Source: Candidatus Poribacteria bacterium (lineage in GTDB: Bacteria > Poribacteria > WGA-4E > WGA-3G). Taken from it: a stretch of DNA of 64,000 bases. The position numbers and the translations under genes were made by a program. The stretch is taken from positions 3,360,001-3,424,000 of the forward strand of contig OZ251518.1 in the NCBI GenBank assembly GCA_965242965.1, in the 5' to 3' direction. Shown here piece after piece: positions 1-64,000 of the stretch (within the stretch, counting starts at the first letter, position 1; every line of letters starts with the position of its first letter). The notes beneath the pieces are model-generated. The model was not told where the DNA came from. It saw nothing but the letters and a program-made list of their open reading frames with translations, and did no database searches.

Positions 1-2871
1 ATAGTCGAATACCGCCGGCGGGATATCCACTACCGTCAAAGAATCATTGTAACGGAGTTGCGTTTTATCTTTGGATAATTCCATCTTCTCGACGCGCCAA
101 TTGAGAGGCGGGGTCTCAATGAGGTTAGGCATCACGTCAAGGGTTTCATAATTGACGTGCAAGTCTGCCAAAGCGCGCCCGATGTTCACAAATCCCCAGA
201 AATCCAGGGTGAAGGGGAGATGCGGCAAGTCGTGCTTGAGGTTGACCTGATATGTCTCGCGGTATTCGGGATGATGCAAAATCGCGTAATTGTAGTGGAA
301 AATGTCCCACTTGGAGATTGTATCGTCGGCGTAATGCGCGCGGAAATGGGACAATGCCCAGTCGGTGATGTTTTCTCGACGGTTTGTGCCATCCTCATCG
401 TAGGTGTAGAAGGGGAAGCACTGCGTTTTTTCGAGAAAATCAATGCACGGAATCTTGTCTGTCATGAGTGCCTGAAACGGTTTGTTGCTGGCAGTGCCGC
501 TGACGCAAATGACGCGATTTTCCTTTTCTGATGCAACCGTGGGAAAGATGGCGGGCATCCCGGCAACCCTTTGGTTCATCAACCTGTCAAAATAGAGATG
601 CATTTTGGTGAATGGACGATACAGGGAAATGCGGCGTTTTTCGGGCGAAAACTCAACCCGCGTTCCCTTTTCCAGTGCCGCTTTCAGCCGGTCTGTCCAC
701 TTAATGTTCCGGCGTTCTTGACTCACAAAATCGTTGACAGCGAGCTGCCTGTCGGTGCGCCGTTCCCAACGAGATGTCTCAGCGTTGTAGAACTCAATCA
801 TCCGCGCCATGTTCGCTGCCAATGTTTCCTGATGGAAATGGTATGCCCATGCATCGCGGTTCGTTGAAACACCGAGGCTGAAAGTTTTGAAAATCGTGCC
901 TCCTACGTCGCCTTTCGTCGCTTTCGCTGACTGGGTGCCCATCGGCAGAAACGTCTCAAAATCAGAACGGAGCCCTTCGGTGAGCCACATCTGGCGCGCG
1001 TTCGGCTGAATCTCGCGCCACTTGACATTGCCGACGTGAACCGTCTCTTCCAAAAATTGGAACGTGTCGGCTTTGGAGAGCTCCGCGGTTTCCTCGTGAT
1101 AGCGGATACGCGCGCTCCCCTCGCGCGGCTGCCCCGTTTTCACGAGGAAACTAATGCTCACCCCGACAGTAATTCCGAAAACGTTGGAATTGCCCGGTTG
1201 TCCCTTGCGGATGTTGCCCCCGAGGTCTAGCACGTAAAGCCAGTCAAATTCCTCAGCGAGACACTGCCGCACGCCATCGAACATCTCGCTGTGGATAAAA
1301 CTATTGTTGGTGATGAGGGCGATGATGCCTTCTTTGCGGATTTTATCCGATGCCCAGCGGAGGGATTTCACATAAGGATCGTAGAGTTTGTTCTTGAGCC
1401 GCGCCGTGGAGGCGGCGACGTAAGTGGCGCGGACGCGGTTATCCACTGCCTCGTGTTGCCGATTCTGATTGTTATCGTTCTCGTTCTGCTGTCCGGCGTT
1501 GTAGGGCGGATTCCCGATGACAACGAACATCGGTGTCTCCTTCTGCTCTCGAACGCGCATCGTGTTTTCCGGTGTGAAATAGGCGAATTCGCCGGTCTGG
1601 TTCGGCGCGTCCATCAGCCCGAAAGTATCAAACGTATCCACGAAGCAGATGTGCTTGAACGGCTCGTATCTCCCCATCTTCTCGTAATAGGCGTGCTCAA
1701 TGTTCATCGTCGCGATGTAGTAAGGCAAAAGCATCACCTCGTTGCAATGCAACTCGCCTTTATATTTCTTGTCGAGCGCGATGCCGGGGATATCCTGCAT
1801 CAAGCGCACGATGAAGTTGCCGGTGCCGACGAAGGGGTCGATGATATGCACTCCTGTATCGGCCAGCGATTTGCCGAAGTGGGTTTTCAGGAGGTGTTGG
1901 ACGCTATTCACCATGAAATCAACGATGGGCTGCGGCGTGTAGACGACCCCATGTCTATCGGCATCCTTGACAGAAAAATCTTGGAAGAAGCGTTGATAGA
2001 GCGTGTTGAGAAAATCTTGCTTCTGGGAATAATCTGTCAGCGTCCGCGCCGTGTTTTCCACCGCTTCGTAGAAGGGTTTGAGTTCGCTGAAAAATTGTGA
2101 GCGGTTGAGTGCCTCCCGGGTCAGCACATCAATCACTTTCTCAATCTCGCGTGCGATGACGTTTCGTCGCGTGAAATCGAGGTTATCAAAGACAGTGCGG
2201 AAGATGTGTTCTGTCATGAGATGCTGCGTGAGCATGCGTTCGACTTCGGCCGCGGGGAGATTCGGGTTAATTGCCTCTTGGCACTGCTGATGGAAATGCG
2301 CGAACGCGTCTCGGAATTCGGGGGTATTCTGGCGTTCGGTTTGGATGAGCGTCTCCAATTTCGCGCCGAGTTCGGGGATGGTATCTTGGAAGGTATTGAC
2401 AGCATCATCCCACTCGGCGAGATTCTCCTCTGTGTAGGTGAAGAAGGTTTCAAGCAACTGGATGAGATCGCGCGGCTCGGTGATGTCCACATCCAAGGCA
2501 AGTGCGCCGTTTTGGTAGAGGATGGCGCGGTGCGGGGTTTGGAAGATGATGTTTTTGGCGGGGTAGCCGATGGCGAATTTCTGCTGTGCTTCAGCGGGTA
2601 GATCATCAAGGAGGTCTTTCGCCTCCCAATGGCCGAAGATGAGTCCGAAGTCGGTGACGATTTCGCCATCAATGCGGATGTGGTTGCCGTTGGGGGTGGT
2701 GCGCGTCTTTTCGCATATCAGCGTGAGGTTGCGCAGGCCGCAGTAGTATTGCAAGAGCGTTTGGAAGGCGACGCGAACGGCACCTTCATGTTGCGCGCCG
2801 AGTTTCGCATAGCGTCCGAGCTCAGCGTAATAGTTTTTTATGGGTTTGTGTGTCGGTTTGATGTTGAGCAT
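1..2871 (-). CDS. Type ISP/IIG-like restriction-modification enzyme (N6-adenine MTase + C-terminal specificity region); 3' end runs off the window
   Basis: Absent from the ORF track because its stop lies outside the window. Read manually from ATG 2871 with GGAGG RBS: MLNIKPTHKPIKNYYAEL...RIDGEIV..GHWEAKD (PD-(D/E)xK-like), LDPFVGTGNF (motif I), VIIGNPPYN (motif IV), LYDPYVKSLRWASD, ITNNSF, LDLGGNIRK. The long + strand ORFs here are in-register antisense shadows. Confidence 0.85.
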   Translation of the reverse strand, partial: MLNIKPTHKPIKNYYAELGRYAKLGAQHEGAVRVAFQTLLQYYCGLRNLTLICEKTRTTPNGNHIRIDGEIVTDFGLIFGHWEAKDLLDDLPAEAQQKFAIGYPAKNIIFQTPHRAILYQNGALALDVDITEPRDLIQLLETFFTYTEENLAEWDDAVNTFQDTIPELGAKLETLIQTERQNTPEFRDAFAHFHQQCQEAINPNLPAAEVERMLTQHLMTEHIFRTVFDNLDFTRRNVIAREIEKVIDVLTREALNRSQFFSELKPFYEAVENTARTLTDYSQKQDFLNTLYQRFFQDFSVKDADRHGVVYTPQPIVDFMVNSVQHLLKTHFGKSLADTGVHIIDPFVGTGNFIVRLMQDIPGIALDKKYKGELHCNEVMLLPYYIATMNIEHAYYEKMGRYEPFKHICFVDTFDTFGLMDAPNQTGEFAYFTPENTMRVREQKETPMFVVIGNPPYNAGQQNENDNNQNRQHEAVDNRVRATYVAASTARLKNKLYDPYVKSLRWASDKIRKEGIIALITNNSFIHSEMFDGVRQCLAEEFDWLYVLDLGGNIRKGQPGNSNVFGITVGVSISFLVKTGQPREGSARIRYHEETAELSKADTFQFLEETVHVGNVKWREIQPNARQMWLTEGLRSDFETFLPMGTQSAKATKGDVGGTIFKTFSLGVSTNRDAWAYHFHQETLAANMARMIEFYNAETSRWERRTDRQLAVNDFVSQERRNIKWTDRLKAALEKGTRVEFSPEKRRISLYRPFTKMHLYFDRLMNQRVAGMPAIFPTVASEKENRVICVSGTASNKPFQALMTDKIPCIDFLEKTQCFPFYTYDEDGTNRRENITDWALSHFRAHYADDTISKWDIFHYNYAILHHPEYRETYQVNLKHDLPHLPFTLDFWGFVNIGRALADLHVNYETLDVMPNLIETPPLNWRVEKMELSKDKTQLRYNDSLTVVDIPPAVFDY

Positions 2872-2949
2872 TGTTGTCCTCCGTGTTTTGATTGGGTTAT
2901 GAGAATTTTAACGTAAGTCAAAATAAATTGCAAGGGATTAAAAAACGGG

Positions 2950-3532
2950 GCATGAAACGATCGCGGGGGACAGGCCCCCGCGCTACGGTATCCGGAACGC
3001 TCTCTCTTACCGTAGGGCGAGGGCCTGTCCCTCGCCATGCTGCGGTCTATCAAACGATCGCGGGGGACAGGCCCCCGCGCTACGGTAGATGAGGCGGCCT
3101 CGCGTTTGATCCGTTCGGGAGCAGGCGCTCCCGAACTACAGTCTCTGGGGCACGCGAACGATCGCGGGGGACAGGCCCCCGCGCTACGGTAGATGAGGCG
3201 GCCTCGCGTTTGATCCGTTCGGGATCAGGCGCTCCCGAACTACGGTCACTAGGGCACGCCGACGATCGCGGGGGACAGGCCCCCGCGCTACGGTAACCGG
3301 AACGGCTCGTTTTACCGTAGGGCGAGGGCCTGTCCCTCGCCATGCTGCGATCGCGGAGGAAACCCGCGCGGATGCGCGGATGCATCCGAGGCCCCCGCGC
3401 GACGGGGCATGAAACGATCGCGGGGGACAGGCCCCCGCGCTACGGTAACCGGAACGGTTTCTCTTACCGAGCGGCAGCAATCGAGACCGGGAGGGCTCTC
3501 CTACCCGAAAGCATCGAGTTATGAAACACCCC
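2950..3532. repeat. Array of GTAG-type REP palindromes (several families)
   Basis: Repeated CGCGGGGGACAGGCCCCCGCGCTAC, GTAGGGCGAGGGCCTGTCCCTCGCC and GTTCGGGA..GGCGCTCCCGAACTAC units; ends in TTATGAAACACCCC. Confidence 0.9.
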
Positions 3533-3558
3533 GAAATCAATTAAATTTCCCTCACCTT

Positions 3559-4323
3559 TTACGAAAGCCCCATCGCCTGCATGTTCCGCAAACTGATACC
3601 GAGACTCTCAAACGGGTCGCGTTCGTAGCAAGAATCTTGCTCGACGATATACCATTCCACGCCGGCATAGGCACACGCATCCAAAATCGCGGGCCAATTC
3701 AGATTGCCCTCGCCGACTTCAGCAAAGCGTTGGGTAGAACCCTGCATCGCCATGTCCTTGAAATGGATGATAGCGGCGCGGCCTTTGAGTCTCCGGATCC
3801 ACTCGCCCGGGTCGCCGCCGCCGTGCTGGATCCAGTAGGTATCAAGCTCGCTGTGGAAATAGTTCGCATCGCTTTCTTCGTAGAGGATGGCTAATCCGGT
3901 GCGTCCGTTAAAGCGTTCTAACTCAAAACTGTGGTTGTGATAGGAAAAGGTGATGCCGCCTTCGGCGAGGCGCGCGGCGACTTCGGATGCCTCTTTCGCA
4001 AACGTGGCAAACCCCTCGGCGTTGCGATATTCGCCGGGGATACCGCCGATAGCGGCGTGTTTGCATCCCCATAATTGATGCTCGTCAATGACGGCTTGCG
4101 GTTCATCGCGCATGCGCGTATAGTCGGTGTGCGTGGCACAAATGGTGATGCCTTCACCGTCAACGATATTCTTGAGTGCCACCGGTGAAATCGGGCCGAG
4201 TGCAGAGCATTGCACCGCTTCATAGCCGAGCTGCCGCACCTTTTTTAGCGACTCGGCGATGCCAGCCTCGGTTTTGGTGAAGTCCCGAACGGTATAGAGT
4301 TGGGCTGCGATTTGTGTTGTCAT
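3559..4323 (-). CDS. Sugar phosphate isomerase/epimerase (xylose-isomerase-like TIM barrel)
   Basis: AQLYTVRD, YHNHSFE, ELDTYW, HFKD, YIVEQD motifs; start MTTQIAAQ. Confidence 0.9.
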   Translation of the reverse strand: MTTQIAAQLYTVRDFTKTEAGIAESLKKVRQLGYEAVQCSALGPISPVALKNIVDGEGITICATHTDYTRMRDEPQAVIDEHQLWGCKHAAIGGIPGEYRNAEGFATFAKEASEVAARLAEGGITFSYHNHSFELERFNGRTGLAILYEESDANYFHSELDTYWIQHGGGDPGEWIRRLKGRAAIIHFKDMAMQGSTQRFAEVGEGNLNWPAILDACAYAGVEWYIVEQDSCYERDPFESLGISLRNMQAMGLS

Positions 4324-4358
4324 GAATTCTGTCCTTGTGAAATATAGGCTTTGCAAAT

Positions 4359-4387
4359 AATTTACCTAAAAATCCAAAAAATGTCAA
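4359..4387 (-). promoter_or_regulatory. Sigma70-like promoter
   Basis: TTGACA-17 bp-TAAATT on the minus strand upstream of the isomerase gene. Confidence 0.6.
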
Positions 4388-4429
4388 GAAAAATAGTAAA
4401 CGGGTTATTTTGCAAACCACCGCGCCGCC

Positions 4430-4865
4430 ATCACGTAGGGCGAGGGCCCGCGCAGGTTTCCACACGCGCAGGCGAGCGGGGTTCCCTCGCCGTGCGTTTT
4501 GGTGTCAGACCGCATCACCCCTGTAGGTCAGGATCGCCTGATCCTGACCCGTTCGGGATCTGGCGATCCCGAACTACAGAGGTGGGCCCAATGCCTGCGG
4601 GTATTCGCCCGCCCACCAAGGCGGGATAAATACCGAAACGGCGTTATGAAACACCCTCATTAAAACGGGTTATTTTGCAAACCACCGCCCCCTCACGTAG
4701 GGCGAGGGCCTGTCCCTCGCTATGCTGCAAGCACAGAGAGATCACAGGGGACAGGCCCCCGCGCTACGGTACTCCCTGTCCCTCGCCATCCTGCGAGCAC
4801 AGAGAGATCACGGGGGACAGGCCCCCGCGCTACGGTACTGCCTGTCCCTCGCCATCCTGCGAGCA
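4430..4865. repeat. REP array with internal tandem duplication
   Basis: GTAGGGCGAGGG.., GTAGGTCAGGATCGCCTGATCCTGAC and TTATGAAACACCCTC (4644-4658); ~66-bp duplicated unit at 4727-4860. Confidence 0.85.
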
Positions 4866-4952
4866 CAAAAGACAACTCCCCAGGCCACATTCCAAGGATA
4901 GATAAAAAATTTGACTTGCAGAGAAAACACATTTTTGGTAAACTAATCTATT

Positions 4953-5306
4953 ATGAACAGTTTTTTCTTTGGCGGCAACAGCCGTGGACGCTTCCGCTTG
5001 TTCCGCATCTTACTGCATTTCCCGAATTTTATCCGGCTGGCATGGCGGCTGTTCAGCGACGAACGCGTGCCTATCCACCGGAAGGCTATCCTCGTGTTGG
5101 CGGAACTCATCGCGGTGACTTTCGCGATTATCTATTTCGTGAATCCACTCGATTTCGATTTTCTCCCGGTCTTCGGCCACATCGATGATCTTCTCATCGG
5201 CGCGGTGGTTATTCTGGTGCCGGGAGCGTGGCTATTTATTCGGATGTGCCCGCCGCATGTCGTCCGCGAACACGTTGCTCGGCTATCGGGCCAGTCCTCC
5301 CGCTAA
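4953..5306 (+). CDS. DUF1232 (YkvA-like) membrane protein
   Basis: RLAWRLFSDERVP..K, YFVNPLDFDFLPVFGHIDDL signature. Confidence 0.85.
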   Translation: MNSFFFGGNSRGRFRLFRILLHFPNFIRLAWRLFSDERVPIHRKAILVLAELIAVTFAIIYFVNPLDFDFLPVFGHIDDLLIGAVVILVPGAWLFIRMCPPHVVREHVARLSGQSSR

Positions 5307-5460
5307 TTTTTTTTGACAACAGTATTGCATCGAGACCGGGAGGTCTCTCCTACCGGGGAAGCAAACCTAACGCATTGTGAAATACAGCATTTTTTTGGAA
5401 CTTTATGGGGAGATAGGTGTGTTTTTAAAGTGTAAATACCAAAATAATGGAGGCTATGTC

Positions 5461-7080
5461 ATGTTCAAATCCAGAACCACCCTACAAAAACGCGTAGGGA
5501 TGCTTTTACTTTTAGTCGGGTTTATCGCTGTTGCGGGGTTCGTCATCAACCGGGGTTCGGTGATGTTCGAGACGGGGAGCGCGGACACGTTCATCAACCA
5601 CGGCGGTGAGCACTTCCTGGTGCCGACGGCTATCGCGCAAACGAACGAACCGTTTCAGAATTCCGAAGACTTCCAAGCTCTGGCGAGCGCGAATCGGGCA
5701 TTTATCGCGCTCGTTGCGAAGACGCGCCCATCCGTTGTCAAAATCCAGACTGCGCGAGCGATTAACCTCCGCGCGCCAGACAGGGATGACAACTTTTTCC
5801 GGTTCTTTTTTGATAGTCCGATGCCGCGCGATGAAGAACGCCGTCAGTTTCAACGCGGGACCGGCTCCGGCGTGATTGTCAGTGATGATGGTTACATTCT
5901 CACGAATAATCATGTCATTGAAGGCGCAAACGAAATTACCGTTGTCCTCTCAAATGAACGGGAATACAAGGCGGAGCTAATCGGACGAGATCCGGCCGGC
6001 AGCGGTGCCGGCGGCAGTGATCTTGCCGTTCTCAAAATCAAGGCGGAGGGGCTTCCCGCACTTCCCTTCGGCGATTCCGATGCGCTTGACGTTGGCGAGT
6101 GGGTTATCGCCATTGGGACACCCTTGGAATTCTCGCAGACTGTCACGCGCGGGATTGTCAGCGCGAAAGACAGACCTGGGTTTACCCAGAGAGATTACGC
6201 GCAATTTATCCAAACCGATGCGCCGATTAATCGCGGCAACAGCGGCGGCGCGCTGATTAACATCCGTGGGGAACTGGTCGGCATTAATACCTTAATCGCT
6301 ACGGGCGGTTTCACTACCGGGAACATCGGCATTGGGTTTGCCATTCCGAGCAACATGGCACGCAGTATCATGCCGCAACTCATCGAAAACGGGAAGGTAG
6401 TGCGCGGCTGGCTCGGCATCAGCATGAGCCCGGTTGACTTCGATCTGGCAGAAAAACTCAACATGGAGAGTCCACACGGTGCCCAAGTCACGCAAGTTGG
6501 CAAAGGCAGTCCGGCGGAAAAAGGCGGCATCCGACGTGGCGACGTTATCGTTGAATTTAACGGCGTGAAAATCCGGAATTTCGGGCACCTGAAGCACGTT
6601 GTCGGCGCAGCAGGTGTCGGAAAATCGGTAGACGTAATAGTCCTCCGAGCCGGAAAAGAAAAACGGCTCACCATCAAATTAGGCAAGCGGACAGAGGCAG
6701 TCCTAGAGACACTTGAGGACTCGCGGGAAGTCGTTCCGGACATCGGAGAGCCACAAACCGATTTTGCGGGGCTGCGCGTGCAGGCACTGACACCGGCGTT
6801 TATTGAACGCTACGGCTATGCACAGGACGATACCGGTGTCATCGTCACGCACGTTGAGAAGGACAGCAATGCCGAGAAGAAGGGCATCACCCCCGGAACC
6901 CTCATCCAAGAGATGGAATACACACCGATTGACAATCTGGAGACGTATTCCGCCTTGGCCCGACGATTGGCAGAGAGTGAAGAAAAGCGCATCCTCCTCT
7001 ACGTCAAATTCCCAAATGGAGAGGGTGCCGGTTACGTTACCTTGAACCTTGCCCGAGTCGGAGAAAAGTTAGACCGGTAA
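5461..7080 (+). CDS. degP: DegP/DegQ (HtrA/Do) serine protease with two PDZ domains
   Basis: GSGVIV, TNNHVI, DLAVLK, QTDAPINRGNSGG, RGWLGI; N-terminal TM segment; GGAGG RBS before ATG 5461. Confidence 0.92.
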   Translation: MFKSRTTLQKRVGMLLLLVGFIAVAGFVINRGSVMFETGSADTFINHGGEHFLVPTAIAQTNEPFQNSEDFQALASANRAFIALVAKTRPSVVKIQTARAINLRAPDRDDNFFRFFFDSPMPRDEERRQFQRGTGSGVIVSDDGYILTNNHVIEGANEITVVLSNEREYKAELIGRDPAGSGAGGSDLAVLKIKAEGLPALPFGDSDALDVGEWVIAIGTPLEFSQTVTRGIVSAKDRPGFTQRDYAQFIQTDAPINRGNSGGALINIRGELVGINTLIATGGFTTGNIGIGFAIPSNMARSIMPQLIENGKVVRGWLGISMSPVDFDLAEKLNMESPHGAQVTQVGKGSPAEKGGIRRGDVIVEFNGVKIRNFGHLKHVVGAAGVGKSVDVIVLRAGKEKRLTIKLGKRTEAVLETLEDSREVVPDIGEPQTDFAGLRVQALTPAFIERYGYAQDDTGVIVTHVEKDSNAEKKGITPGTLIQEMEYTPIDNLETYSALARRLAESEEKRILLYVKFPNGEGAGYVTLNLARVGEKLDR

Positions 7081-7275
7081 TTTCAGAGGTAGGGCTCACA
7101 GGAAAATCGAAAGATAAACGGGGCATTTCGGTAGGAGGGACAGCCTTGGCCCGAGCCCTTGCATGGCGAGACCGGGAGGTCTCTCCTACCGGGAAATCTT
7201 CCGTAACAAAAACCGAGATATCGACAACGTCAAGATCGGAACTACGGAGCGAACGCCTTGCGAAACGAGGAAAAT

Positions 7276-8286
7276 ATGAGTGGGAAACGAGTTGTTTGGC
7301 CAGAACGCGCCAAAGTTGAGATTGAAGATTTTGAAATCCCGGCCATCGGCGATGAGGAGGTGCTTGTGGAAACCGAATGCAGCCTCATCAGCCCTGGGAC
7401 AGAACGCGCCTTTTTATTGGGCTTGCCCAACGCGGTAGGCAGTTATCCGTCGCGTCCCGGCTACAGCAATATCGGAAAAGTTATCGCCATTGGGAAAGCT
7501 GTCACGGGATGGGAGGTAGGCGAACGTGTTGCCTCCACACGCGGACACACCAGCCACTTCTCCACTGAACCGCATCGGTTGCTAAAGTTGGAATCGCCTG
7601 ATGCCCACACCTCTCCCGCGCTCGCTGAGGAAGCCGTCTTTTTCAACCTCGGCGCGATTGCTTTGCAAGGCGTGCGGAAGGCATGCATCGAATTAGGTGA
7701 AGCGACGTTGGTGCTTGGACAAGGGCTCATCGGTTTGCTCGCGCTGCAACTCGCCAGACTGAGCGGGGCAGTGCCAGCTATCGCGGCAGATTTGACAGAT
7801 AGCCGCCTTGAGGTAGCCAAAAGCATCGGCGCAGACTGCACTCTCAACCCCGAAAATGCCGACTTCGCCGAACAATTGGCAGAAGCGACAGGTGGGAAAG
7901 GCCCAGCGGTTGTCATCGAAGCGACGGGACATCCCGATGCAATCAGCACTGCGTTAGACGTAGCCGGATGGGGCGCGCGCGTCGTCATCCTCGCAAGCAC
8001 GCGCGGTGAAACACCTAAGGTTAACTTCTACCGGGATGTGCATAAAAAGGGACTTATCCTCTACGGCGCGCATAATTCCATCCGTCCTCGCCACGAATCC
8101 TCATCGCATTTCTGGACGCTGGAAGATGACAGCAGATTAATGCTCAAACTCATTGCACAGAAACGGTTCACCGTTGCGCCGCTCATCACGCATCGCATAC
8201 GCGGCGAGGAGGCACCGAAGGCGTATCAACTGCTGATGGCATGGAACCCCGGATTGCTCGGTGTAGTTCTTCAATGGAACACATAG
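7276..8286 (+). CDS. Zinc-binding (MDR) alcohol dehydrogenase-like oxidoreductase
   Basis: SLISPGTE, PGYSNIG, GQGLIG Rossmann motif, VIEATG. Confidence 0.88.
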   Translation: MSGKRVVWPERAKVEIEDFEIPAIGDEEVLVETECSLISPGTERAFLLGLPNAVGSYPSRPGYSNIGKVIAIGKAVTGWEVGERVASTRGHTSHFSTEPHRLLKLESPDAHTSPALAEEAVFFNLGAIALQGVRKACIELGEATLVLGQGLIGLLALQLARLSGAVPAIAADLTDSRLEVAKSIGADCTLNPENADFAEQLAEATGGKGPAVVIEATGHPDAISTALDVAGWGARVVILASTRGETPKVNFYRDVHKKGLILYGAHNSIRPRHESSSHFWTLEDDSRLMLKLIAQKRFTVAPLITHRIRGEEAPKAYQLLMAWNPGLLGVVLQWNT

Positions 8287-8288
8287 TT

Positions 8289-8667
8289 GAGGGTGTTTCA
8301 TATTTCGCTCAACGTCGCGGGGGACAGGCCCCCGCGCTACGGTAACAGGAGGGGGTCTTAGTCGAAGAACATCCCCTTTCCCCGTAGGGCGAGGGCCTGT
8401 CCCTCGCCATGCTGCGGACTACCAAACGATGCGGGGGACAGGCCCCCGCGCTACGGTAACAGGAGGGGGTCTTAGTCGAAAAATGCCCCCCCCTTCACGT
8501 AGGGCGAGGGCCTGTCCCTCGCCATGCTGCGGATTACCAAACGATCGCGGGGGACAGGCCCCCGCGCTACGGTACTGTGACATTTTCTTGCCAGGTCTTT
8601 CCTCCGGTGTCGCATCGAGACCCGAGGTCTCTCCTACAGGGAAGCCATCGAGATATGAAACACCCTC
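8289..8667. mobile_element. MITE-like cassette: 14-bp terminal inverted repeats enclosing REP array
   Basis: GAGGGTGTTTCATA (8289-8302) ... TATGAAACACCCTC (8654-8667) enclosing about six REPs. Confidence 0.65.
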
Positions 8668-8727
8668 ACATAACTATCTCCAGGAACCTAGTCATGGAGA
8701 ACGTCAACCACAGATATACAGAGAGAG

Positions 8728-10890
8728 ATGTTCATGCACAGAAACGCTGAACGAACACATCGCGAAATACGAAATATTGGGATTGCGGCGCATATCGATG
8801 CAGGTAAGACGACGACAACCGAACGGATTCTCTTCTATACCGGCAAAAAGCATAAAATCGGCGCGGTTGATGACGGCACCGCCGAAATGGATTGGATGGT
8901 GCAAGAACGCGAGCGCGGCGTGACAATCACCGCCGCCGCAACAACCTGCTTCTGGAAGGACTGCGCCATTCACCTCATTGATACACCCGGGCACGTCGAT
9001 TTTACGGTGGAGGTTGAACGTTCGCTGCGCGTGCTAGACGGTGCCATCGCGCTCTTCTGTGCTGTCGGCGGCGTGGAACCGCAGTCCGAGACAGTCTGGC
9101 ATCAGGCGGAACGCTACGGGGTACCGCGCATTGCCTTCGTCAATAAGATGGACAGAGTCGGCGCGAATTTTACGCGCACCATTGAGATGATGAAGGAACG
9201 CCTCGATGCAAATCCGCTGCCGCTTCAGCTGCCTATCGGTGAGGGCAACGAATTTACCGGTATCATTGAACTCCTCACACAGCGGGCACTTTATTGGAAC
9301 GCGTCAGATTTAGGGCAAACCTATCGTGAATCCGACATCCCCGCTGAATTTCATGCCGAAGTCAGTCTGGCAAGGGAAACCCTCTTTGAAACCGTCGCCG
9401 CTGAAGATGACGCGCTCCTCGAAAAATACTTAGCCGACGAAGAATTAACGCCTGCCGAATTGCTCCCTGTCATCCGCGAAGCGACGCTGAAGGGAACGTT
9501 AGTGCCGGTGCTGTGCGGCAGCTCTTTGAAGAACATCGGCGTTCAACCCTTGCTGGATGCAGTCGTCAATTTTCTGCCATCGCCTGTCGACGTGCCTCCC
9601 ATTCAAGGGATAATACCTGATAACCTATCGAAAAAAAATAGTCCACAAAACGTAGGCATCAACAACGTCAATGACAGTCCCGATAAGCCAACCTTCACCT
9701 CACCGGAGATGCACGCCGAACGCATTGCGAACGACGAAGAACCTTTTTCGGCACTCGCCTTTAAAGTCGCCAGTCATCCCACCGTCGATAAATTGGTATA
9801 TTGCCGCGTCTATTCCGGCACGCTCAAACGCGGCGATGTCGTCTTGAACGTCGGCACCGGAAAACGGGAACGGGTGAATCGCATTCTTCAGATGCACGCG
9901 AATAAAGAGGCGGTATGCGATGCCGCCTATGCCGGTGACATCGTCGCCCTGGTCGGACTGAAACAGACAAAAACGGGGGATACGTTGACGGCACCGGGGC
10001 ATCCTATCTTGCTCGCGCCCATCGATTTTCCACCCCCTGTCATCTCCATTGCGATTGAACCGGAACGCGCTAGCGATACAGACGCGTTGGAGGCAACTCT
10101 CCAAAAATTGATGGACGAAGATCCGACGTTTACCGTCAGTATGGATAAGGAAACAGGACAGCGCATCATTTCAGGGATGGGAGAACTCCACTTAGAGGTG
10201 CTTACAGATAGAATGATTCGCGAATTTGGCGTGAACGCACGGGTGAGCAAGTTGCAAGTGGCGTATCGTGAAACCATCGGCACTTCGGCGGCGGCGCGCG
10301 GCACACATATCCATAAGACAGACGAGGAGGGCATCTATGGCGATGTCACCCTCACCGTTGAACCACTCGCTCGCGGCGAAGGATTTCAGTTTGCGGATAG
10401 CACCGACGAAACACAGATTCCGCGTCCCTACATTCCATCTATCCAGAACGCGCTGCATCGCGCGCTGGGGACAGGCGCGCTCATCGGTGCCCCGTTGCAG
10501 GATGTCAAGGTGACGCTCACCGGCGGTTCCACGCACCCGACAGATGCATCGGAGACAGGGTATGGAGCCGCCGCTGTCCTCGCCTTTGAAAACGCGGTGA
10601 GAAAGGCGGAACCGCTGCTCCTTGAACCGATGATGCAGATACACGTCACCGTGCCGGATGAGCACGTTGGAAAGGTTATCGGCGATTTGAATGCGCGCCG
10701 CGCGCAAATTCATGAAAGCGGCAGCCCGCGCGAGCATATCTCCTCTATCAACGCGCTCATTCCGTTGGCAGAAACGTTCCAGTATACAACGTCGCTGCGT
10801 TCAATGACGCAGGGCCGCGGCACGTTTACGTTGGAGTTCTCGCATTACGATGTCGTGCCAAAATCTTTGATGCCGGGGCATCGCGTTTAA
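8728..10890 (+). CDS. fusA: Elongation factor G (stand-alone, divergent paralogue)
   Basis: [47 protein letters not shown]; not flanked by rpsG or tuf. Confidence 0.92.
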
Positions 10891-12032
10891 TGCCCATATT
10901 TCTCCATCACTTGTTGCAACCGGGCTAACGGTATCGCGAATATCGTATTGCCGTTGCGGCCGACGGTTGTCGTCGCCATCGTCATGGCATTGACGACAGC
11001 CTCCTCTGTCGCTTCCATGGTTGCTTCAAAAATCGGACTGAGCCGCCAATTCTCCACCATACGCATCTGAAACGTGCCATCTTCCGTGTCATCAGGAATC
11101 ACATTTGCCGTGGAAAAGGCGATGACAAACTCGCCGCTGCCATCCGTGCTCGGCGTGCCAGTGCGTGCAAGTCCATGCGTGGCGCGCAACGCCACCTGCT
11201 TCAACTGGCGATGCGTCAAGGGCGCGTCTGTCGCGATGACGATGATGAACGAGCCATCTCTGCCGCGCTTCGCGCGAAAATCGGTGATTTCTTGTCCCAC
11301 TGGGACACCGTTAATCCGAAGTTGGTGCCGTCGTCCACCGTTAGCATTGACAAGCACACCGACTGTCCAACCGCCGCGTTCAGCAGGTAGGACCCGCGAG
11401 GCAGTCCCAATCCCGGCTTTGAAGCCGTAGCACCGCATCCCCGTGCCAGCCCCGACACATCCCTCAGCAACCGGTCCGACGGTAGCCGTTTCTATCGCTT
11501 GGATTGCGTGCATCGCCGTTACATGGAGTCCATCAATGTCGTTCAAACCGCCATCGTAACACTCGGCGACGATTGGCAGGACGATGTTGTTATCAGGATA
11601 CCGCTTCACGATATACCGGACAACCCCATCGTGGACAGGGCCGACGCTCAACGTATTCGTCAACAAAATAGGCGATTCAATCCAACCGGCTTGGTTTATC
11701 CGCGCGATGCCGGTTGCCTCACCGTTGCCGTGGATGACGTGCGCCGCACCAAACAGCTTCGCCTCCCAAATATCCTCGCGCGGCACGATAGCGGTGACAC
11801 CGGTGCGGATGGATTCGCCTTCATTTAGGGTGACGTGTCCTACCTTCACGCCCGGCACATCGGTGATAGCGTTGTGTTCTCCCGGCGGCAAGTGTCCTAT
11901 CTGAATGCCAAGTTCGCGGGCGCGGGCGCGAGGCATCTCTGTGTCTTGAGAGACGACAGGAGAAGGCGCGAATAAGAGTGCGAAAACGAGGGATAGCGCG
12001 AAAATGAAAAAGTTGCGGTGTGGCGTGTTCAT
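10887..12032 (-). CDS. DmpA/P1-family aminopeptidase (peptidase S58), with signal peptide
   Basis: [31 protein letters not shown]|[12 protein letters not shown] autocleavage site, [11 protein letters not shown]. Confidence 0.9.
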
Positions 12033-12048
12033 ATAATACCTTTTAACT

Positions 12049-12210
12049 GAGGGTGTTTTATATCTCGATGGCTTCCCGGTAGGAGGGACATCCTTGTCCC
12101 GATACGGTGGGGCATCGAGACCGGGAGGTCTCTCCTACCGACACCTCCCTTTTTTGACCCTATCGCGGGGGCCTGTCACCGCGACGTTGAGCGATTTATG
12201 AAACACCCTC
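12049..12210. mobile_element. Short TIR-bounded REP cassette, inverted relative to 8289-8667
   Basis: GAGGGTGTTTTATA ... TTATGAAACACCCTC; subterminal sequences are the reverse complement of those of the 8289 cassette. Confidence 0.65.
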
Positions 12211-12735
12211 TTTTAGCTGCTCCCGATAAATGGCACGGATGTGATTAAAGAGCTCAATATAGGTTTGCGAGCGGTAATCCGGATATGTCCACTCCCACGG
12301 TTGGAACGTTTTTCGATAGAAACGGAGTGTAATTTCGGCATAGATACCCTCGCCGAGATAAATGCGGTGCGCGTGGTCCTTCGTAGAAGCGAGGACGAGT
12401 TTCGCCGCGTCAACATACCCGGCATCCAAATTGATGCGCCGAGGATGTGTCTCCGCGCGCGCAAACGTCTCTTCAACTTCGTTCGTGAACACCTTCATCG
12501 CCGCCAAAGCCCCGGCATCCATCAGCCGCTCAAAACTGATGAACTGCCGTTGCAGGTTCGGCCCCATCTCTGCTGTGTAGTAGGTAGTGCTGGTGAAGGG
12601 CAACAGCGCGCTCTGCCAGTCAATCGGCCCGAGGCGGCACGTTAACGTCTGATAGACAGACGACAGCAGCGGCGGCGATGCTGTCAGCACACCGATAATA
12701 GGTTTGACAGGGAGTGGTTCCCGAATGGTGCCCAT
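12196..12735 (-). CDS. DUF4416 family protein
   Basis: YYTAEMG..L.RQFISFE, RRINLDAGY, KLVLASTKDHAHRIYLGEGIYAEITL, WTYPDY. Confidence 0.88.
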   Translation of the reverse strand: MGTIREPLPVKPIIGVLTASPPLLSSVYQTLTCRLGPIDWQSALLPFTSTTYYTAEMGPNLQRQFISFERLMDAGALAAMKVFTNEVEETFARAETHPRRINLDAGYVDAAKLVLASTKDHAHRIYLGEGIYAEITLRFYRKTFQPWEWTYPDYRSQTYIELFNHIRAIYREQLKEGVS

Positions 12736-12872
12736 TTCTGTCTCCTCCGCGATAATTTGCACCGAATTGCTGTTAATGATACCATTTTTTTCGTTAAAAA
12801 TCAAAATTTTTCTATTTTTAAGCGAATTTTGTAAAAAAATCTGCAAAAAAGGCGTTTTTTTGCAGATTTAAT

Positions 12873-12901
12873 TTGACTTTTTATCTTTTTTAAGGTATAA
12901 T
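12873..12901 (+). promoter_or_regulatory. Sigma70 promoter for rpoBC, preceded by an inverted repeat
   Basis: TTGACT-17 bp-TATAAT; AAATCTGCAAAAAA/TTTTTTGCAGATTT dyad at 12837-12869. Confidence 0.75.
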
Positions 12902-13072
12902 TTTACGTTATGCGATGCTTGCATAAAATTGAGACTGAACCCGGCAAGTTTTTTGTCGTAGAAATTGTTGTTTGTTTTCGGCCCGTTTAGAAACACACTA
13001 AAAATCACTACGCCTCCTTTTCTGGCAGGTGTCTGTGCCCGCCTTCGCGCACCGGACAGGAGAAGAATCTAC

Positions 13073-16000
13073 GTGAAAACACGCAAAACTTTCGCCAAAA
13101 CAGACGTTCGCACCCCTTTACCGAATTTGATTGAGACGCAGCAGCGTGCCTACGATGCCTTTTTGCAGCGTGAGACGTTCCCGCGCCAAGACAGCGGCCT
13201 GGAGGCAGTCTTCCGAGAAGTCTTTCCTATCACTGACTTCAACGAAGTCTCGCGCCTCGAATTCGTCCACTACCAGCTTGGCGAACCGAAATGGACGCTT
13301 GACGAATGCCTCGCCCGCGGTGTCACTTACCAGGTATCCCTCACCGCGCGTCTCCGCCTCGTCGTTTGTGAGAAAAACGCGGCGGACGAAGAACCGCACG
13401 TCGTCGATATCCGCGAGTCCGATGTCTTTCTCGGCGAAGTCCCGCTGATGACAGAAAACGCCAGCTTCATCATCAACGGCAGCGAACGCGTCATCGTGAA
13501 CCAGCTGCACCGCTCACCCGGTGTCATCTTCCTTGAGAAGAAACTTCCGAGCGGACACCGCTCACCCACGGCGCAAATCATCCCTTACCGCGGGGCATGG
13601 ATAGAATTTGAATCGGACTCTAAAGATACGCTTTACGTCCGGTTAAACAAACGTCGAAAGATACCTGCCACCGTCTTCATCCGCGCACTCGGATGGCAGA
13701 CGGATGCAGACATATTGAAACTGTTCGCTGAACCGACGCGCATGATGCTCTCGGGGTGGCGCGTCACAAAAGTGATACTCCCCGAATGCCCACGCCAAAT
13801 CGGTGAACTTTTAACCGCGAAGGAACATCGAGAGTTGGATGACGACTACCCGGGCATGGAAGCTGAAAAACTCTACGAAGTCGTCTCCGTTCCTGACGAT
13901 GCCGAATGCCCTGTTGCTGTCGGCCAGAGGCTCACGGAAACTGAATGGAAGTCCCGCAAAACGCGAAAAGACATCACCTTTGAACGCGTCTGGCGTATCA
14001 CCAAGCATTACCGGCACGACATCCCTTACGCCATCGGCGACATCGTTTCCGATGCAGATTATCGGAAGGCACGGAAGGATTACCCCGGTATTGAGGTAGA
14101 ACCGCACTATCGCGTCACGGCTGTCACAGACAAAGGGTGCCCGCTGGAAGAAGGACAGATGCTGACACTCAGGCAGCGCGCCAGCGAACGTCGGAAGTGG
14201 AAAGGGTTCACCACCGAACGACTCCTACGCATCACGAATATTCTCAATACCGGATGCCCCTTGAATGTCGGCCAGCACCTCTCGTCTACTGAATACACCG
14301 AAATGCTCGGCAGGTATTCTGACGCTTTCAAGGCAGTCGAGATTGAACCGACAGACATCAACGAAACCATTGGTAGTGTCTGCGCTGAACCTATCGCCGA
14401 CCCGAGGACTGACGAACAGTTGGTGACAGCGAATACGCTCCTCACCGAAGCAGAAGTCACACGGCTGCGGGATGCCGGCGTGGAGACGCTCACGGTGTTG
14501 ACACCCGAATCCGCCAAAGCTCTCCGCTTTTTACGGAATACCCTCGAACGCGACAAAGAGGCGGACTACGAGGAGGACATCCGTGCTCGCGGACGGCAGA
14601 GCGAAACGCCAATTCAGGATGTCGCCCTGCTCAAAATCCACTCTGTCCTCAGACCGGGGGAACCTGCTAGTATTGAGGCAGCGCGCCGGCAACTTGAATG
14701 GCACTTCTTCGACGCACCCCGTTATGACTTGGGGACTGTTGGACGCTACAAAGTGAACCAAAAACTGGGACACCTCTCCATATACGGTGAACAGCCCGAT
14801 GAGAAACAGCGCACGTTGCGTCCAGAGGACATCGCGGCGACACTCCGGCATCTGATTGATGTCCAAAATGATCCTGCGTTAACAGACGACTTGGATCATC
14901 TCAGTAATCGTCGTGTGCGCGGCATCGGCGAATTATTGGAGAACCAGTTCCGCATCGGCTTATTCCAGATGCGGCGTGCCACGCGTGAACGCATCTCCTC
15001 CGCCGATATGAGCAACTGTATGCCGCCAATGCTGATTAATCCGAAGCCGCTCATGGTATCGCTGCGCGAGTTCTTCGGTTCAAACCAACTCTCGCAGTTT
15101 ATGCAGCAGGTAAACCCGCTGGACGAATTGACGCACAAGCGGCGCATTTCCGCCATCGGCCCCGGTGGTTTATCGCGCGATAGAGCCACCGCTGCCGTTC
15201 GCGATGTGCATCACACGCACTACGGACGTGTCTGTCCGTTGGAAACACCTGAAGGCCCCTCTATCGGCCTCCTCGTCTCACTTGCGTGTTATGCGCGTAT
15301 CAATCCTTACGGTTTCATTGAGACACCGTACCGCAGAGTGGTGCCCGGCAAGTCTATGGTTGAAACGCAAATTGAATACCTCACCGCCGATAAGGAAGAC
15401 AGAGCCCACATCGCCGCCAAAACCATCCCTCGCGAGATGACACCGGGCGCGAAGCTGGACACGGGTATCCAGCTGCCTGTCCGAAAAGGCGAAGAGGTGC
15501 TGTCCTTGCCCCTGTCCGAGGTAGACTACGTCGGCATCTCGCCATCGCAGATTGTCGGCGTATCCGCGGCTCTCGTGCCCTTTTTAGAGCATGAAGACGC
15601 GAACCGCGCGCTCATGGGCGCGAACCACCAGCGACAAGCCGTGCCGCTTATCACGCCGGAAGCACCGCTCGTCGGCACCGGCATGGAGGCACGCGTCGCA
15701 CAGGACTCAGGGGCATTGTGCATCGCGAAGCGGAGCGGCACCGTCGAAAGCGTCTCCGCCGAAGATATCATCATCCATACCGATGAAACACTTCACGCAG
15801 ATGTCAGTGAACAACACAAGAGTGAGATGGGGTACGACCGGTACGAACTCCACACCTTCAAACGGAGCAACAACGGCACGTGCATCCATCAGCGGCCCAT
15901 CGTCTCTGTCGGCGATAAAGTGGCAGCCGGTGATGTCGTCGCCGATGGGACTTCTACCGATGAAGGCGAACTCGCACTCGGCAGGAACGTTCTCTGCGCC

Positions 16001-17599
16001 TATATGCCGTGGGGCGGACACAACTATGAGGACTCTATCCTCATCAGCGACAGGCTCGTCCAAGATGCCACCTTCAGCTCGATTCATATTGAGGAATTTG
16101 AGGTAGAGGCGCGGGAAACGAAAATGGGACCGGAGGAAATTACGCGCGATATTCCGGATGTTGGTCAACAGCGACTCGCGCAACTCGACGAAGAAGGAAT
16201 CATCCGCGTCGGAAGCCTTGTCAGCGCAGGGAGCATCCTCGTCGGCAAAATTTCACCCAAAGGCGAGAGTGAATACGGACCGGAGGAGAAACTCCTGCAC
16301 ACTATCTTCGGTGAAAAGGTGCGCGAAGTCCGAGACGCATCCGCCTATGTCAAACCGGGCATTGAAGGTGTCGTGATTGATGTCAAAGTCTTCTCACGAA
16401 AACAAGAACCAAGCCGACACTCGCTGCAAAGCTTCGCTGACGCAGACCAGCTCCGTTACGATGCTAAGAAGAAGGAGATAGAGGAGAAGTTCCACGAACA
16501 TCTCCAGGCTATCCGCCGCCGCCGAGACGAAGAAATTCGGAACGCTCTCATCGACTGCGAATTGGCACAGCCGATTTTTAGAGGGGCCACCCCTGAAGCA
16601 ACCGTCGGGCGCGCAGACGAGTTGGACGAGATCGGGGCAGTCCTGGCAGAGAGCGGCGACACCGTGACACACGAACTCCTGCACACACCCGGCGTTGCGC
16701 TCAACGAGATTTACGTCGTTGAATCAAACGTCATGGCATACATCCAGCGCGTTCAAGAAATCGCCGATGAGCGCATCGCCGCCTATACCGAAGAAAAATC
16801 AAGTTCGCTCGAACGGATGGAACTCGGTGACGAACTGAAACCCGGCGTGCTTAAACTGGTGAAAGTCTTTGTCGCAACGACGCGCCATATCTCCATCGGC
16901 GATAAGATGGCGGGCCGCTATGGCAACAAAGGCGTGGTAGCAGAGATTCTGCCCAAAGAGGATATGCCGTATCTCCCCGATGGAACGCCTGTGGACATCG
17001 TGCTGAACCCCCTCGGCGTGCCATCCCGCATGAACGTCGGGCAAATTCTTGAGATTCACCTCGGCTGGGCGTGCCATGCATTGGGCATCCATGTTGAGTC
17101 GCCTGTCTTTGATGGCGCGACAGAGGACGAAATCTTCGAGATGCTCGCCAAGACAGATTTGCCGGAACGCAGCAAGGAGACAGGAAAAAGCATCCTTTAC
17201 GATGGCAGAACCGGGGAAGCGTTCGGACAGGAAGTCACCGTGGGCCATGTCTACTTCCTCAAACTGAACCATCTCGTCGCCGACAAAATGCACGCCCGTT
17301 CTACCGGCCCCTACTCGCTTGTGACGCAGCAGCCGTTGGGCGGCAAGGCGCAACACGGCGGACAGCGGCTCGGCGAGATGGAGGTGTGGGCATTAGAGGC
17401 ATACGGTGCCGCGCACACCTTACAAGAGATGCTCACGCTCAAATCCGATGATTTCATGGGCAGAGCCAAAATTTATGAGTCGGTAGTGAAGGGGCTCAAC
17501 CCCGAATCCCCCGGCACACCCGAGTCTTTCAACGTTCTCGTGCGCGAACTGCAGGGCCTCGGGCTCAGCGTTTCCCTGAATCCGCCTGAAGAAGAATAG
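13073..17599 (+). CDS. rpoB: DNA-directed RNA polymerase subunit beta, with 5-repeat insertion
   Basis: FIINGSERVIVNQLHRSPG, RDVHHTHYGRVCPLETPEGP, NRALMGAN, GDKMAGRYGNKG, HARSTGPYSLVTQQPLGGKAQ, GEMEVWALEAYGA; GTG start after AGGAG. Confidence 0.98.
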   Translation: MKTRKTFAKTDVRTPLPNLIETQQRAYDAFLQRETFPRQDSGLEAVFREVFPITDFNEVSRLEFVHYQLGEPKWTLDECLARGVTYQVSLTARLRLVVCEKNAADEEPHVVDIRESDVFLGEVPLMTENASFIINGSERVIVNQLHRSPGVIFLEKKLPSGHRSPTAQIIPYRGAWIEFESDSKDTLYVRLNKRRKIPATVFIRALGWQTDADILKLFAEPTRMMLSGWRVTKVILPECPRQIGELLTAKEHRELDDDYPGMEAEKLYEVVSVPDDAECPVAVGQRLTETEWKSRKTRKDITFERVWRITKHYRHDIPYAIGDIVSDADYRKARKDYPGIEVEPHYRVTAVTDKGCPLEEGQMLTLRQRASERRKWKGFTTERLLRITNILNTGCPLNVGQHLSSTEYTEMLGRYSDAFKAVEIEPTDINETIGSVCAEPIADPRTDEQLVTANTLLTEAEVTRLRDAGVETLTVLTPESAKALRFLRNTLERDKEADYEEDIRARGRQSETPIQDVALLKIHSVLRPGEPASIEAARRQLEWHFFDAPRYDLGTVGRYKVNQKLGHLSIYGEQPDEKQRTLRPEDIAATLRHLIDVQNDPALTDDLDHLSNRRVRGIGELLENQFRIGLFQMRRATRERISSADMSNCMPPMLINPKPLMVSLREFFGSNQLSQFMQQVNPLDELTHKRRISAIGPGGLSRDRATAAVRDVHHTHYGRVCPLETPEGPSIGLLVSLACYARINPYGFIETPYRRVVPGKSMVETQIEYLTADKEDRAHIAAKTIPREMTPGAKLDTGIQLPVRKGEEVLSLPLSEVDYVGISPSQIVGVSAALVPFLEHEDANRALMGANHQRQAVPLITPEAPLVGTGMEARVAQDSGALCIAKRSGTVESVSAEDIIIHTDETLHADVSEQHKSEMGYDRYELHTFKRSNNGTCIHQRPIVSVGDKVAAGDVVADGTSTDEGELALGRNVLCAYMPWGGHNYEDSILISDRLVQDATFSSIHIEEFEVEARETKMGPEEITRDIPDVGQQRLAQLDEEGIIRVGSLVSAGSILVGKISPKGESEYGPEEKLLHTIFGEKVREVRDASAYVKPGIEGVVIDVKVFSRKQEPSRHSLQSFADADQLRYDAKKKEIEEKFHEHLQAIRRRRDEEIRNALIDCELAQPIFRGATPEATVGRADELDEIGAVLAESGDTVTHELLHTPGVALNEIYVVESNVMAYIQRVQEIADERIAAYTEEKSSSLERMELGDELKPGVLKLVKVFVATTRHISIGDKMAGRYGNKGVVAEILPKEDMPYLPDGTPVDIVLNPLGVPSRMNVGQILEIHLGWACHALGIHVESPVFDGATEDEIFEMLAKTDLPERSKETGKSILYDGRTGEAFGQEVTVGHVYFLKLNHLVADKMHARSTGPYSLVTQQPLGGKAQHGGQRLGEMEVWALEAYGAAHTLQEMLTLKSDDFMGRAKIYESVVKGLNPESPGTPESFNVLVRELQGLGLSVSLNPPEEE

Positions 17600-17696
17600 C
17601 ATCCTTAGCCACGGCACATAGGGTGAGGGCGAGGGCCTGTCCCTCGCCGTGCCGCGGGTTAAGCACACATCCGAATCCATAGGAGAAAAATCCACA

Positions 17697-20600
17697 ATGG
17701 CAACCCCATTTGACAGTATCTCCCTCAAAATCGCTTCGCCGGAGGAAATCAAAGAGTTGGCGAAGCGCACCTGCTGCAAACGCAGAAGCAGCACCGTCGG
17801 CCACGGCGAACCCTTCATCTGCCCAGAAATGCACACCTGCAACTGCGGCGAGGTAAAGAAGGCCGAGACGATTAACTACCGCTCCTTCCGTCCCGAACTC
17901 GAGGGCCTCTTCTGTGAGGCAATTTTCGGGCCGTCCAAAGACTGGGAGTGTAACTGCGGCAAATATAAACGGATTAAGCACAAAGGTGTTATCTGCGACC
18001 GGTGCGGCGTGGAAGTCACGCGCCAGCACGTCCGCAGGGAACGGATGGGCTACATCCAACTCGCATCCCCTGTCTCGCATATCTGGTTCTTCAAGGGTGT
18101 CCCATCGCGCATCGGCGCGTTCTGCGAACTCTCCGCACGGCAGATTGAGAACATCCTCTATTTTGATGCGTTCATGGTGACTGAAGCCGACGAGGAACTT
18201 CAAGAACAAGGCATCATGAAGCCGAACCAACTCATCAGCGAGGCAGAATTCGACCGCTACAAACGCGAATACCGCGGCCGATTTAAGGCAGGTGCCGGTG
18301 GCCAGATACTTGCCAAACGCCTCGCGAGCCTGGACTTGGAAGCAGAGTGCGCGAAAATTGTCAAGGAACTCGAGGAAACGCGCAGCCATCAGAAAAAGGT
18401 GAAACTCACCAAGCAACTCCGACTGATGGAAGACTTTATCAGTTCCGGACAGCGGCCCGAATGGATGATTCTGGATGTGCTGCCTGTCATCCCGCCGGAT
18501 TTGCGTCCCCTCGTCACCTTAGATGGCGGCCGGTTCGCCACCAGCGATTTGAACGATTTGTACCGGCGGCTCATCCATCGGAATAATCGCCTCGCTAAAC
18601 TCATCAAGATGCGCTCTCCCGAAGTCATCTTGCGCAACGAGAAACGGATGCTGCAAGAAGCCGTTGACGCATTCTTTGATAACGGCCGGCACGGCAGACG
18701 CGTGACAGGGCCCGGCAATCGCGAACTCAAATCCCTCTCGCACGTTCTCAAAGGGAAAGTCGGACGGTTCCGTCAGAACCTGCTCGGCAAACGCGTTGAC
18801 TACTCCGGCCGCAGCGTCATCGTCGTCGGCCCGGAACTGGGGATACACCAGTGCGGCATTCCAAAACAGATGGCGGTGGAGTTGTTCAAGCCGTTTATCA
18901 TTGAACGGCTGCAAGCGCATGGCTACAGCGGCACTATCAAACGCGCTAAGGCTTATGTCGAACATATTGACTCTAACAGCCCCGTGTGGGAAGTCTTGGA
19001 AGAAGTCATCGAAGAACATCCGGTGTTGCTCAACCGGCCACCGACACTGCACCGGCTCGGTATTCAGGCGTTCATGCCTGTGTTGGTAGAAGGAAAATCT
19101 ATCAGAATTCCGCCACTTGTCTGTAAAGCGTTTAACGCCGATTTTGATGGAGACCAGATGGCGGTGCATGTGCCGTTAACCGCTGAGGCACAGGCAGAAG
19201 CGAAACTGCTGATGCTCAGCAGCCATAACATCTTGAAGCCATCGCACGGTGGCCCGATTGCCGTTCCCGAACTGGATATGGTGCTTGGGCCGAGTTACCT
19301 GACGAAGACGCTGCCAGAGCACGATGCAGACGCGCAGCTGCTCCACAAGGTTTATACCACCCAAAACGGCGATGCAACGTTACTCGATGAGATTCGCAGG
19401 AAGCCGTGGTATCACCGCCGCTATGCGCATATGGAGGAAGTCATCGCCGCACACGGTGCCGGGCAGCTCAAACTGCACGACAGCGTCCAACTGTTTTTTC
19501 CGGAAAACGGCGCGCCGCGCGAACCGATTCTCACCACCGTCGGCCGAGTGATTTTTAACGAAGTGCTGCCAGCCGAATTGAAGTGGGTGGACGCGCACTC
19601 TGGACAGCGACTTCCGTTTTTCAATGGGGAAGCAGGTGGGAGGCAGCTCTCGGCAATCGTTGAAACCTGTTTCAACACTCCCGAACTCGGCACGCGGGGG
19701 ACTGTAGCACTGCTGGAGAAACTTCAAAAACTCGCGTTTGAATATGCAACGTTGAGCGGCATTTCGCCCGGCATTATTGATTATATCACACCTTCGCAGC
19801 GGGAAGGACTGTTGGCGAAGACAGAGGCAGCTATTGCCAAACTCCGCGCCGCCGCCGCCGCAGATGCCGATACGGAAGAACTCGAGAACCAGCAAATCCA
19901 CTTGTGGTACCAAGCACTGCGAGAGATGGAAAACATCATGTTTTCCAGACTCCCGGAATTGGAAACCCAACTCGTTGAACGGGGTGAAGATGTCAAAGGG
20001 TTCAGTCCGGTGCATATCATGGCGGATAGTGGGGCGCGGGCGCGGAAAAATCCGTTCATGCAAATCAGTGCCGTTATCGGGCTGAAGGCGAAGCAGAGCG
20101 GCGAAATTCTGCTACCACCGATTACCACCTCCTATCGCGACGGGTTAGACGTGATTGACTACTTCAACTCCACCTACGGTTCCCGAAAAGGCTTGGTGGA
20201 TACGGCAATGAAGACAGCGGCATCGGGTTACCTGACGCGGAAACTCGTTGATGTCGCGCAAGACGTGCGCGTCACCGAAGCGGATTGCGGCACGGTCAAC
20301 GGCATCAAAAAATTTGCCACGGAAGGCGGCGAACTCGCTTTTAAAATCAACGGACGCACCGCGACAGAGGATATCCTACATCCCAATACCGGTGAAGTGC
20401 TTGTCAAAGCGGATGAACTCATTTCAGCCGAAGCAGCGGCACTGATTGAAAAGAGTGAGATAAAAAGCGTCAACGTCCGTTCCGTGCTCACCTGCGCAAC
20501 CGAAGACGGTGTCTGCGCCAAATGCTACGGACACGATTTGACGACGAACATGCTTGTCAGTGTCGGTGAAGCTGTAGGTATCATTGCCGCGCAATCCATT

Positions 20601-23600
20601 GGCGAACCCGGCACGCAGCTCACGATGCGGACATTCCACACTGGGGGTGCAGTGGAGGAAGTCTCCGATGCACGCCAGCGTCAAATCCGAGCAAAAGCGA
20701 GTGGCACTGTGAGGTTCCGGGATTTCCATCCCGGCATCACTGTCCACCAAGAGGGCACTCTCTGGATATCCACAGGGCCGGGTAATGCCCCGCTAGGAAA
20801 TCCCCCGAGTGCCAGCGCGGATGCGGAAGATGAAACGCAACGAAAGACCGGGAACCGAGCGAATTTGGACGCGCCTACCTACAAAGTCACGCGCGTCATT
20901 CACGCCGATTGCAAATTACGGAAAGACGAATTGCTCAACGAAAAGCAGTATTCCGAAAACGCGCAGCGTTACAAAGGCTTTGAGACAGTTCCATGGCAGC
21001 ACCGCGTCACCGCTGTTCACGATGATGCCTGTCCCGTGAAAGAGGGCGACAGACTTTCCGCCGCGCAGTGGCGGGAAGCCATAAGTGCATACGGCTTCCC
21101 GCGCTTTGCAACCGAGAAGCGCGAGATAACACACGTCCGCCTATCTACTGTGAACGTTCAACCCGACGATGTGCTCACCGAAGAAGAAATTGAGCAGCGC
21201 GAAGCGGAAATTCGGAACCGATTTGACGGCGAATGGTGCTACCGTATCCCCAAAACCGGCGAGATTTTCAAGTCGGCTCAAGACTTTTTGCCCGGCTTGG
21301 GCATCCCTGTGGAGCCCCTTGAAGATATTGAGGATACAGAAATGCTAGGCGACACGTCAGCTGAAACGGCGGAAGACCTGGCTTCTGCGGAAACATCACT
21401 AGCGAAAGACACCTCTTTTGAACGCGTCTACCGCATCACCGAGCGGACAGATCGGGATTTCCCGTATGCTGTCGGGGATATCGTGGCAGCGGAGGAGATT
21501 GAGCCGTGGCTCACGCCTTTTGAGGCGGCACCGAACCCTGTCTATGTTATTGATGCAAACGCGCCCTGGCATGCAGGCGAAACGTTGACACGCTACCAAT
21601 ACGAGGAAGTGTGTCGCGACTATCGGCCGTTTGAATCCGAAAAAGCGGCGGAGGTGCTGCACCACGTTACGGCAGTGCATCATCCCAAATGCCCGCTCAA
21701 ACCGGGTCAAGATTTGACAGAAGCAGATAAAAACGCTATGCTCGCTCGCTGGTCTGGGTTTGACGTTGAGAGGCTGCGGCACCGTGTAACGCACATCTAT
21801 CATCCGGGTTTTCCACACACACCGGGCTATTTGATGAGCGATGCGGAGGCGAAACGGCTGGGGAGTAAACATCCTGGCTTTGAGACAGAAACATCTCCTG
21901 TCTTTGCAGCGCAATTGGTGATATGGGAGGACGAAGAAGCGGAATCGTCTGATAAAGCGAAACCTATCAAGCCCTATTGCGTGACAGGGATTCATCACCG
22001 CGACTGCCCCCTGGAGGCCGGGGACCTTTTCACTCCCAAGGAGGTAACTGCACAACGCAGGAAATTCCCAGGGTTTGATGTTGAACGCTTCTACGTGATC
22101 CCCAGGGAAAACATCTACGAGGTAACCGAAACTAAGCGAGCCTTTACCGCAAAAGCGTTAGCGGGTTCCAAGAAGAGTTGGCGCATTACTGAAGTGCTTC
22201 ATCCGGCGTGTCAACTTGAAGTTGGCAAGATAGTTTCCGATGCCACGTATAAAAAGACTCGCAAGACCTATCCTAGCACTAATCAAGGGCAGCTCATAAC
22301 GCAGACAGCATTTGAAACATGGGGGGGATCCTTAGCAGCCACGCAAGTGTCTCCGGAGCCTGAGCAGTTTCTCCATCGGGTAACCGAAGCTAAGCCAGCC
22401 TTCACCGCAGAAGCGTCGCCGGAAGCAGAAACGTCGCGAGAATCAGACAGGACCTGGCGCGTCACCGAAGTGTTCAATACAGCATGTCCTTATGAGGTCG
22501 GACAAGAAATCTCCGATGTCGAGTATCGACGAGGCCAAGAGGAATATGGTGATACTCGCGGAGACTTCCTGACGCAGATGGAGTTGGAACACCGGAACGC
22601 CCTCACGACTCAACCTGTTCTGCAACTCTCTGAAACGGAGTTCAAGGTCCTTCGCAAAACGGATCCGACGCTCAAGGATAGGGTGATTACCTCCCGATAC
22701 CGCGTTGTGGACACCTATCACCCAGAGTTCCCCTTTAAAGTCGGCGAGGTCCTGACAGATAAAGATTACAAGCAGTGCCAGAAAGACTTCAGAGGGTTCG
22801 ATGTTGAACATTTCTACGAGGTTACCGCAGACGAACGTGAATTCGTGGAGAGCAGCCCTCAGGAAGCGGAAACCCAACTCATTTCAGACCTCACCGTAGA
22901 GGGGCCGCACTATCGGCACGACGTTGAACCCTCTCCGGTAGCGACATTTGAGAAGCCGCGTCTCAAGAAATTTTGGCGGGTTAATGCAGTCTCCAACCCA
23001 GAGTGTCCGCTGGAGGTTGGTCAAAATCTCTCCGAGGGCGAATATCTGGCGGCACGCGAGACATACAAGGTAATTACCGAAAAACAGAACCCTGATTCAC
23101 GTTTCCTTGAAGGTGATATCCTTGTCCTCTCCGAGCGGGAATACAACGCGCTCATGAAAGGCCATAGGCAAGAAGCTCCGCACACCGTTACCGCCGTGCA
23201 TCACCCAAATTGTCCACTTCAGGTTGGAGCCAAATTGAGCAAAGCGGAATACGAGGGTTTGAGTGCTCACTACCCCGGGTTTGATACCGACGAACCCGCA
23301 CTGCGGATGCATATTGAGATAGAGACTGCGGATGGACATCGGGTGCCGCATCTTATCACGGAAGGTTACTCCTTCTCCATCAAGGAGGGCGATCCCGTCA
23401 AAGTGGAAGACACTCTCGCCGAGCTCCATGAAAAGACAGCGAACATGGATATCGTCGCCGGGATTCCGCGTGTGACAGATCTCTTTGAGGCGCGCCGTCC
23501 TAAACGTGAGGACGCGGCGGAAATCGCCGAGATTGAGGGACGCATTGAGGCAGCAGGCACCAAAGCCGGTGTGCCGACATACCGTATCGTTGATGAGGAA

Positions 23601-24257
23601 CACCAGAGCCGCCTCTACGCCATTCCTGACGAAAAACGGCGCGTCACCGAAGGCGACCGGGTAAAGGCAGGACAACCGCTCACGGACGGTTACCTCAACC
23701 CGCACGATATCCTCAGCATCGGGCGCGTCTTCATTGAAGATGTGCCAATTGATGGTGATGAAGCACTCTGGACATACCTCGTTGAGGAAATCCAAAAGGT
23801 TTACGGTGCACGCGCCATCAACGACAAGCACCTCGAAGCCATCGTCCGCCAGATGACGAGGAAGGTGCGGGTGATAGCACCCGGCGATACGCAGTTTCCC
23901 CATAACAGTGAGGTGCCGCGACAGAAATTCAATGAAGTCAACGCGAAGGTTATTGCTGAAGACGGTAAACCCGCTACCGGCGAACCGATTCTGCAAGGCA
24001 TTAGCCGCGCATCGCTCAGTACCGACAGCTTCATCTCTGCCGCCTCGTTCCAGCAGACGACGAAGGTGCTGACAGATGCCGCTGTCAAAGGGCAGAAAGA
24101 CAAACTCTTCGGATTGAAGGAGAACGTCATCCTCGGTCGCCTCATCCCTGCAGGAAGTGGACTTTCGGATTTCCAGCATTTGGAAATCACGGAAGTTGAC
24201 GCTGACGAAGAGATGGAAGCACCGGAATCCGCCGAGTCATCGTCTGCGGTGCCATAA
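17697..24257 (+). CDS. rpoC: DNA-directed RNA polymerase subunit beta' (~2186 aa; very large trigger-loop insertion)
   Basis: Zn-finger C-C-C-C, GRFRQNLLGKRVDYSGRSV, NADFDGD, GEPGTQLTMRTFHTGG, SAASFQQT, GLKENVILGRLIPAG. Confidence 0.98.
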   Translation: MATPFDSISLKIASPEEIKELAKRTCCKRRSSTVGHGEPFICPEMHTCNCGEVKKAETINYRSFRPELEGLFCEAIFGPSKDWECNCGKYKRIKHKGVICDRCGVEVTRQHVRRERMGYIQLASPVSHIWFFKGVPSRIGAFCELSARQIENILYFDAFMVTEADEELQEQGIMKPNQLISEAEFDRYKREYRGRFKAGAGGQILAKRLASLDLEAECAKIVKELEETRSHQKKVKLTKQLRLMEDFISSGQRPEWMILDVLPVIPPDLRPLVTLDGGRFATSDLNDLYRRLIHRNNRLAKLIKMRSPEVILRNEKRMLQEAVDAFFDNGRHGRRVTGPGNRELKSLSHVLKGKVGRFRQNLLGKRVDYSGRSVIVVGPELGIHQCGIPKQMAVELFKPFIIERLQAHGYSGTIKRAKAYVEHIDSNSPVWEVLEEVIEEHPVLLNRPPTLHRLGIQAFMPVLVEGKSIRIPPLVCKAFNADFDGDQMAVHVPLTAEAQAEAKLLMLSSHNILKPSHGGPIAVPELDMVLGPSYLTKTLPEHDADAQLLHKVYTTQNGDATLLDEIRRKPWYHRRYAHMEEVIAAHGAGQLKLHDSVQLFFPENGAPREPILTTVGRVIFNEVLPAELKWVDAHSGQRLPFFNGEAGGRQLSAIVETCFNTPELGTRGTVALLEKLQKLAFEYATLSGISPGIIDYITPSQREGLLAKTEAAIAKLRAAAAADADTEELENQQIHLWYQALREMENIMFSRLPELETQLVERGEDVKGFSPVHIMADSGARARKNPFMQISAVIGLKAKQSGEILLPPITTSYRDGLDVIDYFNSTYGSRKGLVDTAMKTAASGYLTRKLVDVAQDVRVTEADCGTVNGIKKFATEGGELAFKINGRTATEDILHPNTGEVLVKADELISAEAAALIEKSEIKSVNVRSVLTCATEDGVCAKCYGHDLTTNMLVSVGEAVGIIAAQSIGEPGTQLTMRTFHTGGAVEEVSDARQRQIRAKASGTVRFRDFHPGITVHQEGTLWISTGPGNAPLGNPPSASADAEDETQRKTGNRANLDAPTYKVTRVIHADCKLRKDELLNEKQYSENAQRYKGFETVPWQHRVTAVHDDACPVKEGDRLSAAQWREAISAYGFPRFATEKREITHVRLSTVNVQPDDVLTEEEIEQREAEIRNRFDGEWCYRIPKTGEIFKSAQDFLPGLGIPVEPLEDIEDTEMLGDTSAETAEDLASAETSLAKDTSFERVYRITERTDRDFPYAVGDIVAAEEIEPWLTPFEAAPNPVYVIDANAPWHAGETLTRYQYEEVCRDYRPFESEKAAEVLHHVTAVHHPKCPLKPGQDLTEADKNAMLARWSGFDVERLRHRVTHIYHPGFPHTPGYLMSDAEAKRLGSKHPGFETETSPVFAAQLVIWEDEEAESSDKAKPIKPYCVTGIHHRDCPLEAGDLFTPKEVTAQRRKFPGFDVERFYVIPRENIYEVTETKRAFTAKALAGSKKSWRITEVLHPACQLEVGKIVSDATYKKTRKTYPSTNQGQLITQTAFETWGGSLAATQVSPEPEQFLHRVTEAKPAFTAEASPEAETSRESDRTWRVTEVFNTACPYEVGQEISDVEYRRGQEEYGDTRGDFLTQMELEHRNALTTQPVLQLSETEFKVLRKTDPTLKDRVITSRYRVVDTYHPEFPFKVGEVLTDKDYKQCQKDFRGFDVEHFYEVTADEREFVESSPQEAETQLISDLTVEGPHYRHDVEPSPVATFEKPRLKKFWRVNAVSNPECPLEVGQNLSEGEYLAARETYKVITEKQNPDSRFLEGDILVLSEREYNALMKGHRQEAPHTVTAVHHPNCPLQVGAKLSKAEYEGLSAHYPGFDTDEPALRMHIEIETADGHRVPHLITEGYSFSIKEGDPVKVEDTLAELHEKTANMDIVAGIPRVTDLFEARRPKREDAAEIAEIEGRIEAAGTKAGVPTYRIVDEEHQSRLYAIPDEKRRVTEGDRVKAGQPLTDGYLNPHDILSIGRVFIEDVPIDGDEALWTYLVEEIQKVYGARAINDKHLEAIVRQMTRKVRVIAPGDTQFPHNSEVPRQKFNEVNAKVIAEDGKPATGEPILQGISRASLSTDSFISAASFQQTTKVLTDAAVKGQKDKLFGLKENVILGRLIPAGSGLSDFQHLEITEVDADEEMEAPESAESSSAVP

Positions 24258-24293
24258 GGCGAGGAAAACTTATCCCTCGCCACGCTCCCAGGT

Positions 24294-24469
24294 CGTAGGG
24301 CGAGGGCCTGTCCCTCGCCATGCCGCACAACTACCTGAATCGCGTAGGGCGAGGGCCTGTCCCTCGCCATGCCGCACAACTACCTGAATCGCGTAGGGCG
24401 AGGGCCTGTCCCTCGCCATGCCGCACAACTACCTGAATCGCGTAGGGCGAGGGCCTGTCCCTCGCCATG
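24294..24469 (+). repeat. 49-bp tandem repeat (3.5 copies) built on a GTAG REP
   Basis: CGTAGGGCGAGGGCCTGTCCCTCGCCATGCCGCACAACTACCTGAATCG at 24294, 24343, 24392 and partial at 24441. Confidence 0.95.
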
Positions 24470-24482
24470 CTCCGGAGGATCC

Positions 24483-25937
24483 ATGCGTAAACTCCCCGAA
24501 CTCAACAGTCTCCACTACGGCGATTGCCTTGAAGTCATGCACCCATGGCCCGATGAAACCATCGACCTCGGCTACTTCGATCCCCCTTTCAACAGCAACG
24601 CCAAATATCATCAACTCTACGATACCGGTGACGACAACCGCGGCACGCGCGACGCACAACTCCAAGCCTTTGATGATTCCTGGCGATGGAACGCCACCGC
24701 CGCCGAGCGTGTCGCAAATCTCCTCGATGCACCCGCACATCCCGCGCATCGCGTCATCGAAGCTTTCGCAAAATGGCCCGGCGAAGGCGGCATGCTCGCC
24801 TATCTCACCTACATGGCAGAACGCATTGCTGTCCTGCATCGATTGCTTAAACCTACAGGCAGCGTCTATCTCCACTGCGATGCAACCGCCGCGCATCCAC
24901 TCAAACTCCTCATGGATTGCATCTTCGGACCGGAAAACTTTCGGAACGAGATTGTGTGGTGCTACAAAGGCCCAAGCAATACGAAACGTTGGTTTCCCCG
25001 CAAACACGATACGATCTTCTTCTACGGCAAAACGTCGGAGGCGAAGTTTTATCCCGATGGCGCGCGGGTTGCCTACAGCCGAATCACCGGAACGGGACAG
25101 ACTTCGCTTACGAGAGGCAGTCGGACGCGTGAAGAAGTTGAAGCATTAGAGACGGCTTACGCCGAACGCGGCAAACTCGTGGAGGATTATTGGACAGATA
25201 TTCCGGCAGGTGGGCACATGCCGAGGCATGAACGCTTGGGTTATCCGACACAAAAGCCGCTTGCGCTATTGGAACGCATCATCAAGGCATCCACCGTTGA
25301 AGGCGACATCGTGCTGGATCCGTTTTGTGGGTGTGGCACAACAGTTGCCGCCGCCGATAACCTGAACAGGAAATGGCTCGGCATTGATATCTCCCCGCAC
25401 GCGCTAGAGGTGATTTTGACGAACCGCTTTCCTGGGCGCGCCATTCCCACGAGCGGTATCCCTGCAGACTTTGCGGCCGCCGCGCAACTCGCGAAGGCGA
25501 ATTCCCGCCACTTTGAAGTCTGGGCACTGAATTGTGCATCACAAGGGTTCGCGCCTAACGATACCCAAACCGGCGATGGCGGCATCGATGGCAGAGGCCA
25601 CACACTCCTGCAACCCGATGACTGCGACACCAAACTGGTGCTGGCGCAGGTAAAAGGCGGCAGATTCCATCTGAGCCAACTCCGTGATTTCTTATGGGTG
25701 CTGGAACGGGAGAAAGCGGCGATGGGCGTGTTCATCACCTTGAACCCTGTCACATCACGGAACGCACAGGCGGAACTACTGCGACTTGGCACTGTCACCG
25801 TCGGCACGGAAACATATCCGCGCGTGCAAACCTGGTCCCTCAAGGCGCATTTTGAGGGACAGCGACTGCGGCTGCCAGATATGAACAACCCCTATACCGG
25901 CAAACCTTTACAGCCATCGCTGCAATTGGTTTTGTAA
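24483..25937 (+). CDS. Beta-class N4/N6 DNA methyltransferase with C-terminal Mrr-like nuclease-fold domain (paralogue 1)
   Basis: GDCL, DPPFNS (motif IV), YPTQKP, DPFCGCGTT (motif I), DGGIDG...QVKGG; GGAGG RBS. Confidence 0.9.
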   Translation: MRKLPELNSLHYGDCLEVMHPWPDETIDLGYFDPPFNSNAKYHQLYDTGDDNRGTRDAQLQAFDDSWRWNATAAERVANLLDAPAHPAHRVIEAFAKWPGEGGMLAYLTYMAERIAVLHRLLKPTGSVYLHCDATAAHPLKLLMDCIFGPENFRNEIVWCYKGPSNTKRWFPRKHDTIFFYGKTSEAKFYPDGARVAYSRITGTGQTSLTRGSRTREEVEALETAYAERGKLVEDYWTDIPAGGHMPRHERLGYPTQKPLALLERIIKASTVEGDIVLDPFCGCGTTVAAADNLNRKWLGIDISPHALEVILTNRFPGRAIPTSGIPADFAAAAQLAKANSRHFEVWALNCASQGFAPNDTQTGDGGIDGRGHTLLQPDDCDTKLVLAQVKGGRFHLSQLRDFLWVLEREKAAMGVFITLNPVTSRNAQAELLRLGTVTVGTETYPRVQTWSLKAHFEGQRLRLPDMNNPYTGKPLQPSLQLVL

Positions 25938-25959
25938 GCGCGCCTATAGGAATTTCGTT

Positions 25960-27423
25960 ATGAAAACGCTTCCCGAACTCAACAGTCTCCACTACGGCGA
26001 TTGCCTTGATGTCATGCACCCGTGGCCCGATGAAACCATCGACCTCGGCTACTTCGATCCCCCTTTCAACAGCAACGCCAAATATCATCAACTTTACGAT
26101 ACAGGTGACGATAACCGCGGCACGCGCGACGCACAACTCCAAGCCTTTGATGACTCTTGGCGATGGAACGCCACCGCCGCCGAGCGCGTCGCAAATCTCC
26201 TCGATGCACCCGCACATCCCGCGCATCGAGTCATCGAAGCTTTCGCAAAATGGCCCGGCGAAGGCGGCATGCTTGCCTATCTCACCTACATGGCAGAACG
26301 CATTGCCGTCCTGCATCGATTGCTTAAACCCACAGGCAGTGTCTATCTCCACTGCGATGCAACCGCGGCACATCCACTCAAGCTCCTCATGGATTGCATC
26401 TTCGGACCGGAAAACTTTCGCCGCGAGATTGTGTGGCAGATGAAATCGCGCTCCGGTTTCAAAAGCCGAGCCGCGAATTGGATTCGGGACCACGATACTA
26501 TCCTCTATTACGTCAAATCGGAGCAGGCGACGTTCAACAAGCAGTTTGAACCCTATTCCGATGAATATGTGGCACGAAGTTTCACGCAGACAGATGCGGA
26601 TGGACGGCGGTATCGTCAACGCGGGAATAAACGCTACTACGAAGATGAAGGCGGTATTCCTTACGGCGATGTCTGGGACGACATCCACTCCTTTCAGACA
26701 GCGACGCGGAGTCAAGAGTATCTGGGGTATCCTACCCAGAAACCGTTGAAACTTCTGGAACGCATCATTCAGGCATCCTCTAATGAAGGCGATATTGTGC
26801 TGGACCCGTTTTGTGGGTGTGGGACAACAGTTGCCGCTGCCGATAACCTGAACCGAAAGTGGCTCGGCATTGATATTTCGCCGCACGCGTTGGAAGTCAT
26901 CAAGTTAAACCGCTTTCAGGGGAGAGCCATACCGACGAGCGGGATTCCTGCCGATTTCGCAGCAGCGGCGCAGTTAGCCAAGGAAAATTCTCGCCATTTT
27001 GAAGTCTGGGCACTGAATTGTGCCTCGCCAGGGTTCGCGCCTAACGATACCCAAACAGGCGATGGCGGCATCGATGGCAGAGGCCACACACTCCTGCAAC
27101 CCGATGACTGCGACACCAAACTGGTGCTGGCGCAGGTAAAAGGCGGCAGATTCCATCTGAGCCAACTCCGCGATTTCTTATGGGTGCTGGAACGGGAGAA
27201 GGCAGCGATGGGCGTGTTCATCACGCTGAACCCTGTCACATCACGGAACGCGCAGACTGAAATCTTGAGACTTGGCACCGTCACCGTCGGCACGGAGACG
27301 TATCCGCGCGTGCAAACCTGGTCCCTCCAAGAACATTTTGAGGGACAGCGGCTGCGATTGCCGGATATGAACAACCCCTATACCGGCAAACCGCTACAAC
27401 CCGCGCTGCAATTGATGTTGTAG
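25960..27423 (+). CDS. Beta-class DNA methyltransferase with Mrr-like C-terminus (paralogue 2)
   Basis: Near-identical to paralogue 1 outside a central ~95-aa segment. Confidence 0.9.
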   Translation: MKTLPELNSLHYGDCLDVMHPWPDETIDLGYFDPPFNSNAKYHQLYDTGDDNRGTRDAQLQAFDDSWRWNATAAERVANLLDAPAHPAHRVIEAFAKWPGEGGMLAYLTYMAERIAVLHRLLKPTGSVYLHCDATAAHPLKLLMDCIFGPENFRREIVWQMKSRSGFKSRAANWIRDHDTILYYVKSEQATFNKQFEPYSDEYVARSFTQTDADGRRYRQRGNKRYYEDEGGIPYGDVWDDIHSFQTATRSQEYLGYPTQKPLKLLERIIQASSNEGDIVLDPFCGCGTTVAAADNLNRKWLGIDISPHALEVIKLNRFQGRAIPTSGIPADFAAAAQLAKENSRHFEVWALNCASPGFAPNDTQTGDGGIDGRGHTLLQPDDCDTKLVLAQVKGGRFHLSQLRDFLWVLEREKAAMGVFITLNPVTSRNAQTEILRLGTVTVGTETYPRVQTWSLQEHFEGQRLRLPDMNNPYTGKPLQPALQLML

Positions 27424-27439
27424 TGAAAACAGTCTTCGC

Positions 27440-28160
27440 TACGGAGCCCCTCTTGGCGTGCAGCACGAGGGCCTGGTAGGAGAGACCTCCCGGTCTCGAT
27501 GCCCTCCAATAGGCCCCTCTTGGCGAGCAGGGCGAGGGCCTGGTAGGAGAGACCTCCCGGTCTCGATGCACATCAGTAGACCTCTATTGGAACGTAGGGC
27601 GAGGGCCTGTCCCTCGCCATGCTAAACACTTGGAGCAAAATTCGCAGGAGATGAGCAGGATTTACAAGATTATCACGATTAGGAGCAGGATTTGCACGAT
27701 TATCACGATTTCGCACGATTATAGGGCTTGGTGCATCAAATACCCCGTGGCCTGCCAAAAGGGTGTCCGGCACACCAAAAACCTACTAATCTTGGTAACT
27801 CCTGGAAGAGGGACAATCAGGAAAACCTGATTGTCTTGACAGGCGTGACCCTGAAAATCCTGCTCATATCCTGTGAAATCCTGGAAATCCTGAAAATCCT
27901 GCTCCGGATTTACAAGAGTATCACGATTTCGCACGATTATAGGGCTTGGTGCATCAAATACCCCGTGGCCTGCCAAAAGGGTGTCCGGCACACCAGAAAC
28001 CTAATCTTGGTAAATCCTGGAAATCCTGAAAATCCTGCTCCGGATTGACACGATTTCGCACGATTATAGGGCCCGGCGAGACAAACGCGGGGGACAGGCC
28101 CCCGCGCTACGAAACCTGAGTCCCCTCTTGGAACGTAGCGCGAGGGCCTGTCCCTCGCGA
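27440..28160. repeat. Composite repeat region: REPs, ~77-bp direct repeat and 9-bp AATCCTG(A/G)A / CACGATT heptad-like runs
   Basis: GTAGGAGAGACCTCCCGGTCTCGATGC x2; 27701-27777 matches 27919-27995; AAATCCTGGAAATCCTGAAAATCCTG runs. Confidence 0.85.
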
Positions 28161-28179
28161 ATTATCAATTAACTCAGCA

Positions 28180-29568
28180 CTACAAATTCGGCTTCGTCAT
28201 CTCTGCCGGCACGACATGCGTATCAAATTCCGCAGCGGTTAACACTTCCATCGCAACAGCCGCTTCTCGGAGGGTGCAGCCGTTTTCATGCGCATACTGC
28301 GCGACTTTCGCCGCGCTATCGTAGCCGATATGGGGTGCCAATGCCGTCACCAACATCAGCGATTCGGCGAGGTGCTGCGCAATCTTTTCACGGTTCGGCA
28401 CGATGCCCTCCACGCAGTTTTTGCGGAACGAATCACACGCGTCGCCGAGAAGTTGGATGGATTGCAAGGCGTTATAGGCAATCACCGGCATGAAGACGTT
28501 CAGTTGCAACGCGCCACTTGCATTCGCAAAAGACAGCGTCGTATCGTTTCCCATCACTTGCGCGCACACCATCGTCACCGCCTCGCACTGCGTCGGATTC
28601 ACTTTGCCCGGCATGATCGAACTGCCCGGTTCATTCGGCGGGAGTTGCAATTCACCGAGTCCACACCGCGGTCCCGAGCCCAACCAGCGGATGTCGTTCG
28701 CAATCTTAAACAGTGCCGTAGCCAGCGTCTTCAACGCCGCACTCGCATAGAGGACTGCATCCCTGCATGCCAGTGCCTCAAACGCATTCGGCGCACGCCG
28801 GAGGGGATACCCGGTTTTCGCTGCCAGTCGCGCCACCACCTTATCGGTATAGTCGGGATGCGTGTTTAATCCTGTGCCGACAGCCGTGCCGCCAATCGGC
28901 AATTCGCAGAGGCCCGGCACCGCTGCTTCAATGCGCGCTTCCGCTGCGGTGAGTTGCTGCGTCCAAGCACTGAACTCTTGCCCAAGTGTGAGCGGTGTCG
29001 CGTCCATCAGATGCGTCCTACCGATTTTGACAATCTCGGCGAAGGTATCGGCTTTTGCGGCGAACGCTTCACGGAGCTCGGACAGCCGCGGTTTGAGGTG
29101 CTCATGGAGCTGCCGAATCATCGCCAGATGGATGGCTGTCGGGAACACATCGTTCGTTGACTGAGATTTATTGACATGATCATTCGGGTGGACAGGGTGT
29201 TTGCTCCCTATCTCCCCACCGAGTATCTCAATGGCACGGTTCGCGATGACTTCATTGACGTTCATGTTCGTCTGCGTGCCACTGCCTGTCTGCCAGATGG
29301 GGAGGGGGAAGTGCGCATCCAGCGTGCCATCAATTACCTCCTGCGCGGCGGCACCGATAGTCTCGGCGAGGCGCGGTTCCAGCAAACCGAGTTCGGCGTT
29401 GACATGCGCGACGGCCTGTTTAATCGTGCCGAGTGCCCACAAAGCCGGGCGCGGGATGCGTTCGTCACCGATACGAAAATTCTGCAGGGCGCGCTGCGTC
29501 TGCGCACCCCAATATTTATCCGATGGAACGTGGAGTGTTCCCATGCTATCTGTTTCTATCCTGCTCAT
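28180..29568 (-). CDS. fumC: Class II fumarate hydratase
   Basis: [40 protein letters not shown] signature. Confidence 0.97.
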
Positions 29569-29586
29569 AGTGTCTCCTTTTTATAT

Positions 29587-29878
29587 GAGGGTGTTTCATA
29601 ACTCGTTGTTGTCACCGGTAGGAGAGCCCTCCTGGTCTCGATGCAATAGGGGGCCCTCGGATGCCACACGCGCATCCGAGCGGGTTCCCCTTGCCATCGC
29701 TCGCGCACTCCAACGCTCGCGGGGGACAGGCCCCCGCGCTACGAAAAAAAACGCCACACCCACACCGTAGGGCGAGGGCCCTCGGATGCCACACGCGCAT
29801 CCGAGCGGGTTCCCCTTGCCATCGCTCGCGCACTCCAACGCTCGCGGGGGACAGGCCCCCGCGCTACGAAAAAAAACG
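29587..29878. repeat. TIR-started REP array with 125-bp tandem duplication
   Basis: GAGGGTGTTTCATAA at 29587; unit beginning GGGCCCTCGGATGCCACACGCGCATCCGAG at 29651 and 29776. Confidence 0.85.
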
Positions 29879-29912
29879 CTCCCTCACCGTTGAACTTTCT
29901 CAATGGCGTTCA

Positions 29913-31499
29913 CTAAAAATTTAACGGCAACGCGCGCTGCAGCGGTTTCCCCGTATACGGATTAATCATATCCGGCAGCCGCGGCAGCCGTTCATGAAAC
30001 CAACGCTCAACCGAGTAAAACTGAACGCGCGGGAAGACGTGGTTCCCTATCTGCACGTTACCGAGTTTCGCCACCTCATTCTGCGCCGCCGATGAGGTAA
30101 CTTCCTCTAAAGTGATATAGACACCCATCACGGCGTTTTCACGCTGAACGACATGCAAGAAATCGCGCAACTGGCTGAGCGAGAACTTCCCACTCTTCAC
30201 CTGACCGAGGACGATTTTGGTAAAGTCGCCATCGGGCGTTTCCAGCGTATTCCCGATGCCATCAATACCGCCATCTGCACCGCCGCGCTCGTTCGGCGCA
30301 AGGCCCGGGATGAGGTTCACAGCCCATATCTCAAAGTGCCGCCGGTTCTCACCGGCGAGCCGCATCGCACTCGCCAAATCTGCGGGTACCCCATAGGTTG
30401 GGATATGGCGGCCCGGAAACCGCTGCGTTTTGATGACATCAAGTGCAGAGGGATTAATATCAATGCCAATCCACTTGCGATTGAGCGTATCGGCGGCGAC
30501 GACGGTGGTGCCGCAGCCACAAAACGGATCCAACACAATATCTCCTTCGTCCGAGGAAGAGCGAATGATGCGTTCAAGGAGTTCGATCGGTTTCTGCGTG
30601 TTGTATCCGAGACTCGCTTTCCCTCGCACGGGCGCGATGTCTGTCCAGATATCCTGCAACGGCACCCCTTTCGCCTCGCTCAGATATTTCTTGTAATAAA
30701 AGGGCCCGCCGTCTCGCAGTTGCACCAGCATATTAGACTTGTGCATCCGCTGCATATTCGCTTCAGTGAACCGCCAAGCCCGCGTGATGCCTTGAAACGT
30801 ATAGGGTTTGTTCCCGCCAGCCTCGTTGGTGCAAGGCAGCAACCGATACAGCCCTTTTGCATCCTGATGCTTGTAATGCGATGCAATATAGGCAGCATCA
30901 TACGGCGTATATTGGATGCGATATTTCGCCTGTGGGGACATCACGTAATAGAAAATGATGTCATGATTCCTACCCATGTGGGAGGTAGCGAGGTTGTGCG
31001 TGTCTAACCGCCGCTTCCAGACGATTTCGTTTCGGAAGTTGGCCGCCCCAAAGAGCGTATCCATAACGATTTTGAGATAGTGACCCGCGGTGTCATCGCA
31101 GTGCAGATAAACACTGCCGGTCGGCTTAAGGACGCGCTTTATCTCAATCAAGCGAATCGCCATGTAACTGACATAAGCCATCATCCCGCAGTCGCCGAGA
31201 ATCTGGTGCAACCCGACGATGGCTTTGTGAATTGGCGAAGCAACCATGCCGGTGAGCTCATCAACGCGTGCCTGCGCATCGGGCGTCCAATGCCACGTAT
31301 CGTCAAATGCCTTCAGCGACGCGGCGCGCGTGCCTTTGTTCGCCATCTCTGCCTCCAGCGCGTAAAGTTGGTTATATTGCTGCTTGGAATTGAACGGCGG
31401 ATCTCCGTAGACGATGTCCACCCAATCATCCGGCCATTGCCGCAAGATGTGGAGATTGTCGCCGTAGTGGAGGCTATTCAACGCGGGAATTGTTAACAT
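29913..31499 (-). CDS. Beta-class DNA methyltransferase with Mrr-like C-terminus (paralogue 3, more divergent)
   Basis: GDNL, DPPFNS, FRNEIVW, YNTQKP, DPFCGCGTT, DGGIDG...QVKSG, PDMINPYTGKP. Confidence 0.9.
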   Translation of the reverse strand: MLTIPALNSLHYGDNLHILRQWPDDWVDIVYGDPPFNSKQQYNQLYALEAEMANKGTRAASLKAFDDTWHWTPDAQARVDELTGMVASPIHKAIVGLHQILGDCGMMAYVSYMAIRLIEIKRVLKPTGSVYLHCDDTAGHYLKIVMDTLFGAANFRNEIVWKRRLDTHNLATSHMGRNHDIIFYYVMSPQAKYRIQYTPYDAAYIASHYKHQDAKGLYRLLPCTNEAGGNKPYTFQGITRAWRFTEANMQRMHKSNMLVQLRDGGPFYYKKYLSEAKGVPLQDIWTDIAPVRGKASLGYNTQKPIELLERIIRSSSDEGDIVLDPFCGCGTTVVAADTLNRKWIGIDINPSALDVIKTQRFPGRHIPTYGVPADLASAMRLAGENRRHFEIWAVNLIPGLAPNERGGADGGIDGIGNTLETPDGDFTKIVLGQVKSGKFSLSQLRDFLHVVQRENAVMGVYITLEEVTSSAAQNEVAKLGNVQIGNHVFPRVQFYSVERWFHERLPRLPDMINPYTGKPLQRALPLNF

Positions 31500-31648
31500 A
31501 AAGCGTGTCCTTTTCCGTTCGATCTTCAGTGGATTTCCATTTCTGATTAACCTTATGATACCACATTAGACAACATTTTTCAAACAAAGCGATTGTAAAG
31601 CAGAGACATTTGGTTATCCAAAAAAAGGAGAGGAACGTTATCTATTTT

Positions 31649-31967
31649 GAGGGTGTCTCATAAATCGCTCAACATCGCGGTGATAGGCCCGCCGGTAGGA
31701 GAGACCTCCTGGTCTCGATTCCTCTCCTACCGGAAGGCATCGGGCCCACCTCTGTAGTTCGGGAGCGTCCGCTCCCCAACAGATCAAGATCAGGCGATCT
31801 TGATCTACAGGGGTGATGAAGTCTGACAGCCAAACGGACAGCGAGGGACAGGCCCTCGCCCTACGTGAAGGTGAGGCATTTTTTATCGTAGCGCGGAGGC
31901 CTCGGATGCCACACGCGCATCCTAGCGGGTTTCCCCCGCGACGTTGGGCGATTTATGAAACACCCTC
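31649..31967. mobile_element. TIR-bounded REP cassette
   Basis: GAGGGTGTCTCATAAATCGCTCAAC ... GTTGGGCGATTTATGAAACACCCTC (~25-bp imperfect IR) enclosing four REP types. Confidence 0.65.
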
Positions 31968-32016
31968 ATTTTATAGAAGAAATTTTACCCTATTTAGGCG
32001 AAATTTGCAAATAAAC

Positions 32017-32046
32017 TTGACAAATACCAAACAGATAGGGTATAAT
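32017..32046 (+). promoter_or_regulatory. Sigma70 promoter
   Basis: TTGACA-18 bp-TATAAT. Confidence 0.75.
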
Positions 32047-32075
32047 AGAATTAAATTTTACCACTAAGGAATCCA

Positions 32076-33134
32076 TTGCAAGTGCAGTTCACGTTGGCAA
32101 ATCCTTATTTGACGAACGCCTTGACGGCACCTTCACCACAGAGTTATCGCGAGGCGCGGTGGCGCGAACGCGGCTATTATCCGTCCCTTCGGCCGATTTC
32201 GCCTGACAGCGAAGCCGGCACCCTCATCGGGCAGATGGGTTGGGTAGGCGCGCACGCGCACGCACATCACTATCTCTGGGCATCGGCTGGCAACATGGGC
32301 GCGATTTTATCTCAACCGGTAGACGAGGCATGCCTCCTCCCGTTCAACGCAGCACCACGTTACGCACTCCCCCCGAAGATTGTCGTGAAGGGACTCGCAG
32401 GGAAACATGTGCTGCTCACGAAATCCGGGGCGCGCCTAGACATGATAGGCAGTGAGCATCCCGCGCTTAACGTTACGCTGATAGAGGTAGAACCGGACGG
32501 GACGCACTACCGGATGCGCTTCGGCACGCCGGCACAAGCCGCGTTAACGCAAACCGGTACCGCGCCTAAGCCGACGAGTGAGATGTTCCACTACCTCCTC
32601 ATTTTTGAACAGTTGGAGACACAGGGCTTCCGCGCGCTCGTCCACTTGCAACCGAAGTTTTTGAACCTTATCTCGCGCACGGAGCATGGGCACCCAGACA
32701 GGTTTTACGAATTCCTGCGCGGCTATGAACCGGAAACGCCGATTATCTACGACGCATCCGGCGGTATCGGGTTCGTGCAGGAGCGCGCCCCCGGTATCCC
32801 AGAACTCTCCTACGAGAGCCTGCGGCTGTTTGAGAATGCACCGAATTCGCCGCGTCATATCCTCTATTGGGTAGGCCACGGCACCTTCTCGCGAGGCGAA
32901 GAACTGCTTGATGCCTACAAGCATGCCGAATACTTTGAGGCCGCGGCGCGCATGGCATGGGAGGCAAACCAACAGAAAATCGACGCGCAGGCGTATACCG
33001 AAGAGATTATCCGTTGCATCCTGCGCGAATTTGAGGCGAATCTTACCGTAACCCGCGCAGCGGAAAACGGCACCGACGCGACAGAAGTCCCCGATACCGA
33101 AACGGAACCGGAAAATCTCTATAATTATCCGTAG
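32076..33134 (+). CDS. Class II aldolase/adducin family protein (rhamnulose-1-phosphate aldolase-like)
   Basis: WASAGNMG, LLTKSG, KPTSEM, LVHLQP, PGIPELS, WVGHG, EAAAR; TTG start uncertain. Confidence 0.65.
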   Translation: MQVQFTLANPYLTNALTAPSPQSYREARWRERGYYPSLRPISPDSEAGTLIGQMGWVGAHAHAHHYLWASAGNMGAILSQPVDEACLLPFNAAPRYALPPKIVVKGLAGKHVLLTKSGARLDMIGSEHPALNVTLIEVEPDGTHYRMRFGTPAQAALTQTGTAPKPTSEMFHYLLIFEQLETQGFRALVHLQPKFLNLISRTEHGHPDRFYEFLRGYEPETPIIYDASGGIGFVQERAPGIPELSYESLRLFENAPNSPRHILYWVGHGTFSRGEELLDAYKHAEYFEAAARMAWEANQQKIDAQAYTEEIIRCILREFEANLTVTRAAENGTDATEVPDTETEPENLYNYP

Positions 33135-33226
33135 CAACGTCACCGGTAGGCGCGCTTTCAAACCGCGCCTGCCGCCAGCATAAATTGGGCGAGGGCATCT
33201 CCCGCGCCACGAGGCAAAACAGCACT

Positions 33227-33838
33227 ATGCAAACACCGATAACGCCGCCGGAAACTACCGAATCGCAGAACGCATCTGCACCCCAGCAAAACGAACTCGA
33301 TGCCTACCTGCGCGAGAGCATCATCGGCAGCTACATCCGCAGCGTGAACAAGCGGCTGCGGACGCTCAGCCGCGAGGTAGAAGAAAGCGAGCAGCGCGTC
33401 GATGAAAAAATCGACGAACTGGAAACACAATTCCAAACCGAACTGGAGGCACTGAAAGCAGAAATTCGGAACCTGCCGCAGGGGTTGGAGTCGCTCATCG
33501 ATGCACGTATCGACGCGCGCCTCAACGGCATGACGCACCAAGGCGAAGACGACTTACAGAAGTTGTCCACCCTCATCAACGACTTCGCCCGCGAGTTCCA
33601 AACGCAACTGGACAGGCTTCGCACCGAAACGCAACGGGTCCGCGAGCAGACGCAGCGAACCCAGGAGGCACTTCGCGCCGAACTCGCCGATGAAACCGAG
33701 ACACTAGACATCGGCAAAGTAGACAGGCTCACACTCGCCGATGCGCTCATTACCCTCGGCACGCAACTTAAGGAAGAACACCCGAATGACATCGATCTGG
33801 ACGAAGTCCTCGCGCTCCCAGAAGAGCCCGAAGAATAA
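33227..33838 (+). CDS. Hypothetical coiled-coil protein
   Basis: E/L/Q/R-rich heptad pattern; KVDRLTLADALITLG C-terminus. Confidence 0.7.
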   Translation: MQTPITPPETTESQNASAPQQNELDAYLRESIIGSYIRSVNKRLRTLSREVEESEQRVDEKIDELETQFQTELEALKAEIRNLPQGLESLIDARIDARLNGMTHQGEDDLQKLSTLINDFAREFQTQLDRLRTETQRVREQTQRTQEALRAELADETETLDIGKVDRLTLADALITLGTQLKEEHPNDIDLDEVLALPEEPEE

Positions 33839-33850
33839 CGGAGACACATC

Positions 33851-34906
33851 ATGCGCGATTTAAGAGGCGGATATAGACAGCCGCGCTTACAGTATCTCGC
33901 AATGCTATGGCTCATTTTCGTGTTACCTGTCGCTGCCGAAGAGATAACCGTCCTCGCTGTCGGCGATATTACTATTGGCACGCGGTTGACATACCTCATT
34001 GAAACGGAAGGCGCGCGCGTCTTTTTTGAGGGCACCGCGCCGCTCATTCAGTCCGCTGACATCGCCACCGCCTCGCTCAACACCAGCATCTCCGAGAGAG
34101 GCGAACCGCGCTACGGAATCAAGCATCCGTTTCGGGCAGCACCGGGACTCGGCCGCGCCCTCGCCAACGCAGGGTTCGATGCCGTCACACTCGCTACGCC
34201 GCACAGCATGGACTTCGGGGTGGAAGCACTCCACGACAGCCTCGCCGAACTCAAGGCGTTCAACGTCAAACCGCTCGGAGCCGGACTAACAGCAGCGGCG
34301 GCCCGGCAACCGGCGTGGGTAACCGTGAAAGGCACGGAAAAACAGGTAGCATTGCTCGGCTATTACCGGCACAGCGAATTCGCACAATATACCGAAGACC
34401 CGGTTGCGTATGCCGTTTACAGCGACATGGTAAACGCTGTCAAGAAGGCACGCGACAAGGCTGCACTCGTCATCGTCTGGCTGCACTGGGGCACCGCCGC
34501 ACCCGATGAGGAGAAACGAGAAACAGCTGTCGGTAGGCAACAACTCTTCGCGCAAATGCTAATTGACGCAGGCGCAGACATGGTGCTTTGTCAACAATTG
34601 CATACCTTCGGTGGGATGGAAATTTATCGCGGGAAACTGATTGTCTACAGCCTCGCCGATTTCCTTTACGATGCTTACGCCAAGCAACATGCACACATCG
34701 TTATCCCGAAGGCGACGTTCATGGACAGCACGCTAGTCTCAATAGAACTGATTCCGATTGCGACAGAAACACCGGATGCAGTCTATCAACCGCAACGCCT
34801 CCACGGTGCAGCCGCCGTTGAGACGTTGCAAGCGTATCAACAGCGGTGCAAGAAGTTCGACACGGAGGTAACCCTTGAAGGAGAACGTGGATGGATTCGG
34901 CCCTAA
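33851..34906 (+). CDS. CapA / PGA_cap family metallophosphoesterase-like protein
   Basis: AVGDI, AGFDAVTLATPHSMDFG, WLHWG, IDAGAD, YSLADF; start may instead be 33902. Confidence 0.85.
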   Translation: MRDLRGGYRQPRLQYLAMLWLIFVLPVAAEEITVLAVGDITIGTRLTYLIETEGARVFFEGTAPLIQSADIATASLNTSISERGEPRYGIKHPFRAAPGLGRALANAGFDAVTLATPHSMDFGVEALHDSLAELKAFNVKPLGAGLTAAAARQPAWVTVKGTEKQVALLGYYRHSEFAQYTEDPVAYAVYSDMVNAVKKARDKAALVIVWLHWGTAAPDEEKRETAVGRQQLFAQMLIDAGADMVLCQQLHTFGGMEIYRGKLIVYSLADFLYDAYAKQHAHIVIPKATFMDSTLVSIELIPIATETPDAVYQPQRLHGAAAVETLQAYQQRCKKFDTEVTLEGERGWIRP

Positions 34907-36812
34907 CACCCTACAACGTGGCTTCACGCCGAAGGTGGTTATCGCCGCACTCATCCTCATACCCCTCAACGTTTTTTGGATTATTCAACTGGAGGTAGTC
35001 CGCTATACACACCCGACGCTCATCCATCCGCTGTCCAACGTCATCTTCATCCTCTTTTGGCTGATGGTGCTCAGCGCGATGCTCGGCGCATTCTCAAAGC
35101 AGTTGCGTCTATCAGGTGCCGAGTTGCTCACGCTCTATGTCATCTTGTGCATCGTCTCCTCGCTTTGCTCGCACGATATGATGGAGATACTCGTCACGAT
35201 TCTGGGGCATCCGTTTCGGTTCGCGACACCGGAAAATGAGTGGGCACAACTCTTCTGGAAAGAACTGCCGACGTGGCTAACAGTGCAGGATGCCAGCGTC
35301 TTGTCCGGCTATTACGAAGGGAATTCCACCCTTTACGAGAAGGCACACCTCCGCGCATGGGCAGGCCCCGCGGCGTGGTGGACGCTCTTCATCCTCGTGT
35401 TGATGGGCGTTATGCTCTGCATCAACACGCTTCTCCGGCTGCAGTGGACAGAGCGCGAACGGTTGACGTATCCCATCATCCAACTGCCGCTCGCAATGAC
35501 AGAGGGACAAACAAGTTTCTTTAAAAACAAATTGATGTGGATAGGTTTCAGCATCGCCGCAGGCATCAGCATCCTGAATTTATTGAACTCGATTTACCCG
35601 GCGGTGCCGTATCTCCCCATCAAACGGCAAAACATACACCAATATTTTACCGGCAGACCTTGGAATGCGATGGGCGGCGTGCGGCTCTCGTTTTATCCGT
35701 TCGCCATCGGCATCAGCTATCTCATTCCGTTGGACCTGCTGTTTTCCTGCTGGGTATTCTATTGGCTCTATAAGTTTGAACTCATGGGCGGCAGCATCAT
35801 CGGCGTGCGAAGTTTACCCGGCTTTCCGTATGCCGATGCACAAGCACTCGGCGCATATCTCGCGCTCCTCGGCAGTGCCGCGTGGATAGGCCGCTCGCAC
35901 TTGAGATACATCATCGCCTGCATTCGTGACAGCAGTGCCGACATGCAACACGAACCGATGCCCTATCGCATCGCGCTCCTCGGCATCGTCATCGGCATGC
36001 TCTTTTTGACGGTATTTTCGTATCAGGCAGGCATGTCGCTCTGGGTGATTCCGCTATTTTTCGGGATATACTTCCTACTAGCGACGATGATTGCAAGGTT
36101 GCGCGCCGAACTCGGGTTCCTCGTGCACGATTTGCACCAGATCGATCCGCACGGGACACTCGTTACGCTGTTTGGCACACAACGGTTGACAGTGGGAACC
36201 AAAGCAGTCTTCTCACTTTACATGTTCTTTAACCGGGCCTACCGCGCGCATCCGATGCCGCAGCAGTTGGAAGCATTCAAAATCGCCGAACGAAGGCAAA
36301 TCAATCCGCGTCACACCGTCGCCGCCGTATTCTTCGCCACCGTTGTCGGTGCAGTCGTCGTCTTCTGGTTGCTGTTAGACAGTTACTACCGGCACGGTGC
36401 CGAGACAGGCTATTACGGCCCGTGGGCATTAGGCTTCGGGAGAGGTGTGTATCGGCAACTCGAAAACTGGCTGAACTATCCGCAAGGCACGGATGTCCCT
36501 GCGCTGGCGTTCGTGGGCGGCGGCTGCGCCTTTGCGGTTGGGATGATGGTGTTACGCACCCGGTTCTTGTGGTGGCCCCTGCATCCACTCGGCTACGCGA
36601 TGGCGAACAGTTGGGGGATGTATAACCTTTGGAGTTGCATTTTTGTCGCGTGGATAGCCAAGGCACTCGTGCTGCATCAAGGCGGACTGAAGGCGTACCG
36701 ACGGACGGTGCCCCTCTTTCTCGGGCTCGCCCTCGGTGACTACCTCTGCGGCAGCCTGTGGAGCATCGGTAGCATCATCGCGAACACGACGCTTTATCAA
36801 TTTTGGCCGTAA
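34887..36812 (+). CDS. Polytopic membrane protein (DUF6785/DUF6784-like, putative transporter)
   Basis: Many TM helices; QWTERERLTYPIIQLP, RLRAELG, WWPLHPLGY, PLFLGLALGD. Confidence 0.7.
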   Translation: MDGFGPNTLQRGFTPKVVIAALILIPLNVFWIIQLEVVRYTHPTLIHPLSNVIFILFWLMVLSAMLGAFSKQLRLSGAELLTLYVILCIVSSLCSHDMMEILVTILGHPFRFATPENEWAQLFWKELPTWLTVQDASVLSGYYEGNSTLYEKAHLRAWAGPAAWWTLFILVLMGVMLCINTLLRLQWTERERLTYPIIQLPLAMTEGQTSFFKNKLMWIGFSIAAGISILNLLNSIYPAVPYLPIKRQNIHQYFTGRPWNAMGGVRLSFYPFAIGISYLIPLDLLFSCWVFYWLYKFELMGGSIIGVRSLPGFPYADAQALGAYLALLGSAAWIGRSHLRYIIACIRDSSADMQHEPMPYRIALLGIVIGMLFLTVFSYQAGMSLWVIPLFFGIYFLLATMIARLRAELGFLVHDLHQIDPHGTLVTLFGTQRLTVGTKAVFSLYMFFNRAYRAHPMPQQLEAFKIAERRQINPRHTVAAVFFATVVGAVVVFWLLLDSYYRHGAETGYYGPWALGFGRGVYRQLENWLNYPQGTDVPALAFVGGGCAFAVGMMVLRTRFLWWPLHPLGYAMANSWGMYNLWSCIFVAWIAKALVLHQGGLKAYRRTVPLFLGLALGDYLCGSLWSIGSIIANTTLYQFWP

Positions 36813-36945
36813 TTAGAATGGAGTTTTCATATTTGTGAAAACTTAGCCTAAGGAACGTAGGCATCAACATAACGTCAATCTCAACGACAGCCCTGGGAAG
36901 GGACGCTTAGTTCACAACTGGAACGCTTTGCATCAGGAGGAAAAT

Positions 36946-39474
36946 ATGGAAATGGAAGAAAGAGAAGACACACAAAACGAACATAAGCGCGAACCGCGCG
37001 CACCCGAAAAAAAACAGAACCGGGAGTTCCCGGTGCTTCCGCTGGATGATCTGGTGGTTTTTCCGTATATGCCGCCTGTTCCGCCGTTCCCGCCGCACCA
37101 CGTCGCGCTTTCCGGCGAAATGGCGACAGCCGCCGTGGAGGCGACGACGCGGAGCGAACGCGGGCTTTGCATCTTCCGGCCGAACCCCGACATCACCTAT
37201 GAGCAGATTCCAAACATCACCAAGGCAGACCTGAGTCCTATCGGGAGCCTCGTCCACATCCTTCGCTTTAAAAAAGACGACGGCGATATTCTCTTCCTCG
37301 CGCACGGACGCGAACGCGTCACGATTGAGGAGATTCTCTCCACCGAACCCTTTATCACCGCGCGCATCGCTATTGTCAACAGCGAACCCGAAGAACAAGA
37401 TGCCGAGTATTACCCAAATTTGGAATTGGAGGCACTCGTGCGCAGCAACGAGGAAATGTTCCAGCGCATTGTCGCCATGTCCGGCCGCTACCAAGAGGAA
37501 TACGGCGCGCTTACCAAAACGATAGAGCAGCCCGGCCGCCTCGCCGACTATATCGCCGCTGTGCTTGACTTAAAACCTGCCGATAAGCAGCGGATTTTGG
37601 AGGCGGTGTCCATCACGAAGCGGTTGAATTCCCTCGCCATCATCCTCGCGCGGGAACTCGATTTGCACGAATTGGAGAATAAAATCCAGCACAGCGCGCA
37701 ATCCGTCATTAACAAAGGCCAGCGCGAATACTATCTCCGCGAACAACTCAAAGCCATTCAGACAGAACTCGGCGAAGCGGAAGACCTCGGGCTGGAAACC
37801 GACGAACTCCGCGAACAACTCCGCACCACTGCCATGCCCGAAAAGGCGAAACAGACTGCGGAGAAGGAGCTCAAACGCCTCTCGAAGATGCAGTCTTTCT
37901 CACCGGAATCTACCGTCTCTCGGAATTACCTCGATTGGCTTCTCAACCTACCTTGGGAGGTAAGCACCGAAGATAGTTTAGACCTGGGTGCAGCAAAGAC
38001 CGTTCTTGACGAAGACCACTACGGCTTAGAGAAGGTAAAAGAGCGGATTGTCGAACACCTCGCCGTGCGGATGCTCCACACGCGGCGCGCAAAGGATGAC
38101 AGTGACACCGAAAGCGAAACAAGCGAGGACGTTGATTCGCAAAAGCCGGCGGCTTTTCTCACGCCTGAAATGAAAAGCCCGATTTTCTGCTTTGTCGGGC
38201 CGCCGGGTGTCGGCAAAACGTCCCTCGGCCGCTCCATCGCCCGCGCCATGGATAGGAAGTTCGTCCGCGTTTCCCTCGGCGGTATGCACGATGAAGCAGA
38301 AATCCGCGGGCACCGCCGCACCTACATCGGTTCGATGCCGGGGCGTATTCTGAAAGGCCTCCGCAACGCCGAATCCAACAATCCCATCTTTATGCTTGAT
38401 GAGATTGACAAACTCGGTTCCGATTTCCGCGGCGACCCGGGTGCCGCCCTGCTCGAAGTGCTGGATCCGGAGCAGAACCACGCCTTCACCGACAACTACC
38501 TTGATGTCCCGTTCGATCTTTCCAAGGTGATGTTTATCACCACGGCGAATCAACTGGACACGATTCCTATCGCGCTGCGCGACCGGATGGAGACGCTTGA
38601 ACTCGCCGGCTATACCGCCAACGAAAAACAGCAGATTGCCAAGCAGTATCTCATCCCGCGCCAACTCACGGCGAACGGACTGACGGCGGAACAGCTGCAC
38701 ATTGAGGATGCGGCAATAGATACCGTCATCGGTGGGTATACCCGTGAGGCAGGCGTGCGGAATTTGGAGCGCGAACTCGGCACCCTCTGCAGAAAAGAAG
38801 CACGCCGTGTCGCTGAAGGCATGACAGCCGGAACAACGAAGATTTCGGCGAAAAGCATCCCCGATTACCTCGGGCCGGAGAAGTTCACCGCCGAAGTCGC
38901 CGGCCGCAAGGCGGAAATCGGTGTCGCCACCGGGCTCTCTGTCACCCCTGCAGGCGGCGAAATCCTGTTCGTGGAGGTAGCCACGCATTCCCGCGCCGAT
39001 GGTGACAGAGAACGCGCGCACTCGTCGCAACTCCGCATCACCGGACAACTCGGAAATGTGATGCAGGAATCGGCGCAGACCGCGCTCAGTTACGTCAAAT
39101 CGCAAGCGGAGGCACTCCACTTTAACCCGGGCGTGTTGGATACCGACATCCACATCCATGTCCCCGCCGGCGCGATTCCAAAGGACGGCCCCTCGGCAGG
39201 CATTACGATGGCTACCGCCCTCGCCTCCATCGCCACGGGGAAACGCATCAGTCCGGATATCGCGATGACAGGCGAACTCACCCTGCGCGGCAGAGTCTTG
39301 CCTATCGGTGGCCTGAAAGAGAAAATTCTCGCCGCCAAACAGGCGGGCATCAAGAAGATTATCGTCCCGCGCGGCAACGAAAACCATTTTGTCGATATCC
39401 CGGAAGACATTCAAGCCGGGATAACGTTCCGTTTCGTGGAATTTATGAGCGAAGTTTTTCAGGAGATATTTTGA
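36946..39474 (+). CDS. lon: ATP-dependent Lon protease
   Basis: LDEDHYGLEKVKERI, GPPGVGKTS, RRTYIGSMPG, PKDGPSAG, IGGLKEK. Confidence 0.97.
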   Translation: MEMEEREDTQNEHKREPRAPEKKQNREFPVLPLDDLVVFPYMPPVPPFPPHHVALSGEMATAAVEATTRSERGLCIFRPNPDITYEQIPNITKADLSPIGSLVHILRFKKDDGDILFLAHGRERVTIEEILSTEPFITARIAIVNSEPEEQDAEYYPNLELEALVRSNEEMFQRIVAMSGRYQEEYGALTKTIEQPGRLADYIAAVLDLKPADKQRILEAVSITKRLNSLAIILARELDLHELENKIQHSAQSVINKGQREYYLREQLKAIQTELGEAEDLGLETDELREQLRTTAMPEKAKQTAEKELKRLSKMQSFSPESTVSRNYLDWLLNLPWEVSTEDSLDLGAAKTVLDEDHYGLEKVKERIVEHLAVRMLHTRRAKDDSDTESETSEDVDSQKPAAFLTPEMKSPIFCFVGPPGVGKTSLGRSIARAMDRKFVRVSLGGMHDEAEIRGHRRTYIGSMPGRILKGLRNAESNNPIFMLDEIDKLGSDFRGDPGAALLEVLDPEQNHAFTDNYLDVPFDLSKVMFITTANQLDTIPIALRDRMETLELAGYTANEKQQIAKQYLIPRQLTANGLTAEQLHIEDAAIDTVIGGYTREAGVRNLERELGTLCRKEARRVAEGMTAGTTKISAKSIPDYLGPEKFTAEVAGRKAEIGVATGLSVTPAGGEILFVEVATHSRADGDRERAHSSQLRITGQLGNVMQESAQTALSYVKSQAEALHFNPGVLDTDIHIHVPAGAIPKDGPSAGITMATALASIATGKRISPDIAMTGELTLRGRVLPIGGLKEKILAAKQAGIKKIIVPRGNENHFVDIPEDIQAGITFRFVEFMSEVFQEIF

Positions 39475-39495
39475 AGTCTTCAAGGAGATATTCTC

Positions 39496-41691
39496 ATGAG
39501 AAGGCACACATTTTTCGTCGCAACGCTCGTGCTTTTCATCGTGACACTCGCATCGGCGCAGGCGAACATGATGACAAGCGAAACGCCGCAGTTCCTCAAA
39601 GATGTCGCCCCGATTTTGGATAAACAGGGGTGCTCCGTTGGCATGTGTCACGGCAAATTCGGTGGGCAAGGCGGGTTCAACCTCTCGCTGCTCACGCTCA
39701 ACCCCGAATCCGATTACGAACCGATTGTCCATCACAACCGCGGTAGACGTATCAACCTGCTTGAACCGGCACAGAGCCTCTTCCTGCTTAAGCCGACTGG
39801 ACAGGTGCCGCATGAAGGCGGCGTGCGGTTTGAGCCGGGCTCCGATGAGGCGTTAACGATTCTGCGCTGGATTGAAGCCGGTGTTCCGTTTCCCGCCGAT
39901 GCACCGCGTCTCGCGAAATTAGAAATTCAACCGAGCGAACTCGTGCTGACATCGCCTGACGTGCCCGCACAACTGGAGGTGCTCGCGCACTGGACAAACG
40001 GGGCCGTCGAAGATGTCACCGCGCAAGTTGTCTATGAATCGAAGGACCCGGCCATCGCCGAAGTCAGCGCAACCGGCGAAGTCACACGTCTCCGCTGGGG
40101 CGGCACCGCTATTCTCGCGCGCTACCTCGGCGAGGTAACCGCGGCGTTCGTCACGCTGCCGCGCGAGACTGCCATCGCAGACACAGATTTCCCTGAGCCG
40201 GCGAACTATATCGACGAACACATCTTCGCGAAACTGAAGAAATTGAACGTTCAACCCTCGGCACTCACTACGGATACCGAGTTTCTGCGCCGAGTTTATC
40301 AGGATACCATCGGTAGGTTACCGACACCGGCAGAAGTCCGCGCGTTCCTTGCCGAGACGCATCCGGACAAACGCGCCCGGTGCATCGACAAACTTCTCAA
40401 TACTTCGGCGTGGGTAGATGTGCGCACGCTCGCGCTCGCCGATATGCTACGCATCCATCCCCGCGACTTGGGCAACGGCGCGTTCGGCGAACGCGGCGCG
40501 ACGCTCTTTCACGAATGGGTGCGCGACACCGTCGCGCAGAACAAACCTTACGATGCATTCGTGCGCGAACTCATCACCGCACGCGGCAGCACTTATCAGC
40601 ACGGCCCGACGAACTACTATCGCATCGAACGGCAACCCGCCGGTAGAGCCGAGACGACTGCACAGGTGTTCCTCGGCATCCGGCTCAGCTGCGCGCGATG
40701 CCATAAACATCCGTTTGACCGGTGGACAACCGACGATTACTGGAACTTCGCCGCATTCACAGGGAAAGTCGGCACCCGCGCCGGTGAACTCTACAACGAA
40801 CAGGTTGTCTATTACAATCCTACCGGGCGCGTCATTAACCAATCCGTGCAGGGTAACCGCGGTGAAGTCGCGCAGCCGACATTCCTCGCCGGCACAACGC
40901 TCGCCGCAAATTATCAAGGCGATGTGCTACACCACCTCGCCGAATGGATGACTTCGGGGACGAACCCTTACTTCGCCAAAGCCACCGTCAACCGCATCTG
41001 GAGCCACTATTTCGGGCGCGGCATCGTGGCACCGGTGGATGACATGCGCGCCACAACGCCACCGAGTGTGGAGGGATTGCTGGAAGCACTCGCCGCCGAT
41101 TTTGTGGAAAGCGGGTTTGATACGAAGCACGTCATCCGGCAGATACTCAATTCGCGCACATACCAACTCTCCGCTGTGCCGAACGAGACAAATGAACTGG
41201 ATGACAGGTTCTTCTCGCGCTTCACACCGCGCCCGATGAACGCGCAAACCTTGCTTGATGTGCTTAACGATGTCACTGGCACACAGGAAAAGTATGGACG
41301 ATACCCGATGGGCACGCGCACGGTGCAACTGCCCCTGCCTGTCAGTTCCCGCTTCTTATCGCTGTTCGGCCGTTCCCAGCGGGAGTTCCTCGGCAATCTC
41401 GCACCGAAATTAGAACCGACGCTGACACAGGCTCTCCATCTCATCAACGCACCGTATGTGCAGAAAAAGTTGCGGAGTAAGGGCGGTGCCCTCACGCGCT
41501 TGCTGAAAACGCACCGTGAGAATCGGGAACTGATTACCGAGCTGTATCTGCGCACGTTGAGTCGTTTCCCGACAGAAGAGGAACTTGCCACAGCGGAAGC
41601 ATACCTTGCCGAGAGCCCAAAACGGCGTGAAGGTAGCGAAGACCTGGTGTGGGCCCTCATCTCCTCGCGTGCGTTCCTTTTCGTCCAATGA
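39496..41691 (+). CDS. Secreted DUF1549/DUF1553 protein with Ig-like domain and CxxCH motif
   Basis: CSVGMCHG, NYIDEHI, FLRRVYQDTIGRLPT, FLGIRLSCARCHKHPF, NRIWSHYFGRGIV.PVDD. Confidence 0.88.
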   Translation: MRRHTFFVATLVLFIVTLASAQANMMTSETPQFLKDVAPILDKQGCSVGMCHGKFGGQGGFNLSLLTLNPESDYEPIVHHNRGRRINLLEPAQSLFLLKPTGQVPHEGGVRFEPGSDEALTILRWIEAGVPFPADAPRLAKLEIQPSELVLTSPDVPAQLEVLAHWTNGAVEDVTAQVVYESKDPAIAEVSATGEVTRLRWGGTAILARYLGEVTAAFVTLPRETAIADTDFPEPANYIDEHIFAKLKKLNVQPSALTTDTEFLRRVYQDTIGRLPTPAEVRAFLAETHPDKRARCIDKLLNTSAWVDVRTLALADMLRIHPRDLGNGAFGERGATLFHEWVRDTVAQNKPYDAFVRELITARGSTYQHGPTNYYRIERQPAGRAETTAQVFLGIRLSCARCHKHPFDRWTTDDYWNFAAFTGKVGTRAGELYNEQVVYYNPTGRVINQSVQGNRGEVAQPTFLAGTTLAANYQGDVLHHLAEWMTSGTNPYFAKATVNRIWSHYFGRGIVAPVDDMRATTPPSVEGLLEALAADFVESGFDTKHVIRQILNSRTYQLSAVPNETNELDDRFFSRFTPRPMNAQTLLDVLNDVTGTQEKYGRYPMGTRTVQLPLPVSSRFLSLFGRSQREFLGNLAPKLEPTLTQALHLINAPYVQKKLRSKGGALTRLLKTHRENRELITELYLRTLSRFPTEEELATAEAYLAESPKRREGSEDLVWALISSRAFLFVQ

Positions 41692-41858
41692 GAACGTCGG
41701 CGCGAAGGTTCTTCCCAACGCGCCTCTAGGTGTAGCTCAGAAATGCAAGCCTTGACAACGTCAAGACGGCCTGATAAATCAACGTTCACTGCACAATAGC
41801 AGTTGAACAACCGCTAGGAAATACGAAAAACTGAACAACCGCTAGGAAGAACAAAAAC

Positions 41859-44798
41859 ATGAAAACGACACAGAACTGGCTCGTGGCATCGCTACTCATG
41901 TTCGCGCTCGCGATGCACGGGCTCGCCGCCGAGAAATGGCAAGCAGACATGCAAAAGGATTTCGCAAAGGTGCTGCGTGAGAAGAAAAAGCCCGCCGAAA
42001 AACATCGCGACTTCATCGTGAAATGGGAAAAACGGGGGCATCTGGCAGCAGTGCAGACGCTGTATCGCGACGAAAAAGTGAATCGTCAAACAGACGCGGC
42101 CCTCTTTTACGGCCTCGGCTATGCGCACGCGCTGCAAGGCACCGAGACAGCGTTAGAGACAGCCGTCACCGCTTTTCAACGCGCGCTGGAAATCGAGCCG
42201 AATCTGTTTTGGGCGCGCTTTAATCTCGGCGGTGTCTATCAGCGGCAAAACGAGCACGCTTACGCACTGGCGCAATTCGAGGCGTGCATCCAACTCAATC
42301 CAAACTACTATCCTGTCTACTACCGCATCGGCGAGATTCATTTGAAAGAGGGGAATACCGCCGAGGCACGCACGGCGTTTGAAACAGCGTATCAGTTAAA
42401 CCGGAAGTGGGAATACCCACGCTATGGACTCGGTTTAGTCGCCTTCGCCGAAGGCGATTTGAACGGCGCGCGGGAGGCGTTCGAGAGACTTATCCAACAG
42501 AAAAAGAAATTCGCGCCTGCCTATTTCAAATTAGGACAGGTGCTGGCGGCGGAAGGCTTGTTTGACGCGGCTCTGGAAGAGTATGCCAAAGGCGCGAAGT
42601 ATGAGCCGTATTCAGCAGCGTCGGTTGCGGAACTCGCCGTAATTTTCAGAACCGGGGGGAATACCGATGGCGCGATAACCTTGTATCAACGCGCCCTAGA
42701 AATCGAACCCGACAACGCGCCTATTCAGTTTGCACTTGCAGAACTCCGTTATACAGAAGGCGACACGGCGACGGCTGTCCGCCACTATCAACAGGCACTC
42801 GCGCTGATGCCGAGTTTGGAGGCGGAACTGTTTAACGCATTGCGTCCCTATTTTGAAGGCGAGATGTCTGCCGAAGAAGCGATGGCACACCTCGACAAAG
42901 CGATGGCAGTGCTACCCGATGACGCGCGCACCGCTTTTTATGCTGGCACGTTGGCGGCAGACGCGGCGGACGTTGAAGGCGCAATCGAATACTACGAGAA
43001 GACGCTTGAAATTATCGCAACGGAACCTCGCTATCTGGAAATGGAATTGCCGGTAGGGCACTTCAACGACGTTTACCTCAAACTCGGCGAACTTCACCAC
43101 CGGCAAGGAGATGCGGAAACAGCAAGCACCTATTTTCAACGCGCCATCGAACTGAATCCAGCCTTGGCGGATATGTTCATTGAACAAGGACAAGACGCTT
43201 TTGACGCGGCAGACTTCCAAAGCGCGATTGAACCGCTCAATACGCACCTCCTCCTCTACCCAGAAGATATCGCCGCCACTTATCTGCTTGGACAGAGTTA
43301 CGAAGCACTCAGTGACACGAAGAACGCGCTCCGTTTTTATGAACGCACTCTCGCATTAGACGCAGCGCGGCCCGACGTGCTTTTCAAAATGGTTCATATT
43401 TACCGCGAACAGGGAACGCATCGGCAAGCCGTGGATGCATTGCAGAACATCATCGCGCTGGAACCAGATAACGCCGAAGCACATTTCCTCGCCGCGCAAT
43501 CTTATCTCGCGCTCAATCAACCCGATGCAGCACTCGCCGCTTTTTTGGAAACGACACGGATAACGCCGGATAACGTCACGGCGCACTACCAAGCCGGCAT
43601 CCTGTTTGAACAGAAAGGCGACATCGACAATGCCATCGCGCAGTATGAAAACACGATTGCCCTTGACAAAACTAACGCCGAACCCTTTTTCCGACTCGGT
43701 GCCATCTATCGCAAGCGCAACGATGAAGAGAACCTCCTCCGCGTCTATCCACCAGCGTTGGAATTGGAGCCGAACCATCCGGAACTCCACTATTTGCTCG
43801 CGGGTATTTTCGAGAAACGGGGGGAGAATCAAGAACGGAAAGTCGAAGAGACAGGTAACGTAGCGCGGGGGCCTGTCCCCCGCGAACCCTATGCTTGGGA
43901 ACGCGCTCTCCATCACTACAAATTAGCGAATCACTACGCGCCAGATAACTTCGCGTGGCACTATCAGTACGCGCGCTTACTTGATAGATACGCCGAAACC
44001 CTCAGCGAAGTCAGCGAAGCCAATGAAGACTATCATGAACCGGCGGCTTTGGCGGTGACAGAGTATTCAACGACGATGGCACTGAATGAGTCGTATGTAG
44101 ATGCTTATTTCTACCGCGGCATGTTGACATTGCGTTACCGGCAAATCGGCGAGACGCTCTACCGTTACAGCCAGATTCTGGAGGATTTCAAGCAGGTAAC
44201 AGAACTGCAGCCGAGAAACCTTGAAGCACACTACACGGTGGGAGTTATCTATTTGGAACTAGACCGGCACCGATTGGCGAAAACGGCGTTTGAAAAGGTG
44301 CTGTCTCTCTCCGCAAACTACCGGGGCGCGCACCTGCAACTCGGCAAAATTGCGGAATGGGAACAGGATTGGAAAGAGGCAATCTCGCAGTATGAAAAGG
44401 AAGCGGCACTAATCCAAGGGGCAACCGATGACATCGCCATCGGGACGTATCAAAACCTCGGCGAACTCTACTACGCGCACGCGTTGGATTACAACGCCGC
44501 CAAAGAGACGCTGGAGAAGGCACTCGCGTTAGATGAGAAGCACGTGACGACGCTGCTCAATTACGGCAATACGCTCTTCAGCATGGATACGCTCGGCGCA
44601 GCGACAGAGCAGTTTGAACGCGTCATCCAACTGGAACCGGGGAACTTGACGGCGAACTACAACCTCGCTCTCATGTATGAATACCGTGAAAAAACGGAAC
44701 AGGCGCGGACGCAGTGGAAACGGTTCCTCGCTCTCAATCCGCCCGAGCAGTGGAAACGAGAGGCAGAGGAGCACCTCCGTGAACTCGGCATTGAGTAG
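41859..44798 (+). CDS. Large secreted tetratricopeptide-repeat protein
   Basis: Signal peptide; many A..(F/Y)..AL.L.P / LG..Y TPR units. Confidence 0.9.
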   Translation: MKTTQNWLVASLLMFALAMHGLAAEKWQADMQKDFAKVLREKKKPAEKHRDFIVKWEKRGHLAAVQTLYRDEKVNRQTDAALFYGLGYAHALQGTETALETAVTAFQRALEIEPNLFWARFNLGGVYQRQNEHAYALAQFEACIQLNPNYYPVYYRIGEIHLKEGNTAEARTAFETAYQLNRKWEYPRYGLGLVAFAEGDLNGAREAFERLIQQKKKFAPAYFKLGQVLAAEGLFDAALEEYAKGAKYEPYSAASVAELAVIFRTGGNTDGAITLYQRALEIEPDNAPIQFALAELRYTEGDTATAVRHYQQALALMPSLEAELFNALRPYFEGEMSAEEAMAHLDKAMAVLPDDARTAFYAGTLAADAADVEGAIEYYEKTLEIIATEPRYLEMELPVGHFNDVYLKLGELHHRQGDAETASTYFQRAIELNPALADMFIEQGQDAFDAADFQSAIEPLNTHLLLYPEDIAATYLLGQSYEALSDTKNALRFYERTLALDAARPDVLFKMVHIYREQGTHRQAVDALQNIIALEPDNAEAHFLAAQSYLALNQPDAALAAFLETTRITPDNVTAHYQAGILFEQKGDIDNAIAQYENTIALDKTNAEPFFRLGAIYRKRNDEENLLRVYPPALELEPNHPELHYLLAGIFEKRGENQERKVEETGNVARGPVPREPYAWERALHHYKLANHYAPDNFAWHYQYARLLDRYAETLSEVSEANEDYHEPAALAVTEYSTTMALNESYVDAYFYRGMLTLRYRQIGETLYRYSQILEDFKQVTELQPRNLEAHYTVGVIYLELDRHRLAKTAFEKVLSLSANYRGAHLQLGKIAEWEQDWKEAISQYEKEAALIQGATDDIAIGTYQNLGELYYAHALDYNAAKETLEKALALDEKHVTTLLNYGNTLFSMDTLGAATEQFERVIQLEPGNLTANYNLALMYEYREKTEQARTQWKRFLALNPPEQWKREAEEHLRELGIE

Positions 44799-44814
44799 AT
44801 ACATGCCGAGGCCC

Positions 44815-45145
44815 GTAGGAGAGACCTCCCGGTCTCGATGCACCTCCTTAGTGGGGGCCTGTTCTTCGGCATTCCATGTTCGCGGGGGACAGGCCCCCGC
44901 GCTACGGTAACTTTAGGCTCGCGGGGGACAGGCCCCCGCGCTACGCGCAGATCGGCAGCTCGCGGGGGACAGGCCCCCGCGCTACGGTAACTTTAGGCTC
45001 GCGGAGGACAGGCCCCCGCGCTACGCGCAGATCGGCAGCTCGCGGGGGACAGGCCCCCGCGCTACGGTAACTTTAGGCTCGCGGGGGACAGGCCCCCGCG
45101 CTACGAGCCAAATCCATCGTAGGGCGAGGGACAGGCCCCCGCCAT
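44815..45145. repeat. REP array with 80-bp period (two REPs, alternating linkers)
   Basis: CGCGGGGGACAGGCCCCCGCGCTACG x6 with alternating GTAACTTTAGGCT / CGCAGATCGGCAGCT linkers. Confidence 0.92.
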
Positions 45146-45161
45146 CGTTCCACAACAAAAA

Positions 45162-45764
45162 ATGCACTTTCAAATTGAACACCACAACGAAGTCGCATCA
45201 ACAAACGATATTGCACTAGAACGCGGAAAGGCTGGCGCGCCAGAGGGAACGCTCATCCTCGCGGAATACCAAACCGCTGGAAGAGGCAGATATGGACGGC
45301 ATTGGACAGCACCGCACGGCAAGTGCATCCTCGCATCCGTTATCCTGAGGCATCGGTTGTTGCGCGATGAGATTGCACTGCCGAACCTCATCGGTGCCCT
45401 CAGCATCGCGCAGGCGATTTACGCGACGACGCACCTAGCAGCGCGCATCAAAATGCCCAACGATGTCCGAATCGGTAAAAAGAAAATCGCCGGTGTCCTC
45501 ACCGAATTAGCGTCCGACCGGCAACGTCAACCCTTTTTTGTGCTCGGCTTCGGTGTGAACGTAAATATCACAAAAGAAGAGTTCCCATCCGAATTGCGCG
45601 CTACGGCGACCTCGGTGCGGATAGCCTTAAACGCCGACCCGGGTCTTTGCCGCACCACACTCCTCCAAGCGATACTCTCTCGGCTTGAGGAAACGTATCT
45701 GCTGCTGAAGTCAGGCAAAACCGATTGCATCCTGAAGCGAGTGAACCGATGGAAAGAAAAATGA
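45162..45764 (+). CDS. birA: Biotin-[acetyl-CoA-carboxylase] ligase (catalytic domain only)
   Basis: STND, QTAGRGRYGRHW, KMPNDV, KIAGVL, GFGVNV. Confidence 0.9.
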   Translation: MHFQIEHHNEVASTNDIALERGKAGAPEGTLILAEYQTAGRGRYGRHWTAPHGKCILASVILRHRLLRDEIALPNLIGALSIAQAIYATTHLAARIKMPNDVRIGKKKIAGVLTELASDRQRQPFFVLGFGVNVNITKEEFPSELRATATSVRIALNADPGLCRTTLLQAILSRLEETYLLLKSGKTDCILKRVNRWKEK

Positions 45765-46198
45765 AGACTCTGATAAGTGCATGCCTGCTCGGTGTTCGGT
45801 GCCGTTATGATGGTGGACATAGCCGAGACGTTGCCGCCATAAAACAGCACGAAACGGATACGCTCATAGCCGTTTGCCCGGAAGAATTGGGAGGTTTGCC
45901 GACACCGCGGCCGCCTGCCGAAATTGTCGGCGGCGATGGCGAGGATGTGCTCGCCGGGACAGCGAAAGTCATGACGGAGGCAGGGGAGGACGTGACAGAT
46001 GCATACCTGCGAGGCGCGCACCAAACCTTGCGTATTGCCCAATTGCACGGCGCAACGCGAGTTATCTTGAAAGCGCGGAGTCCATCCTGTGGCTGTGGAC
46101 ACATTTATGATGGGACATTCTCCGGCACGCTGAAAGCCGGCGATGGGGTTACGGCAACTCTGTTGAAACAGCACGGAATTGAGGTAATTTCCCAGTAG
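45761..46198 (+). CDS. DUF523 / 2-thiouracil desulfurase family protein
   Basis: ISACLLG..CRYDG, CPEELGGLPTPR, LKARSPSCG, GDGVT; ATGA overlap with birA. Confidence 0.9.
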   Translation: MKTLISACLLGVRCRYDGGHSRDVAAIKQHETDTLIAVCPEELGGLPTPRPPAEIVGGDGEDVLAGTAKVMTEAGEDVTDAYLRGAHQTLRIAQLHGATRVILKARSPSCGCGHIYDGTFSGTLKAGDGVTATLLKQHGIEVISQ

Positions 46199-46360
46199 GA
46201 GAGACCTCCTGGTCTCGATTTCTTCCGGTAGGAGAGACCTCCTGGTCTCGATGCAATACCGTATCGGGACAAGGATATCCCTCCTACCCACACAGCCGTA
46301 TCGGGACAAGGATGTCCCTCCTACCCGCACAGCCGTAGGAGAGACCTCCCGGTCTCAATG
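46195..46360. repeat. REP cluster
   Basis: GTAGGAGAGACCTCCTGGTCTCGAT x3; GTATCGGGACAAGGATGTCCCTCCTAC x2. Confidence 0.88.
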
Positions 46361-46401
46361 GGGTAACGCCGCACTGCTGAAACGAAACGGCGCAGATAGC
46401 T

Positions 46402-46770
46402 GAGGGTGTTTCATAAATCTGTTTCGGTAGTTATCCCCCCTAGGGGGGGAGGGTGAATACCGAAAGGCATCGGGCCCATCTCTGTAGTTCGGGAGCGCCC
46501 GCTCCCGAACGGGTCAGGATCAGGCGATCCCGAACTACAGGTGATGAGTCTCAATTTTCACCGCAGCGCGGGGGACAGGCCCCCGCGATCATTGGATTGC
46601 GCGTGTGGCATGGCGAGGGAAACCCTCTCGCATGCGCGTGTGGCATGCGAGGGCCCAAGCCCTACGTGAAGGGGCGGCGTTTTTTTCACCGCAGCGCGGG
46701 GGCCCTCGGAGGCCACACGCGCATCCTAGCGGGTTTCCCCGCGACGTTGAGCGAATTATGAAACACCCTC
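46402..46770. mobile_element. TIR-bounded REP cassette
   Basis: GAGGGTGTTTCATAA (46402) ... TTATGAAACACCCTC (46770). Confidence 0.68.
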
Positions 46771-46776
46771 AGATAA

Positions 46777-47766
46777 CTATACTTGTCCAACCTCGGCGCG
46801 ATAGGGCCCGTGGGCAGCGAAAGCAAGCACCGTCCTCAACAATTCCTGCGGATTGCCTGTATCGTAACGCTGTCCCGCAACGCGATAACCGTCCATTCCT
46901 TCGCGCCGAATCAGTTCCGCCATTGCATCGCGCAGTTGGATTTCGCCGTGCGTCACGATGGTGTTTCGGTAGTGATGCTCCAAAATGTCAAACAGGAGCG
47001 GCGTGAGTAGATCGATGCCGAAATTACAGAGGTATTGCTGCGGTGGCAGTCCTTCAACGCGCAATGTTTCCCGCGCAACGTCTACCGTCGGTTTTTCGGC
47101 GATGTGAGTCAATCGGAAAAGTTGATCGGAATTCGAGACAGGGAGGGCTCCCCTACCGTATCCATGCACAATACTCCCCGTAGGAGAGACCTCGGGTCTC
47201 GATGCAGTAAGGGCTCCCCTACTGTATCCATGCACAATGCCGTTGAGATGAAGTTCGCTTTCATCGCAAATGTCAAGGCTAGTGACAGATGTGCCTACCT
47301 GCGCGTAAATGTCAACCAGTTGTTTCGCGCAGGAAACGTCTGTCTCCGTTAGATAGAGATGGTCTCCGAGCAGAATCATGACTGGCTCGCCATCGGCGAA
47401 TGCTTTGGCGCAGTAAATGGCGTGCCCGAATCCTTGCGGCTCAGCCTGAATCGCGAAGTGCAACCGTTCGCCGATTTCCGCGAGTCTATCCGCCTGCATC
47501 GCCAATGCCGCTTTCTCGCGAATGGCGGCGGGAACGGTGCCGGAAAAATAGTCGGCAATCGGTTCAACTTGGTGCGGTTGCGCGACGAGGCATACCTCTT
47601 CTATCCCTGCCGTTAACGCCTCCTCAATAATGAGTTGGATAATCGGTTTCGCGAGGCCGTCCCGCGCGATAATTGGAAAGAGGGCTTTCGGCACGGCTTT
47701 GGTGGCAGGAAAGAGACGTGTGCCGTAGCCTGCGATGGGAATAATCGCCTTTTGAATTCGGTGCAT
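46777..47766 (-). CDS. galU: UTP-glucose-1-phosphate uridylyltransferase-like nucleotidyltransferase (with in-frame REP insert)
   Basis: KAIIPIAGYGTRLFPATKAVPK, Q.EPQGFGHAI, LGDHL, EKP, GEIQLRDAM, RYDTG. Confidence 0.8.
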   Translation of the reverse strand: MHRIQKAIIPIAGYGTRLFPATKAVPKALFPIIARDGLAKPIIQLIIEEALTAGIEEVCLVAQPHQVEPIADYFSGTVPAAIREKAALAMQADRLAEIGERLHFAIQAEPQGFGHAIYCAKAFADGEPVMILLGDHLYLTETDVSCAKQLVDIYAQVGTSVTSLDICDESELHLNGIVHGYSRGALTASRPEVSPTGSIVHGYGRGALPVSNSDQLFRLTHIAEKPTVDVARETLRVEGLPPQQYLCNFGIDLLTPLLFDILEHHYRNTIVTHGEIQLRDAMAELIRREGMDGYRVAGQRYDTGNPQELLRTVLAFAAHGPYRAEVGQV

Positions 47767-47945
47767 ACGTCACCTCCATCAGATGAGGCATCCAATGTTA
47801 CGCAGGGTGAGGACTTGTCCCTCGCTATGCCAAGCGGAATGGGCGGATATAGAAATCCGCCCTTACCAATCGTTGCGTCTTGGCGGAAGTTAGGGAGTCC
47901 TCTTACGAAACCTACCATCGGCACGCTTCGCGCCAATACAGAAGA

Positions 47946-48701
47946 TCAGTTTCGCAACCCCTTGAGGTAGCCCCAAGTAGTTGAAAGTTTGCCAGCAGGT
48001 TCCACAGGCAAAGAATCGCTTTCGGATTCAAAGTTCTGCTTCACCTCGGCTTCGTCCAAGATCCTGTCGTAGATGCGGACGTTGTCAATCATCCCGATCA
48101 GGTATCTGCCATCGTGTTCGCTACCGATGCGGCGTTCGTCCATGTTTTCGGGCGTGCCGCCAGCGGTGCCTTCGTCCACCAACTCACCATCAACGTAGAG
48201 TTTGAGTTCATCCTCTTTCGTATCGCTGGTGTAAATGATGTGATACCAGTTATCTGTCTCGGCGTTCATGCGGATTTTGACACCGTCGTTTTTATGCACT
48301 TGGATCTGGTTGCCTTCAAACTTGAAATGGACTTTGCCGGCAGCCCACTGCCAAGTAGAGACGATGCCTTGGATGCCGCCAAACTGGGCCTCCAGGGCCC
48401 AGCACTCAATAGACACCGTCTCAAACTGACCGAGGGCGGGGATTTCAACGTAGTTTTCGGCATCTCCTTCAAACTCCATTGCATCTCCCATCGGGCCTTC
48501 GACGAACTTGAGTTTGCCCATCATCTCGGCATCGTTTTCGCCGAGGGCATCCTTGACGGTTTTGCCATCCAGATCAGCCTCATTGAGCGTATACATGGCG
48601 ACGAGGCCGTCGGTGACGAAGTCTTGCGCGTCCGCAGCGGTGACGTAGCAAAGTGCAGTCAAGAGCAGACAAAGCGCACAGATTACGATATTCCTATTCA
48701 T
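47946..48701 (-). CDS. Secreted LamG/ConA-like jellyroll protein
   Basis: Signal peptide; WYHII, LYVDG, GMIDNVRIYDRIL; C-terminal VEPAGKLSTTWGYLK. Confidence 0.88.
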   Translation of the reverse strand: MNRNIVICALCLLLTALCYVTAADAQDFVTDGLVAMYTLNEADLDGKTVKDALGENDAEMMGKLKFVEGPMGDAMEFEGDAENYVEIPALGQFETVSIECWALEAQFGGIQGIVSTWQWAAGKVHFKFEGNQIQVHKNDGVKIRMNAETDNWYHIIYTSDTKEDELKLYVDGELVDEGTAGGTPENMDERRIGSEHDGRYLIGMIDNVRIYDRILDEAEVKQNFESESDSLPVEPAGKLSTTWGYLKGLRN

Positions 48702-48783
48702 TTTGATTCTCCTTCTGATTGCCAGAAAGTTAAGTTTGAATATAGTTTAACACATTCAATTCAGGAATGTCAAGACAAAAACG

Positions 48784-49110
48784 TTAACCAAAAAAGTGCT
48801 TGCCGACATACGCGACAATGAAACCCACGCTCAGGACAATCGCCACAATCAGCGACGAACGACGTTGAAACTTCCAATACCGAGGGAACTTGCGCGCCAT
48901 CCATTCGGTACCGGCACTGCCCGTTTCCGTGTAGTTGAGATAAATAAGCATCAACCACAACATAAGCATCATCAAAAAGGATTCTAGGATGTCCTGGCCC
49001 TTCACGTAGTAACGGACAAACCCGAAGAGAAAAATCGATAGCGCAAAACCCCAGAAGACGAGTTTATCCGCCGTTCCTCGTATCGGCATCCGTTCTTTAT
49101 CTGCAGGCAT
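48784..49110 (-). CDS. Small hypothetical membrane protein (3 TM)
   Basis: AAGGAG RBS before ATG 49110; three hydrophobic stretches. Confidence 0.65.
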   Translation of the reverse strand: MPADKERMPIRGTADKLVFWGFALSIFLFGFVRYYVKGQDILESFLMMLMLWLMLIYLNYTETGSAGTEWMARKFPRYWKFQRRSSLIVAIVLSVGFIVAYVGKHFFG

Positions 49111-49182
49111 CTGTTTACTCCTTTGACGAGAATTGTCAAACAGTATACTCGCTGTGCTGAAAAAAATCAAGGCGGGGTTAAT

Positions 49183-49545
49183 CGAGGGTGTTTCAGATAT
49201 CAATGCCTTCCTGATAGGAGAGCCCTCCCAGTCTCAATGTCTTCCCAGTAGGAGAGACCTCCTGGTCTCGATTTCCTCCCGGTAGGAGAGCCCTCCTGGT
49301 CTCGATGCTGCCAGACTTTCAACCACTCGCAAACTAAAGCGGTGGGCTTATTCTCTCGGGCAGGCGTGCCTGATTTTGACTCGTTCGGGTGCAGGCGCAC
49401 CCGAACTACAGAGTTAGCGTGCGCGCCGCCTGTAGTTCAGGAGCACCTGCTCCTGAACTGTTTGTGCTCAGGTGCTTGCAAACGACAGCGGCAGCCTCTC
49501 CTATGGGTGTGCATCGAGACCGGGAGGTCTCTCCTACCGGGACAT
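49183..49545. repeat. REP cluster starting with a degenerate TIR
   Basis: GAGGGTGTTTCAGA; GTAGGAGAG(A/C)CCTCC.GGTCTC x4; GTAGTTCAGGAGCACCTGCTCCTGAAC. Confidence 0.85.
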
Positions 49546-49813
49546 CGCTCACCCGCAGCGGCACCGAGCCCTTTCCATCTCATCCGTGGCCAGCAAGTCA
49601 CCTAGATTGAGAAGAACGAGACATGCAAACTTATTGCCGGTGATGGACTCTATCACCGACCCGCTGTTCCGAAAAAAATCAAGCACGTGTCAGCGGTAGT
49701 ATTTCTGTATCCACCGTCGCCGTTCTTCCCTTGAAGGACGCTTTATTGGAACTATCAAGGTTCCGTTCGTCTGTCTTGTCGCCGTTAACAAGTGTCACTC
49801 GCGCGGGGTCTCG

Positions 49814-50491
49814 CTAGTGTGAATGCGAGGACTCATCATGCGAGTGTGATGGGTGAGCAACAGGGGCCTCCGGCCCATAAAGTGCGTCGGGGCCATACTT
49901 TCGGACGAGTGACCGGGCGTACTCCAGAAACTCGTCGTTCCTTTGATGTGGAACAAGCTGCGCCTGAAGTTCCGCGTGCTTTAATCGGTCTGCGGCCGTG
50001 TAAACGGGTGCAGTCGCGATTCTCAGTTCTAAATCCAGAAACTCTTCAACTTCTGGAATATCGCCGTTCATCGCGACGAGTGCCGGTCTCATCATCTCCA
50101 CGCGTTTGTAGGGATCGTTGAAATCCTCCGGGCTATACTTGCGCCTCGGTTTTTCTGCCTCTGTTGCTACCTCGTCTGAAGGTGTCGTTTCTGCGTTTGA
50201 CACCGTTTCGGTTGTCCTCTCAGTCACTGAGAACTCACCCTCATCGGTTTCTACCGTGGAGAGAGGTTCATGAACGTGCGTTTGTTCATGAGTCTCTTCG
50301 TGGTGAGGAACCGGTTCTTCGCGGTCAGGTCCAGAGTTGCTTTGCTCATGCTCAGCAGGGACGTGCACCGCGGGCGTGGGTGGTTTTGGTAGTGCTTCGT
50401 CAAACTGTTTTTTCTCCCATTCGGCATAAAAGAAAATGCCTGTGCAGAAAGCAATAAGGAGCACTATGCTGGTAACTAGGTATTTTGACAT
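49814..50491 (-). CDS. Hypothetical membrane-anchored protein with acidic/His-rich linker
   Basis: N-terminal TM (MSKYLVTSIVLLIAFCTGIFFY); AAGGA RBS; HSHSH-like C-terminus. Confidence 0.7.
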   Translation of the reverse strand: MSKYLVTSIVLLIAFCTGIFFYAEWEKKQFDEALPKPPTPAVHVPAEHEQSNSGPDREEPVPHHEETHEQTHVHEPLSTVETDEGEFSVTERTTETVSNAETTPSDEVATEAEKPRRKYSPEDFNDPYKRVEMMRPALVAMNGDIPEVEEFLDLELRIATAPVYTAADRLKHAELQAQLVPHQRNDEFLEYARSLVRKYGPDALYGPEAPVAHPSHSHDESSHSH

Positions 50492-50539
50492 AGTAATTTC
50501 CTTTAGACGCGCGCAGGACGCTGAACTCATTGTCCCGCA

Positions 50540-50804
50540 CTGTCTTTCATAAATCGCTCAACGTTGCGGTGACAGGCCCCGCGCTACGGTGGAAAAAACG
50601 CCTCACCTTCACGTAGGGCGAGGGCCTGTCCCTCGCCATGCGTTTTGCTGTCAGACCGCATCACTCCTGTAGGTCAAGATCGCCTGATCTTGACCCGTTC
50701 GGGAGCGGGCGCTCCCGAACTACAGCGGTGGGCCCGATGCCTGCCGGTAGTCGCCCGCCCTCCAAGGCGAGATAACTACCGAAACGGAGTTATAAAACAC
50801 CCTC
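50540..50804. mobile_element. TIR-bounded REP cassette (left TIR degenerate)
   Basis: TTTCATAAATCGCTCAACG ... TTATAAAACACCCTC. Confidence 0.55.
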
Positions 50805-50890
50805 ACTTAAACATCGAGGATCTAGTGAATATACTCAACTCGATACACAGTCTCCTCCGCGAAGTAGAACACCTCGTGGTCCGGAGAAAA

Positions 50891-51892
50891 CTAAAGCATC
50901 TCGGAGGTTTTACGAAGGATAACATTATCCTCATAAACCGTCTGGATTAACTCCTCAATCTCCGGTTCTTGAACGGCGATGTCAACAATCCTGAATTTTT
51001 GGAGGATTGTGCCGATGAGCTCCGCCGTGCGAATTTCCTCTGGGGAGAAGCGATACTGCACACGGGTGCCTTCCCGATGCGTAATCTGCACGTGAGGGAC
51101 GCGAACGTCCGGATAGTCCTCGGCGTAATCAACCCTGAGCAGCCGCTCTTTTGAAAGCATCCCCCGAAGTGTGGCGAGTTTACCATCGAAGAGGAGGCGC
51201 GCGTCATCAATGAGAATCACGCGGTTGCAGAGTTTCTCTACATCACCCAGGTCATGCGTTGTCAACACCACCGTCACCTGCCGTTCAGCGTTAATCTGTT
51301 GGATAAACTGGCGGATACGCGCTTTGGCGACGACATCCAATCCAATCGTCGGTTCATCAAGAAACAAGACATCGGGGTTGTGGAGGAGGGCGGCACCGAT
51401 GTCGGCGCGCATCCGTTGTCCAAGGCTGAGTTGACGTACGGGTGTCTGAAAAAACGCGCCGAGTTCAAGCAGCCCATCAAACATCGCTACATTGCGCTGA
51501 TACTGCGCCTGCGGAATGCGATAGATACGCCGGAGTAATTCAAACGATTCTTGCACGGGCAAATCAAACCACAGATGCGAACGCTGTCCAAAGACAACGC
51601 CGATGCGCGCCGCATTCTCCTTTCGCTGACGATGCGGGATATAACCGTTCACGGTAACGCTGCCTGACGAGGGGACGAGGATGCCGGTCAGCATCTTGAT
51701 GGTTGTCGATTTTCCTGCGCCATTCGGTCCCAGATAACCGACGATTTCGCCGCGCATCACGGTGAAGGAGACGTTGTCTACGGCTTGGACTATGCGGTGT
51801 TTGCGCGAAAAGAGGTTGGCAAACGTGCCCCAAAACCCTTTGCGGTGATGGTAGACTTTGAACGTTTTGCTCAGATTTCGGACTTCAATCAT
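50891..51892 (-). CDS. ABC transporter ATP-binding protein (DrrA/NatA-like)
   Basis: GPNGAGKST, LSLGQRMR, LFLDEPT, TTHD. Confidence 0.93.
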   Translation of the reverse strand: MIEVRNLSKTFKVYHHRKGFWGTFANLFSRKHRIVQAVDNVSFTVMRGEIVGYLGPNGAGKSTTIKMLTGILVPSSGSVTVNGYIPHRQRKENAARIGVVFGQRSHLWFDLPVQESFELLRRIYRIPQAQYQRNVAMFDGLLELGAFFQTPVRQLSLGQRMRADIGAALLHNPDVLFLDEPTIGLDVVAKARIRQFIQQINAERQVTVVLTTHDLGDVEKLCNRVILIDDARLLFDGKLATLRGMLSKERLLRVDYAEDYPDVRVPHVQITHREGTRVQYRFSPEEIRTAELIGTILQKFRIVDIAVQEPEIEELIQTVYEDNVILRKTSEML

Positions 51893-51906
51893 CGGTTTTT
51901 CTCCAG

Positions 51907-52692
51907 CTAATGCCCCGTGCTCTGATACTGCAACACGCCCCATCTCCAAAATAGCATCGCGACACCGAGGAAGACGCATCCGACAAACGGTGCGATAAGC
52001 ACACCTACCGACGCGGACTTATCAAGCAGGAACAGCACTGGAAAATAGTTGACACACGCAAGCGGGATGACGAACGTGAAAAAATGCCGAAACCATTGCC
52101 GGTAAATCGAAAACGGATAACTTCCCATAAACAGCCCGCCGTGCGTGAAAATGTTTATCAGTTCGATGGAGTGGACTGTCCAGAAACAGGTTGTCGCGCC
52201 AATGACGGCGAGCGCGATAAAAAAGCAGGTGCCGCCAACCAGCGCGACGAGCAGATACGCAACTTTAGCGAACGTCCACGAAACAGCCAATTGCGAACTC
52301 GCAATCAGTAGGACAACGAGTGCCTGAAAGAGTCTTCCCAACCGACGCAGTAGAAATTGGTGCGCGAACACCTGATAGAAGGTATCCAGCGGCCGGATGA
52401 GCATCGTATCAAATTCGCCGCGCACAACATTATCCTGAAAGAGATCGAAGCCGCGCGCGAACATCTCGGCAAAAGCGAAGCAGATACCAATCATGCCGTA
52501 AAGCAAGCCGACTTCCCACAGCGTCCACCCGGCGAGCTGTTTGAATCTGCCGAACAGAATGGCAATCATGAAAAAGTCAATGACAGCGATGCAGGATTGC
52601 GCGAACAGTTCAAAGAGGAATGAGAGGCGGTATTCCATCTGCGCGCGAATTCGCAATTTCACAAAATGCAAGTAGAGTGACAGGTGGTGCAT
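51907..52692 (-). CDS. ABC-2 family permease (DUF990-like)
   Basis: QMEYR, GWTLWEV, GEFDTMLIRP, YPFSIY, YQSTG. Confidence 0.88.
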   Translation of the reverse strand: MHHLSLYLHFVKLRIRAQMEYRLSFLFELFAQSCIAVIDFFMIAILFGRFKQLAGWTLWEVGLLYGMIGICFAFAEMFARGFDLFQDNVVRGEFDTMLIRPLDTFYQVFAHQFLLRRLGRLFQALVVLLIASSQLAVSWTFAKVAYLLVALVGGTCFFIALAVIGATTCFWTVHSIELINIFTHGGLFMGSYPFSIYRQWFRHFFTFVIPLACVNYFPVLFLLDKSASVGVLIAPFVGCVFLGVAMLFWRWGVLQYQSTGH

Positions 52693-52711
52693 TTTTCCGA
52701 TGAAGGTGGCA

Positions 52712-53527
52712 TTAGCCGCCTTGGATGACGAGTCGGGAAAACCCACGGGTGATGAGGATACGCCCAATCCCGATAAAAACGAGCGTCCACACTACCTGTT
52801 TGCCGATGGCGAGCCAGATATCTACGCCGGTGAGGGTGCCTAAATAAATGCTGAACGGAATATCAACGAGCCCCTCAAACGGCAGCCACCTCGCGATGCG
52901 CGCTGCCCACTCAGGCCACAGCGCGATGGGGACGAGCAGTCCGGAAAAGAAGGTGATGACGGTGTGCGCGATGTAGTTAACGCCGGTTGCATCCAGCGTC
53001 CAGAATGCAACACTCCGGACACTCACCGTTATCGCGATGCTGAGGCAAATGGCGAGGAGCATGGAGACAGCGAACGCGATGCCGGTGTCAAGCTGTTGCG
53101 GCAGCATTGCATCAAAGATAAGTTTGCCCAGCCAAAAGGTAGGAAGACTCCGCATGAGGAGGTAGTAAAACGCCTTGCCTAACGCATCCGCGAACCAATA
53201 AGCCTGAAAGTCAACAGGTTTGACAAGTTGGAGCGCGACGCTGCCATCTTTCACCGTTTCGGCAATTTCGGAGCGGCCGCCCCACAACGGCATCAGCAGG
53301 AGGAACGCTTGGCACAGCACCACGTAGGTGCGGATTTCCATCAGGCTGAGGGGTTGCGGTTCGCGCGAGGCGGCATAGAAACCGGTATAGACGAAAATTT
53401 GCACCACGAGGAAGAAGAAATTTGTCGTTAACCCGGCGAGGTTCGCAACCCGATACTGCATCCGCATCTGAAACGATGTCCGCGCAAACGCCAGATAGAC
53501 ACTGGGGAACTGGGAGAACACCATCAC
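52712..53527 (-). CDS. ABC-2 family permease
   Basis: MQYR, KDGSVALQLVKPVD, FSGLLVPI, LPF, LVIQGG terminus. Confidence 0.88.
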   Translation of the reverse strand: MMVFSQFPSVYLAFARTSFQMRMQYRVANLAGLTTNFFFLVVQIFVYTGFYAASREPQPLSLMEIRTYVVLCQAFLLLMPLWGGRSEIAETVKDGSVALQLVKPVDFQAYWFADALGKAFYYLLMRSLPTFWLGKLIFDAMLPQQLDTGIAFAVSMLLAICLSIAITVSVRSVAFWTLDATGVNYIAHTVITFFSGLLVPIALWPEWAARIARWLPFEGLVDIPFSIYLGTLTGVDIWLAIGKQVVWTLVFIGIGRILITRGFSRLVIQGG

Positions 53528-54552
53528 GTCTGGATTTGCACGGAGCTCCCTTTCGCAGCCGATGCGTAAATTCCATCAAGCATCTGCATCAGGATAACAC
53601 CTTGCGCCGCAGAGGAGATAGGCACTTTTCCCGCCACGAGGCATTCAACGAAGTGTTTCACCTCTTCGTCAAAACTATTGATTGCGGGAGCATCCAAGGG
53701 TTTATCCACCTCTTTTCCAATTTCTTCGGTGTAAAGCGTGAACGGACTGAGGCTCGCGCCCGCTTTCGTGCCTGCCACTTTGATGTAATTGTCGCCCGGT
53801 AGGTTCAATGCCCATGTCGTTTCCAGCACGATAGTCGCGCCGTTTTGAAAATGGATTTGCGCGAAGGTGGCATCGTCTACATCGTATTTGACGTTATCGG
53901 GGACAAGCCGCCCGAAGTGTGAATACGCCGCGCCCATAATCTCAATCGGTTTCGGCGAGCCCATCAACCACCAGACGCAATCCAGCGCGTGAACACCGAT
54001 ATCGATGAGCGCGCCACCGCCCGCGCGTGCCTTATCAACAAACCACCCTTCTTTGCCGATAGGAATCCCACGCCGACGAACGTAGCCAGCCTTTCCGAAA
54101 TAGACATCGCCGAGTTCACCGGCATCGATGAGCTGCTTGAGCCGCTGCGTCTTTCCATCAAACCGCTGGACAAGCGCGTACATTAAGGTTTTGCCGTTTT
54201 GCGCTGCGGCATCCGCCATCGCTTGTGCTTCCGCCGCGCTGCACGCCGGTGGTTTCTCACACAGCACATGTTTGCCGGCGTTTAAGGCATCTATCGTCAT
54301 CGGCGCATGGAGAAAATTCGGCAGACAGACGCTGACAGCATCAATATGCCGATTTTCTAGCATCTCCAAGTGGTTGGTGTAGACGTTGGGGATTTTGTAT
54401 TCCGCCGCTATTTGTCGCGCGTGCGCCTCGTCCAAATCACAGACAGCGACAACTTCGGCGCGCGCATCGGCGATGTAGCCTTTGAGATGTTGCATCCCGG
54501 GCCACCCCAGCCCGATAACCGCGGCACGCACGGTAGAAGTTTGGTTTGGCAT
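53524..54552 (-). CDS. Gfo/Idh/MocA oxidoreductase
   Basis: IGLG, HVLCEKP, RRRGIP, GGGALIDIGVH. Confidence 0.92.
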   Translation of the reverse strand: MPNQTSTVRAAVIGLGWPGMQHLKGYIADARAEVVAVCDLDEAHARQIAAEYKIPNVYTNHLEMLENRHIDAVSVCLPNFLHAPMTIDALNAGKHVLCEKPPACSAAEAQAMADAAAQNGKTLMYALVQRFDGKTQRLKQLIDAGELGDVYFGKAGYVRRRGIPIGKEGWFVDKARAGGGALIDIGVHALDCVWWLMGSPKPIEIMGAAYSHFGRLVPDNVKYDVDDATFAQIHFQNGATIVLETTWALNLPGDNYIKVAGTKAGASLSPFTLYTEEIGKEVDKPLDAPAINSFDEEVKHFVECLVAGKVPISSAAQGVILMQMLDGIYASAAKGSSVQIQT

Positions 54553-54572
54553 AAGTTTTAACTCCTTCTCTC

Positions 54573-55817
54573 CTAATTGTGGCGGAGTGCCTCCGTAGGC
54601 ATCAGGTTCGCGGCTTTATTTGCCGGATACAGCCCAAAGAATATCCCAATGCACGCTGAAACGCTAAACGCAATGAACATCGCTTGCAAGGAGACGACAA
54701 CGGGCCAGGTTATCCCTTTCATGAAAAACGTTGTAAGGATGTTGACGGTAGCGAAGACAATGCCGACACCGACAAAAACACCGATAATGCCCCCGCAAAG
54801 GCTGAGCACAATCGCCTCAATCAGAAACTGGATGAGAATGTCGCGCCGTTTTGCCCCAATCGCCTTCCGCAAGCCAATTTCCCGGGTCCGCTCTGTCACC
54901 GAGACAAGCATGATGTTCATAATGCCGATGCCGCCCACAAACAGCGCAAGCGCGGCGACACCACCGAGCAACACCTGAATCGTGCGACTCGTGCTACCGA
55001 GCTGCTTGATGGCTTCCTTCAGCGTGAAAAATTCAAAGTATTTTTCGGAGATGTGACGCTGACGCAAAGCAACTTTGAGCTCCATTAACGCCTGCTCGAC
55101 CTTGGCAAAACTCGCCGCTTGGACACGGATAGAACCGACACCAGACCAGCCCGGGTTCAGAAACCTTGTCCGCATCGTGGAAAAAGGAATGATGACGCGG
55201 CTATCCCAGCCACCCTGCCACATCGCACTCCCCTTCTCCTCCATCACACCGATAACGGTAAACCGTTCGTCACCGACTTTCAATTCCTGTCCAATCGGAT
55301 CGGCACCATGAAACAGGTCCTTGCGCACTTTGGAACCGATAACACACACGGTATCGCTTCGCTCAATGTCATCCTCGGTCAGAAACCGGCCGAGTGCCAC
55401 ATACCAATTCTCCACATCTTGGTAAGACGGTGTGACCCCATCAACTTGGAGAGACTGAGCCGTCTGTTTATGCCTGACAGACAAGTCCAGCCCCGAAGAT
55501 ACTAAAACGTTGGCGACATTCGGACAATTTTCAAGGATAAAGTCACCGTCCTCGTATTCCAATTCTTCGGGAGTAGTATTCGGCACATACACGCCGTCTT
55601 CTCTTTTAATGTGGCTGGGCCGAAAACAGTAAATCATGCGGGCGGCACCCATTTTCTCCATTTCGGCCAACACAATGTGTTCGGCACCACCGCCGAGAGA
55701 CACTACGGCTACAACGGTCGCGATGCCGATGACTATCCCTAACGTTGTGAGCACGGAACGCAGTTTGTTGCGCCGCAATGCAGCCAAGCCAACGCTAACG
55801 CCTTGTGTAATCTGCAT
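54573..55817 (-). CDS. MacB/FtsX-like ABC permease
   Basis: NKLRSVLTTLGIVIG, GGIGIMNIMLVSVTERTREIGLRKAIGA, GLYPA.KAA. Confidence 0.92.
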   Translation of the reverse strand: MQITQGVSVGLAALRRNKLRSVLTTLGIVIGIATVVAVVSLGGGAEHIVLAEMEKMGAARMIYCFRPSHIKREDGVYVPNTTPEELEYEDGDFILENCPNVANVLVSSGLDLSVRHKQTAQSLQVDGVTPSYQDVENWYVALGRFLTEDDIERSDTVCVIGSKVRKDLFHGADPIGQELKVGDERFTVIGVMEEKGSAMWQGGWDSRVIIPFSTMRTRFLNPGWSGVGSIRVQAASFAKVEQALMELKVALRQRHISEKYFEFFTLKEAIKQLGSTSRTIQVLLGGVAALALFVGGIGIMNIMLVSVTERTREIGLRKAIGAKRRDILIQFLIEAIVLSLCGGIIGVFVGVGIVFATVNILTTFFMKGITWPVVVSLQAMFIAFSVSACIGIFFGLYPANKAANLMPTEALRHN

Positions 55818-56074
55818 GGTTTTCTCTGCCTCATTATCAGAATTATTGAGGGACATGGCGAGGGACAGGCCATCGCCCTACAAAACGGAAAACGGCGGAC
55901 AATTCCCCGCGAGCGTGCCACGGCGAGGGACAGGCCCTCGCTATCGCTCGCGCGCCAGGCCTGTAGGTCAAGATCGCCTGATCTTGACCTGTTCGGGATC
56001 AGGCAATCCCGAACTACAGTGGTGGGCCCGATGCGCCTCCCCTCAAGGGATAAATTTATGAAACACCGGCGGTA

Positions 56075-57142
56075 TTACTCGGGTTGCATGGATTCGCCGT
56101 GCAACAAAAATGCGCGGATATCGTAACGCCCGGGGCGTTCAATGGGTAAATCACCGTTCTCGATCATCAAATCAAGCGGATTGGCGTGCGTCCGCAGCGG
56201 CAATTGCACCACTTCATGCATGCGCGTGGACTCGTAGATGGCCATGATAATTTCAACGGCGGCGCGGCCATGCTTTGCCTCCCCGCGATGCTCAGGGCCG
56301 CCTTCAATCCAACTGACTAATTCGGCCGCCTGCGCGACGTGCTGATTCGTGCCATCGGAGGGACGTTCCTCCCAATCCGTGGCTTTATTATTCAGGAGCC
56401 GAACGCGTGCCTCGGTTACGTCGGCGATGCCATCGGTGCCATAGACAATGCCGCCCTGATAATTCGGTCTTCCGATTTCCTGCAGGAGCATGCCGATGCA
56501 TCCACCTTCAAAACCGACAATTCCCGCACTCCTGTCTTCGATTTGGATATCGCGCTCATACCGTTCGGTTTTGCGCTCTACGTTCCCCATAACCCACTGC
56601 GGTGCCGGATCTCCGAGCACATACCGCATCATATCAAAAAGGTGTGAGCAGTCGTTCAAAAGTCCCTGTCCACCCTGGCAGACAATTTGGCGCGGTTCGC
56701 CGATTGCACCCGCGGCGATGAGATTGCGCGCGTCTGTCCACGCCGAATTAAATCGACGCTGATGCCCAATGACGACTTTGACGTTGCTCCGCCGCGCGGC
56801 GATTAACATCTCATCGCATTCGCCGAGGCTGACACCCATCGGTTTCTCACAAAGGACTGCCTTCGGGCTGCGCGCGCAGGCAGCGATTGTCATCGGAGCG
56901 TGAAGTTTATGCCACGTCGCAACGCTCACAATATCAAGGGTTTCGCTATCCAGCAGGGCGCGAGCGTCTTGATAGCAGTGCTCGCTCGGCACACCGTAAT
57001 TTTGTGAAAACTTGTCAAGTGCAGCTTGAACCGGGTCTGCCAGGGCGACAATCTCGGTTTGTGCAACGCCTTGGTACCCACGCGCGTGGGCATTGGCGAT
57101 GCCGCCACATCCGATAATTCCAACGCGATATTTCGCTGCCAT
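56075..57142 (-). CDS. Gfo/Idh/MocA oxidoreductase
   Basis: GIIGCGGIA, LCEKPM, GHQRRF. Confidence 0.9.
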   Translation of the reverse strand: MAAKYRVGIIGCGGIANAHARGYQGVAQTEIVALADPVQAALDKFSQNYGVPSEHCYQDARALLDSETLDIVSVATWHKLHAPMTIAACARSPKAVLCEKPMGVSLGECDEMLIAARRSNVKVVIGHQRRFNSAWTDARNLIAAGAIGEPRQIVCQGGQGLLNDCSHLFDMMRYVLGDPAPQWVMGNVERKTERYERDIQIEDRSAGIVGFEGGCIGMLLQEIGRPNYQGGIVYGTDGIADVTEARVRLLNNKATDWEERPSDGTNQHVAQAAELVSWIEGGPEHRGEAKHGRAAVEIIMAIYESTRMHEVVQLPLRTHANPLDLMIENGDLPIERPGRYDIRAFLLHGESMQPE

Positions 57143-57176
57143 GTTTGCTCCTATGGACGGTTTTTTGCCTTTCGTA

Positions 57177-58286
57177 TTACTGAGCCGGTGCAACAGTCGC
57201 TTCCCCGAAATGTGCCGAGACTGCGACAAGATCCAACACATTCACCGTGCCATCGCCGTTTACGTCGCCAGTGAGCCCCTCACCGATCTGGCCAAATTGG
57301 CTTGCGACGAGGACGAGATCTTGGATATTAACAGTGCCATCCTCATTGACATCCCAAGCGGGGAACTCTGGCGGCGGCATCTCTATCGTTGTTGTCGTTG
57401 TGACTTCCGCTGTCTTCGTAGCATCAGTGCCCGAAGTTACTGTCACGGTGACTTCATAATCGCCCGGGGCTGTCAGCGCATCGCCAGTGACTGTTAAGAT
57501 GACATCAGCGGACACATCGGCATCAAGTTCAACAGATTTCTCGCTGAGCGCGCCGATGACACTACCCTCAACCCCGACTTCAGGCGAAACTTTAAGCGTT
57601 AACGTATCCATCATATTGCCGGTATTTTTGACGGTGAGGGTATACGTTACGCCTGCGACTGCATCCATTGTTGACTGCGCCATGCTGTCGGCTTCTAATG
57701 AAACGCCTGCAACGGTGGGGATAGGCGGCGTTGATTTAACCGAGGTGGTATAGATATAATCGCCTGTTGCTCCACCATCGTCATTAGCAGCGTTTCCTGC
57801 GGCGTAGAAGGTGATGGGACCGATGTCGACATCCGGTGCAGTCCATTGAACAGTCCACTGGTTCTCATCGGCTGTTCCCTTTGCGGTTCCAGGGGCATTG
57901 TGTTTAACGTATTGCTTACCGTTTGTTTCTGTTAGCAGCGTATTTGCTTCATCGGCGAGTTCAAACGTGCCGGCTTTGGCATCATTTGCATCCAGCGCAG
58001 TGATTTCAAATCCCCACCGGCTTTGTCCTGCACGCGCCAGATCTACGATAATCGTATACACCTCATTGGGCATATAGGTTTCTGGAATTGTCAACATCAG
58101 CGAACCGCCAGGAAGGTTCAATTCGTTACTGGCGTGACACCCCGCCATAGCACAAGTGGCTTCATTGGGAGCCCCCGTTCTTTCGTCTGGGGGGCCGAAA
58201 GAGTAAGCGAACGCGCTGCCGGTTGCCCCCATAAGAAGGAGGACAAGCATTGCGCAAAGAGGAACGATATGTTTTAACTTCATCAA
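57177..58286 (-). CDS. Secreted Reeler (choice-of-anchor V)-like + Ig-like + C-terminal dockerin protein
   Basis: Signal peptide; TGAPNEATC..GCH, WGFEIT, WTVQWTAP..GPITFYAAGNAAN..GDYIY; duplicated DVNxDGxVNxxDL dockerin loops. Confidence 0.8.
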   Translation of the reverse strand: MMKLKHIVPLCAMLVLLLMGATGSAFAYSFGPPDERTGAPNEATCAMAGCHASNELNLPGGSLMLTIPETYMPNEVYTIIVDLARAGQSRWGFEITALDANDAKAGTFELADEANTLLTETNGKQYVKHNAPGTAKGTADENQWTVQWTAPDVDIGPITFYAAGNAANDDGGATGDYIYTTSVKSTPPIPTVAGVSLEADSMAQSTMDAVAGVTYTLTVKNTGNMMDTLTLKVSPEVGVEGSVIGALSEKSVELDADVSADVILTVTGDALTAPGDYEVTVTVTSGTDATKTAEVTTTTTIEMPPPEFPAWDVNEDGTVNIQDLVLVASQFGQIGEGLTGDVNGDGTVNVLDLVAVSAHFGEATVAPAQ

Positions 58287-58391
58287 GTGTCTCCAATCAA
58301 CATTGCAGTTTTAAAAGCCCGCAATGGAAATATGTGTTGTATTCGCACAAGAAACGTATACAAACGCCTCGCGAACAACAAAAAGTCTTAA

Positions 58392-58437
58392 AAAAACGCC
58401 CCGGCCGGTTGCGGAACCGTTGCAGCGGGGCGTTTTT
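58392..58437 (-). terminator. Intrinsic (possibly bidirectional) terminator
   Basis: AAAAACGCCCC...GGGGCGTTTTT stem with A/T tails; second hairpin CGGTGGGACAG/CTGTCCCACCG at 58444-58479. Confidence 0.65.
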
Positions 58438-58486
58438 AAGCATCGGTGGGACAGTTAAAACGGCAATCCTGTCCCACCGAGAGAAT

Positions 58487-61456
58487 CTATTTCAGGATGA
58501 CCATCTTGCGCGTAGCGGTGAAATCCTGTGTCTGGAGGGTATAGAAATAGATACCGCTCGCGACACGCTCACCGACTTCGTTTCTGCCATCCCAGTAGGC
58601 TGCGCTAGAGGCAGTCATGTAAGAGCCAGTCGGCTGCCAACCCAGGTTGAGCGTCCGGACTAAACGGCCGGATGAATCGTAAATGTGGATTGTGACTTCA
58701 GTTGCTTTGTTCAACTGATAGGGAATCCACGTTTCCGGGTTGAACGGATTCGGGAAGTTCTGTGCGAGGATGGTGTCCTTCGGTTGCACATCGCCGACAC
58801 GCAGTTGCAGCGTGAGGAAGGCATTCCGGATATCCGCGGTTGTCACCGTGCGCTGGAAGGGCCCGGAGACGATTGCGCCGCGCTCGTCATGGAGCGTGAT
58901 TTCGACTTTGTCACCGGCTTCCACGACGCTCTTCCGATTCATGTCTGCCCAGACAGCGGAACTCCGCTTCGCATCACTATTGACGCGCTGGCTTGCGACA
59001 GTCCCAGTGCGCAGGTTCTCTGCGACGACGGTATAGGATGCGCCCGGCTCCATTCCCTGCAAGTCGCTTGTGACGATGAACGCCCACGCGCTCTTATAGG
59101 TGGAGAGTGCGGGTGCTGCGGGAGCAGCCTCTTCCGCAGGTGCGGGTGCTTCAGCAGCCTCTTCCTCACCGTTCTCTTCGGCGGCGGGTGCTTCAACTTC
59201 GGCTTCCTCGGCCGGTGCATCAGCAGCGGCTTCCTCAGCCGGTTCTTCCGCTGCCGGTTCCTCGGCAACGACAGGCTCTTCAGCCGGTGCATCAGCAGCT
59301 GGCTCTTCCACAGGTGTCTCAGCCGGTGTCTCGGCAACGACAGGCTCTTCAGCCGGTTCTTCCGCTGCCGGTTCCTCAGCAACAACAGGCTCTTCAGCCG
59401 GTTCTTCCGCTGCCGGTTCCTCAGCAACGACAGGCTCTTCAGCAGCCGGTTCCTCGGCAACTGCCGGTTCCTCGGCGGCGGGTTCCTCTTCAGCCGGTTC
59501 TTCCGCTGCCGGTTCCTCAGCAACGACAGGTTCTTCAGCAGCCGGTTCTTCAGCAGGTGCCTCGGTCGGCTCTTCGGCGGGTTCCTCAGCCGGTTCTTCC
59601 GTTGTCGGGTTTGACCAGGCTTTACCCGTGAACGTTACAACACCACCAGCCGGCGTATTGACGATATACCCGCGTCCGCCATCAATGGCAAACCCAGCAT
59701 CGCCTTCAGCGACGGTGTAGCCGACAAAGTTCTGCGTAGTAGCATCCAGTTTGATGACAATCGTTGAACCCAGCATATCCGCGAGGGATTTCGCGGTGTA
59801 AGGTTCTGCTGGCATCAACGGGATAGAAATCATATTCAATCCCGGTTCCAGTGCAACATCAAAACCGGATTCTTCCGGCATCATGGGCTCTGTGACGACT
59901 GGCTCTGTCGGTTCCGCCGGTACCACTGGTTCCGTCGGTTCCACCGGCATTGGAGCCGAAACAGGCGTAATCGTCAGCATGGCTACCGGTCCTGTCCATG
60001 CAAATGCTTCGCCGACCTCCGCGCCGCCTTGGATGCCCGCGTGTTCAGCGATAACGCCACCTTCAGTTGGGACACGCGCGTTGCTACCCTCGGGGTCTGC
60101 CGCGGCATCTAAACCGAGCGGGCCGGGGATGTCTGATGCCATCTCCGTATTCTCTTCACTGCCAGCATCGTAAGCATTGAGCTCCAGGCTCATTGTTACG
60201 GGCGCGCCCTCTTCATCAAAGAGCGCAAAATCGGTAAGCGCGATGAATCCATCATTCGTGGATACCAACATCGCTCCAACAGAGAGCGAGGAGTTGGCTG
60301 TGTCAGCCGTTACCGTAGCGGTGGCACTCCCGCCGGGCGGAACAACGCCATCTGCAACGACAACGGATGCTTCCACGGCTGTTGCCAGCGTAACGAGCCC
60401 TGACGTATCACCACCCTCAGCGAGAGCAACGATTGCCTCGCTAGCAGGTTCACCCATCGGGGCGAGATTAATGCCAGCGGCGTGCGCAACAAATATAGGA
60501 GGTGAAAGAACTTGTCCCCCTGCTCCAGCTTCACCGGTGGTGAGATTCGTCAGGGTAACTTCAAACATTTGGCTGGTGGGCATCTCATCAGCGGCTGCGT
60601 CGTCATCGGCGGCTGCGTCGTCATCGGCAGCTGCGTCATCATCAGCGGCTGCGTCATCATCAGCGGCTGCGTCGTCATCAGCGGCTGCGTCGTCATCAGC
60701 GGCTGCGTCATCATCAGCGGCTGCGTCATCATCAGCGGCTGCGTCGTCATCGGCAGCTGCGTCATCATCAGCGGCTGCGTCGTCATCAGCGGCTGCGTCA
60801 TCATCGGCGGCTGCGTCATCATCAGCGGCTGCGTCATCATCGGCGGCTGCGTCATCATCAGCGGCTGCGTCATCATCAGCGGCTGCGTCATCATCAGCGG
60901 CTGCGTCGTCATCGGCGGCTGCGTCGTCATCAGCAGCACCATCGCCCTCGGCAGGTGCTTCATCCGCGGCGGCTGCAACGGTAACCGCGCCGTCCATCGT
61001 TGTGGAATCTAACGCGGCGGCGGCAGCATCGGAAATGAGGACACCGCTCAACGTAATGGCAGACGCTTTTGCCTCAACAACCATGAACGTCACCGTAGCG
61101 AGGGTGCCATCGCCATCAGAGGTTGCGCCTATAGCAACTGCAGCAAGTGGGATACTGCTGTCAGTCGGATCGCTCTGAACTGGTACTGCGCCCGCGGGCA
61201 GGTAATCCCCATTTGCACTAGAAACATAACTGAGCGCAGTGGGATCGAAATTGACAGTCACCTGATAACCGGCGACACCAACACCACCCGCGATGTTAAT
61301 ACTCACCGTCAGTTCTTCCCCGACGGCCGGGGAGGCTACTTCAGCAGGCTCTACAGAGACGACGGCTTGGCCGTAACTCATCGCTGTGAAACCCAAGCAC
61401 ATCACAACAGCTAATAAGGAAAATAGGATTTTCCTATTGAAAAGCTGAATTTTCAT
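58487..61456 (-). CDS. Secreted cohesin + Asp/Ala repeat + Spondin_N + Glu/Pro/Ala repeat + FlgD-Ig C-terminal domain protein
   Basis: Cohesin ([27 protein letters not shown]); Spondin_N (VTLTNLT..LSP....[24 protein letters not shown]); [36 protein letters not shown]. Confidence 0.85.
59150..59600 (-). repeat. Coding repeat [11 protein letters not shown]
   Basis: Degenerate GAAGAGCCTG/GAGGAACCGGC units. Confidence 0.85.
60591..60932 (-). repeat. 18-bp coding tandem repeat, 19 copies (ADDDAA)
   Basis: GCGGCTGCGTC(A/G)TCATC(A/G) x19 on the + strand, with synonymous variation only. Confidence 0.95.
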
Positions 61457-61639
61457 TAGATACTCCTTCTAATTTTAACATTTTGGCGTTCGCGCGCCCT
61501 CGCGGACAGCGCGAGCGAATTTCACGTTTGAGAAACGCACTCCACGGAAAGACAGGAGCAGTTCATTATTCACTATCGGCGTGTTGCCGTTACGCGCACG
61601 ACAGCGGATGTCTCAAACGTCGATTTCTTATCAGATACA

Positions 61640-61668
61640 AGTTTACCTTAATGCCAGAAAATTGTCAA
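61640..61668 (-). promoter_or_regulatory. Sigma70 promoter for the cohesin-spondin gene
   Basis: TTGACA-17 bp-TAAACT on the minus strand. Confidence 0.7.
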
Positions 61669-61781
61669 GACAAAACGCATTTGCGCCAGATAATTTCCCA
61701 GACGTTTGCAATAGGCACACTTTTTCTGATGCTAACCTTAATTATACCATAAATTTAAAGATAATGCAACAAAAAATCACA

Positions 61782-62414
61782 TTAACTCGTCGCGCGGGGT
61801 GCAAGCGTGTTCCAAACATCGCCTAATTCGGAAACGGCACGGTAAACCGGGTAAAGTGCCTCCCACATCGCTTTGCGGGCGGATTCGGCAGCAGCGGTAT
61901 CACCTGATGCGAGTGCCTCCGTGAGTTGCACGCCCATTTCTTGCTGAACCGCCGCGCACGTTTCAGTCAACTCTGCCAACAATTGCGCCGCATGTATCTG
62001 GCGCGTGACGAGTTCGGGCACCGATATCTGCATATCCGGCACCACATCGTAGGCGCGCGCCGACGCGAAATTGTGCGGCAGCCGTTCACCCGACTCCGCA
62101 CGCGGCGTGTGCGTCGGATGGATATGCGGCGTAACAGACAGATACATCGTTATCGGCTCATCGCCGAGCACACGCACCGAGTGCGGCTGGTCTGCCAAAG
62201 CGATGCACATCTGCCCTGGCCCGAGCTCCTCGCTCTCGCCGTCAATTGTAAATTCAACGCGTCCCTCCAAAATGAGGAAAATCTCGTGCCCGAGGTCATG
62301 GCTATGCAGCTGCGCGCTTTGTCCCGGCTCCATTTTCAAGAACCGCGAGCGAATCTGTGGTGTCACCAGCACATTGCGGATATCCGTGCGGTAATCGTAA
62401 ACTGGAAATCCCAT
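61782..62414 (-). CDS. Cupin domain protein
   Basis: HSHDLGHEIFLILEG, GPGQM, PHSVR; GGAGG RBS. Confidence 0.88.
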   Translation of the reverse strand: MGFPVYDYRTDIRNVLVTPQIRSRFLKMEPGQSAQLHSHDLGHEIFLILEGRVEFTIDGESEELGPGQMCIALADQPHSVRVLGDEPITMYLSVTPHIHPTHTPRAESGERLPHNFASARAYDVVPDMQISVPELVTRQIHAAQLLAELTETCAAVQQEMGVQLTEALASGDTAAAESARKAMWEALYPVYRAVSELGDVWNTLAPRATS

Positions 62415-62478
62415 TGACAGCCTCCGTTTGAACGAATTATACCGTTTTTGCAGAAAAATGGCAAGAATATTCGTCTTC

Positions 62479-62603
62479 AGTAGGAATAAACTCCCGGTCT
62501 TGACTCCCCAGTAGGAAAGACCTCCTGGTCTCGATGCCCCCTAGTAGGAGAGACCTCCCGGTCTCGATGCAATACCGTAGGAGAGACCTCCCGGTCTCAA
62601 TGC
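62479..62603. repeat. REP cluster (GTAGGAGAGACC family x4)
   Basis: GTAGGA(G/A)AGACCTCC(C/T)GGTCTC units. Confidence 0.88.
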
Positions 62604-62844
62604 AGTTCCTATCCTTTGAGAGCACACGAAAATTAAGAATTTAAACGCCAGCAGCGTCTCGTTGCAAGAAAAAAGACGCTTTAGGAACGCTAGGCCCCAC
62701 ATGCCTATAATGTGGTTCCGGTATTTACGTTCTATAGACATTAAAGTCCTAATGGACCTTTCCTTCCTATGAAACGCTGGCAGACTTGTCAAACACCCTG
62801 CACTTATGCGGGCGCGCCCCATCGCAAACACGTGCGGCGCGAAA

Positions 62845-63405
62845 CTAGGCAGTCGGCGGCGAAGTCCCGTTATGTTTCTCCGCGGGATTCGGCTCGGTGA
62901 ACGGTTCGCCCGCCGCTTCCGCCGCTTGCCGGCGTTCCAGCCAGTCCAGCCAGGCATCGCGCTCCAATTCCTTGCCTCGTTCCTCGCCGAGTTTGATACC
63001 ACGTTCCTTGCCCCGTTCCTCGCCGAGTTTGATACCACGTTCCTCGCCGAGTTTGATACCACGTTCCTCACCGCGCGCCTCATGCGCCGCAATCCGAGAA
63101 CGCTGACGCTCCTCGATTTGCGCTTTCACGATTTCATATAGAATCATCAGAAACTCCCATATTACCAGAATAACGATAGGCGCAACACCCAGAATCGGTA
63201 AAGACTGCGACGTATCGTGAAGAATAGCACGAACGGTTTTGAAACCTCGCCAACCATCCGTCCCGATATAATCTGCAGCAGAGAAACCTGCGTAGACGAG
63301 CAGACTGATAACGAAGAGAAACAACGCATAGCCTACCCAACGACGCTTCACACCCAAAAACGGAACCCTGTCGTCTGCCCTATCGTTCAGTTGTTGATTT
63401 TTCAT
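62845..63405 (-). CDS. Hypothetical membrane protein with GEERGIKL repeats
   Basis: Two TM segments; 24-bp coding repeat at 62975-63075; upstream TTGACA-17 bp-GATACT (63468-63496, minus strand). Confidence 0.7.
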   Translation of the reverse strand: MKNQQLNDRADDRVPFLGVKRRWVGYALFLFVISLLVYAGFSAADYIGTDGWRGFKTVRAILHDTSQSLPILGVAPIVILVIWEFLMILYEIVKAQIEERQRSRIAAHEARGEERGIKLGEERGIKLGEERGKERGIKLGEERGKELERDAWLDWLERRQAAEAAGEPFTEPNPAEKHNGTSPPTA

Positions 63406-63746
63406 GCCGGTTGTAGTTCCTTTCGGTTCACCGTCCGGGCCGAAGGACCACCCGGCGATGTCATCATAGTATCACATATCTCGCGAGGAATGTCAAGTCC
63501 TTTTAGCTGACGACCGGACGATGCCGCTCGCCAAAACGGCGCGCGGGCACCTGTCCCCCGCGAGGACAGTCTAATACGCACCTCCGAAACGTAGCGCGGG
63601 GGCCTGTCCCCCGCGAGGGAGACTCGGCGAAGGACATCCCCCGTCCTACCAAAAAGGGGCCGTTCTTAACTGCTGGAAACAGGGTTGGAATTTCCCCTAT
63701 AGATGCATATAGTATACCACACTCATCCAAAAAATCGCAAAAAAAT

Positions 63747-63775
63747 TTGACATTTGCGCTGAAATAGGGTATAAT
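63747..63775 (+). promoter_or_regulatory. Consensus sigma70 promoter
   Basis: Exact TTGACA-17 bp-TATAAT with A-tract UP element. Confidence 0.85.
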
Positions 63776-63807
63776 ATAATAAACCGCTGACGCTTCAAAG
63801 CGAAAAA

Positions 63808-63979
63808 ATGATGCAAACGCTATTTTTCACCCCTCATCATCATCCGTTCCATGCCTGAGCAGAGCGGATTCGGATGATGCATAACACTGCGATGCCCCCG
63901 GTAAACTCACCGCTCTCCTCTGTGCAGCGCGATATTTGCGCGCCAGAGCAAAGTGCACTGTTTGCCGGGAATTTTTTTT
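63808..63979 (+). promoter_or_regulatory. Candidate leader peptide (MMQTLFFTPHHHPFHA) / attenuator
   Basis: ORF 63808-63858; stem CATCATCCG/CGGATGATG; CCCGGTAAAC/GTTTGCCGGG stem followed by T8. Confidence 0.5.
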
Positions 63980-64000
63980 AAGGTAGATTTTTTTTAAGGT

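Follow-up and report, generated by a model that had tools for sequence, protein, structure and literature searches.

Tandem arrays of a 39-residue, bD2-like module in both large RNA polymerase subunits of a Candidatus Poribacteria bacterium

The adjacent genes rpoB and rpoC in the window (the whole stretch of 64,000 nucleotides of Candidatus Poribacteria DNA that was analysed) code for RNA polymerase subunits which both carry an array of the same 39 aa module. On sequence profiles this module is a paralogue of the native bD2, a small bacterial-specific domain at about residue 140–180 of every bacterial β′ subunit, and is neither a BBM/BEAN nor an SBHM domain. We regard it as likely that a bD2 paralogue was amplified into arrays at the β-i4 and SI3 sites and that these arrays act as lineage-specific insertions, a function which we infer. 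The bD2/bD7 mini-domain has been named "sLC" (small left claw, CATH 3.30.60.280; Alvarez-Carreno et al. 2024, PMC11515920).

The features of rpoB are the following (amino acid numbers are those of the open reading frame):

12965..17599, + strand: rpoB (RNA polymerase β), the longest open reading frame, 1544 codons; TIGR02013 with 1606 bits, six Rpb2 Pfam domains
13727..13756, + strand: first strand of the single BEAN/BBM2 domain of β-i4, aa 255–264, directly before the array; strand 109–112 in model m43cc6e750fe7
13757..13873, + strand: β module 1, aa 265–303; E 2.9e-16 (16-copy profile, genome search)
13874..13990, + strand: β module 2, aa 304–342, the most divergent copy; E 4.8e-11 (genome profile search)
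13991..14107, + strand: β module 3, aa 343–381, without Cys
14108..14224, + strand: β module 4, aa 382–420, the best-conserved positional orthologue across genera
14225..14341, + strand: β module 5, aa 421–459
14342..14500, + strand: rest of the BEAN/BBM2 domain of β-i4, aa 460–512; weak sequence match, β-i4 of solved β chains

Homologues of RpoB are 1509–1519 aa long. Codon 37 of the open reading frame is a GTG (position 13073), which is probably the start codon and would give a protein of about 1508 aa. The region 13757–14341 (aa 265–459) consists of five head-to-tail modules of 39 aa each; the period is exact, with module starts at aa 265, 304, 343, 382, and 421. A preliminary description of this DNA had reported five tandem copies inside RpoB, and translation of 13757–14335 on the + strand gives the five peptides quoted there, the fifth module ending at 14341. 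The array had also rightly been assigned to the β-i4/SI1 site of the β lobe: the lobe aligns with E. coli-type β up to about residue 231–245, inside β-i4, which comprises residues 225–343 in E. coli (PMC2939025).

The segment following the array had been described as BBM1-like, but turned out to be of the BBM2/BEAN type. Structural matches obtained with VIA-align for the flanks of the β model were the E. coli lobe–β-i4 (7egs_A, Z 7.5) and MoeA (1uz5_A, Z 6.8, rmsd 1.6), as well as Orn/Lys/Arg decarboxylases and bD5 of β′, and all of these are named as BEAN members in PMC11515920. The BEAN-type matches skip the array, since they span the model from 106 to 363 with only about 55 aligned residues. 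In the consensus of relatives, the flank behind the array contains the TGE motif. The RpoB array is nested in a single BEAN domain, giving three levels, i.e., the lobe, the BEAN domain, and five sLC modules.

The second array is situated in rpoC:

17649..24257, + strand: rpoC (RNA polymerase β′), 2202 aa; TIGR02386 with 1429 bits
18159..18302, + strand: position of the native β′ bD2 (sLC), aa 171–218, diverged, Cys-Pro motif lost; E 0.18–0.23 with the module HMM
20682..20771, + strand: N-terminal strands of the SBHM-like base of SI3, aa 1012–1041, just after trigger-loop helix 1; model strands 13–42
20880..23297, + strand: β′ module array, aa 1078–1883, eleven clear modules of 117 nt each, starting at 20880, 21000, 21429, 21660, 21780, 21975, 22179, 22455, 22698, 22974, and 23181
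23307..23426, + strand: C-terminal strands of the SBHM-like base of SI3, aa 1887–1926, followed by trigger-loop helix 2; model strands 888–927

The trigger-loop motifs are found at aa 994 and 1938 of RpoC with about 935 aa in between. Degenerate or half modules (about four degenerate) and acidic linkers lie between the clear modules. The upstream flank of the array aligns with residues 899–963/975 of E. coli-type β′ and the downstream flank with residues 1084–1156 of 7ye1_D and 1109–1164 of the E. coli chains, which places the array at β′i6 (SI3). [quoted passage not shown] With the base strands, Foldseek returned weak matches to SI3 and cytochrome f, all with E > 0.1. SBHM/HABAS was considered for the module itself and rejected: the unit has 39 aa and is homologous to sLC, and only the ends of the β′ insertion align with the SI3 boundaries, the SBHM-type matches being weak (E > 0.1).

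An HMM built from nine RpoC copies only found all five RpoB copies with independent E-values of 2.2e-7 to 6.9e-13 and touched two further places below threshold (E 0.13 and 0.31). In the other direction, an HMM built from the five RpoB copies only recognized RpoC at 12 places with E ≤ 1.9e-4 and, weakly, at two others. The repeat thus stands well clear of what chance would give. These cross-searches bear out the earlier statement that β and β′ contain the same module, with the consensus xRVTxVxxxxCPLxVGxxLSxxEYxxxxxxYxGxxxE. When the whole 5.7-Mb genome was searched with the 16-copy profile, nothing better than E 0.19 was found outside rpoB and rpoC, and all seven tblastn matches of the RpoB array lie in these two open reading frames. 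Tandem Repeats Finder detected no 117-nt array at the DNA level and nucleotide matches between copies are short, with an identity of 63–83% only (83% between 13967–14006 in rpoB and 21405–21444 in rpoC); at the DNA level the repeats are old.

According to the predicted structures the module consists of a β-hairpin, a short helix, and a strand. In the β model each module of the array has the order E-E-H-E with pLDDT values of 70–93, and the last strand of one module continues as the first strand of the following one. The β′ modules reach pLDDT values of about 70–87, their linkers less than 50. The global confidence is low (pTM 0.42 for β and 0.30 for β′), so that the rod shape and the packing of the domains are uncertain. 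Foldseek returned only whole β-subunit chains for the β model and no match at E ≤ 0.001 for the 961-aa β′ model.

We considered two alternatives for the identity of the module: first, it could be a paralogue of bD2; second, it could be a separate new fold whose likeness to bD2 is merely convergent, or a compact variant of BBM/BEAN. When the 16 modules of the window were compared by hhalign with six native bD2 segments (from five genomes of the poribacterial order and from E. coli), the probability was 98.4% (E 8.9e-15, 33 columns), which argues against convergence. With E. coli bD2 as the sole partner the similarity, though in the expected register, is weak (26.9%, P 6.8e-4), and in a profile search of the PDB sequences the sole RNA polymerase matches were at β′ 143–171 (E 0.76–0.94). 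In the sister families, 19 genomes have exactly one module match each (9 of 10 genomes in family f2, 10 of 26 in f3), and in all five cases examined this is the bD2 position of a β′ open reading frame of normal length (1411–1445 aa). The segment aligns with solved β′ chains at about residue 138–185 and carries the full module signature, with the Cys-Pro-Leu turn and the helix start LTEEEY. The length is also that of bD2 as tabulated in PMC11515920 (139–177 and 142–181), i.e., 39 aa, and the 39-aa period together with the E-E-H-E order assigned by DSSP in the models agrees with an sLC domain of about 39–44 aa built from a hairpin, a helix, and a strand.

A new fold would be in line with the lack of a Pfam or NCBIfam model for the module (none of the 16 copies is better than E 0.045 in Pfam) and with the absence of β′ 140–180, i.e., of bD2, from the matches listed by Foldseek and VIA-align, although with large composite models bigger domains dominate such lists. 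Sequence profiles and the predicted secondary structure are therefore the basis of the fold identity. A BBM variant would fit the β-i4 site, which is normally built from BBM2 (PMC2939025). However, BBM2/BEAN (CATH 3.90.105.10) had to be rejected, as the BEAN matches map to residues flanking the array (model 106–115 and 309–363) and the modules are without the TG(D/E) motif. We consider convergence or a BBM/BEAN variant extremely improbable and regard the module as a bD2 paralogue on the profile evidence. The native bD2 of the window genome is not recognized any more by the module profile (E 0.18), so the donor had to be deduced from the relatives. Several other matches were discarded: PF24070 (T4_MRH) is a chance match of one of the 16 modules (23.3 bits, with the cut-off at 24.4, E 0.15), and the matches to the ML-domain, ribosomal S17, and SH3 are all below threshold.

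Only a single poribacterial family shows the amplification. In this family (f1) 97 of the 99 sampled genomes have 5–17 module matches, and no match was found in the 15 genomes of families f4–f9. Since the sister families have the native copy only, the amplification is dated and phylogenetically bounded. Among 1.84 billion representative proteins only 36 reach E ≤ 1e-3 with the module profile: nine RpoB/RpoC proteins or fragments, three TPR proteins, 15 short unannotated pieces, and nine partial matches to unrelated repeat proteins or other proteins. The matches to LVIVD, Ig-like, cadherin, and Big_9 repeat proteins are spurious, covering only about 15–18 profile positions. The free sLC-TPR proteins have a block of about 280 aa in common with RpoB insertions. 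In the literature searched on poribacterial RNA polymerase, sLC, and lineage-specific insertions we found no account of these arrays; PMC3444138 refers just to a 3-aa indel in RpoB.

The arrays could also have grown as neutral or selfish filler without a role, tolerated in permissive loops and spreading by slippage or unequal recombination. All sites are indeed known permissive insertion sites (PMC2939025; PMC11515920), and the arrays contain degenerate or half copies and low-complexity linkers. The copy number varies (3–5 at the lobe, 9–14 in the trigger loop), some relatives additionally have a PF18741 nuclease-like domain within the trigger-loop array, and within the genus one β′ module was gained or lost without a visible change in the β array. 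Nevertheless, the modules are under purifying selection. Compared with a congeneric genome the dN/dS values are 0.18 for the β array and 0.195 for the β′ modules, between 0.05 and 0.13 in the core regions, and higher (0.38) in the β′ linkers; these values are rough because dS is near saturation (0.9–1.4). In a repeat tree of 112 modules (38 columns) the positional orthologues cluster across genera, with identities of up to 82%, and β module 4 falls into a six-row clade with an SH-aLRT value of 99. The order of colonization and a split between β and β′ were not recovered in this tree, in which 58 of the 107 inner branches are unsupported; the label of the subunit changes 12 times compared with about 30–36 times in shuffles, which mainly reflects near-copies. 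Retention of the arrays in nearly all genomes of the family and the confident predicted folding of the modules likewise speak against mere filler, and, according to what is established for SI3 (PMC6970531), an insert at the trigger loop is bound to have mechanical consequences. A neutral expansion thus appears quite unlikely to us.

It had been suggested that one module expanded at neighbouring sites of both subunits and that the two arrays may form a joint structure. The lobe SI1 and SI3 sites do adjoin: in E. coli the small 73-aa protein TraR is described to contact both lobe-Si1 and Si3 (PMC6970531), and the enlarged Si3 of cyanobacteria runs beside the β lobe and the protrusion (PMC10895346). 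The expansion, however, is not restricted to these two sites, as relatives in the family hold the module at three further β sites and beside the native bD2. The arrays of the lobe and of the trigger loop could bind to one another over the rim of the downstream-DNA/secondary channel and in this way couple the movement of the trigger loop to the position of the lobe. The presence of the same module at both sites, the two literature examples, and the net charges (−1 for the near-neutral β array, −45 for the acidic β′ insertion) are compatible with this proposal. On the other hand, a common module does not imply pairing given the additional sites in the relatives, the copy numbers vary between genera, the gain or loss of a β′ module within the genus left the β array without visible change, and the β′ linkers are predicted to be disordered. 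No result of our analysis supports the contact, and we judge it unlikely. A more specific version, which we think is very unlikely, is that sLC modules recognize themselves like "Velcro", so that the β rod and the β′ array zip at the channel rim and maybe also with free sLC-TPR proteins. If this were true, the zipper would be a latch coupling the folding of the trigger loop, the position of the lobe, and the access of factors, i.e., a regulatory device made from an amplified piece of the enzyme's own clamp and found only in sponge-symbiont Poribacteria.

Our preferred explanation, amplification of a bD2 paralogue, can be outlined as follows. The native bD2 would have been duplicated in one family of Candidatus Poribacteria, and copies would have been inserted in permissive surface loops of the adjacent rpoB and rpoC genes, where they were probably amplified in tandem later. 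By analogy, the arrays may work as lineage-specific insertions do elsewhere. The β array, modelled as a fairly rigid rod, would lengthen the lobe wall at the rim of the downstream-DNA/secondary channel. The array of β′ would form a large and partly flexible appendage, forced to move with every folding cycle of the trigger loop. In this way it could adjust catalysis, pausing, and the stability of the open complex, and provide docking sites for factors or obstruct them, the template for this assumption being the enlarged Si3 of cyanobacteria.

The modules resemble the sLC of bD2/bD7 described in PMC11515920 in size (about 39 aa) and in the order of hairpin, helix, and strand. That paper reports rare β′ variants that have additional sLC domains in bD2, bD4, bD5, and bD7; in contrast, the window and its relatives have tandem arrays of 3–14 copies, and these are located in β (β-i4, in relatives also three other sites) and in the trigger-loop insertion, none of which is among the sites it lists. 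The word Poribacteria does not occur in its main text. Known β-i4 insertions consist of 1–6 tandem BBM2 repeats and SI3 consists of SBHM repeats (Lane and Darst; Iyer et al. 2004, via Opalka et al. 2010, PMC2939025). RpoB of the window shares with the BBM2-built β-i4 the lobe site, the principle of small tandem modules, and one remaining BEAN domain, but the repeat is sLC and the array sits within the BEAN domain instead of replacing it. SI3 (β′i6) comprises two SBHM in E. coli and eight SBHM with about 630 aa in cyanobacteria and plastids (PMC6970531, PMC10895346). RpoC of the window has an SBHM-like base at the E. coli SI3 boundaries, recursively nested domains, and a very large size as well, whereas its bulk is made of sLC modules and disordered acidic linkers and not of interdigitated SBHMs.

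Arrays made from a mini-domain that is usually single in β′ are an unusual way to enlarge a core enzyme and a variant of the lineage-specific RNA polymerase insertions, with a putative function. Known growth of bacterial RNA polymerase relies on a small choice of modules (BBM2/BEAN, SBHM/HABAS) placed at fixed positions on the surface. Here a third building block is found, the enzyme's own 39-aa bD2/sLC element in tandem arrays, and this one block has spread into both large subunits, with as many as six sites occupied in a single bacterial family. At about 900 residues, the appendage of the trigger loop is bigger than the Si3 of cyanobacteria and differently built. Being dated and phylogenetically bounded, the amplification is a useful case for domain accretion in essential machines. 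For annotation, the module arrays explain poribacterial RpoB and RpoC proteins of 1.5–2.6 kaa, which are not misassemblies. In this uncultivated sponge symbiont the control of transcription elongation and pausing may be unusual.

The rpoB and rpoC genes are adjacent in the window:

12965-17599, + strand, rpoB ORF (TIGR02013 1606 bits, six Rpb2 Pfam domains)
17649-24257, + strand, rpoC, the next ORF (2202 aa)

The likely start codon of rpoB is the GTG at 13073 (codon 37), as judged from the homologues, which are 1509-1519 aa long and start at the position of codon 37 with a conserved ...R.SFAKT... N-terminus. Codons 1-36 of the longest ORF (12965-13072, +, TTG start) are probably untranslated. 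Residue numbers in RpoB refer to the longest ORF and not to GTG 13073.

The five tandem peptides listed in the preliminary description are the exact translation of 13757-14335 (+). The units repeat every 39 aa exactly, starting at aa 265, 304, 343, 382, and 421, so that the fifth unit closes at 14341. It had also been claimed that beta and beta' have one module in common, and reciprocal searches with single-subunit HMMs bore this out. An HMM from nine RpoC copies alone matched all five RpoB copies (E 2.2e-7 to 6.9e-13), with two further places in the RpoB search below threshold. Conversely, an HMM from the five RpoB copies alone gave 12 RpoC matches at E <= 1.9e-4 and a further two that were weak. 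The combined HMM identified 11 clear modules in RpoC, together with some half copies and one weaker copy (E 0.036):

aa 1078, 1118, 1261, 1338, 1378, 1443, 1511, 1603, 1684, 1776, and 1845, + strand, clear RpoC modules

Outside rpoB and rpoC the 16-copy profile found nothing better than E 0.19 in the whole 5.7-Mb genome, and all seven tblastn matches of the RpoB array lay inside the two genes. A 117-nt tandem array was not found at the DNA level and DNA matches between copies are short only (for example 13967-14006 and 21405-21444, 83%), so the copies are old. The module may have spread by local duplication or recombination, for which the adjacency of rpoB and rpoC would be a simple route. The most recent-looking duplication in both genes is a 38-nt direct repeat within the rpoC array (22121-22158 and 22379-22416, +, 89% identity). 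It codes for two similar linker elements, …VTETKRAFTAKA… and …VTEAKPAFTAEA…, each of which begins like the first strand of a module.

When PDB sequences were searched with the module profile, RNA polymerase was matched only at beta' residues 143-171 (E 0.76-0.94). The profile was also run against 151 genomes of the phylum.

Genomes with module matches, by family
f1 (family of the window): 97 of 99 genomes, 5-17 matches per genome at E <= 1e-4
f2 (sister family): 9 of 10 genomes, exactly 1 each
f3 (sister family): 10 of 26 genomes, exactly 1 each
f4-f9: 0 of 15 genomes

All five of the single matches in f2 and f3 that were examined lie in a beta' ORF of normal length (1411-1445 aa). The matched segment, which reads for example AFIVLEVSDPNCPLKVKQLLTEEEYNEHLSQFPDGFRVGMG, aligned to about residues 138-185 of solved beta' chains, with S143-G181 as the E. 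coli counterpart. This is the position of beta'-bD2, a bacterial-specific domain spanning residues 139-177 or 142-181, which together with bD7 forms CATH 3.30.60.280, named sLC, 'small left claw' (Alvarez-Carreno et al. 2024, PMC11515920), and the single matches thereby settle the identity of the module at the level of sequence. With hhalign the 16 window modules matched six native bD2 segments at 98.4% probability (E 8.9e-15); against E. coli bD2 alone the match was weak (26.9%) and in the correct register. Judged from these bD2 matches and the profile alignment, the module is, at the sequence level, a paralogue of the native bD2 that has undergone amplification. Of 17 related RpoC proteins, 16 score as a module at the native bD2 position. 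In the window the native bD2 (aa 171-218; 18159-18302, +) has diverged beyond the module profile (E 0.18) and has lost a Cys-Pro-Leu turn that most relatives and the sister families retain. The presumed source copy has therefore drifted, while the paralogues kept the signature.

A search of 1.84 billion representative proteins gave no more than 36 at E <= 1e-3. By Pfam, RpoB/RpoC or fragments thereof account for nine of these and TPR proteins for three. Another 15 are short pieces with no significant family, mostly resembling array fragments, and the other nine, which belong to unrelated repeat or other proteins and match only in part, were rejected. Among named records, the closest are MAGs of Candidatus Poribacteria, at 75% and 44% identity. 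Modules occur at the lobe site in all 18 RpoB homologues (3-5 each), and in 14 of them also elsewhere in beta, namely ahead of the rif region, between it and the DANRA motif, and in the SI2 region, with lengths of up to 2352 aa. RpoC homologues reach 2605 aa and carry 9-14 trigger-loop modules. By nearest-neighbour identities and the repeat tree, copies 3, 4, and 5 of the window's beta array correspond to copies 1, 2, and 3 of three-copy arrays. Orthologues at corresponding positions group in supported clades (for copy 4, for example, six rows, SH-aLRT 99); the deep branching is without resolution.

Three to five sLC-type modules followed by TPR also occur in non-RNAP proteins, P0047 (837 aa), P0050 (938 aa), and P0059 (452 aa), and at locus L015 of genome G094. 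These could be RNAP-associated factors; the module profile found none in the window's genome. P0050 aa 256-540 shares 30-34% identity with the SI2-region insertion of RpoB from genus g3. In P0061, a 2029-aa RpoC from a metagenome contig, the N-terminal region is very long, with Rpb1 domain 1 ending near aa 1034. Two segments, at about aa 308 and 822, are sLC-like, and the protein probably represents an unrelated lineage in which bD2 and its surroundings have taken up insertions.

The RpoB array had been placed at the beta-i4/SI1 site of the lobe. This placement holds, as conserved lobe sequence is alignable to E. coli-type beta until about 231-245, within SI1 (E. coli 225-343), where one to six BBM2 repeats are known (PMC2939025). 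In an AlphaFold model of RpoB aa 150-560 (mean pLDDT 66.6, pTM 0.42) the lobe fragment is modelled poorly and the array reaches pLDDT 70-93. Each module is modelled as strand, short hairpin strand, 10-residue helix, and strand, the final strand continuing into the first of the next unit to give strands of 10-12 residues. VIA-align matched the model to E. coli lobe-beta-i4 (Z 7.5), MoeA (Z 6.8, rmsd 1.6), Orn/Lys/Arg decarboxylases, and beta' bD5, all BEAN-domain proteins (PMC11515920). Because these matches cover model residues 106-115 and about 309-363 and skip the array, the model indicates one BEAN/BBM2 domain with five sLC units nested inside. The segment after the array, previously called 'BBM1-like', is instead part of this domain.

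The RpoC insertion is flanked by sequence that aligned to E. coli beta' 899-963 on one side and 1109-1164 on the other, which are the boundaries of SI3 in the trigger loop. A 961-aa RpoC model (mean pLDDT 66.0, pTM 0.30) shows four strands per end (aa 1012-1041 and 1887-1926) resembling an SBHM base, modules at pLDDT 70-87, and acidic linkers below 50; Foldseek gave weak SI3 and cytochrome-f matches, all at E > 0.1. In some poribacterial relatives the trigger-loop array contains PF18741 (MTES_1575, restriction-endonuclease-like), in the RpoC proteins P0040 (aa 1328-1421, E 1.8e-12) and P0045 (aa 161-259, E 1.7e-17), both above the cut-off, and by precomputed Pfam in P0008 and P0031. A nuclease-fold domain within SI3 is odd; Pfam found no PF18741 in the window's RpoC.

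Compared with the congeneric genome G108, dN/dS was 0.18 for the beta array, 0.195 for the 11 beta' modules, 0.38 for the beta' insertion outside the modules, and 0.05-0.13 for core regions, values that are rough since dS (0.9-1.4) is near saturation. G108 lacks the beta' module at aa 1603 (22455-22571, +) and the adjoining linker (beta' ORF of 2116 codons versus 2202 aa in the window), so gain or loss continues within one genus.

The arrays are real, conserved, and predicted to fold, and consist of bD2 copies nested in beta-i4 and SI3. Insertions made of repeated small modules are already known. PMC11515920 describes extra sLC domains as rare and as lying in beta', whereas here they are tandem and occur in beta and in the trigger-loop insertion; unlike the BBM2-repeat beta-i4 described in PMC2939025, there is one BEAN/BBM2 domain with nested sLC units. 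In the literature searched we found no description of tandem sLC arrays, of sLC in the beta subunit, or of sLC inside the trigger-loop insertion, and the supplements of PMC11515920 may list related variants.

That the beta and beta' arrays bind each other, as first proposed, is plausible geometrically and in our estimate unlikely. We expect the arrays to act like other lineage-specific insertions. SI3 moves in each trigger-loop folding cycle and influences open-complex stability and factor action, and lobe-Si1, a docking site, walls the downstream channel on one side (PMC6970531); the enlarged cyanobacterial Si3, which adjoins lobe and protrusion, shields the secondary channel (PMC10895346). 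Given these precedents, the beta rod would lengthen the lobe wall, and the beta' appendage may tune catalysis, pausing, and factor access.

Follow-up and report, generated by a model that had tools for sequence, protein, structure and literature searches.

The prevailing view is that bacterial RNA polymerases (RNAPs) grow through recurrent insertion of two modules, with BEAN/BBM2 entering beta and HABAS/SBHM entering beta', and inserts on the trigger loop and on the lobe are known to alter pausing and initiation. A BEAN unit consists of a pair of antiparallel bracket elements, one alpha1-beta2-beta3 and the other beta4-beta5-alpha6 (PMC11515920). SBHM/HABAS domains are present in the SI3 insert in 2 copies in E. 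coli and 9 in cyanobacteria, and the structure moves with the trigger loop [PMC11515920; available portions of PMC10895346 and PMC10120043]. The domain of most concern here is a third one, sLC ('small left claw'), which occurs in beta' as beta'-bD2 and beta'-bD7 and forms one CATH superfamily, 3.30.60.280 (Alvarez-Carreno et al. 2024, PMC11515920); the published positions of bD2 are 139-177 and 142-181 (PMC11515920). A few beta' variants carry an extra inserted sLC, only within bD2, bD4, bD5 and bD7, and they come from lineages with three or fewer representatives, in the Firmicutes and in the Deinococcus-Thermus/Synergistetes/Thermotogae group (PMC11515920). The text and spreadsheet supplement of that paper have 0 occurrences of 'Poribacteria'. 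The domain itself and its rare insertion into beta' have been on record since 2024; for the sLC arrays reported below we found no published description in the literature searched.

The window (the whole 64,000-nucleotide stretch of Candidatus Poribacteria DNA that was analyzed) carries adjacent rpoB and rpoC genes. The rpoB gene (beta; 12965..17599, + strand; open reading frame and Pfam) has a longest frame of 1544 aa, and its true start probably lies downstream of the TTG. The longest rpoC frame (beta'; 17649..24257, + strand; open reading frame, Pfam and database protein) is 2202 aa; translation probably begins at the ATG at 17697 (2186 aa), because database protein P0004 (2186 aa, 100% identical to RpoC) begins at MATPFDS. 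A second database protein from a close relative, P0005, is a longer RpoC with a nuclease-like domain and shows a scattered alignment to the window RpoC. Beta' reading frames in 24 genomes of the family are about 1,870-2,300 aa, compared with 1,407 aa for E. coli beta'.

Both proteins contain arrays of a small repeat. In RpoB, five tandem sLC-like units (13757..14344, + strand, aa 265-460; HMM and AlphaFold) occupy the beta-i4 site of the lobe; they start at 13757, 13874, 13991, 14108 and 14225, a period of 117 nt, with HMM scores of 21-41 bits. The last of them is the most native-like unit in the window, and its end as quoted in the earlier note, LSSTEYTEMLGRYSDAFKA, was located at RpoB aa 439-457. 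The RpoC array lies in the trigger-loop insert (beta'-i6/SI3 site; 20880..23303, + strand, aa 1078-1885; HMM and alignment) between TFHTGG and DIVAGIPRVTDLFEAR, at a place that corresponds to part of E. coli beta' 962-1084. Its 12 clear units start at 20880, 21000, 21429, 21543, 21660, 21780, 21975, 22179, 22455, 22698, 22974 and 23181, and degenerate units and linkers are also present. When the whole window genome was searched in six frames (ORFs of 50 aa or longer, 57,628 of them), 17 units passed iE < 1e-3; RpoB holds 5 of these and RpoC 12, and no unit lies outside these two proteins at that threshold. With several degenerate ones visible besides, the figure of about 18 copies in the earlier note is a fair count. 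Its statement that the copies went into two other insertion sites is right for the window genome (RpoB beta-i4 and the RpoC trigger loop) but too low for the relatives, which have more than two.

The unit is ~39 aa long and in the models (DSSP) folds as a long strand that leads through a loop into a short strand and a single helix. Pfam identifies no family within the RpoB and RpoC inserts, the sole trace being a sub-threshold T4_MRH match. Neither Tandem Repeats Finder nor a DNA repeat search detected a 117-nt periodic array in the DNA, only short patches, and so the units are, as judged from the sequence, old and diverged. A metal-binding role for the conserved Cys (together with His-His) was weighed and rejected: 64% of the units have C in that column and the others F, L, I or T, as would be the case at a buried hydrophobic site.

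The segment that the earlier note proposed as the source of the repeat lies near the RpoC N-terminus. Positions 18171..18296 (+ strand, RpoC aa 175-216; translation, Pfam and alignment) translate to FMVTEADEELQEQGIMKPNQLISEAEFDRYKREYRGRFKAGA, directly after ILYFDA and just as quoted there, and fall within the Pfam RNA_pol_Rpb1_1 match at RpoC aa 60-378. They align with E. coli beta' 141-189/144-173 and with the native segments of relatives, and have the native beta' position of a ~40-residue insertional domain after the zinc-binding region, at about residues 140-180. This stretch encodes the native clamp domain bD2, a ~40-residue strand-loop-strand-helix sLC found in all bacteria. The pattern that the earlier note gives for other bacteria, a Firmicute one, agrees with B. 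subtilis beta' (VTDPaNTPLEKKQLLSEKEYRAYLDKYG; chain 6wvj_D, 136-163). In the window genome's genus the CPL hairpin of bD2 is replaced by EADEELQEQGIMKPN, and in family f4 of the phylum the hairpin has 15-25 additional residues. The native copy is 3.8-4.4 kb from the RpoB array and 2.6 kb from the RpoC array. The second native sLC of beta', bD7 (23865..24002, + strand, RpoC aa 2073-2118), has the same small fold without a sequence signal to the repeat.

Taken by itself, the window's own bD2 resembles the repeat no more than chance would allow (7.5 bits; E about 0.95-11), so it is the relatives, and not the window alone, that settle homology. The likeness that the earlier note saw between the two is accordingly not significant in the window itself and was shown through the native segments of related genomes. 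A chance-level match within the window would also fit a fortuitous likeness of short, compositionally similar strand-helix peptides, as would a search of 1.84 billion proteins in which 10 of the 44 matches at E <= 0.001 had no relation to RpoB/RpoC: nine were repeat proteins of other kinds and the tenth lacked a Pfam family, and all owed their scores to summed weak stretches. Several searches nonetheless make coincidence a next to negligible explanation. A seed HMM made from 11 window units matched the native segment in 8/8 RpoCs of genus g5 (19-29 bits), and a repeat-only HMM matched it in 9/9 RpoCs of the repeat-free families f2 and f3 (24.4-33.3 bits, iE 5e-6 to 8e-9), where it was the sole significant match in each protein. 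The native segment scores 34.4 bits in genus g3 and 27.0 bits in g6; weak scores were obtained in other g1 genomes and in g4 (7-11 bits) and in 5/5 g2 RpoCs (6.5-12.8 bits), and in family f4 matches to the repeat profile are weak or absent. When whole genomes were searched in six frames with the unit profile, 4/5 outgroup genomes gave exactly one match, always inside the rpoC N-terminus, with single-domain E values of 2e-9 to 2e-7 per whole genome.

Profile-profile comparison by hhalign of the repeat with the native alignment gave 98.8% probability and E 7.2e-17, where the authors of PMC11515920 take > 70% as their criterion of homology; the comparison with a full-length RpoC alignment found E. 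coli beta' 144-173 (93.7%, E 1.8e-7). Reversed controls were flat (P 0.69 for the native alignment). The native and BBM2 profiles were built on about 24-33 sequences plus E. coli, and the RpoC N-terminal region as a protein-search query returned only close relatives and no diverse beta' set. The reciprocal HMM, made from nine repeat-free native segments, found the last RpoB unit of a related genome, G009 (28.6 bits, iE 3e-7), and in the window the native-only HMM found RpoB 426-457 (iE 0.0022) and RpoC 1780-1801 (iE 0.0031). Among 177,635 PDB sequences the four best matches of the repeat profile were beta' chains of B. subtilis (E 0.015), C. difficile and F. tularensis (two), followed by Thermus beta', all at the bD2 segment. 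The comparison with Pfam RNA_pol_Rpb1_1 that the earlier note put forward as a check was negative: 0/102 single units match at E <= 10, with only scattered weak one-offs. Its central claim, that the repeat is homologous to the native beta' segment, is borne out by the repeat-only HMM, the whole-genome searches, hhalign, the reciprocal search, the PDB sequences and the predicted fold.

AlphaFold models of the units have pLDDT 86.6 (three-unit model) and 85.2, and the structural superposition foreseen in the earlier note was obtained, the predicted unit fitting E. coli beta' 143-182 with an rmsd of 1.8 Å over 40 residues. The top Foldseek list consists mostly of beta' chains, with a best local match of 39 columns at 1.2 Å rmsd and 33% identity, and no match to the PDB reached E <= 0.001. 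An unbiased fold search of 48,161 chains placed beta' chains in all of the top 4 positions, with 5uh7_B fourth. The unit superposes on both solved sLC domains, and bD7 (E. coli 1263-1306) scores slightly above bD2 (5.1-5.3 vs 4.2-4.4). Structure alone thus does not pick the source domain; sequence does. Derivation of the repeats from bD7, near the beta' C-terminus, in place of the 18171-18296 segment would suit these fold scores, yet hhalign of the repeat with a bD7 alignment of 32 RpoCs gave only 0.5% (P 0.12), bD7 was matched in no HMM search, and the pattern CPL..GQ.L[ST]E.EY......[YF]P.GF is common to bD2 and the units. We regard bD7 as an extremely unlikely donor, and bD2 as very probably the domain from which the units descend.

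The location of the RpoB array raises the question of its relationship to BBM2. Directly after the array lies one ordinary BBM2/BEAN unit (14348..14500, + strand, RpoB aa 462-512; alignment, conserved TGE motif and secondary structure), which aligns with E. coli beta-i4 unit b and in the sister families is the sole insert at the beta-i4 site. Between one and six tandem BBM2 units have been predicted at beta-i4 (in the available part of PMC2939025), both repeat and BBM2 have a strand-helix-strand core, and the repeats might be taken for shortened BBM2/BEAN units whose likeness to bD2 is secondary. By hhalign the repeat and BBM2 match at 29.9%, with P 5.6e-4 over 20 columns in the strand-helix core, from a shallow alignment of 24 units (reversed control P 0.33); within an RpoB alignment the repeat scores best, though not significantly, at BBM2b (E. 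coli beta 311-327). The bD2 match is, however, more than ten orders of magnitude stronger, and the repeat HMM has matches in 0/11 outgroup RpoBs and none in E. coli RpoB. Beta chains are absent among the best 60 of 90 PDB sequence matches (E <= 10) and from the top 50 in three fold searches. The unit of 39 aa has one helix and not two bracket elements, and it lacks the TGD/E motif of RNAP-beta BEANs: its consensus has G (84%) followed by E/D/Q and preceded by V/P/E/I/A, not T, whereas the adjoining true BEAN unit has TGE/TDE. The sLC, which the repeat matches, and BBM2 are also in different CATH superfamilies (PMC11515920). A BBM2 ancestry is therefore very improbable, and the distinction from BBM2 drawn in the earlier note stands on the hhalign value, the lack of beta chains among the listed PDB sequence and fold matches, and the separate superfamilies.

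With bD2 as the related domain, the direction of copying follows from distribution. Among 151 genomes of the phylum, searched at E <= 1e-6, family f1 has repeat matches in 97/99 genomes plus G000, 6-18 in each; a single match each was found in 10/10 f2 and 23/26 f3 genomes, its position having been established for four of these 33; and 0/15 genomes of families f4-f9 have a match. Arrays are thus confined to one family, and because bD2 is in all bacteria the direction is from native bD2 to repeat, as the earlier note had supposed in deriving the copies from a core subdomain. The converse, in which repeat sequence overwrote the native segment of some relatives by gene conversion or copying in the other direction, would account for the variation of that segment within f1 (very repeat-like in g3, g5 and g6, poor in g1, g2 and g4), and exchange between copies does occur, as the RpoB and RpoC arrays share one stretch of 40 nt at 83% identity. 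But f2 and f3 have a repeat-like native segment in genomes without repeats, and the core pattern is also present in beta' of B. subtilis, C. difficile, Francisella and Thermus; such a reversal has only the slimmest likelihood.

We conclude that bD2 was very probably copied into surface loops of both large subunits in the common ancestor of one family, where it went on to form tandem arrays. The bD2 coding stretch would have entered these loops of beta and beta' presumably by illegitimate recombination, and unequal crossing-over or slippage would then have expanded it to the 5 units at beta-i4 and at least 12 in the trigger-loop insert. As for role, the units are without a catalytic motif, and conservation in them is strongest at hydrophobic or structural positions. 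Adjacent units have one long strand in common, and therefore the arrays are probably stiff surface rods. Such rods would project from two mobile elements on either side of the downstream-DNA channel, where their most likely effect is extra mass and surface on the lobe and on the trigger-loop-coupled insert; by analogy with other large SI3 inserts, they might tune pausing or elongation, or provide docking surfaces.

If this is correct, the RNAP of this lineage was enlarged mainly by a third module, whose donor is one of the enzyme's own core domains, encoded in the same operon at a distance of a few kilobases. With the donor, its copies and sister groups that lack the repeat all at hand, the accretion of domains in an essential enzyme could be dated and dissected here with unusual clarity, and the arrays may mark a distinct transcription control in slow-growing sponge symbionts. 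A broader reading, bolder and in our estimation rather unlikely, would make sLC a third self-propagating RNAP building block beside BEAN and HABAS, one that spread, in one Poribacteria family, to five or more sites across both large subunits and added ~1,000 residues as rod-like arrays; the lobe and trigger-loop arrays, facing each other across the downstream-DNA channel, might pair through identical units to make a gate or arch that spans the DNA and is peculiar to this lineage, and the module might also have moved into non-polymerase proteins (two TPR protein clusters; the proteins P0132 and P0133 carry units, if they are not assembly chimeras).

Comparison with the described systems places these arrays among known principles of RNAP growth. 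BBM2 (= BEAN; CATH 3.90.105.10, at beta-i4/beta-i5) is likewise a small module with repeated entry into RNAP that can be tandem, but it is twice the size of the unit here, with two bracket elements and the TGD/E motif. The SBHM/HABAS arrays of SI3 share the site, the trigger loop, and the principle, multiplication of a polymerase-derived domain; SBHM/HABAS is, however, a beta sandwich-barrel, whereas our unit has 39 aa with one helix and two predicted strands, and no SBHM entry is among its listed fold matches. The SI3 of the sister families is already E. coli-like in size, and the units here were added to it. With respect to the sLCs of PMC11515920, the segment at 18171-18296 is bD2 itself, and the units match bD2 in sequence profile and both bD2 and bD7 in predicted fold; the published sLC inserts differ from tandem arrays that lie in beta as well as beta', including the trigger-loop insert. 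In actinobacteria (beta' insert of crystal entry 5uh7) and in the case of the type 2 BEAN insert, the same domain, bD2, is the recipient, and such lineage-specific inserts show it to be surface-exposed and tolerant of change; in the arrays described here bD2 is instead the donor.

The rpoB (12965-17599, longest frame 1544 aa) and rpoC (17649-24257, longest frame 2202 aa) genes are adjacent on the + strand of the window. Both longest frames probably overshoot the real starts, by 12965-13090 from a TTG in rpoB and by 17649-17696 from a GTG in rpoC; the likely rpoC start, the ATG at 17697, is that of a database protein identical to RpoC. The nearest named relative of the window's genome is Candidatus Poribacteria bacterium MAG, and the database names of close RpoCs agree. 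The usual Rpb2 and Rpb1 Pfam families are present, and no curated Pfam family is found in either of two long additional stretches, aa ~260-460 of RpoB and aa ~1050-1890 of RpoC. Both are composed of a unit of ~39 aa with the consensus YRVTAVHHPDCPLKVGELLTEAEYKEARRRYKGFD (250 instances, from the window's genome and relatives). When all six frames of the complete 5.7-Mb genome (57,628 ORFs) were searched with the unit profile, 17 units reached iE < 1e-3, 5 of them in RpoB and the other 12 in RpoC, with none at that threshold outside these proteins; degenerate units are discernible between the clear ones.

The RpoB array (13757-14344, +) is strictly tandem with a period of 117 nt, occupies the beta-i4 site of the lobe and is directly followed by a single ordinary BBM2/BEAN unit (14348-14500, +). 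The RpoC array lies between the trigger-loop halves, TFHTGG and DIVAGIPRVTDLFEAR, which is the SI3 site. At the DNA level the repeat regions show no periodic array and only short patches; the unit copies are old. In the RpoC array, 22121-22158 and 22379-22416 are 89% identical at a spacing of 258 nt, as are 22179-22196 and 22455-22472 at 276 nt; 22107-22472 is a tandem duplication of later date, in which a block of two units was copied (aa ~1482-1567 vs 1568-1653). We also note that 40 nt at the junction of RpoB units 2 and 3 (13967-14006) are 83% identical to 21405-21444, which precedes the RpoC unit at aa 1261; the encoded peptides, KDITFERVWRITK and KDTSFERVYRITE, both run on into a matching PYA[IV]GDIV. 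This patch is a hint that sequence was copied from one gene to the other, and, since RpoB and RpoC units are also intermingled by nearest-neighbour scores, unit copies appear to have moved between them.

The earlier note had seen a likeness to the repeat in the beta' segment encoded at 18171-18296, and had proposed this segment as the source of the units; the segment is domain bD2 of beta'. The translation is exactly as quoted there (RpoC aa 175-216, immediately C-terminal to ILYFDA), but within the window's genome the likeness is statistically inseparable from chance: the native segment scores -1.9 to 7.6 bits against the unit profile (iE 0.3 and 0.95), and genome-wide its iE of 11 ranks it below six random ORFs. 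At the sequence level it is the relatives, not the window alone, that settle the relationship, and HMM, hhalign and PDB searches support derivation of the repeat from bD2. A unit-only HMM, built with the first 320 RpoC residues masked in every training sequence, matched the native segment at 27-34 bits in 8/8, 1/1 and 1/1 genomes of genera g5, g3 and g6, and at just 6-13 bits in 5/5 g2 genomes, in g1 and g4 genomes and in 2/2 genomes of family f4; E. coli beta' scored 4.2 bits at the correct place. RpoB matched this HMM in 0/11 outgroups, and E. coli RpoB likewise gave no match. Six-frame whole-genome searches with the unit-profile alignment A2 found exactly one match, in the N-terminal part of rpoC, in 4/5 outgroup genomes (per-genome E 2e-9 to 2e-7), and none in the f4 genome. 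In the sister families f2 and f3 the native segment is close to the unit consensus (for example, FIVLEVSDPNCPLKVKQLLTEEEYNEHLSQFPDGFRVG). By hhalign, the unit profile matched the native-segment alignment at 98.8% (E 7.2e-17; reversed control P 0.69), and, in an alignment of full-length RpoCs whose master is E. coli, beta' 144-173 (93.7%, E 1.8e-7).

Searching in reverse, an HMM of nine native segments from repeat-free relatives found the last beta-i4 unit of the related genome G009 (28.6 bits, iE 3e-7) and, in the window, the last RpoB unit (iE 0.0022) and RpoC 1780-1801 (iE 0.0031); of the window's units, the last one in RpoB is therefore closest to the native segment, as had been suspected. 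Among 177,635 distinct PDB sequences, the unit profile best matches four beta' chains, one from B. subtilis (residues 136-163, E 0.015), one from C. difficile and two from Francisella, with Thermus next; these beta' matches all lie at the bD2 segment, each individually at E > 0.001. The suggested comparison with Pfam RNA_pol_Rpb1_1 was negative, this family being matched by 0/102 single units.

Two models, one of three units (window RpoB aa 342-461, 34-row alignment) and one spanning the entire beta-i4 region (aa 236-575), have pLDDT values of 86.6 and 85.2, respectively. In them each unit consists of a long strand, a loop of 11-13 residues with CPL, a strand of 2-3 residues and a 10-residue helix, and each long strand continues from the preceding unit; such a strand running through neighbouring units suggests that the array may form a stiff rod. 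Foldseek with the three-unit model gave no PDB match at E <= 0.001; bacterial beta' chains nevertheless make up most of its top list, and their local matches are short and tight (9gdp_D, for example, matches over 39 columns at rmsd 1.2 Å and 33% identity). VIA-align matched the unit model to two places in beta', and the two places from the fold searches are exactly bD2 and bD7 of the domain division of beta' by Alvarez-Carreno et al. 2024 (PMC11515920), where bD2 is given as residues 139-177 or 142-181 and bD7 as 1255-1298 in type 4, and the two are described as homologous (CATH 3.30.60.280) and named sLC, 'small left claw', a term that we found only in that paper and its preprint. By sequence, the donor is bD2 rather than bD7: the unit profile matches an alignment of bD7 from 32 RpoCs at 0.5% (P 0.12). 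Against 24 BBM2/BEAN units (from this order and E. coli), the unit profile scores 29.9% across 20 columns (P 5.6e-4) and the native-segment alignment 5% (P 0.0075), with reversed controls at P 0.1-0.3. A very distant link between the units and BBM2/BEAN over the strand-helix core may exist. The units, however, have neither the two-bracket architecture nor the TGD/E motif of BEAN, and no beta chain is among the matches listed in any PDB search, by sequence or fold, which agrees with the proposal that the repeat is distinct from BBM2.

In a survey of 151 genomes of the phylum at E <= 1e-6, the unit profile matched in 97/99 genomes of the window's family f1 and, in addition to these, in the window's genome (6-18 matches per genome), and in 0/15 genomes of f4-f9 (0 per genome); f2 (10/10 genomes) and f3 (23/26) have one match per genome, its position known for four genomes only. 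RpoC frames in 41 related genomes are about 1870-2300 aa in f1 and about 1410-1445 aa in f2/f3. Just 44 of 1.84 billion representative proteins matched the unit profile at E <= 0.001: 34 have BLAST matches to this group's RpoB/RpoC, most being fragments, and the remaining 10 are unrelated to RpoB/RpoC (nine with other repeat-domain families, one without a Pfam family) and scored through summed weak stretches. Since all bacteria have the domain and only one family has the arrays, the direction is from native domain to repeat. The two insertion sites proposed earlier hold for the window, and relatives add three more: units lie at beta' SI3 in all f1 and at beta about E. coli 228-245 in g1, g3, g4 and g5, and also at beta about 600 (E. 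coli) in G015 (locus L037, RpoB aa 576-1024), at beta about 980-995, the beta-i9 region, in g5 (L036 and L038, RpoB aa ~1113-1469), and at beta' about 850 (E. coli) in G003 (L030, RpoC aa ~888-1307). Among the 34 are also two that are not polymerase subunits, P0132 (938 aa) and P0133 (837 aa), with C-terminal TPR repeats and a middle part that carries 3-4 units (33-46 bits) and is 31-37% identical to the g5 RpoB insert; they have no full-length counterpart in the 41 related genomes, and either the module has truly escaped into them or they are chimeras of the assembly.

In g1 and g4 the native bD2 hairpin (window 18183-18230, RpoC aa 179-194) is replaced by EADEELQEQGIMKPN, three residues longer and without CPL, and the f4 hairpin has 15-25 extra residues; the donor bD2 went on evolving after the copies were made. 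At beta-i4, RpoB of G028 (L021) carries ordinary BEAN/BBM2 units, three in tandem, and RpoC of G036 (L022) has an insert of about 100 aa of BEAN-like sequence in mid-bD7. Close relatives carry a PF18741 (REase_MTES_1575) domain inside the beta' trigger-loop insert at 47.6-78 bits (cut-off 38.2), in P0005 (aa 1386-1477), P0097 (aa 1123-1225), P0021 (aa 1328-1421) and the fragment P0130. Among the carriers are proteins whose N-terminal region shares 98% identity with that of the window's RpoC, and Pfam finds no PF18741 domain in the window's own RpoC; it is unusual for RNA polymerase to contain a restriction-endonuclease-like (nuclease-like) fold. Several relatives have second, shorter frames that are RpoC-like and 1040-1108 aa long (for example, G020, C1:367865-370984; also G032, G038, G034, G040, G028, G037, G029, G031, G035 and G026). 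That of G020 is 52% identical over query aa 20-709, and the match of the f2/f3 frames is limited to the region around aa 380-557 (36-41%); these frames could encode a paralogous polymerase subunit or belong to a mobile element.

The donor bD2 lies 2.6-4.4 kb from both target sites in the adjacent rpoB and rpoC. The simplest route would be an ectopic copy of the bD2 stretch, then unequal crossing-over or slippage, and the 258-276-nt block duplication inside the RpoC array indicates that tandem growth continued. As far as our searches show, neither tandem sLC arrays nor the entry of sLC into beta nor the case of this lineage has been published ('Poribacteria' is absent from the text and spreadsheet supplement of PMC11515920); the sLC domain itself and the concept of insert modules derived from the polymerase have been. 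That paper equates the BBM2 of beta-i4/i5 with the BEAN domain (CATH 3.90.105.10) and SBHM with HABAS, and describes lineage-specific inserts as BEAN in beta and mostly HABAS in beta'. BBM2 insertions are reported as four independent ones in beta and two in beta' (PMC1586193), with 1-6 tandem BBM2 predicted at beta-i4 (PMC2939025). The units described here have no catalytic signature, and their arrays are carried by the lobe and the trigger-loop insert, both of them mobile and both next to the downstream-DNA channel. By analogy with the large SI3 inserts of cyanobacteria (PMC10895346, PMC10120043), they may serve as structural rods on the enzyme surface, changing the dynamics of the trigger loop or offering contacts.

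Follow-up and report, generated by a model that had tools for sequence, protein, structure and literature searches.

Paralogues of a native RNA polymerase domain fill a hyper-expanded trigger-loop insertion in a family of Poribacteria

Introduction

What fills the 933 codons that interrupt the trigger loop of a Poribacteria RNA polymerase, and what might so large an insertion do there? In every cellular RNA polymerase the trigger loop is the catalytic element that moves, and insertions there alter elongation, pausing, and factor access. [quoted passage not shown] We analyzed a window of 64,000 nt from Candidatus Poribacteria bacterium (GCA_965242965.1, contig OZ251518.1, positions 3,360,001 to 3,424,000 of the forward strand). 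All features described below lie on the plus strand, and their coordinates are those of the window. The organisms concerned are uncultivated associates of sponges.

Results

The rpoC gene, which encodes the beta' subunit, lies at 17649..24257 as one stop-free open reading frame of 2202 codons counted from a GTG. Its product matches TIGR02386 at 1428.7 bits and contains all five Pfam Rpb1 domains (1-5). Because a database protein with 99% identity to it (P0003) is 2186 aa long, the real start is likely the ATG at 17697, 16 codons past the GTG, which would give a protein of that length. The N-terminal trigger-loop segment ends with TFHTGG (20631..20648) and the C-terminal segment begins with DIVAGIPRV (23448..23474), and the exact count of codons separating them agrees with the 933 of the initial annotation. 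The entire insertion (20649..23447; 933 aa, 105.9 kDa, pI 5.2) is colinear with E. coli beta' 943-1130 in a pairwise alignment, which upholds its placement at the SI3/beta'i6 site, and at 933 aa against the 645 aa of cyanobacterial Si3 it is indeed unusually large. Pfam and NCBIfam searches with whole proteins named no family within it.

The ends of the insertion, approximately its first 40 and last 55 residues, fold jointly as one SBHM in an AlphaFold model. The N-terminal half of this base (20670..20783, approximately aa 1008-1045) comprises strands at model residues 28-57 with pLDDT 86-93, and the C-terminal half (23280..23438, approximately aa 1878-1930) comprises strands at model residues 894-942 with pLDDT 85-93. 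VIA superposes the base on E. coli SI3 (4iqz_A 111-216, equivalent to beta' 1022-1126) with Z 13.2 and an rmsd of 2.0 Å over 87 residues at 22% identity, and Z is at least 8 with 160 of the 710 aligned chains. The superposition on E. coli SI3 thus confirms the earlier proposal that the two ends are one split SBHM. The insertion point within the trigger loop is identical to that of E. coli SI3 (beta'i6, beta' 943-1130), the SBHM base domain is common to both, and both are acidic. However, E. coli SI3 consists of two SBHMs in 188 aa, whereas the Poribacteria insertion consists of one SBHM split by an array of about 830 aa, for a total of 933 aa. SBHM repeats therefore do not account for the insertion, since about 830 of its 933 residues are units of about 37 aa and their linkers.

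In the insertion an iterated HMM recognizes 12 significant units (independent E-values from 3e-13 to 5e-20, except for one at 1.9e-9), which start at aa 1077, 1117, 1261, 1300, 1338, 1377, 1442, 1511, 1602, 1683, 1775, and 1844. AlphaFold secondary structure points to a further two or three degenerate units at approximately aa 1154-1219 and 1827-1837, so the count of about 13 given previously is a fair one. The units resemble the small left claw (sLC) domain, as detailed below. Units 1-2 (20877..21101; aa 1077-1113 and 1117-1151; independent E 5.6e-18 and 4e-17; pLDDT about 90) are followed by two degenerate units that fall below HMM significance (21108..21305, approximately aa 1154-1219) and are recognized by a strand-helix pattern at model residues 170-232. 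Units 3-6 (21429..21887) span aa 1261-1283, 1300-1329, 1338-1373, and 1377-1413 with independent E from 1.9e-9 to 7.8e-19, and units 7-8 (21972..22283) span aa 1442-1478 and 1511-1545 with independent E of 1.8e-18 and 1.1e-18. Units 9-10 (22452..22805; aa 1602-1637 and 1683-1719; independent E 6.8e-18 and 1e-18) are separated by a helical spacer (AlphaFold helices at model residues 653-694), and units 11-12 (22971..23288; aa 1775-1810 and 1844-1880; independent E 2.3e-18 and 5.4e-20) have a partial unit between them.

In the predicted structure, each unit of 37-40 aa has a strand-strand-helix-strand topology with a helix of about 10 residues. The SBHM, in contrast, is an all-beta domain of about 75-105 residues, as given by the chain ranges of the two E. 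coli SI3 domains (948-1022 and 1022-1126), so the repeat of the interior differs from an SBHM, in agreement with the earlier proposal. The 966-aa AlphaFold model has pLDDT of about 90 within the units, and a smaller model (aa 1254-1416, 163 aa) is of moderate confidence, with a mean pLDDT of 75.1. Acidic, poorly predicted linkers divide the array into approximately six rigid blocks. Tandem Repeats Finder detects no repetition in the DNA of the insertion; old as the units are, their likeness exists at the protein level only.

The repeat goes beyond chance resemblance. An HMM built solely from the beta' units was searched against the genome's full set of 57,628 six-frame ORF pieces. Its sole matches are rpoC (E 4e-191) and rpoB (E 3.5e-44, 5 domains), the third-best ORF having an E-value of 1.2. 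The array in rpoB, which was absent from the initial annotation, is newly seen here. The rpoB open frame (12965..17599) encodes a TIGR02013 match of 1606 bits, and comparison with P0125 places its actual start about 35 codons inside the frame. Five sLC-like units (13757..14326; aa 265-299, 312-330, 343-378, 381-417, and 422-454) begin where E. coli beta-i4 (SI1) begins, on the lobe, according to an alignment. Beside them, at approximately 14375..14500 (about aa 471-512, by alignment and hhalign), is a canonical BBM2/BEAN unit that also occurs in E. coli and in the sister families. Thus the site is identical, but E. coli beta-i4 consists of two tandem BBM2/BEAN units, whereas the units added in Poribacteria are sLC-like. 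The sLC-like array is absent from all five of the sister-family RpoBs examined. In one sister-family RpoB an HNH-like motif can be seen by eye, with no Pfam HNH match at E 0.01 or below.

Two domains of beta', bD2 and bD7, have been defined as homologous sLC domains (Alvarez-Carreno et al. 2024, PMC11515920). All bacterial beta' subunits natively contain the small domain bD2 (E. coli 141-181; CATH 3.30.60.280), of which the repeat unit is a paralogue. To keep the profile comparison non-circular, native copies were removed from the query, which comprised 300 units sampled from 809 SI3 and beta-i4 units, and the target was the native bD2 of sister families without the insertion (sequence IVLEVSDPNCPLKVKQLLTEEEYNEHLSQFPDGF). 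hhalign relates the two with a probability of 98.0% (E 2.8e-13, 34 columns), compared to 0.3% for a reversed control and only 0.6% for the units against a bD7 profile.

Superposition leads to the same domain family. The unit at aa 1338 superposes on E. coli beta' 141-181 (Z 2.8-3.2, rmsd 1.7-1.8 Å, 40 residues, 22% identity) and, with Z 2.8-3.6 and rmsd 1.3-1.6 Å, on E. coli 1261-1305 and T. thermophilus 1376-1420; identity to Thermus is 25-26% in the latter superposition. In solved beta' chains, superposition of the unit picks out exactly the two native sLC domains, and across E. coli, Bacillus, Thermus, and Mycobacterium the matches cover 38-40 residues with rmsd 1.3-1.8 Å and Z 2.7-3.8. Because Z values stay low for so small a unit of 40 residues (3.8 at most), the identity rests mainly on the profile comparison. 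In broader searches, a 17-unit profile gave only weak matches among PDB sequences (best E 0.41), beta' 141-174 among them; Foldseek found nothing at E 0.001 or below with the 966-aa or the 163-aa model; and VIA with the 163-aa model against 48,161 representative chains gave none above Z 3.5. Rather than a new fold, the repeat is a duplicated domain native to RNA polymerase. The window genome retains its own bD2 (18171..18284, approximately aa 175-212), located by alignment to E. coli and comparison with relatives, which has lost the CPL signature and matches the repeat HMM weakly at aa 194-210.

The fold of about 40 aa and the profile homology to bD2 are thus held in common with the native sLC domains, but native bD2 and bD7 are single copies at fixed sites, whereas the Poribacteria units form arrays of 5-16. 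PMC11515920 describes extra sLC insertions as rare, as occurring only within beta'-bD2, bD4, bD5, and bD7, and as confined to Firmicutes and the Deinococcus-Thermus/Synergistetes/Thermotogae group; its main text, from which Poribacteria are absent, mentions no sLC inserted into beta or the trigger loop and no arrays of this kind. In some relatives of the window genome, tandem unit copies occupy the native bD2 site (five in P0086 and three in P0057), and some Poribacteria encode non-polymerase proteins in which 3-5 units are fused to TPR repeats (P0130, P0133, and P0146).

A genome search found the array in 107 of the 111 genomes of one Poribacteria family, the four others being assemblies that are 81-90% complete, and in 0 of 64 genomes from ten sister families of the phylum. 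In all five sister genomes examined, the insertion is 198-214 aa long and lacks the units, and beta' is 1411-1434 aa long. Within the family, insertion length ranges more than two-fold, from 618 to 1359 aa. A nuclease-like domain (PF18741) is nested in the insertion of 14 of the 120 listed relatives. Measured against two congeners, the units have a dN/dS of 0.29 and 0.19, the core flanks of 0.18 and 0.14, and the linkers of 0.51 and 0.52; the ratios for the second congener are rough because its dS is near saturation (1.0-1.4). By these ratios, the units are under purifying selection.

Discussion

The beta' subunit of this family carries a lineage-specific SI3 in which one SBHM base holds an array of about 830 aa with 12 clear and two or three degenerate units. 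The evidence strongly favors an origin by copying of native bD2 in the common ancestor of the family. The ancestral bD2 would already have had the D-P-x-C-P-L...L-T-E-E-E-Y signature that sister families still show; copies of it would have entered two surface sites encoded by the neighboring genes rpoB and rpoC and multiplied there, and an ordinary two-SBHM SI3 of about 200 aa, such as sister families have, would have been cut down to one SBHM.

Overall, the explanation that we consider best, and probable as a whole, is that the insertion is a hyper-expanded SI3 of copied bD2 units that may act as an arm coupled to the trigger loop. The array, which has no catalytic motif, would form a mobile, acidic arm of 106 kDa anchored to both trigger-loop strands, and therefore each folding or unfolding of the trigger loop would have to move or pivot the arm. 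It may extend along the jaw, the lobe, and the rim of the secondary channel, beside the beta-i4 array of like units. By analogy with the published behavior of SI3 and Si3 (as reported in PMC2939025 and PMC10895346), it is possible, and we propose it tentatively, that the array sets elongation rate, pausing, and intrinsic cleavage as E. coli SI3 and cyanobacterial Si3 do. It would play this role in a genome without a detected Gre or DksA factor. The genome of the window yielded neither a GreA_N nor a DksA zinc finger domain, which makes moot an earlier suggestion that the insertion modulates access of Gre factors. Across the phylum, one of 176 genomes has a GreA_GreB match at the cut-off, compared to 9 of 14 control genomes, and because this lack of Gre and DksA is phylum-wide and extends to families whose SI3 is small, it does not account for the expansion.

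The insertion resembles cyanobacterial/plastid Si3 in being a very large trigger-loop insertion formed by recursive domain insertion into an SBHM and, going by the account in PMC10895346, in having a host lineage without Gre and DksA. The two differ in building block, which is SBHM throughout in cyanobacterial Si3 and sLC in Poribacteria; in size, with 645 aa for the former and 618-1359 aa for the latter; and in that the Poribacteria beta' is not split.

The array might instead be a tolerated accretion, a by-product of duplication at permissive loops that has no regulatory role of its own and is kept only since it must fold without harming the trigger loop. Because insertion length varies more than two-fold and the linkers evolve fast (dN/dS about 0.5), the data are equally compatible with an appendage that is tolerated and with one that is tuned. 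Accretion would also agree with the multiplication of the unit at three permissive sites (beta'-bD2, beta-i4, and SI3) and with the nuclease-like domains nested in some relatives' insertions. However, the array is found in nearly every genome of the family, the four misses being incomplete assemblies; purifying selection on the units is near the core level (0.19-0.29 versus 0.14-0.18); each unit position keeps its own consensus across genera in a 50-sequence alignment; and tests of SI3 elsewhere have shown it to matter for function, according to PMC11077087 and PMC4227799. We therefore regard accretion without function as somewhat unlikely. The trigger-loop-coupled arm could also be given a more specific role, in which the beta-i4 and SI3 arrays would together form a lineage-specific moving gate over the downstream-DNA and secondary channels that links catalysis to partners bearing the same module and replaces Gre and DksA. 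The TPR-fused unit proteins could dock on the arrays by like-with-like contacts. A complex prediction for the RpoB array with two blocks of the SI3 array scored 0.00 (mark 0.32), which is neutral on binding, and we consider the gate improbable.

BBM2/BEAN modules (CATH 3.90.105.10) are the usual building block of beta-subunit insertions, and the units could be ordinary modules of this kind that spread into SI3. Both are small alpha/beta units capped by a G-x-x-L-T/S helix motif, and the RpoB copies lie at beta-i4, a site where one to six tandem BBM2 are reported by Opalka 2010, which also lists Thermus beta'i2 as an SBHM. The comparison of the units with canonical beta BBM2 is borderline (hhalign 55.6%, E 1.2e-4, 25 columns). 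However, the repeat HMM gives the canonical BBM2 of window RpoB just 0.8 bits, and the units match the beta' BEAN module (about 860-900) at only 6%, compared to 99.3% (E 3.4e-20) for canonical beta BBM2 against that same module as a positive control; for BBM2/BEAN profiles, beta-i4 BBM2 and beta'-bD5 included, PMC11515920 gives hhalign values of more than 70%. The match to native bD2 (98%, E 2.8e-13) is far stronger, and the T-G-D/E motif that PMC11515920 ascribes to BEAN is present in the canonical unit and missing from the repeat consensus. No beta chain, and so neither of the solved BBM2 regions of E. coli beta 225-343 and Bacillus beta-i5, appears among the structural matches listed for the units, an absence that is compatible with a BBM2 fold. 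With hhalign values of 55.6% and 6% to canonical BBM2 of beta and beta', the units do not score as ordinary SBHM or BBM2 units, and there is little likelihood that the BBM2 reading is correct.

The initial annotation also suggested that a recurring His/Cys pair could bind metal or sense redox. On this reading the His and Cys of the H-P-x-C-P-L loop would coordinate a metal or give rise to redox-active sites, and in this way tune the trigger loop, and both are indeed among the better conserved positions in the 300 sampled units, the insertion containing 12 Cys and 34 His in all. However, each unit has just one His and one Cys, and at the Cys position the residues are C (70%), L (16%), F (5%), and I (3%), while at the His position they are H (76%), D (17%), and N (4%). 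Four of the 12 units of window beta' have no Cys (F, F, F, or W/A instead), and the Cys was inherited from the single bD2 of sister families, in which the His position is Asp. This alternation with Leu, Phe, and Ile does not support the suggestion; the substitution pattern is that of a buried hydrophobic residue at the Cys site and a turn residue at the His site, as opposed to ligands, and a metal or redox role is very unlikely.

Finally, it is scarcely conceivable that the insertion is a mis-assembly, a pseudogene, an intein, or an inserted mobile gene absent from mature beta', as its extreme size and the nuclease-like domain in some relatives might suggest, given that rpoC is a single frame free of stops with an even GC of 0.53-0.56 and no DNA-level repeat in the insertion, that contigs from three public runs of three studies tile the stretch and cross both junctions independently, that the insertion is kept in 107 of 111 family genomes, many of them single-contig, and that its boundaries are colinear with E. 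coli SI3. As for an intein, the junctions GG|AVEE and ANM|DIVAG lack the nucleophilic Cys/Ser and the His-Asn of inteins, and a Pfam search with E up to 0.1 gives neither an intein nor a Hint family. The sequencing-run search listed no RNA run that carries the stretch.

Going by titles and abstracts, none of the papers found on the RNA polymerase of Poribacteria, on BBM2, or on lineage-specific trigger-loop insertions describes this insertion. The trigger-loop insertion of this Poribacteria family contradicts both the statement that such insertions are SBHM repeats and the statement that the 645-aa Si3 is the largest. It is a case of an essential enzyme accreting domains whose source can still be recognized, as the native bD2 of sister families bears the matching signature, and the state before accretion survives as an SI3 of about 200 aa within the same order. 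The family thus constitutes a natural test of the mass that a trigger loop can bear.

Insertion site and architecture

The genes for both large RNA polymerase subunits lie on the + strand of the window, rpoB at 12965..17599 and rpoC at 17649..24257. In rpoC, 933 codons (nt 20649..23447) separate TFHTGG, ending at nt 20648, from DIVAGIPRV, starting at nt 23448. The initial annotation took this to be a trigger-loop insertion at the SI3 (beta'i6) site, and both the motif positions and a pairwise alignment with the E. coli beta' protein of locus L001 agree. The insertion amounts to 105.9 kDa with a pI of 5.2. Composition is uniform along rpoC, and the gene contains no DNA-level tandem repeat. RpoC residues are numbered here from the GTG at 17649; because a 99%-identical database protein is 2186 aa long, the true start probably lies 16 codons downstream. 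A paralogous pair of + strand genes (24369..25937 and 25960..27423) directly follows rpoC; each joins a DNA methylase domain of the N6/N4 type (E 1e-43 and 4e-47) to a Mrr_cat restriction-endonuclease domain.

An AlphaFold2 model of RpoC aa 985-1950, built from a 50-row alignment, has a mean pLDDT of 73.5; the repeat units reach about 90, and six linker stretches fall below 50. The two ends of the insertion (model range 24..945) together superpose on the E. coli SI3 crystal structure at beta' 1022-1126, with Z 13.2 and an rmsd of 2.0 Å over 87 residues at 22% identity (VIA-align on Foldseek candidates). In 160 of 710 aligned chains, Z was at least 8. The earlier proposal that the ends constitute one split sandwich-barrel hybrid motif (SBHM) is thus borne out by the predicted model.

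At least half of the sampled insertion words occur in nine public runs, and contigs from three runs of three studies tile the insertion and span both junctions (e.g. 20514-20668 and 23429-23700). One contig in each of three runs joins 21763 to 22454 and so leaves out an in-frame stretch of the array, 690 bases or 230 codons long; a second joint, from 20706 to 20922 (215 bases), occurs in two runs. Since reads were placed at 90% likeness, another organism is the likely source of these joints, and the 21763-22454 skip may reflect a co-occurring strain or relative whose array is shorter.

Identity of the repeated unit

A repeat HMM seeded with a regular expression and iterated on RpoB and RpoC recovers 12 units in the RpoC insertion and 5 in RpoB, where the array starts exactly at the start of E. 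coli beta-i4. To guard against circularity, we built a second HMM with only the 12 beta' units as input and searched all 57,628 six-frame ORF pieces from the window's genome. RpoB matched at E 3.5e-44 over five domains; no units were found outside rpoB and rpoC among these pieces, the next-best ORF having an E of 1.2. This separation shows that the repeat family is real, common to both large subunits, and confined to rpoB and rpoC within this genome.

The unit was initially labeled BBM2 because Opalka et al. (2010) place one to six tandem BBM2 repeats at beta-i4. This label was rejected: the repeat profile scores 55.6% by hhalign against the canonical BBM2 of the window's RpoB, and 6% against the beta' module at ~860-900. 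That canonical BBM2, also present in E. coli and the sister families (Poribacteria families without the array), aligns with the ~860-900 module at 99.3% (E 3.4e-20).

In most homologues, the repeat HMM matches beta' near residue 161; Bacillus, Francisella, and E. coli beta' give weak matches at residues 141-174. For a second AlphaFold model (aa 1254-1416, 163 aa, mean pLDDT 75.1), the top Foldseek rows in the PDB are beta' chains with weak E-values. By VIA-align, its unit (model 82-123) fits two places in every bacterial beta', namely E. coli 141-181 and E. coli 1261-1305/Thermus 1376-1420/Mycobacterium 1162-1206, over 38-40 residues with an rmsd of 1.3-1.8 Å and Z 2.7-3.8. These domains are beta'-bD2 and beta'-bD7, classed as CATH 3.30.60.280 and named sLC, "small left claw", by Alvarez-Carreno et al. 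(2024; PMC11515920). The native bD2 of the insertion-free sister families reads IVLEVSDPNCPLKVKQLLTEEEYNEHLSQFPDGF, the repeat's own signature. After 130 native N-terminal copies were taken out, 809 distinct SI3 and beta-i4 units remained; 300 sampled units aligned with sister-family bD2 at an hhalign probability of 98.0% (E 2.8e-13, 34 columns), compared with 0.3% for the reversed control and 27.7% for a single E. coli sequence. These results show that the unit is an sLC-type module originating from native bD2. The native bD2 site itself carries 2-5 tandem copies in the beta' proteins of some other Poribacteria (P0086, P0057, P0055, P0090, and P0117), so the module multiplies in place too.

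A recurring His/Cys pair had been suggested to bind metal or sense redox. Residue frequencies in the sample of 300 units are C 70%, L 16%, F 5%, and I 3% in the Cys column and H 76%, D 17%, and N 4% in the His column. The unit's Cys comes from native bD2, whose His position reads Asp. The two columns fit a buried position and a position in a turn, respectively, rather than a ligand pair, and the suggestion is not upheld.

The accessible portions of PMC10895346 and PMC11515920 describe trigger-loop insertions as SBHM/HABAS repeats, whereas the interior of the Poribacteria insertion is built of sLC-like units; those of PMC11515920 record additional sLC domains at just four beta' sites, all elsewhere in the subunit and in other lineages. 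No description of the Poribacteria insertion was found in the titles and abstracts of the literature searched.

Distribution

Used as the query of a word-indexed protein search, the insertion matched 173 proteins at E ≤0.001, 120 of them listed. Named records among those listed are six "Candidatus Poribacteria", one sponge (Geodia barretti), and two generic JGI names. Both flank motifs are present in 118 of the 120, whose insertions span 618-1359 aa (most commonly ~640 aa) with 8-16 significant units each. PF18741 (REase_MTES_1575, restriction-endonuclease-like) is nested in-frame within the SI3 array in 14 of the 120, the longest forms among the matches listed (up to 2605 aa); a Pfam scan confirmed it at aa 1384-1475 of one homologue, P0005 (E 8.8e-15). 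The window's RpoC lacks it.

The phylum was sampled with 176 species genomes, among which the insertion interior matched in 107 of 111 from the window's family and in 0 of 64 from ten other families; the four family genomes without a match are 81-90% complete. As judged by these searches, the array is restricted to one Poribacteria family. In all five sister-family genomes examined, the beta' frame measures 1411-1434 aa and includes a unit-free insertion of 198-214 aa with an ordinary two-SBHM appearance, and RpoB has canonical BBM2 alone at beta-i4. The RpoB-unit query matched in the same 107 of 111 genomes; in one genus its best matches fall within frames the size of beta', and the joint presence of units in RpoB is consequently not established for each genus.

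Four genomes of another family of the same order, f4 (G058, G061, G062, and G064), have beta' frames of 1494-1691 aa, compared with 1411-1455 aa in families f2 and f3. The SI3 array had no match there, so the length must come from some other insertion. In the 1675-aa RpoB frame of a sister-family locus (L023, genome G031), an HNH-like pattern (C-x-x-C ... H-H ... C-x-x-C-H) is visible by eye in beta-i4 between two near-identical BBM2-flank copies; no Pfam HNH match was found there at E ≤0.01.

Scored against 1.84 billion representative proteins, a 17-unit profile matched just 62 at E ≤0.001, 30 with a BLASTP match to the window's RpoB/RpoC and 32 without. Three of the 32 were examined and are LVIVD-repeat proteins, matched at profile positions 3-18 only. 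Five non-polymerase proteins bear 3-5 units: P0130 (837 aa, with a weak, nuclease-like HSDR_N_2 match at its N-terminus), P0133 (938 aa), P0146 (452 aa), P0135, and P0140. Three of them have C-terminal TPR repeats, and none is encoded by the window's genome.

Selection and possible function

Nei-Gojobori counts between the window's species and two congeners (dS is close to saturation for the second) give dN/dS values of 0.18 and 0.14 for the core flanks, 0.29 and 0.19 for the units, 0.35 and 0.09 for the SBHM ends, and 0.51 and 0.52 for the low-confidence linkers. The units are under purifying selection. Plain tolerated accretion of the insertion is judged a less likely reading than the regulatory role set out below.

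The GreA/GreB C-terminal domain reached the cut-off in 1 of the 176 phylum genomes, there only within a 1346-aa frame; the search was positive in 9 of 14 control genomes. A few weak matches across the phylum lie in frames of 1300-1450 aa. Neither a GreA N-domain nor a DksA/TraR zinc finger was found in the window's genome (94.7% complete). Qayyum et al. (2024; PMC10895346) connect cyanobacterial Si3 with a lack of Gre/DksA factors. In Poribacteria this lack extends to the whole phylum and is therefore older than the array expansion.

The data establish the position and architecture of the insertion, which would form an arm attached to both trigger-loop strands, probably positioned close to the beta-i4 array and following the jaw, the lobe, and the rim of the secondary channel. 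Such an arm would be forced to move as the trigger loop folds and should, for that reason, tune elongation, pausing, and cleavage. We tentatively propose, as a possibility, that this trigger-loop-coupled arm may set these steps in the family's polymerase much as E. coli SI3 and cyanobacterial Si3 do.
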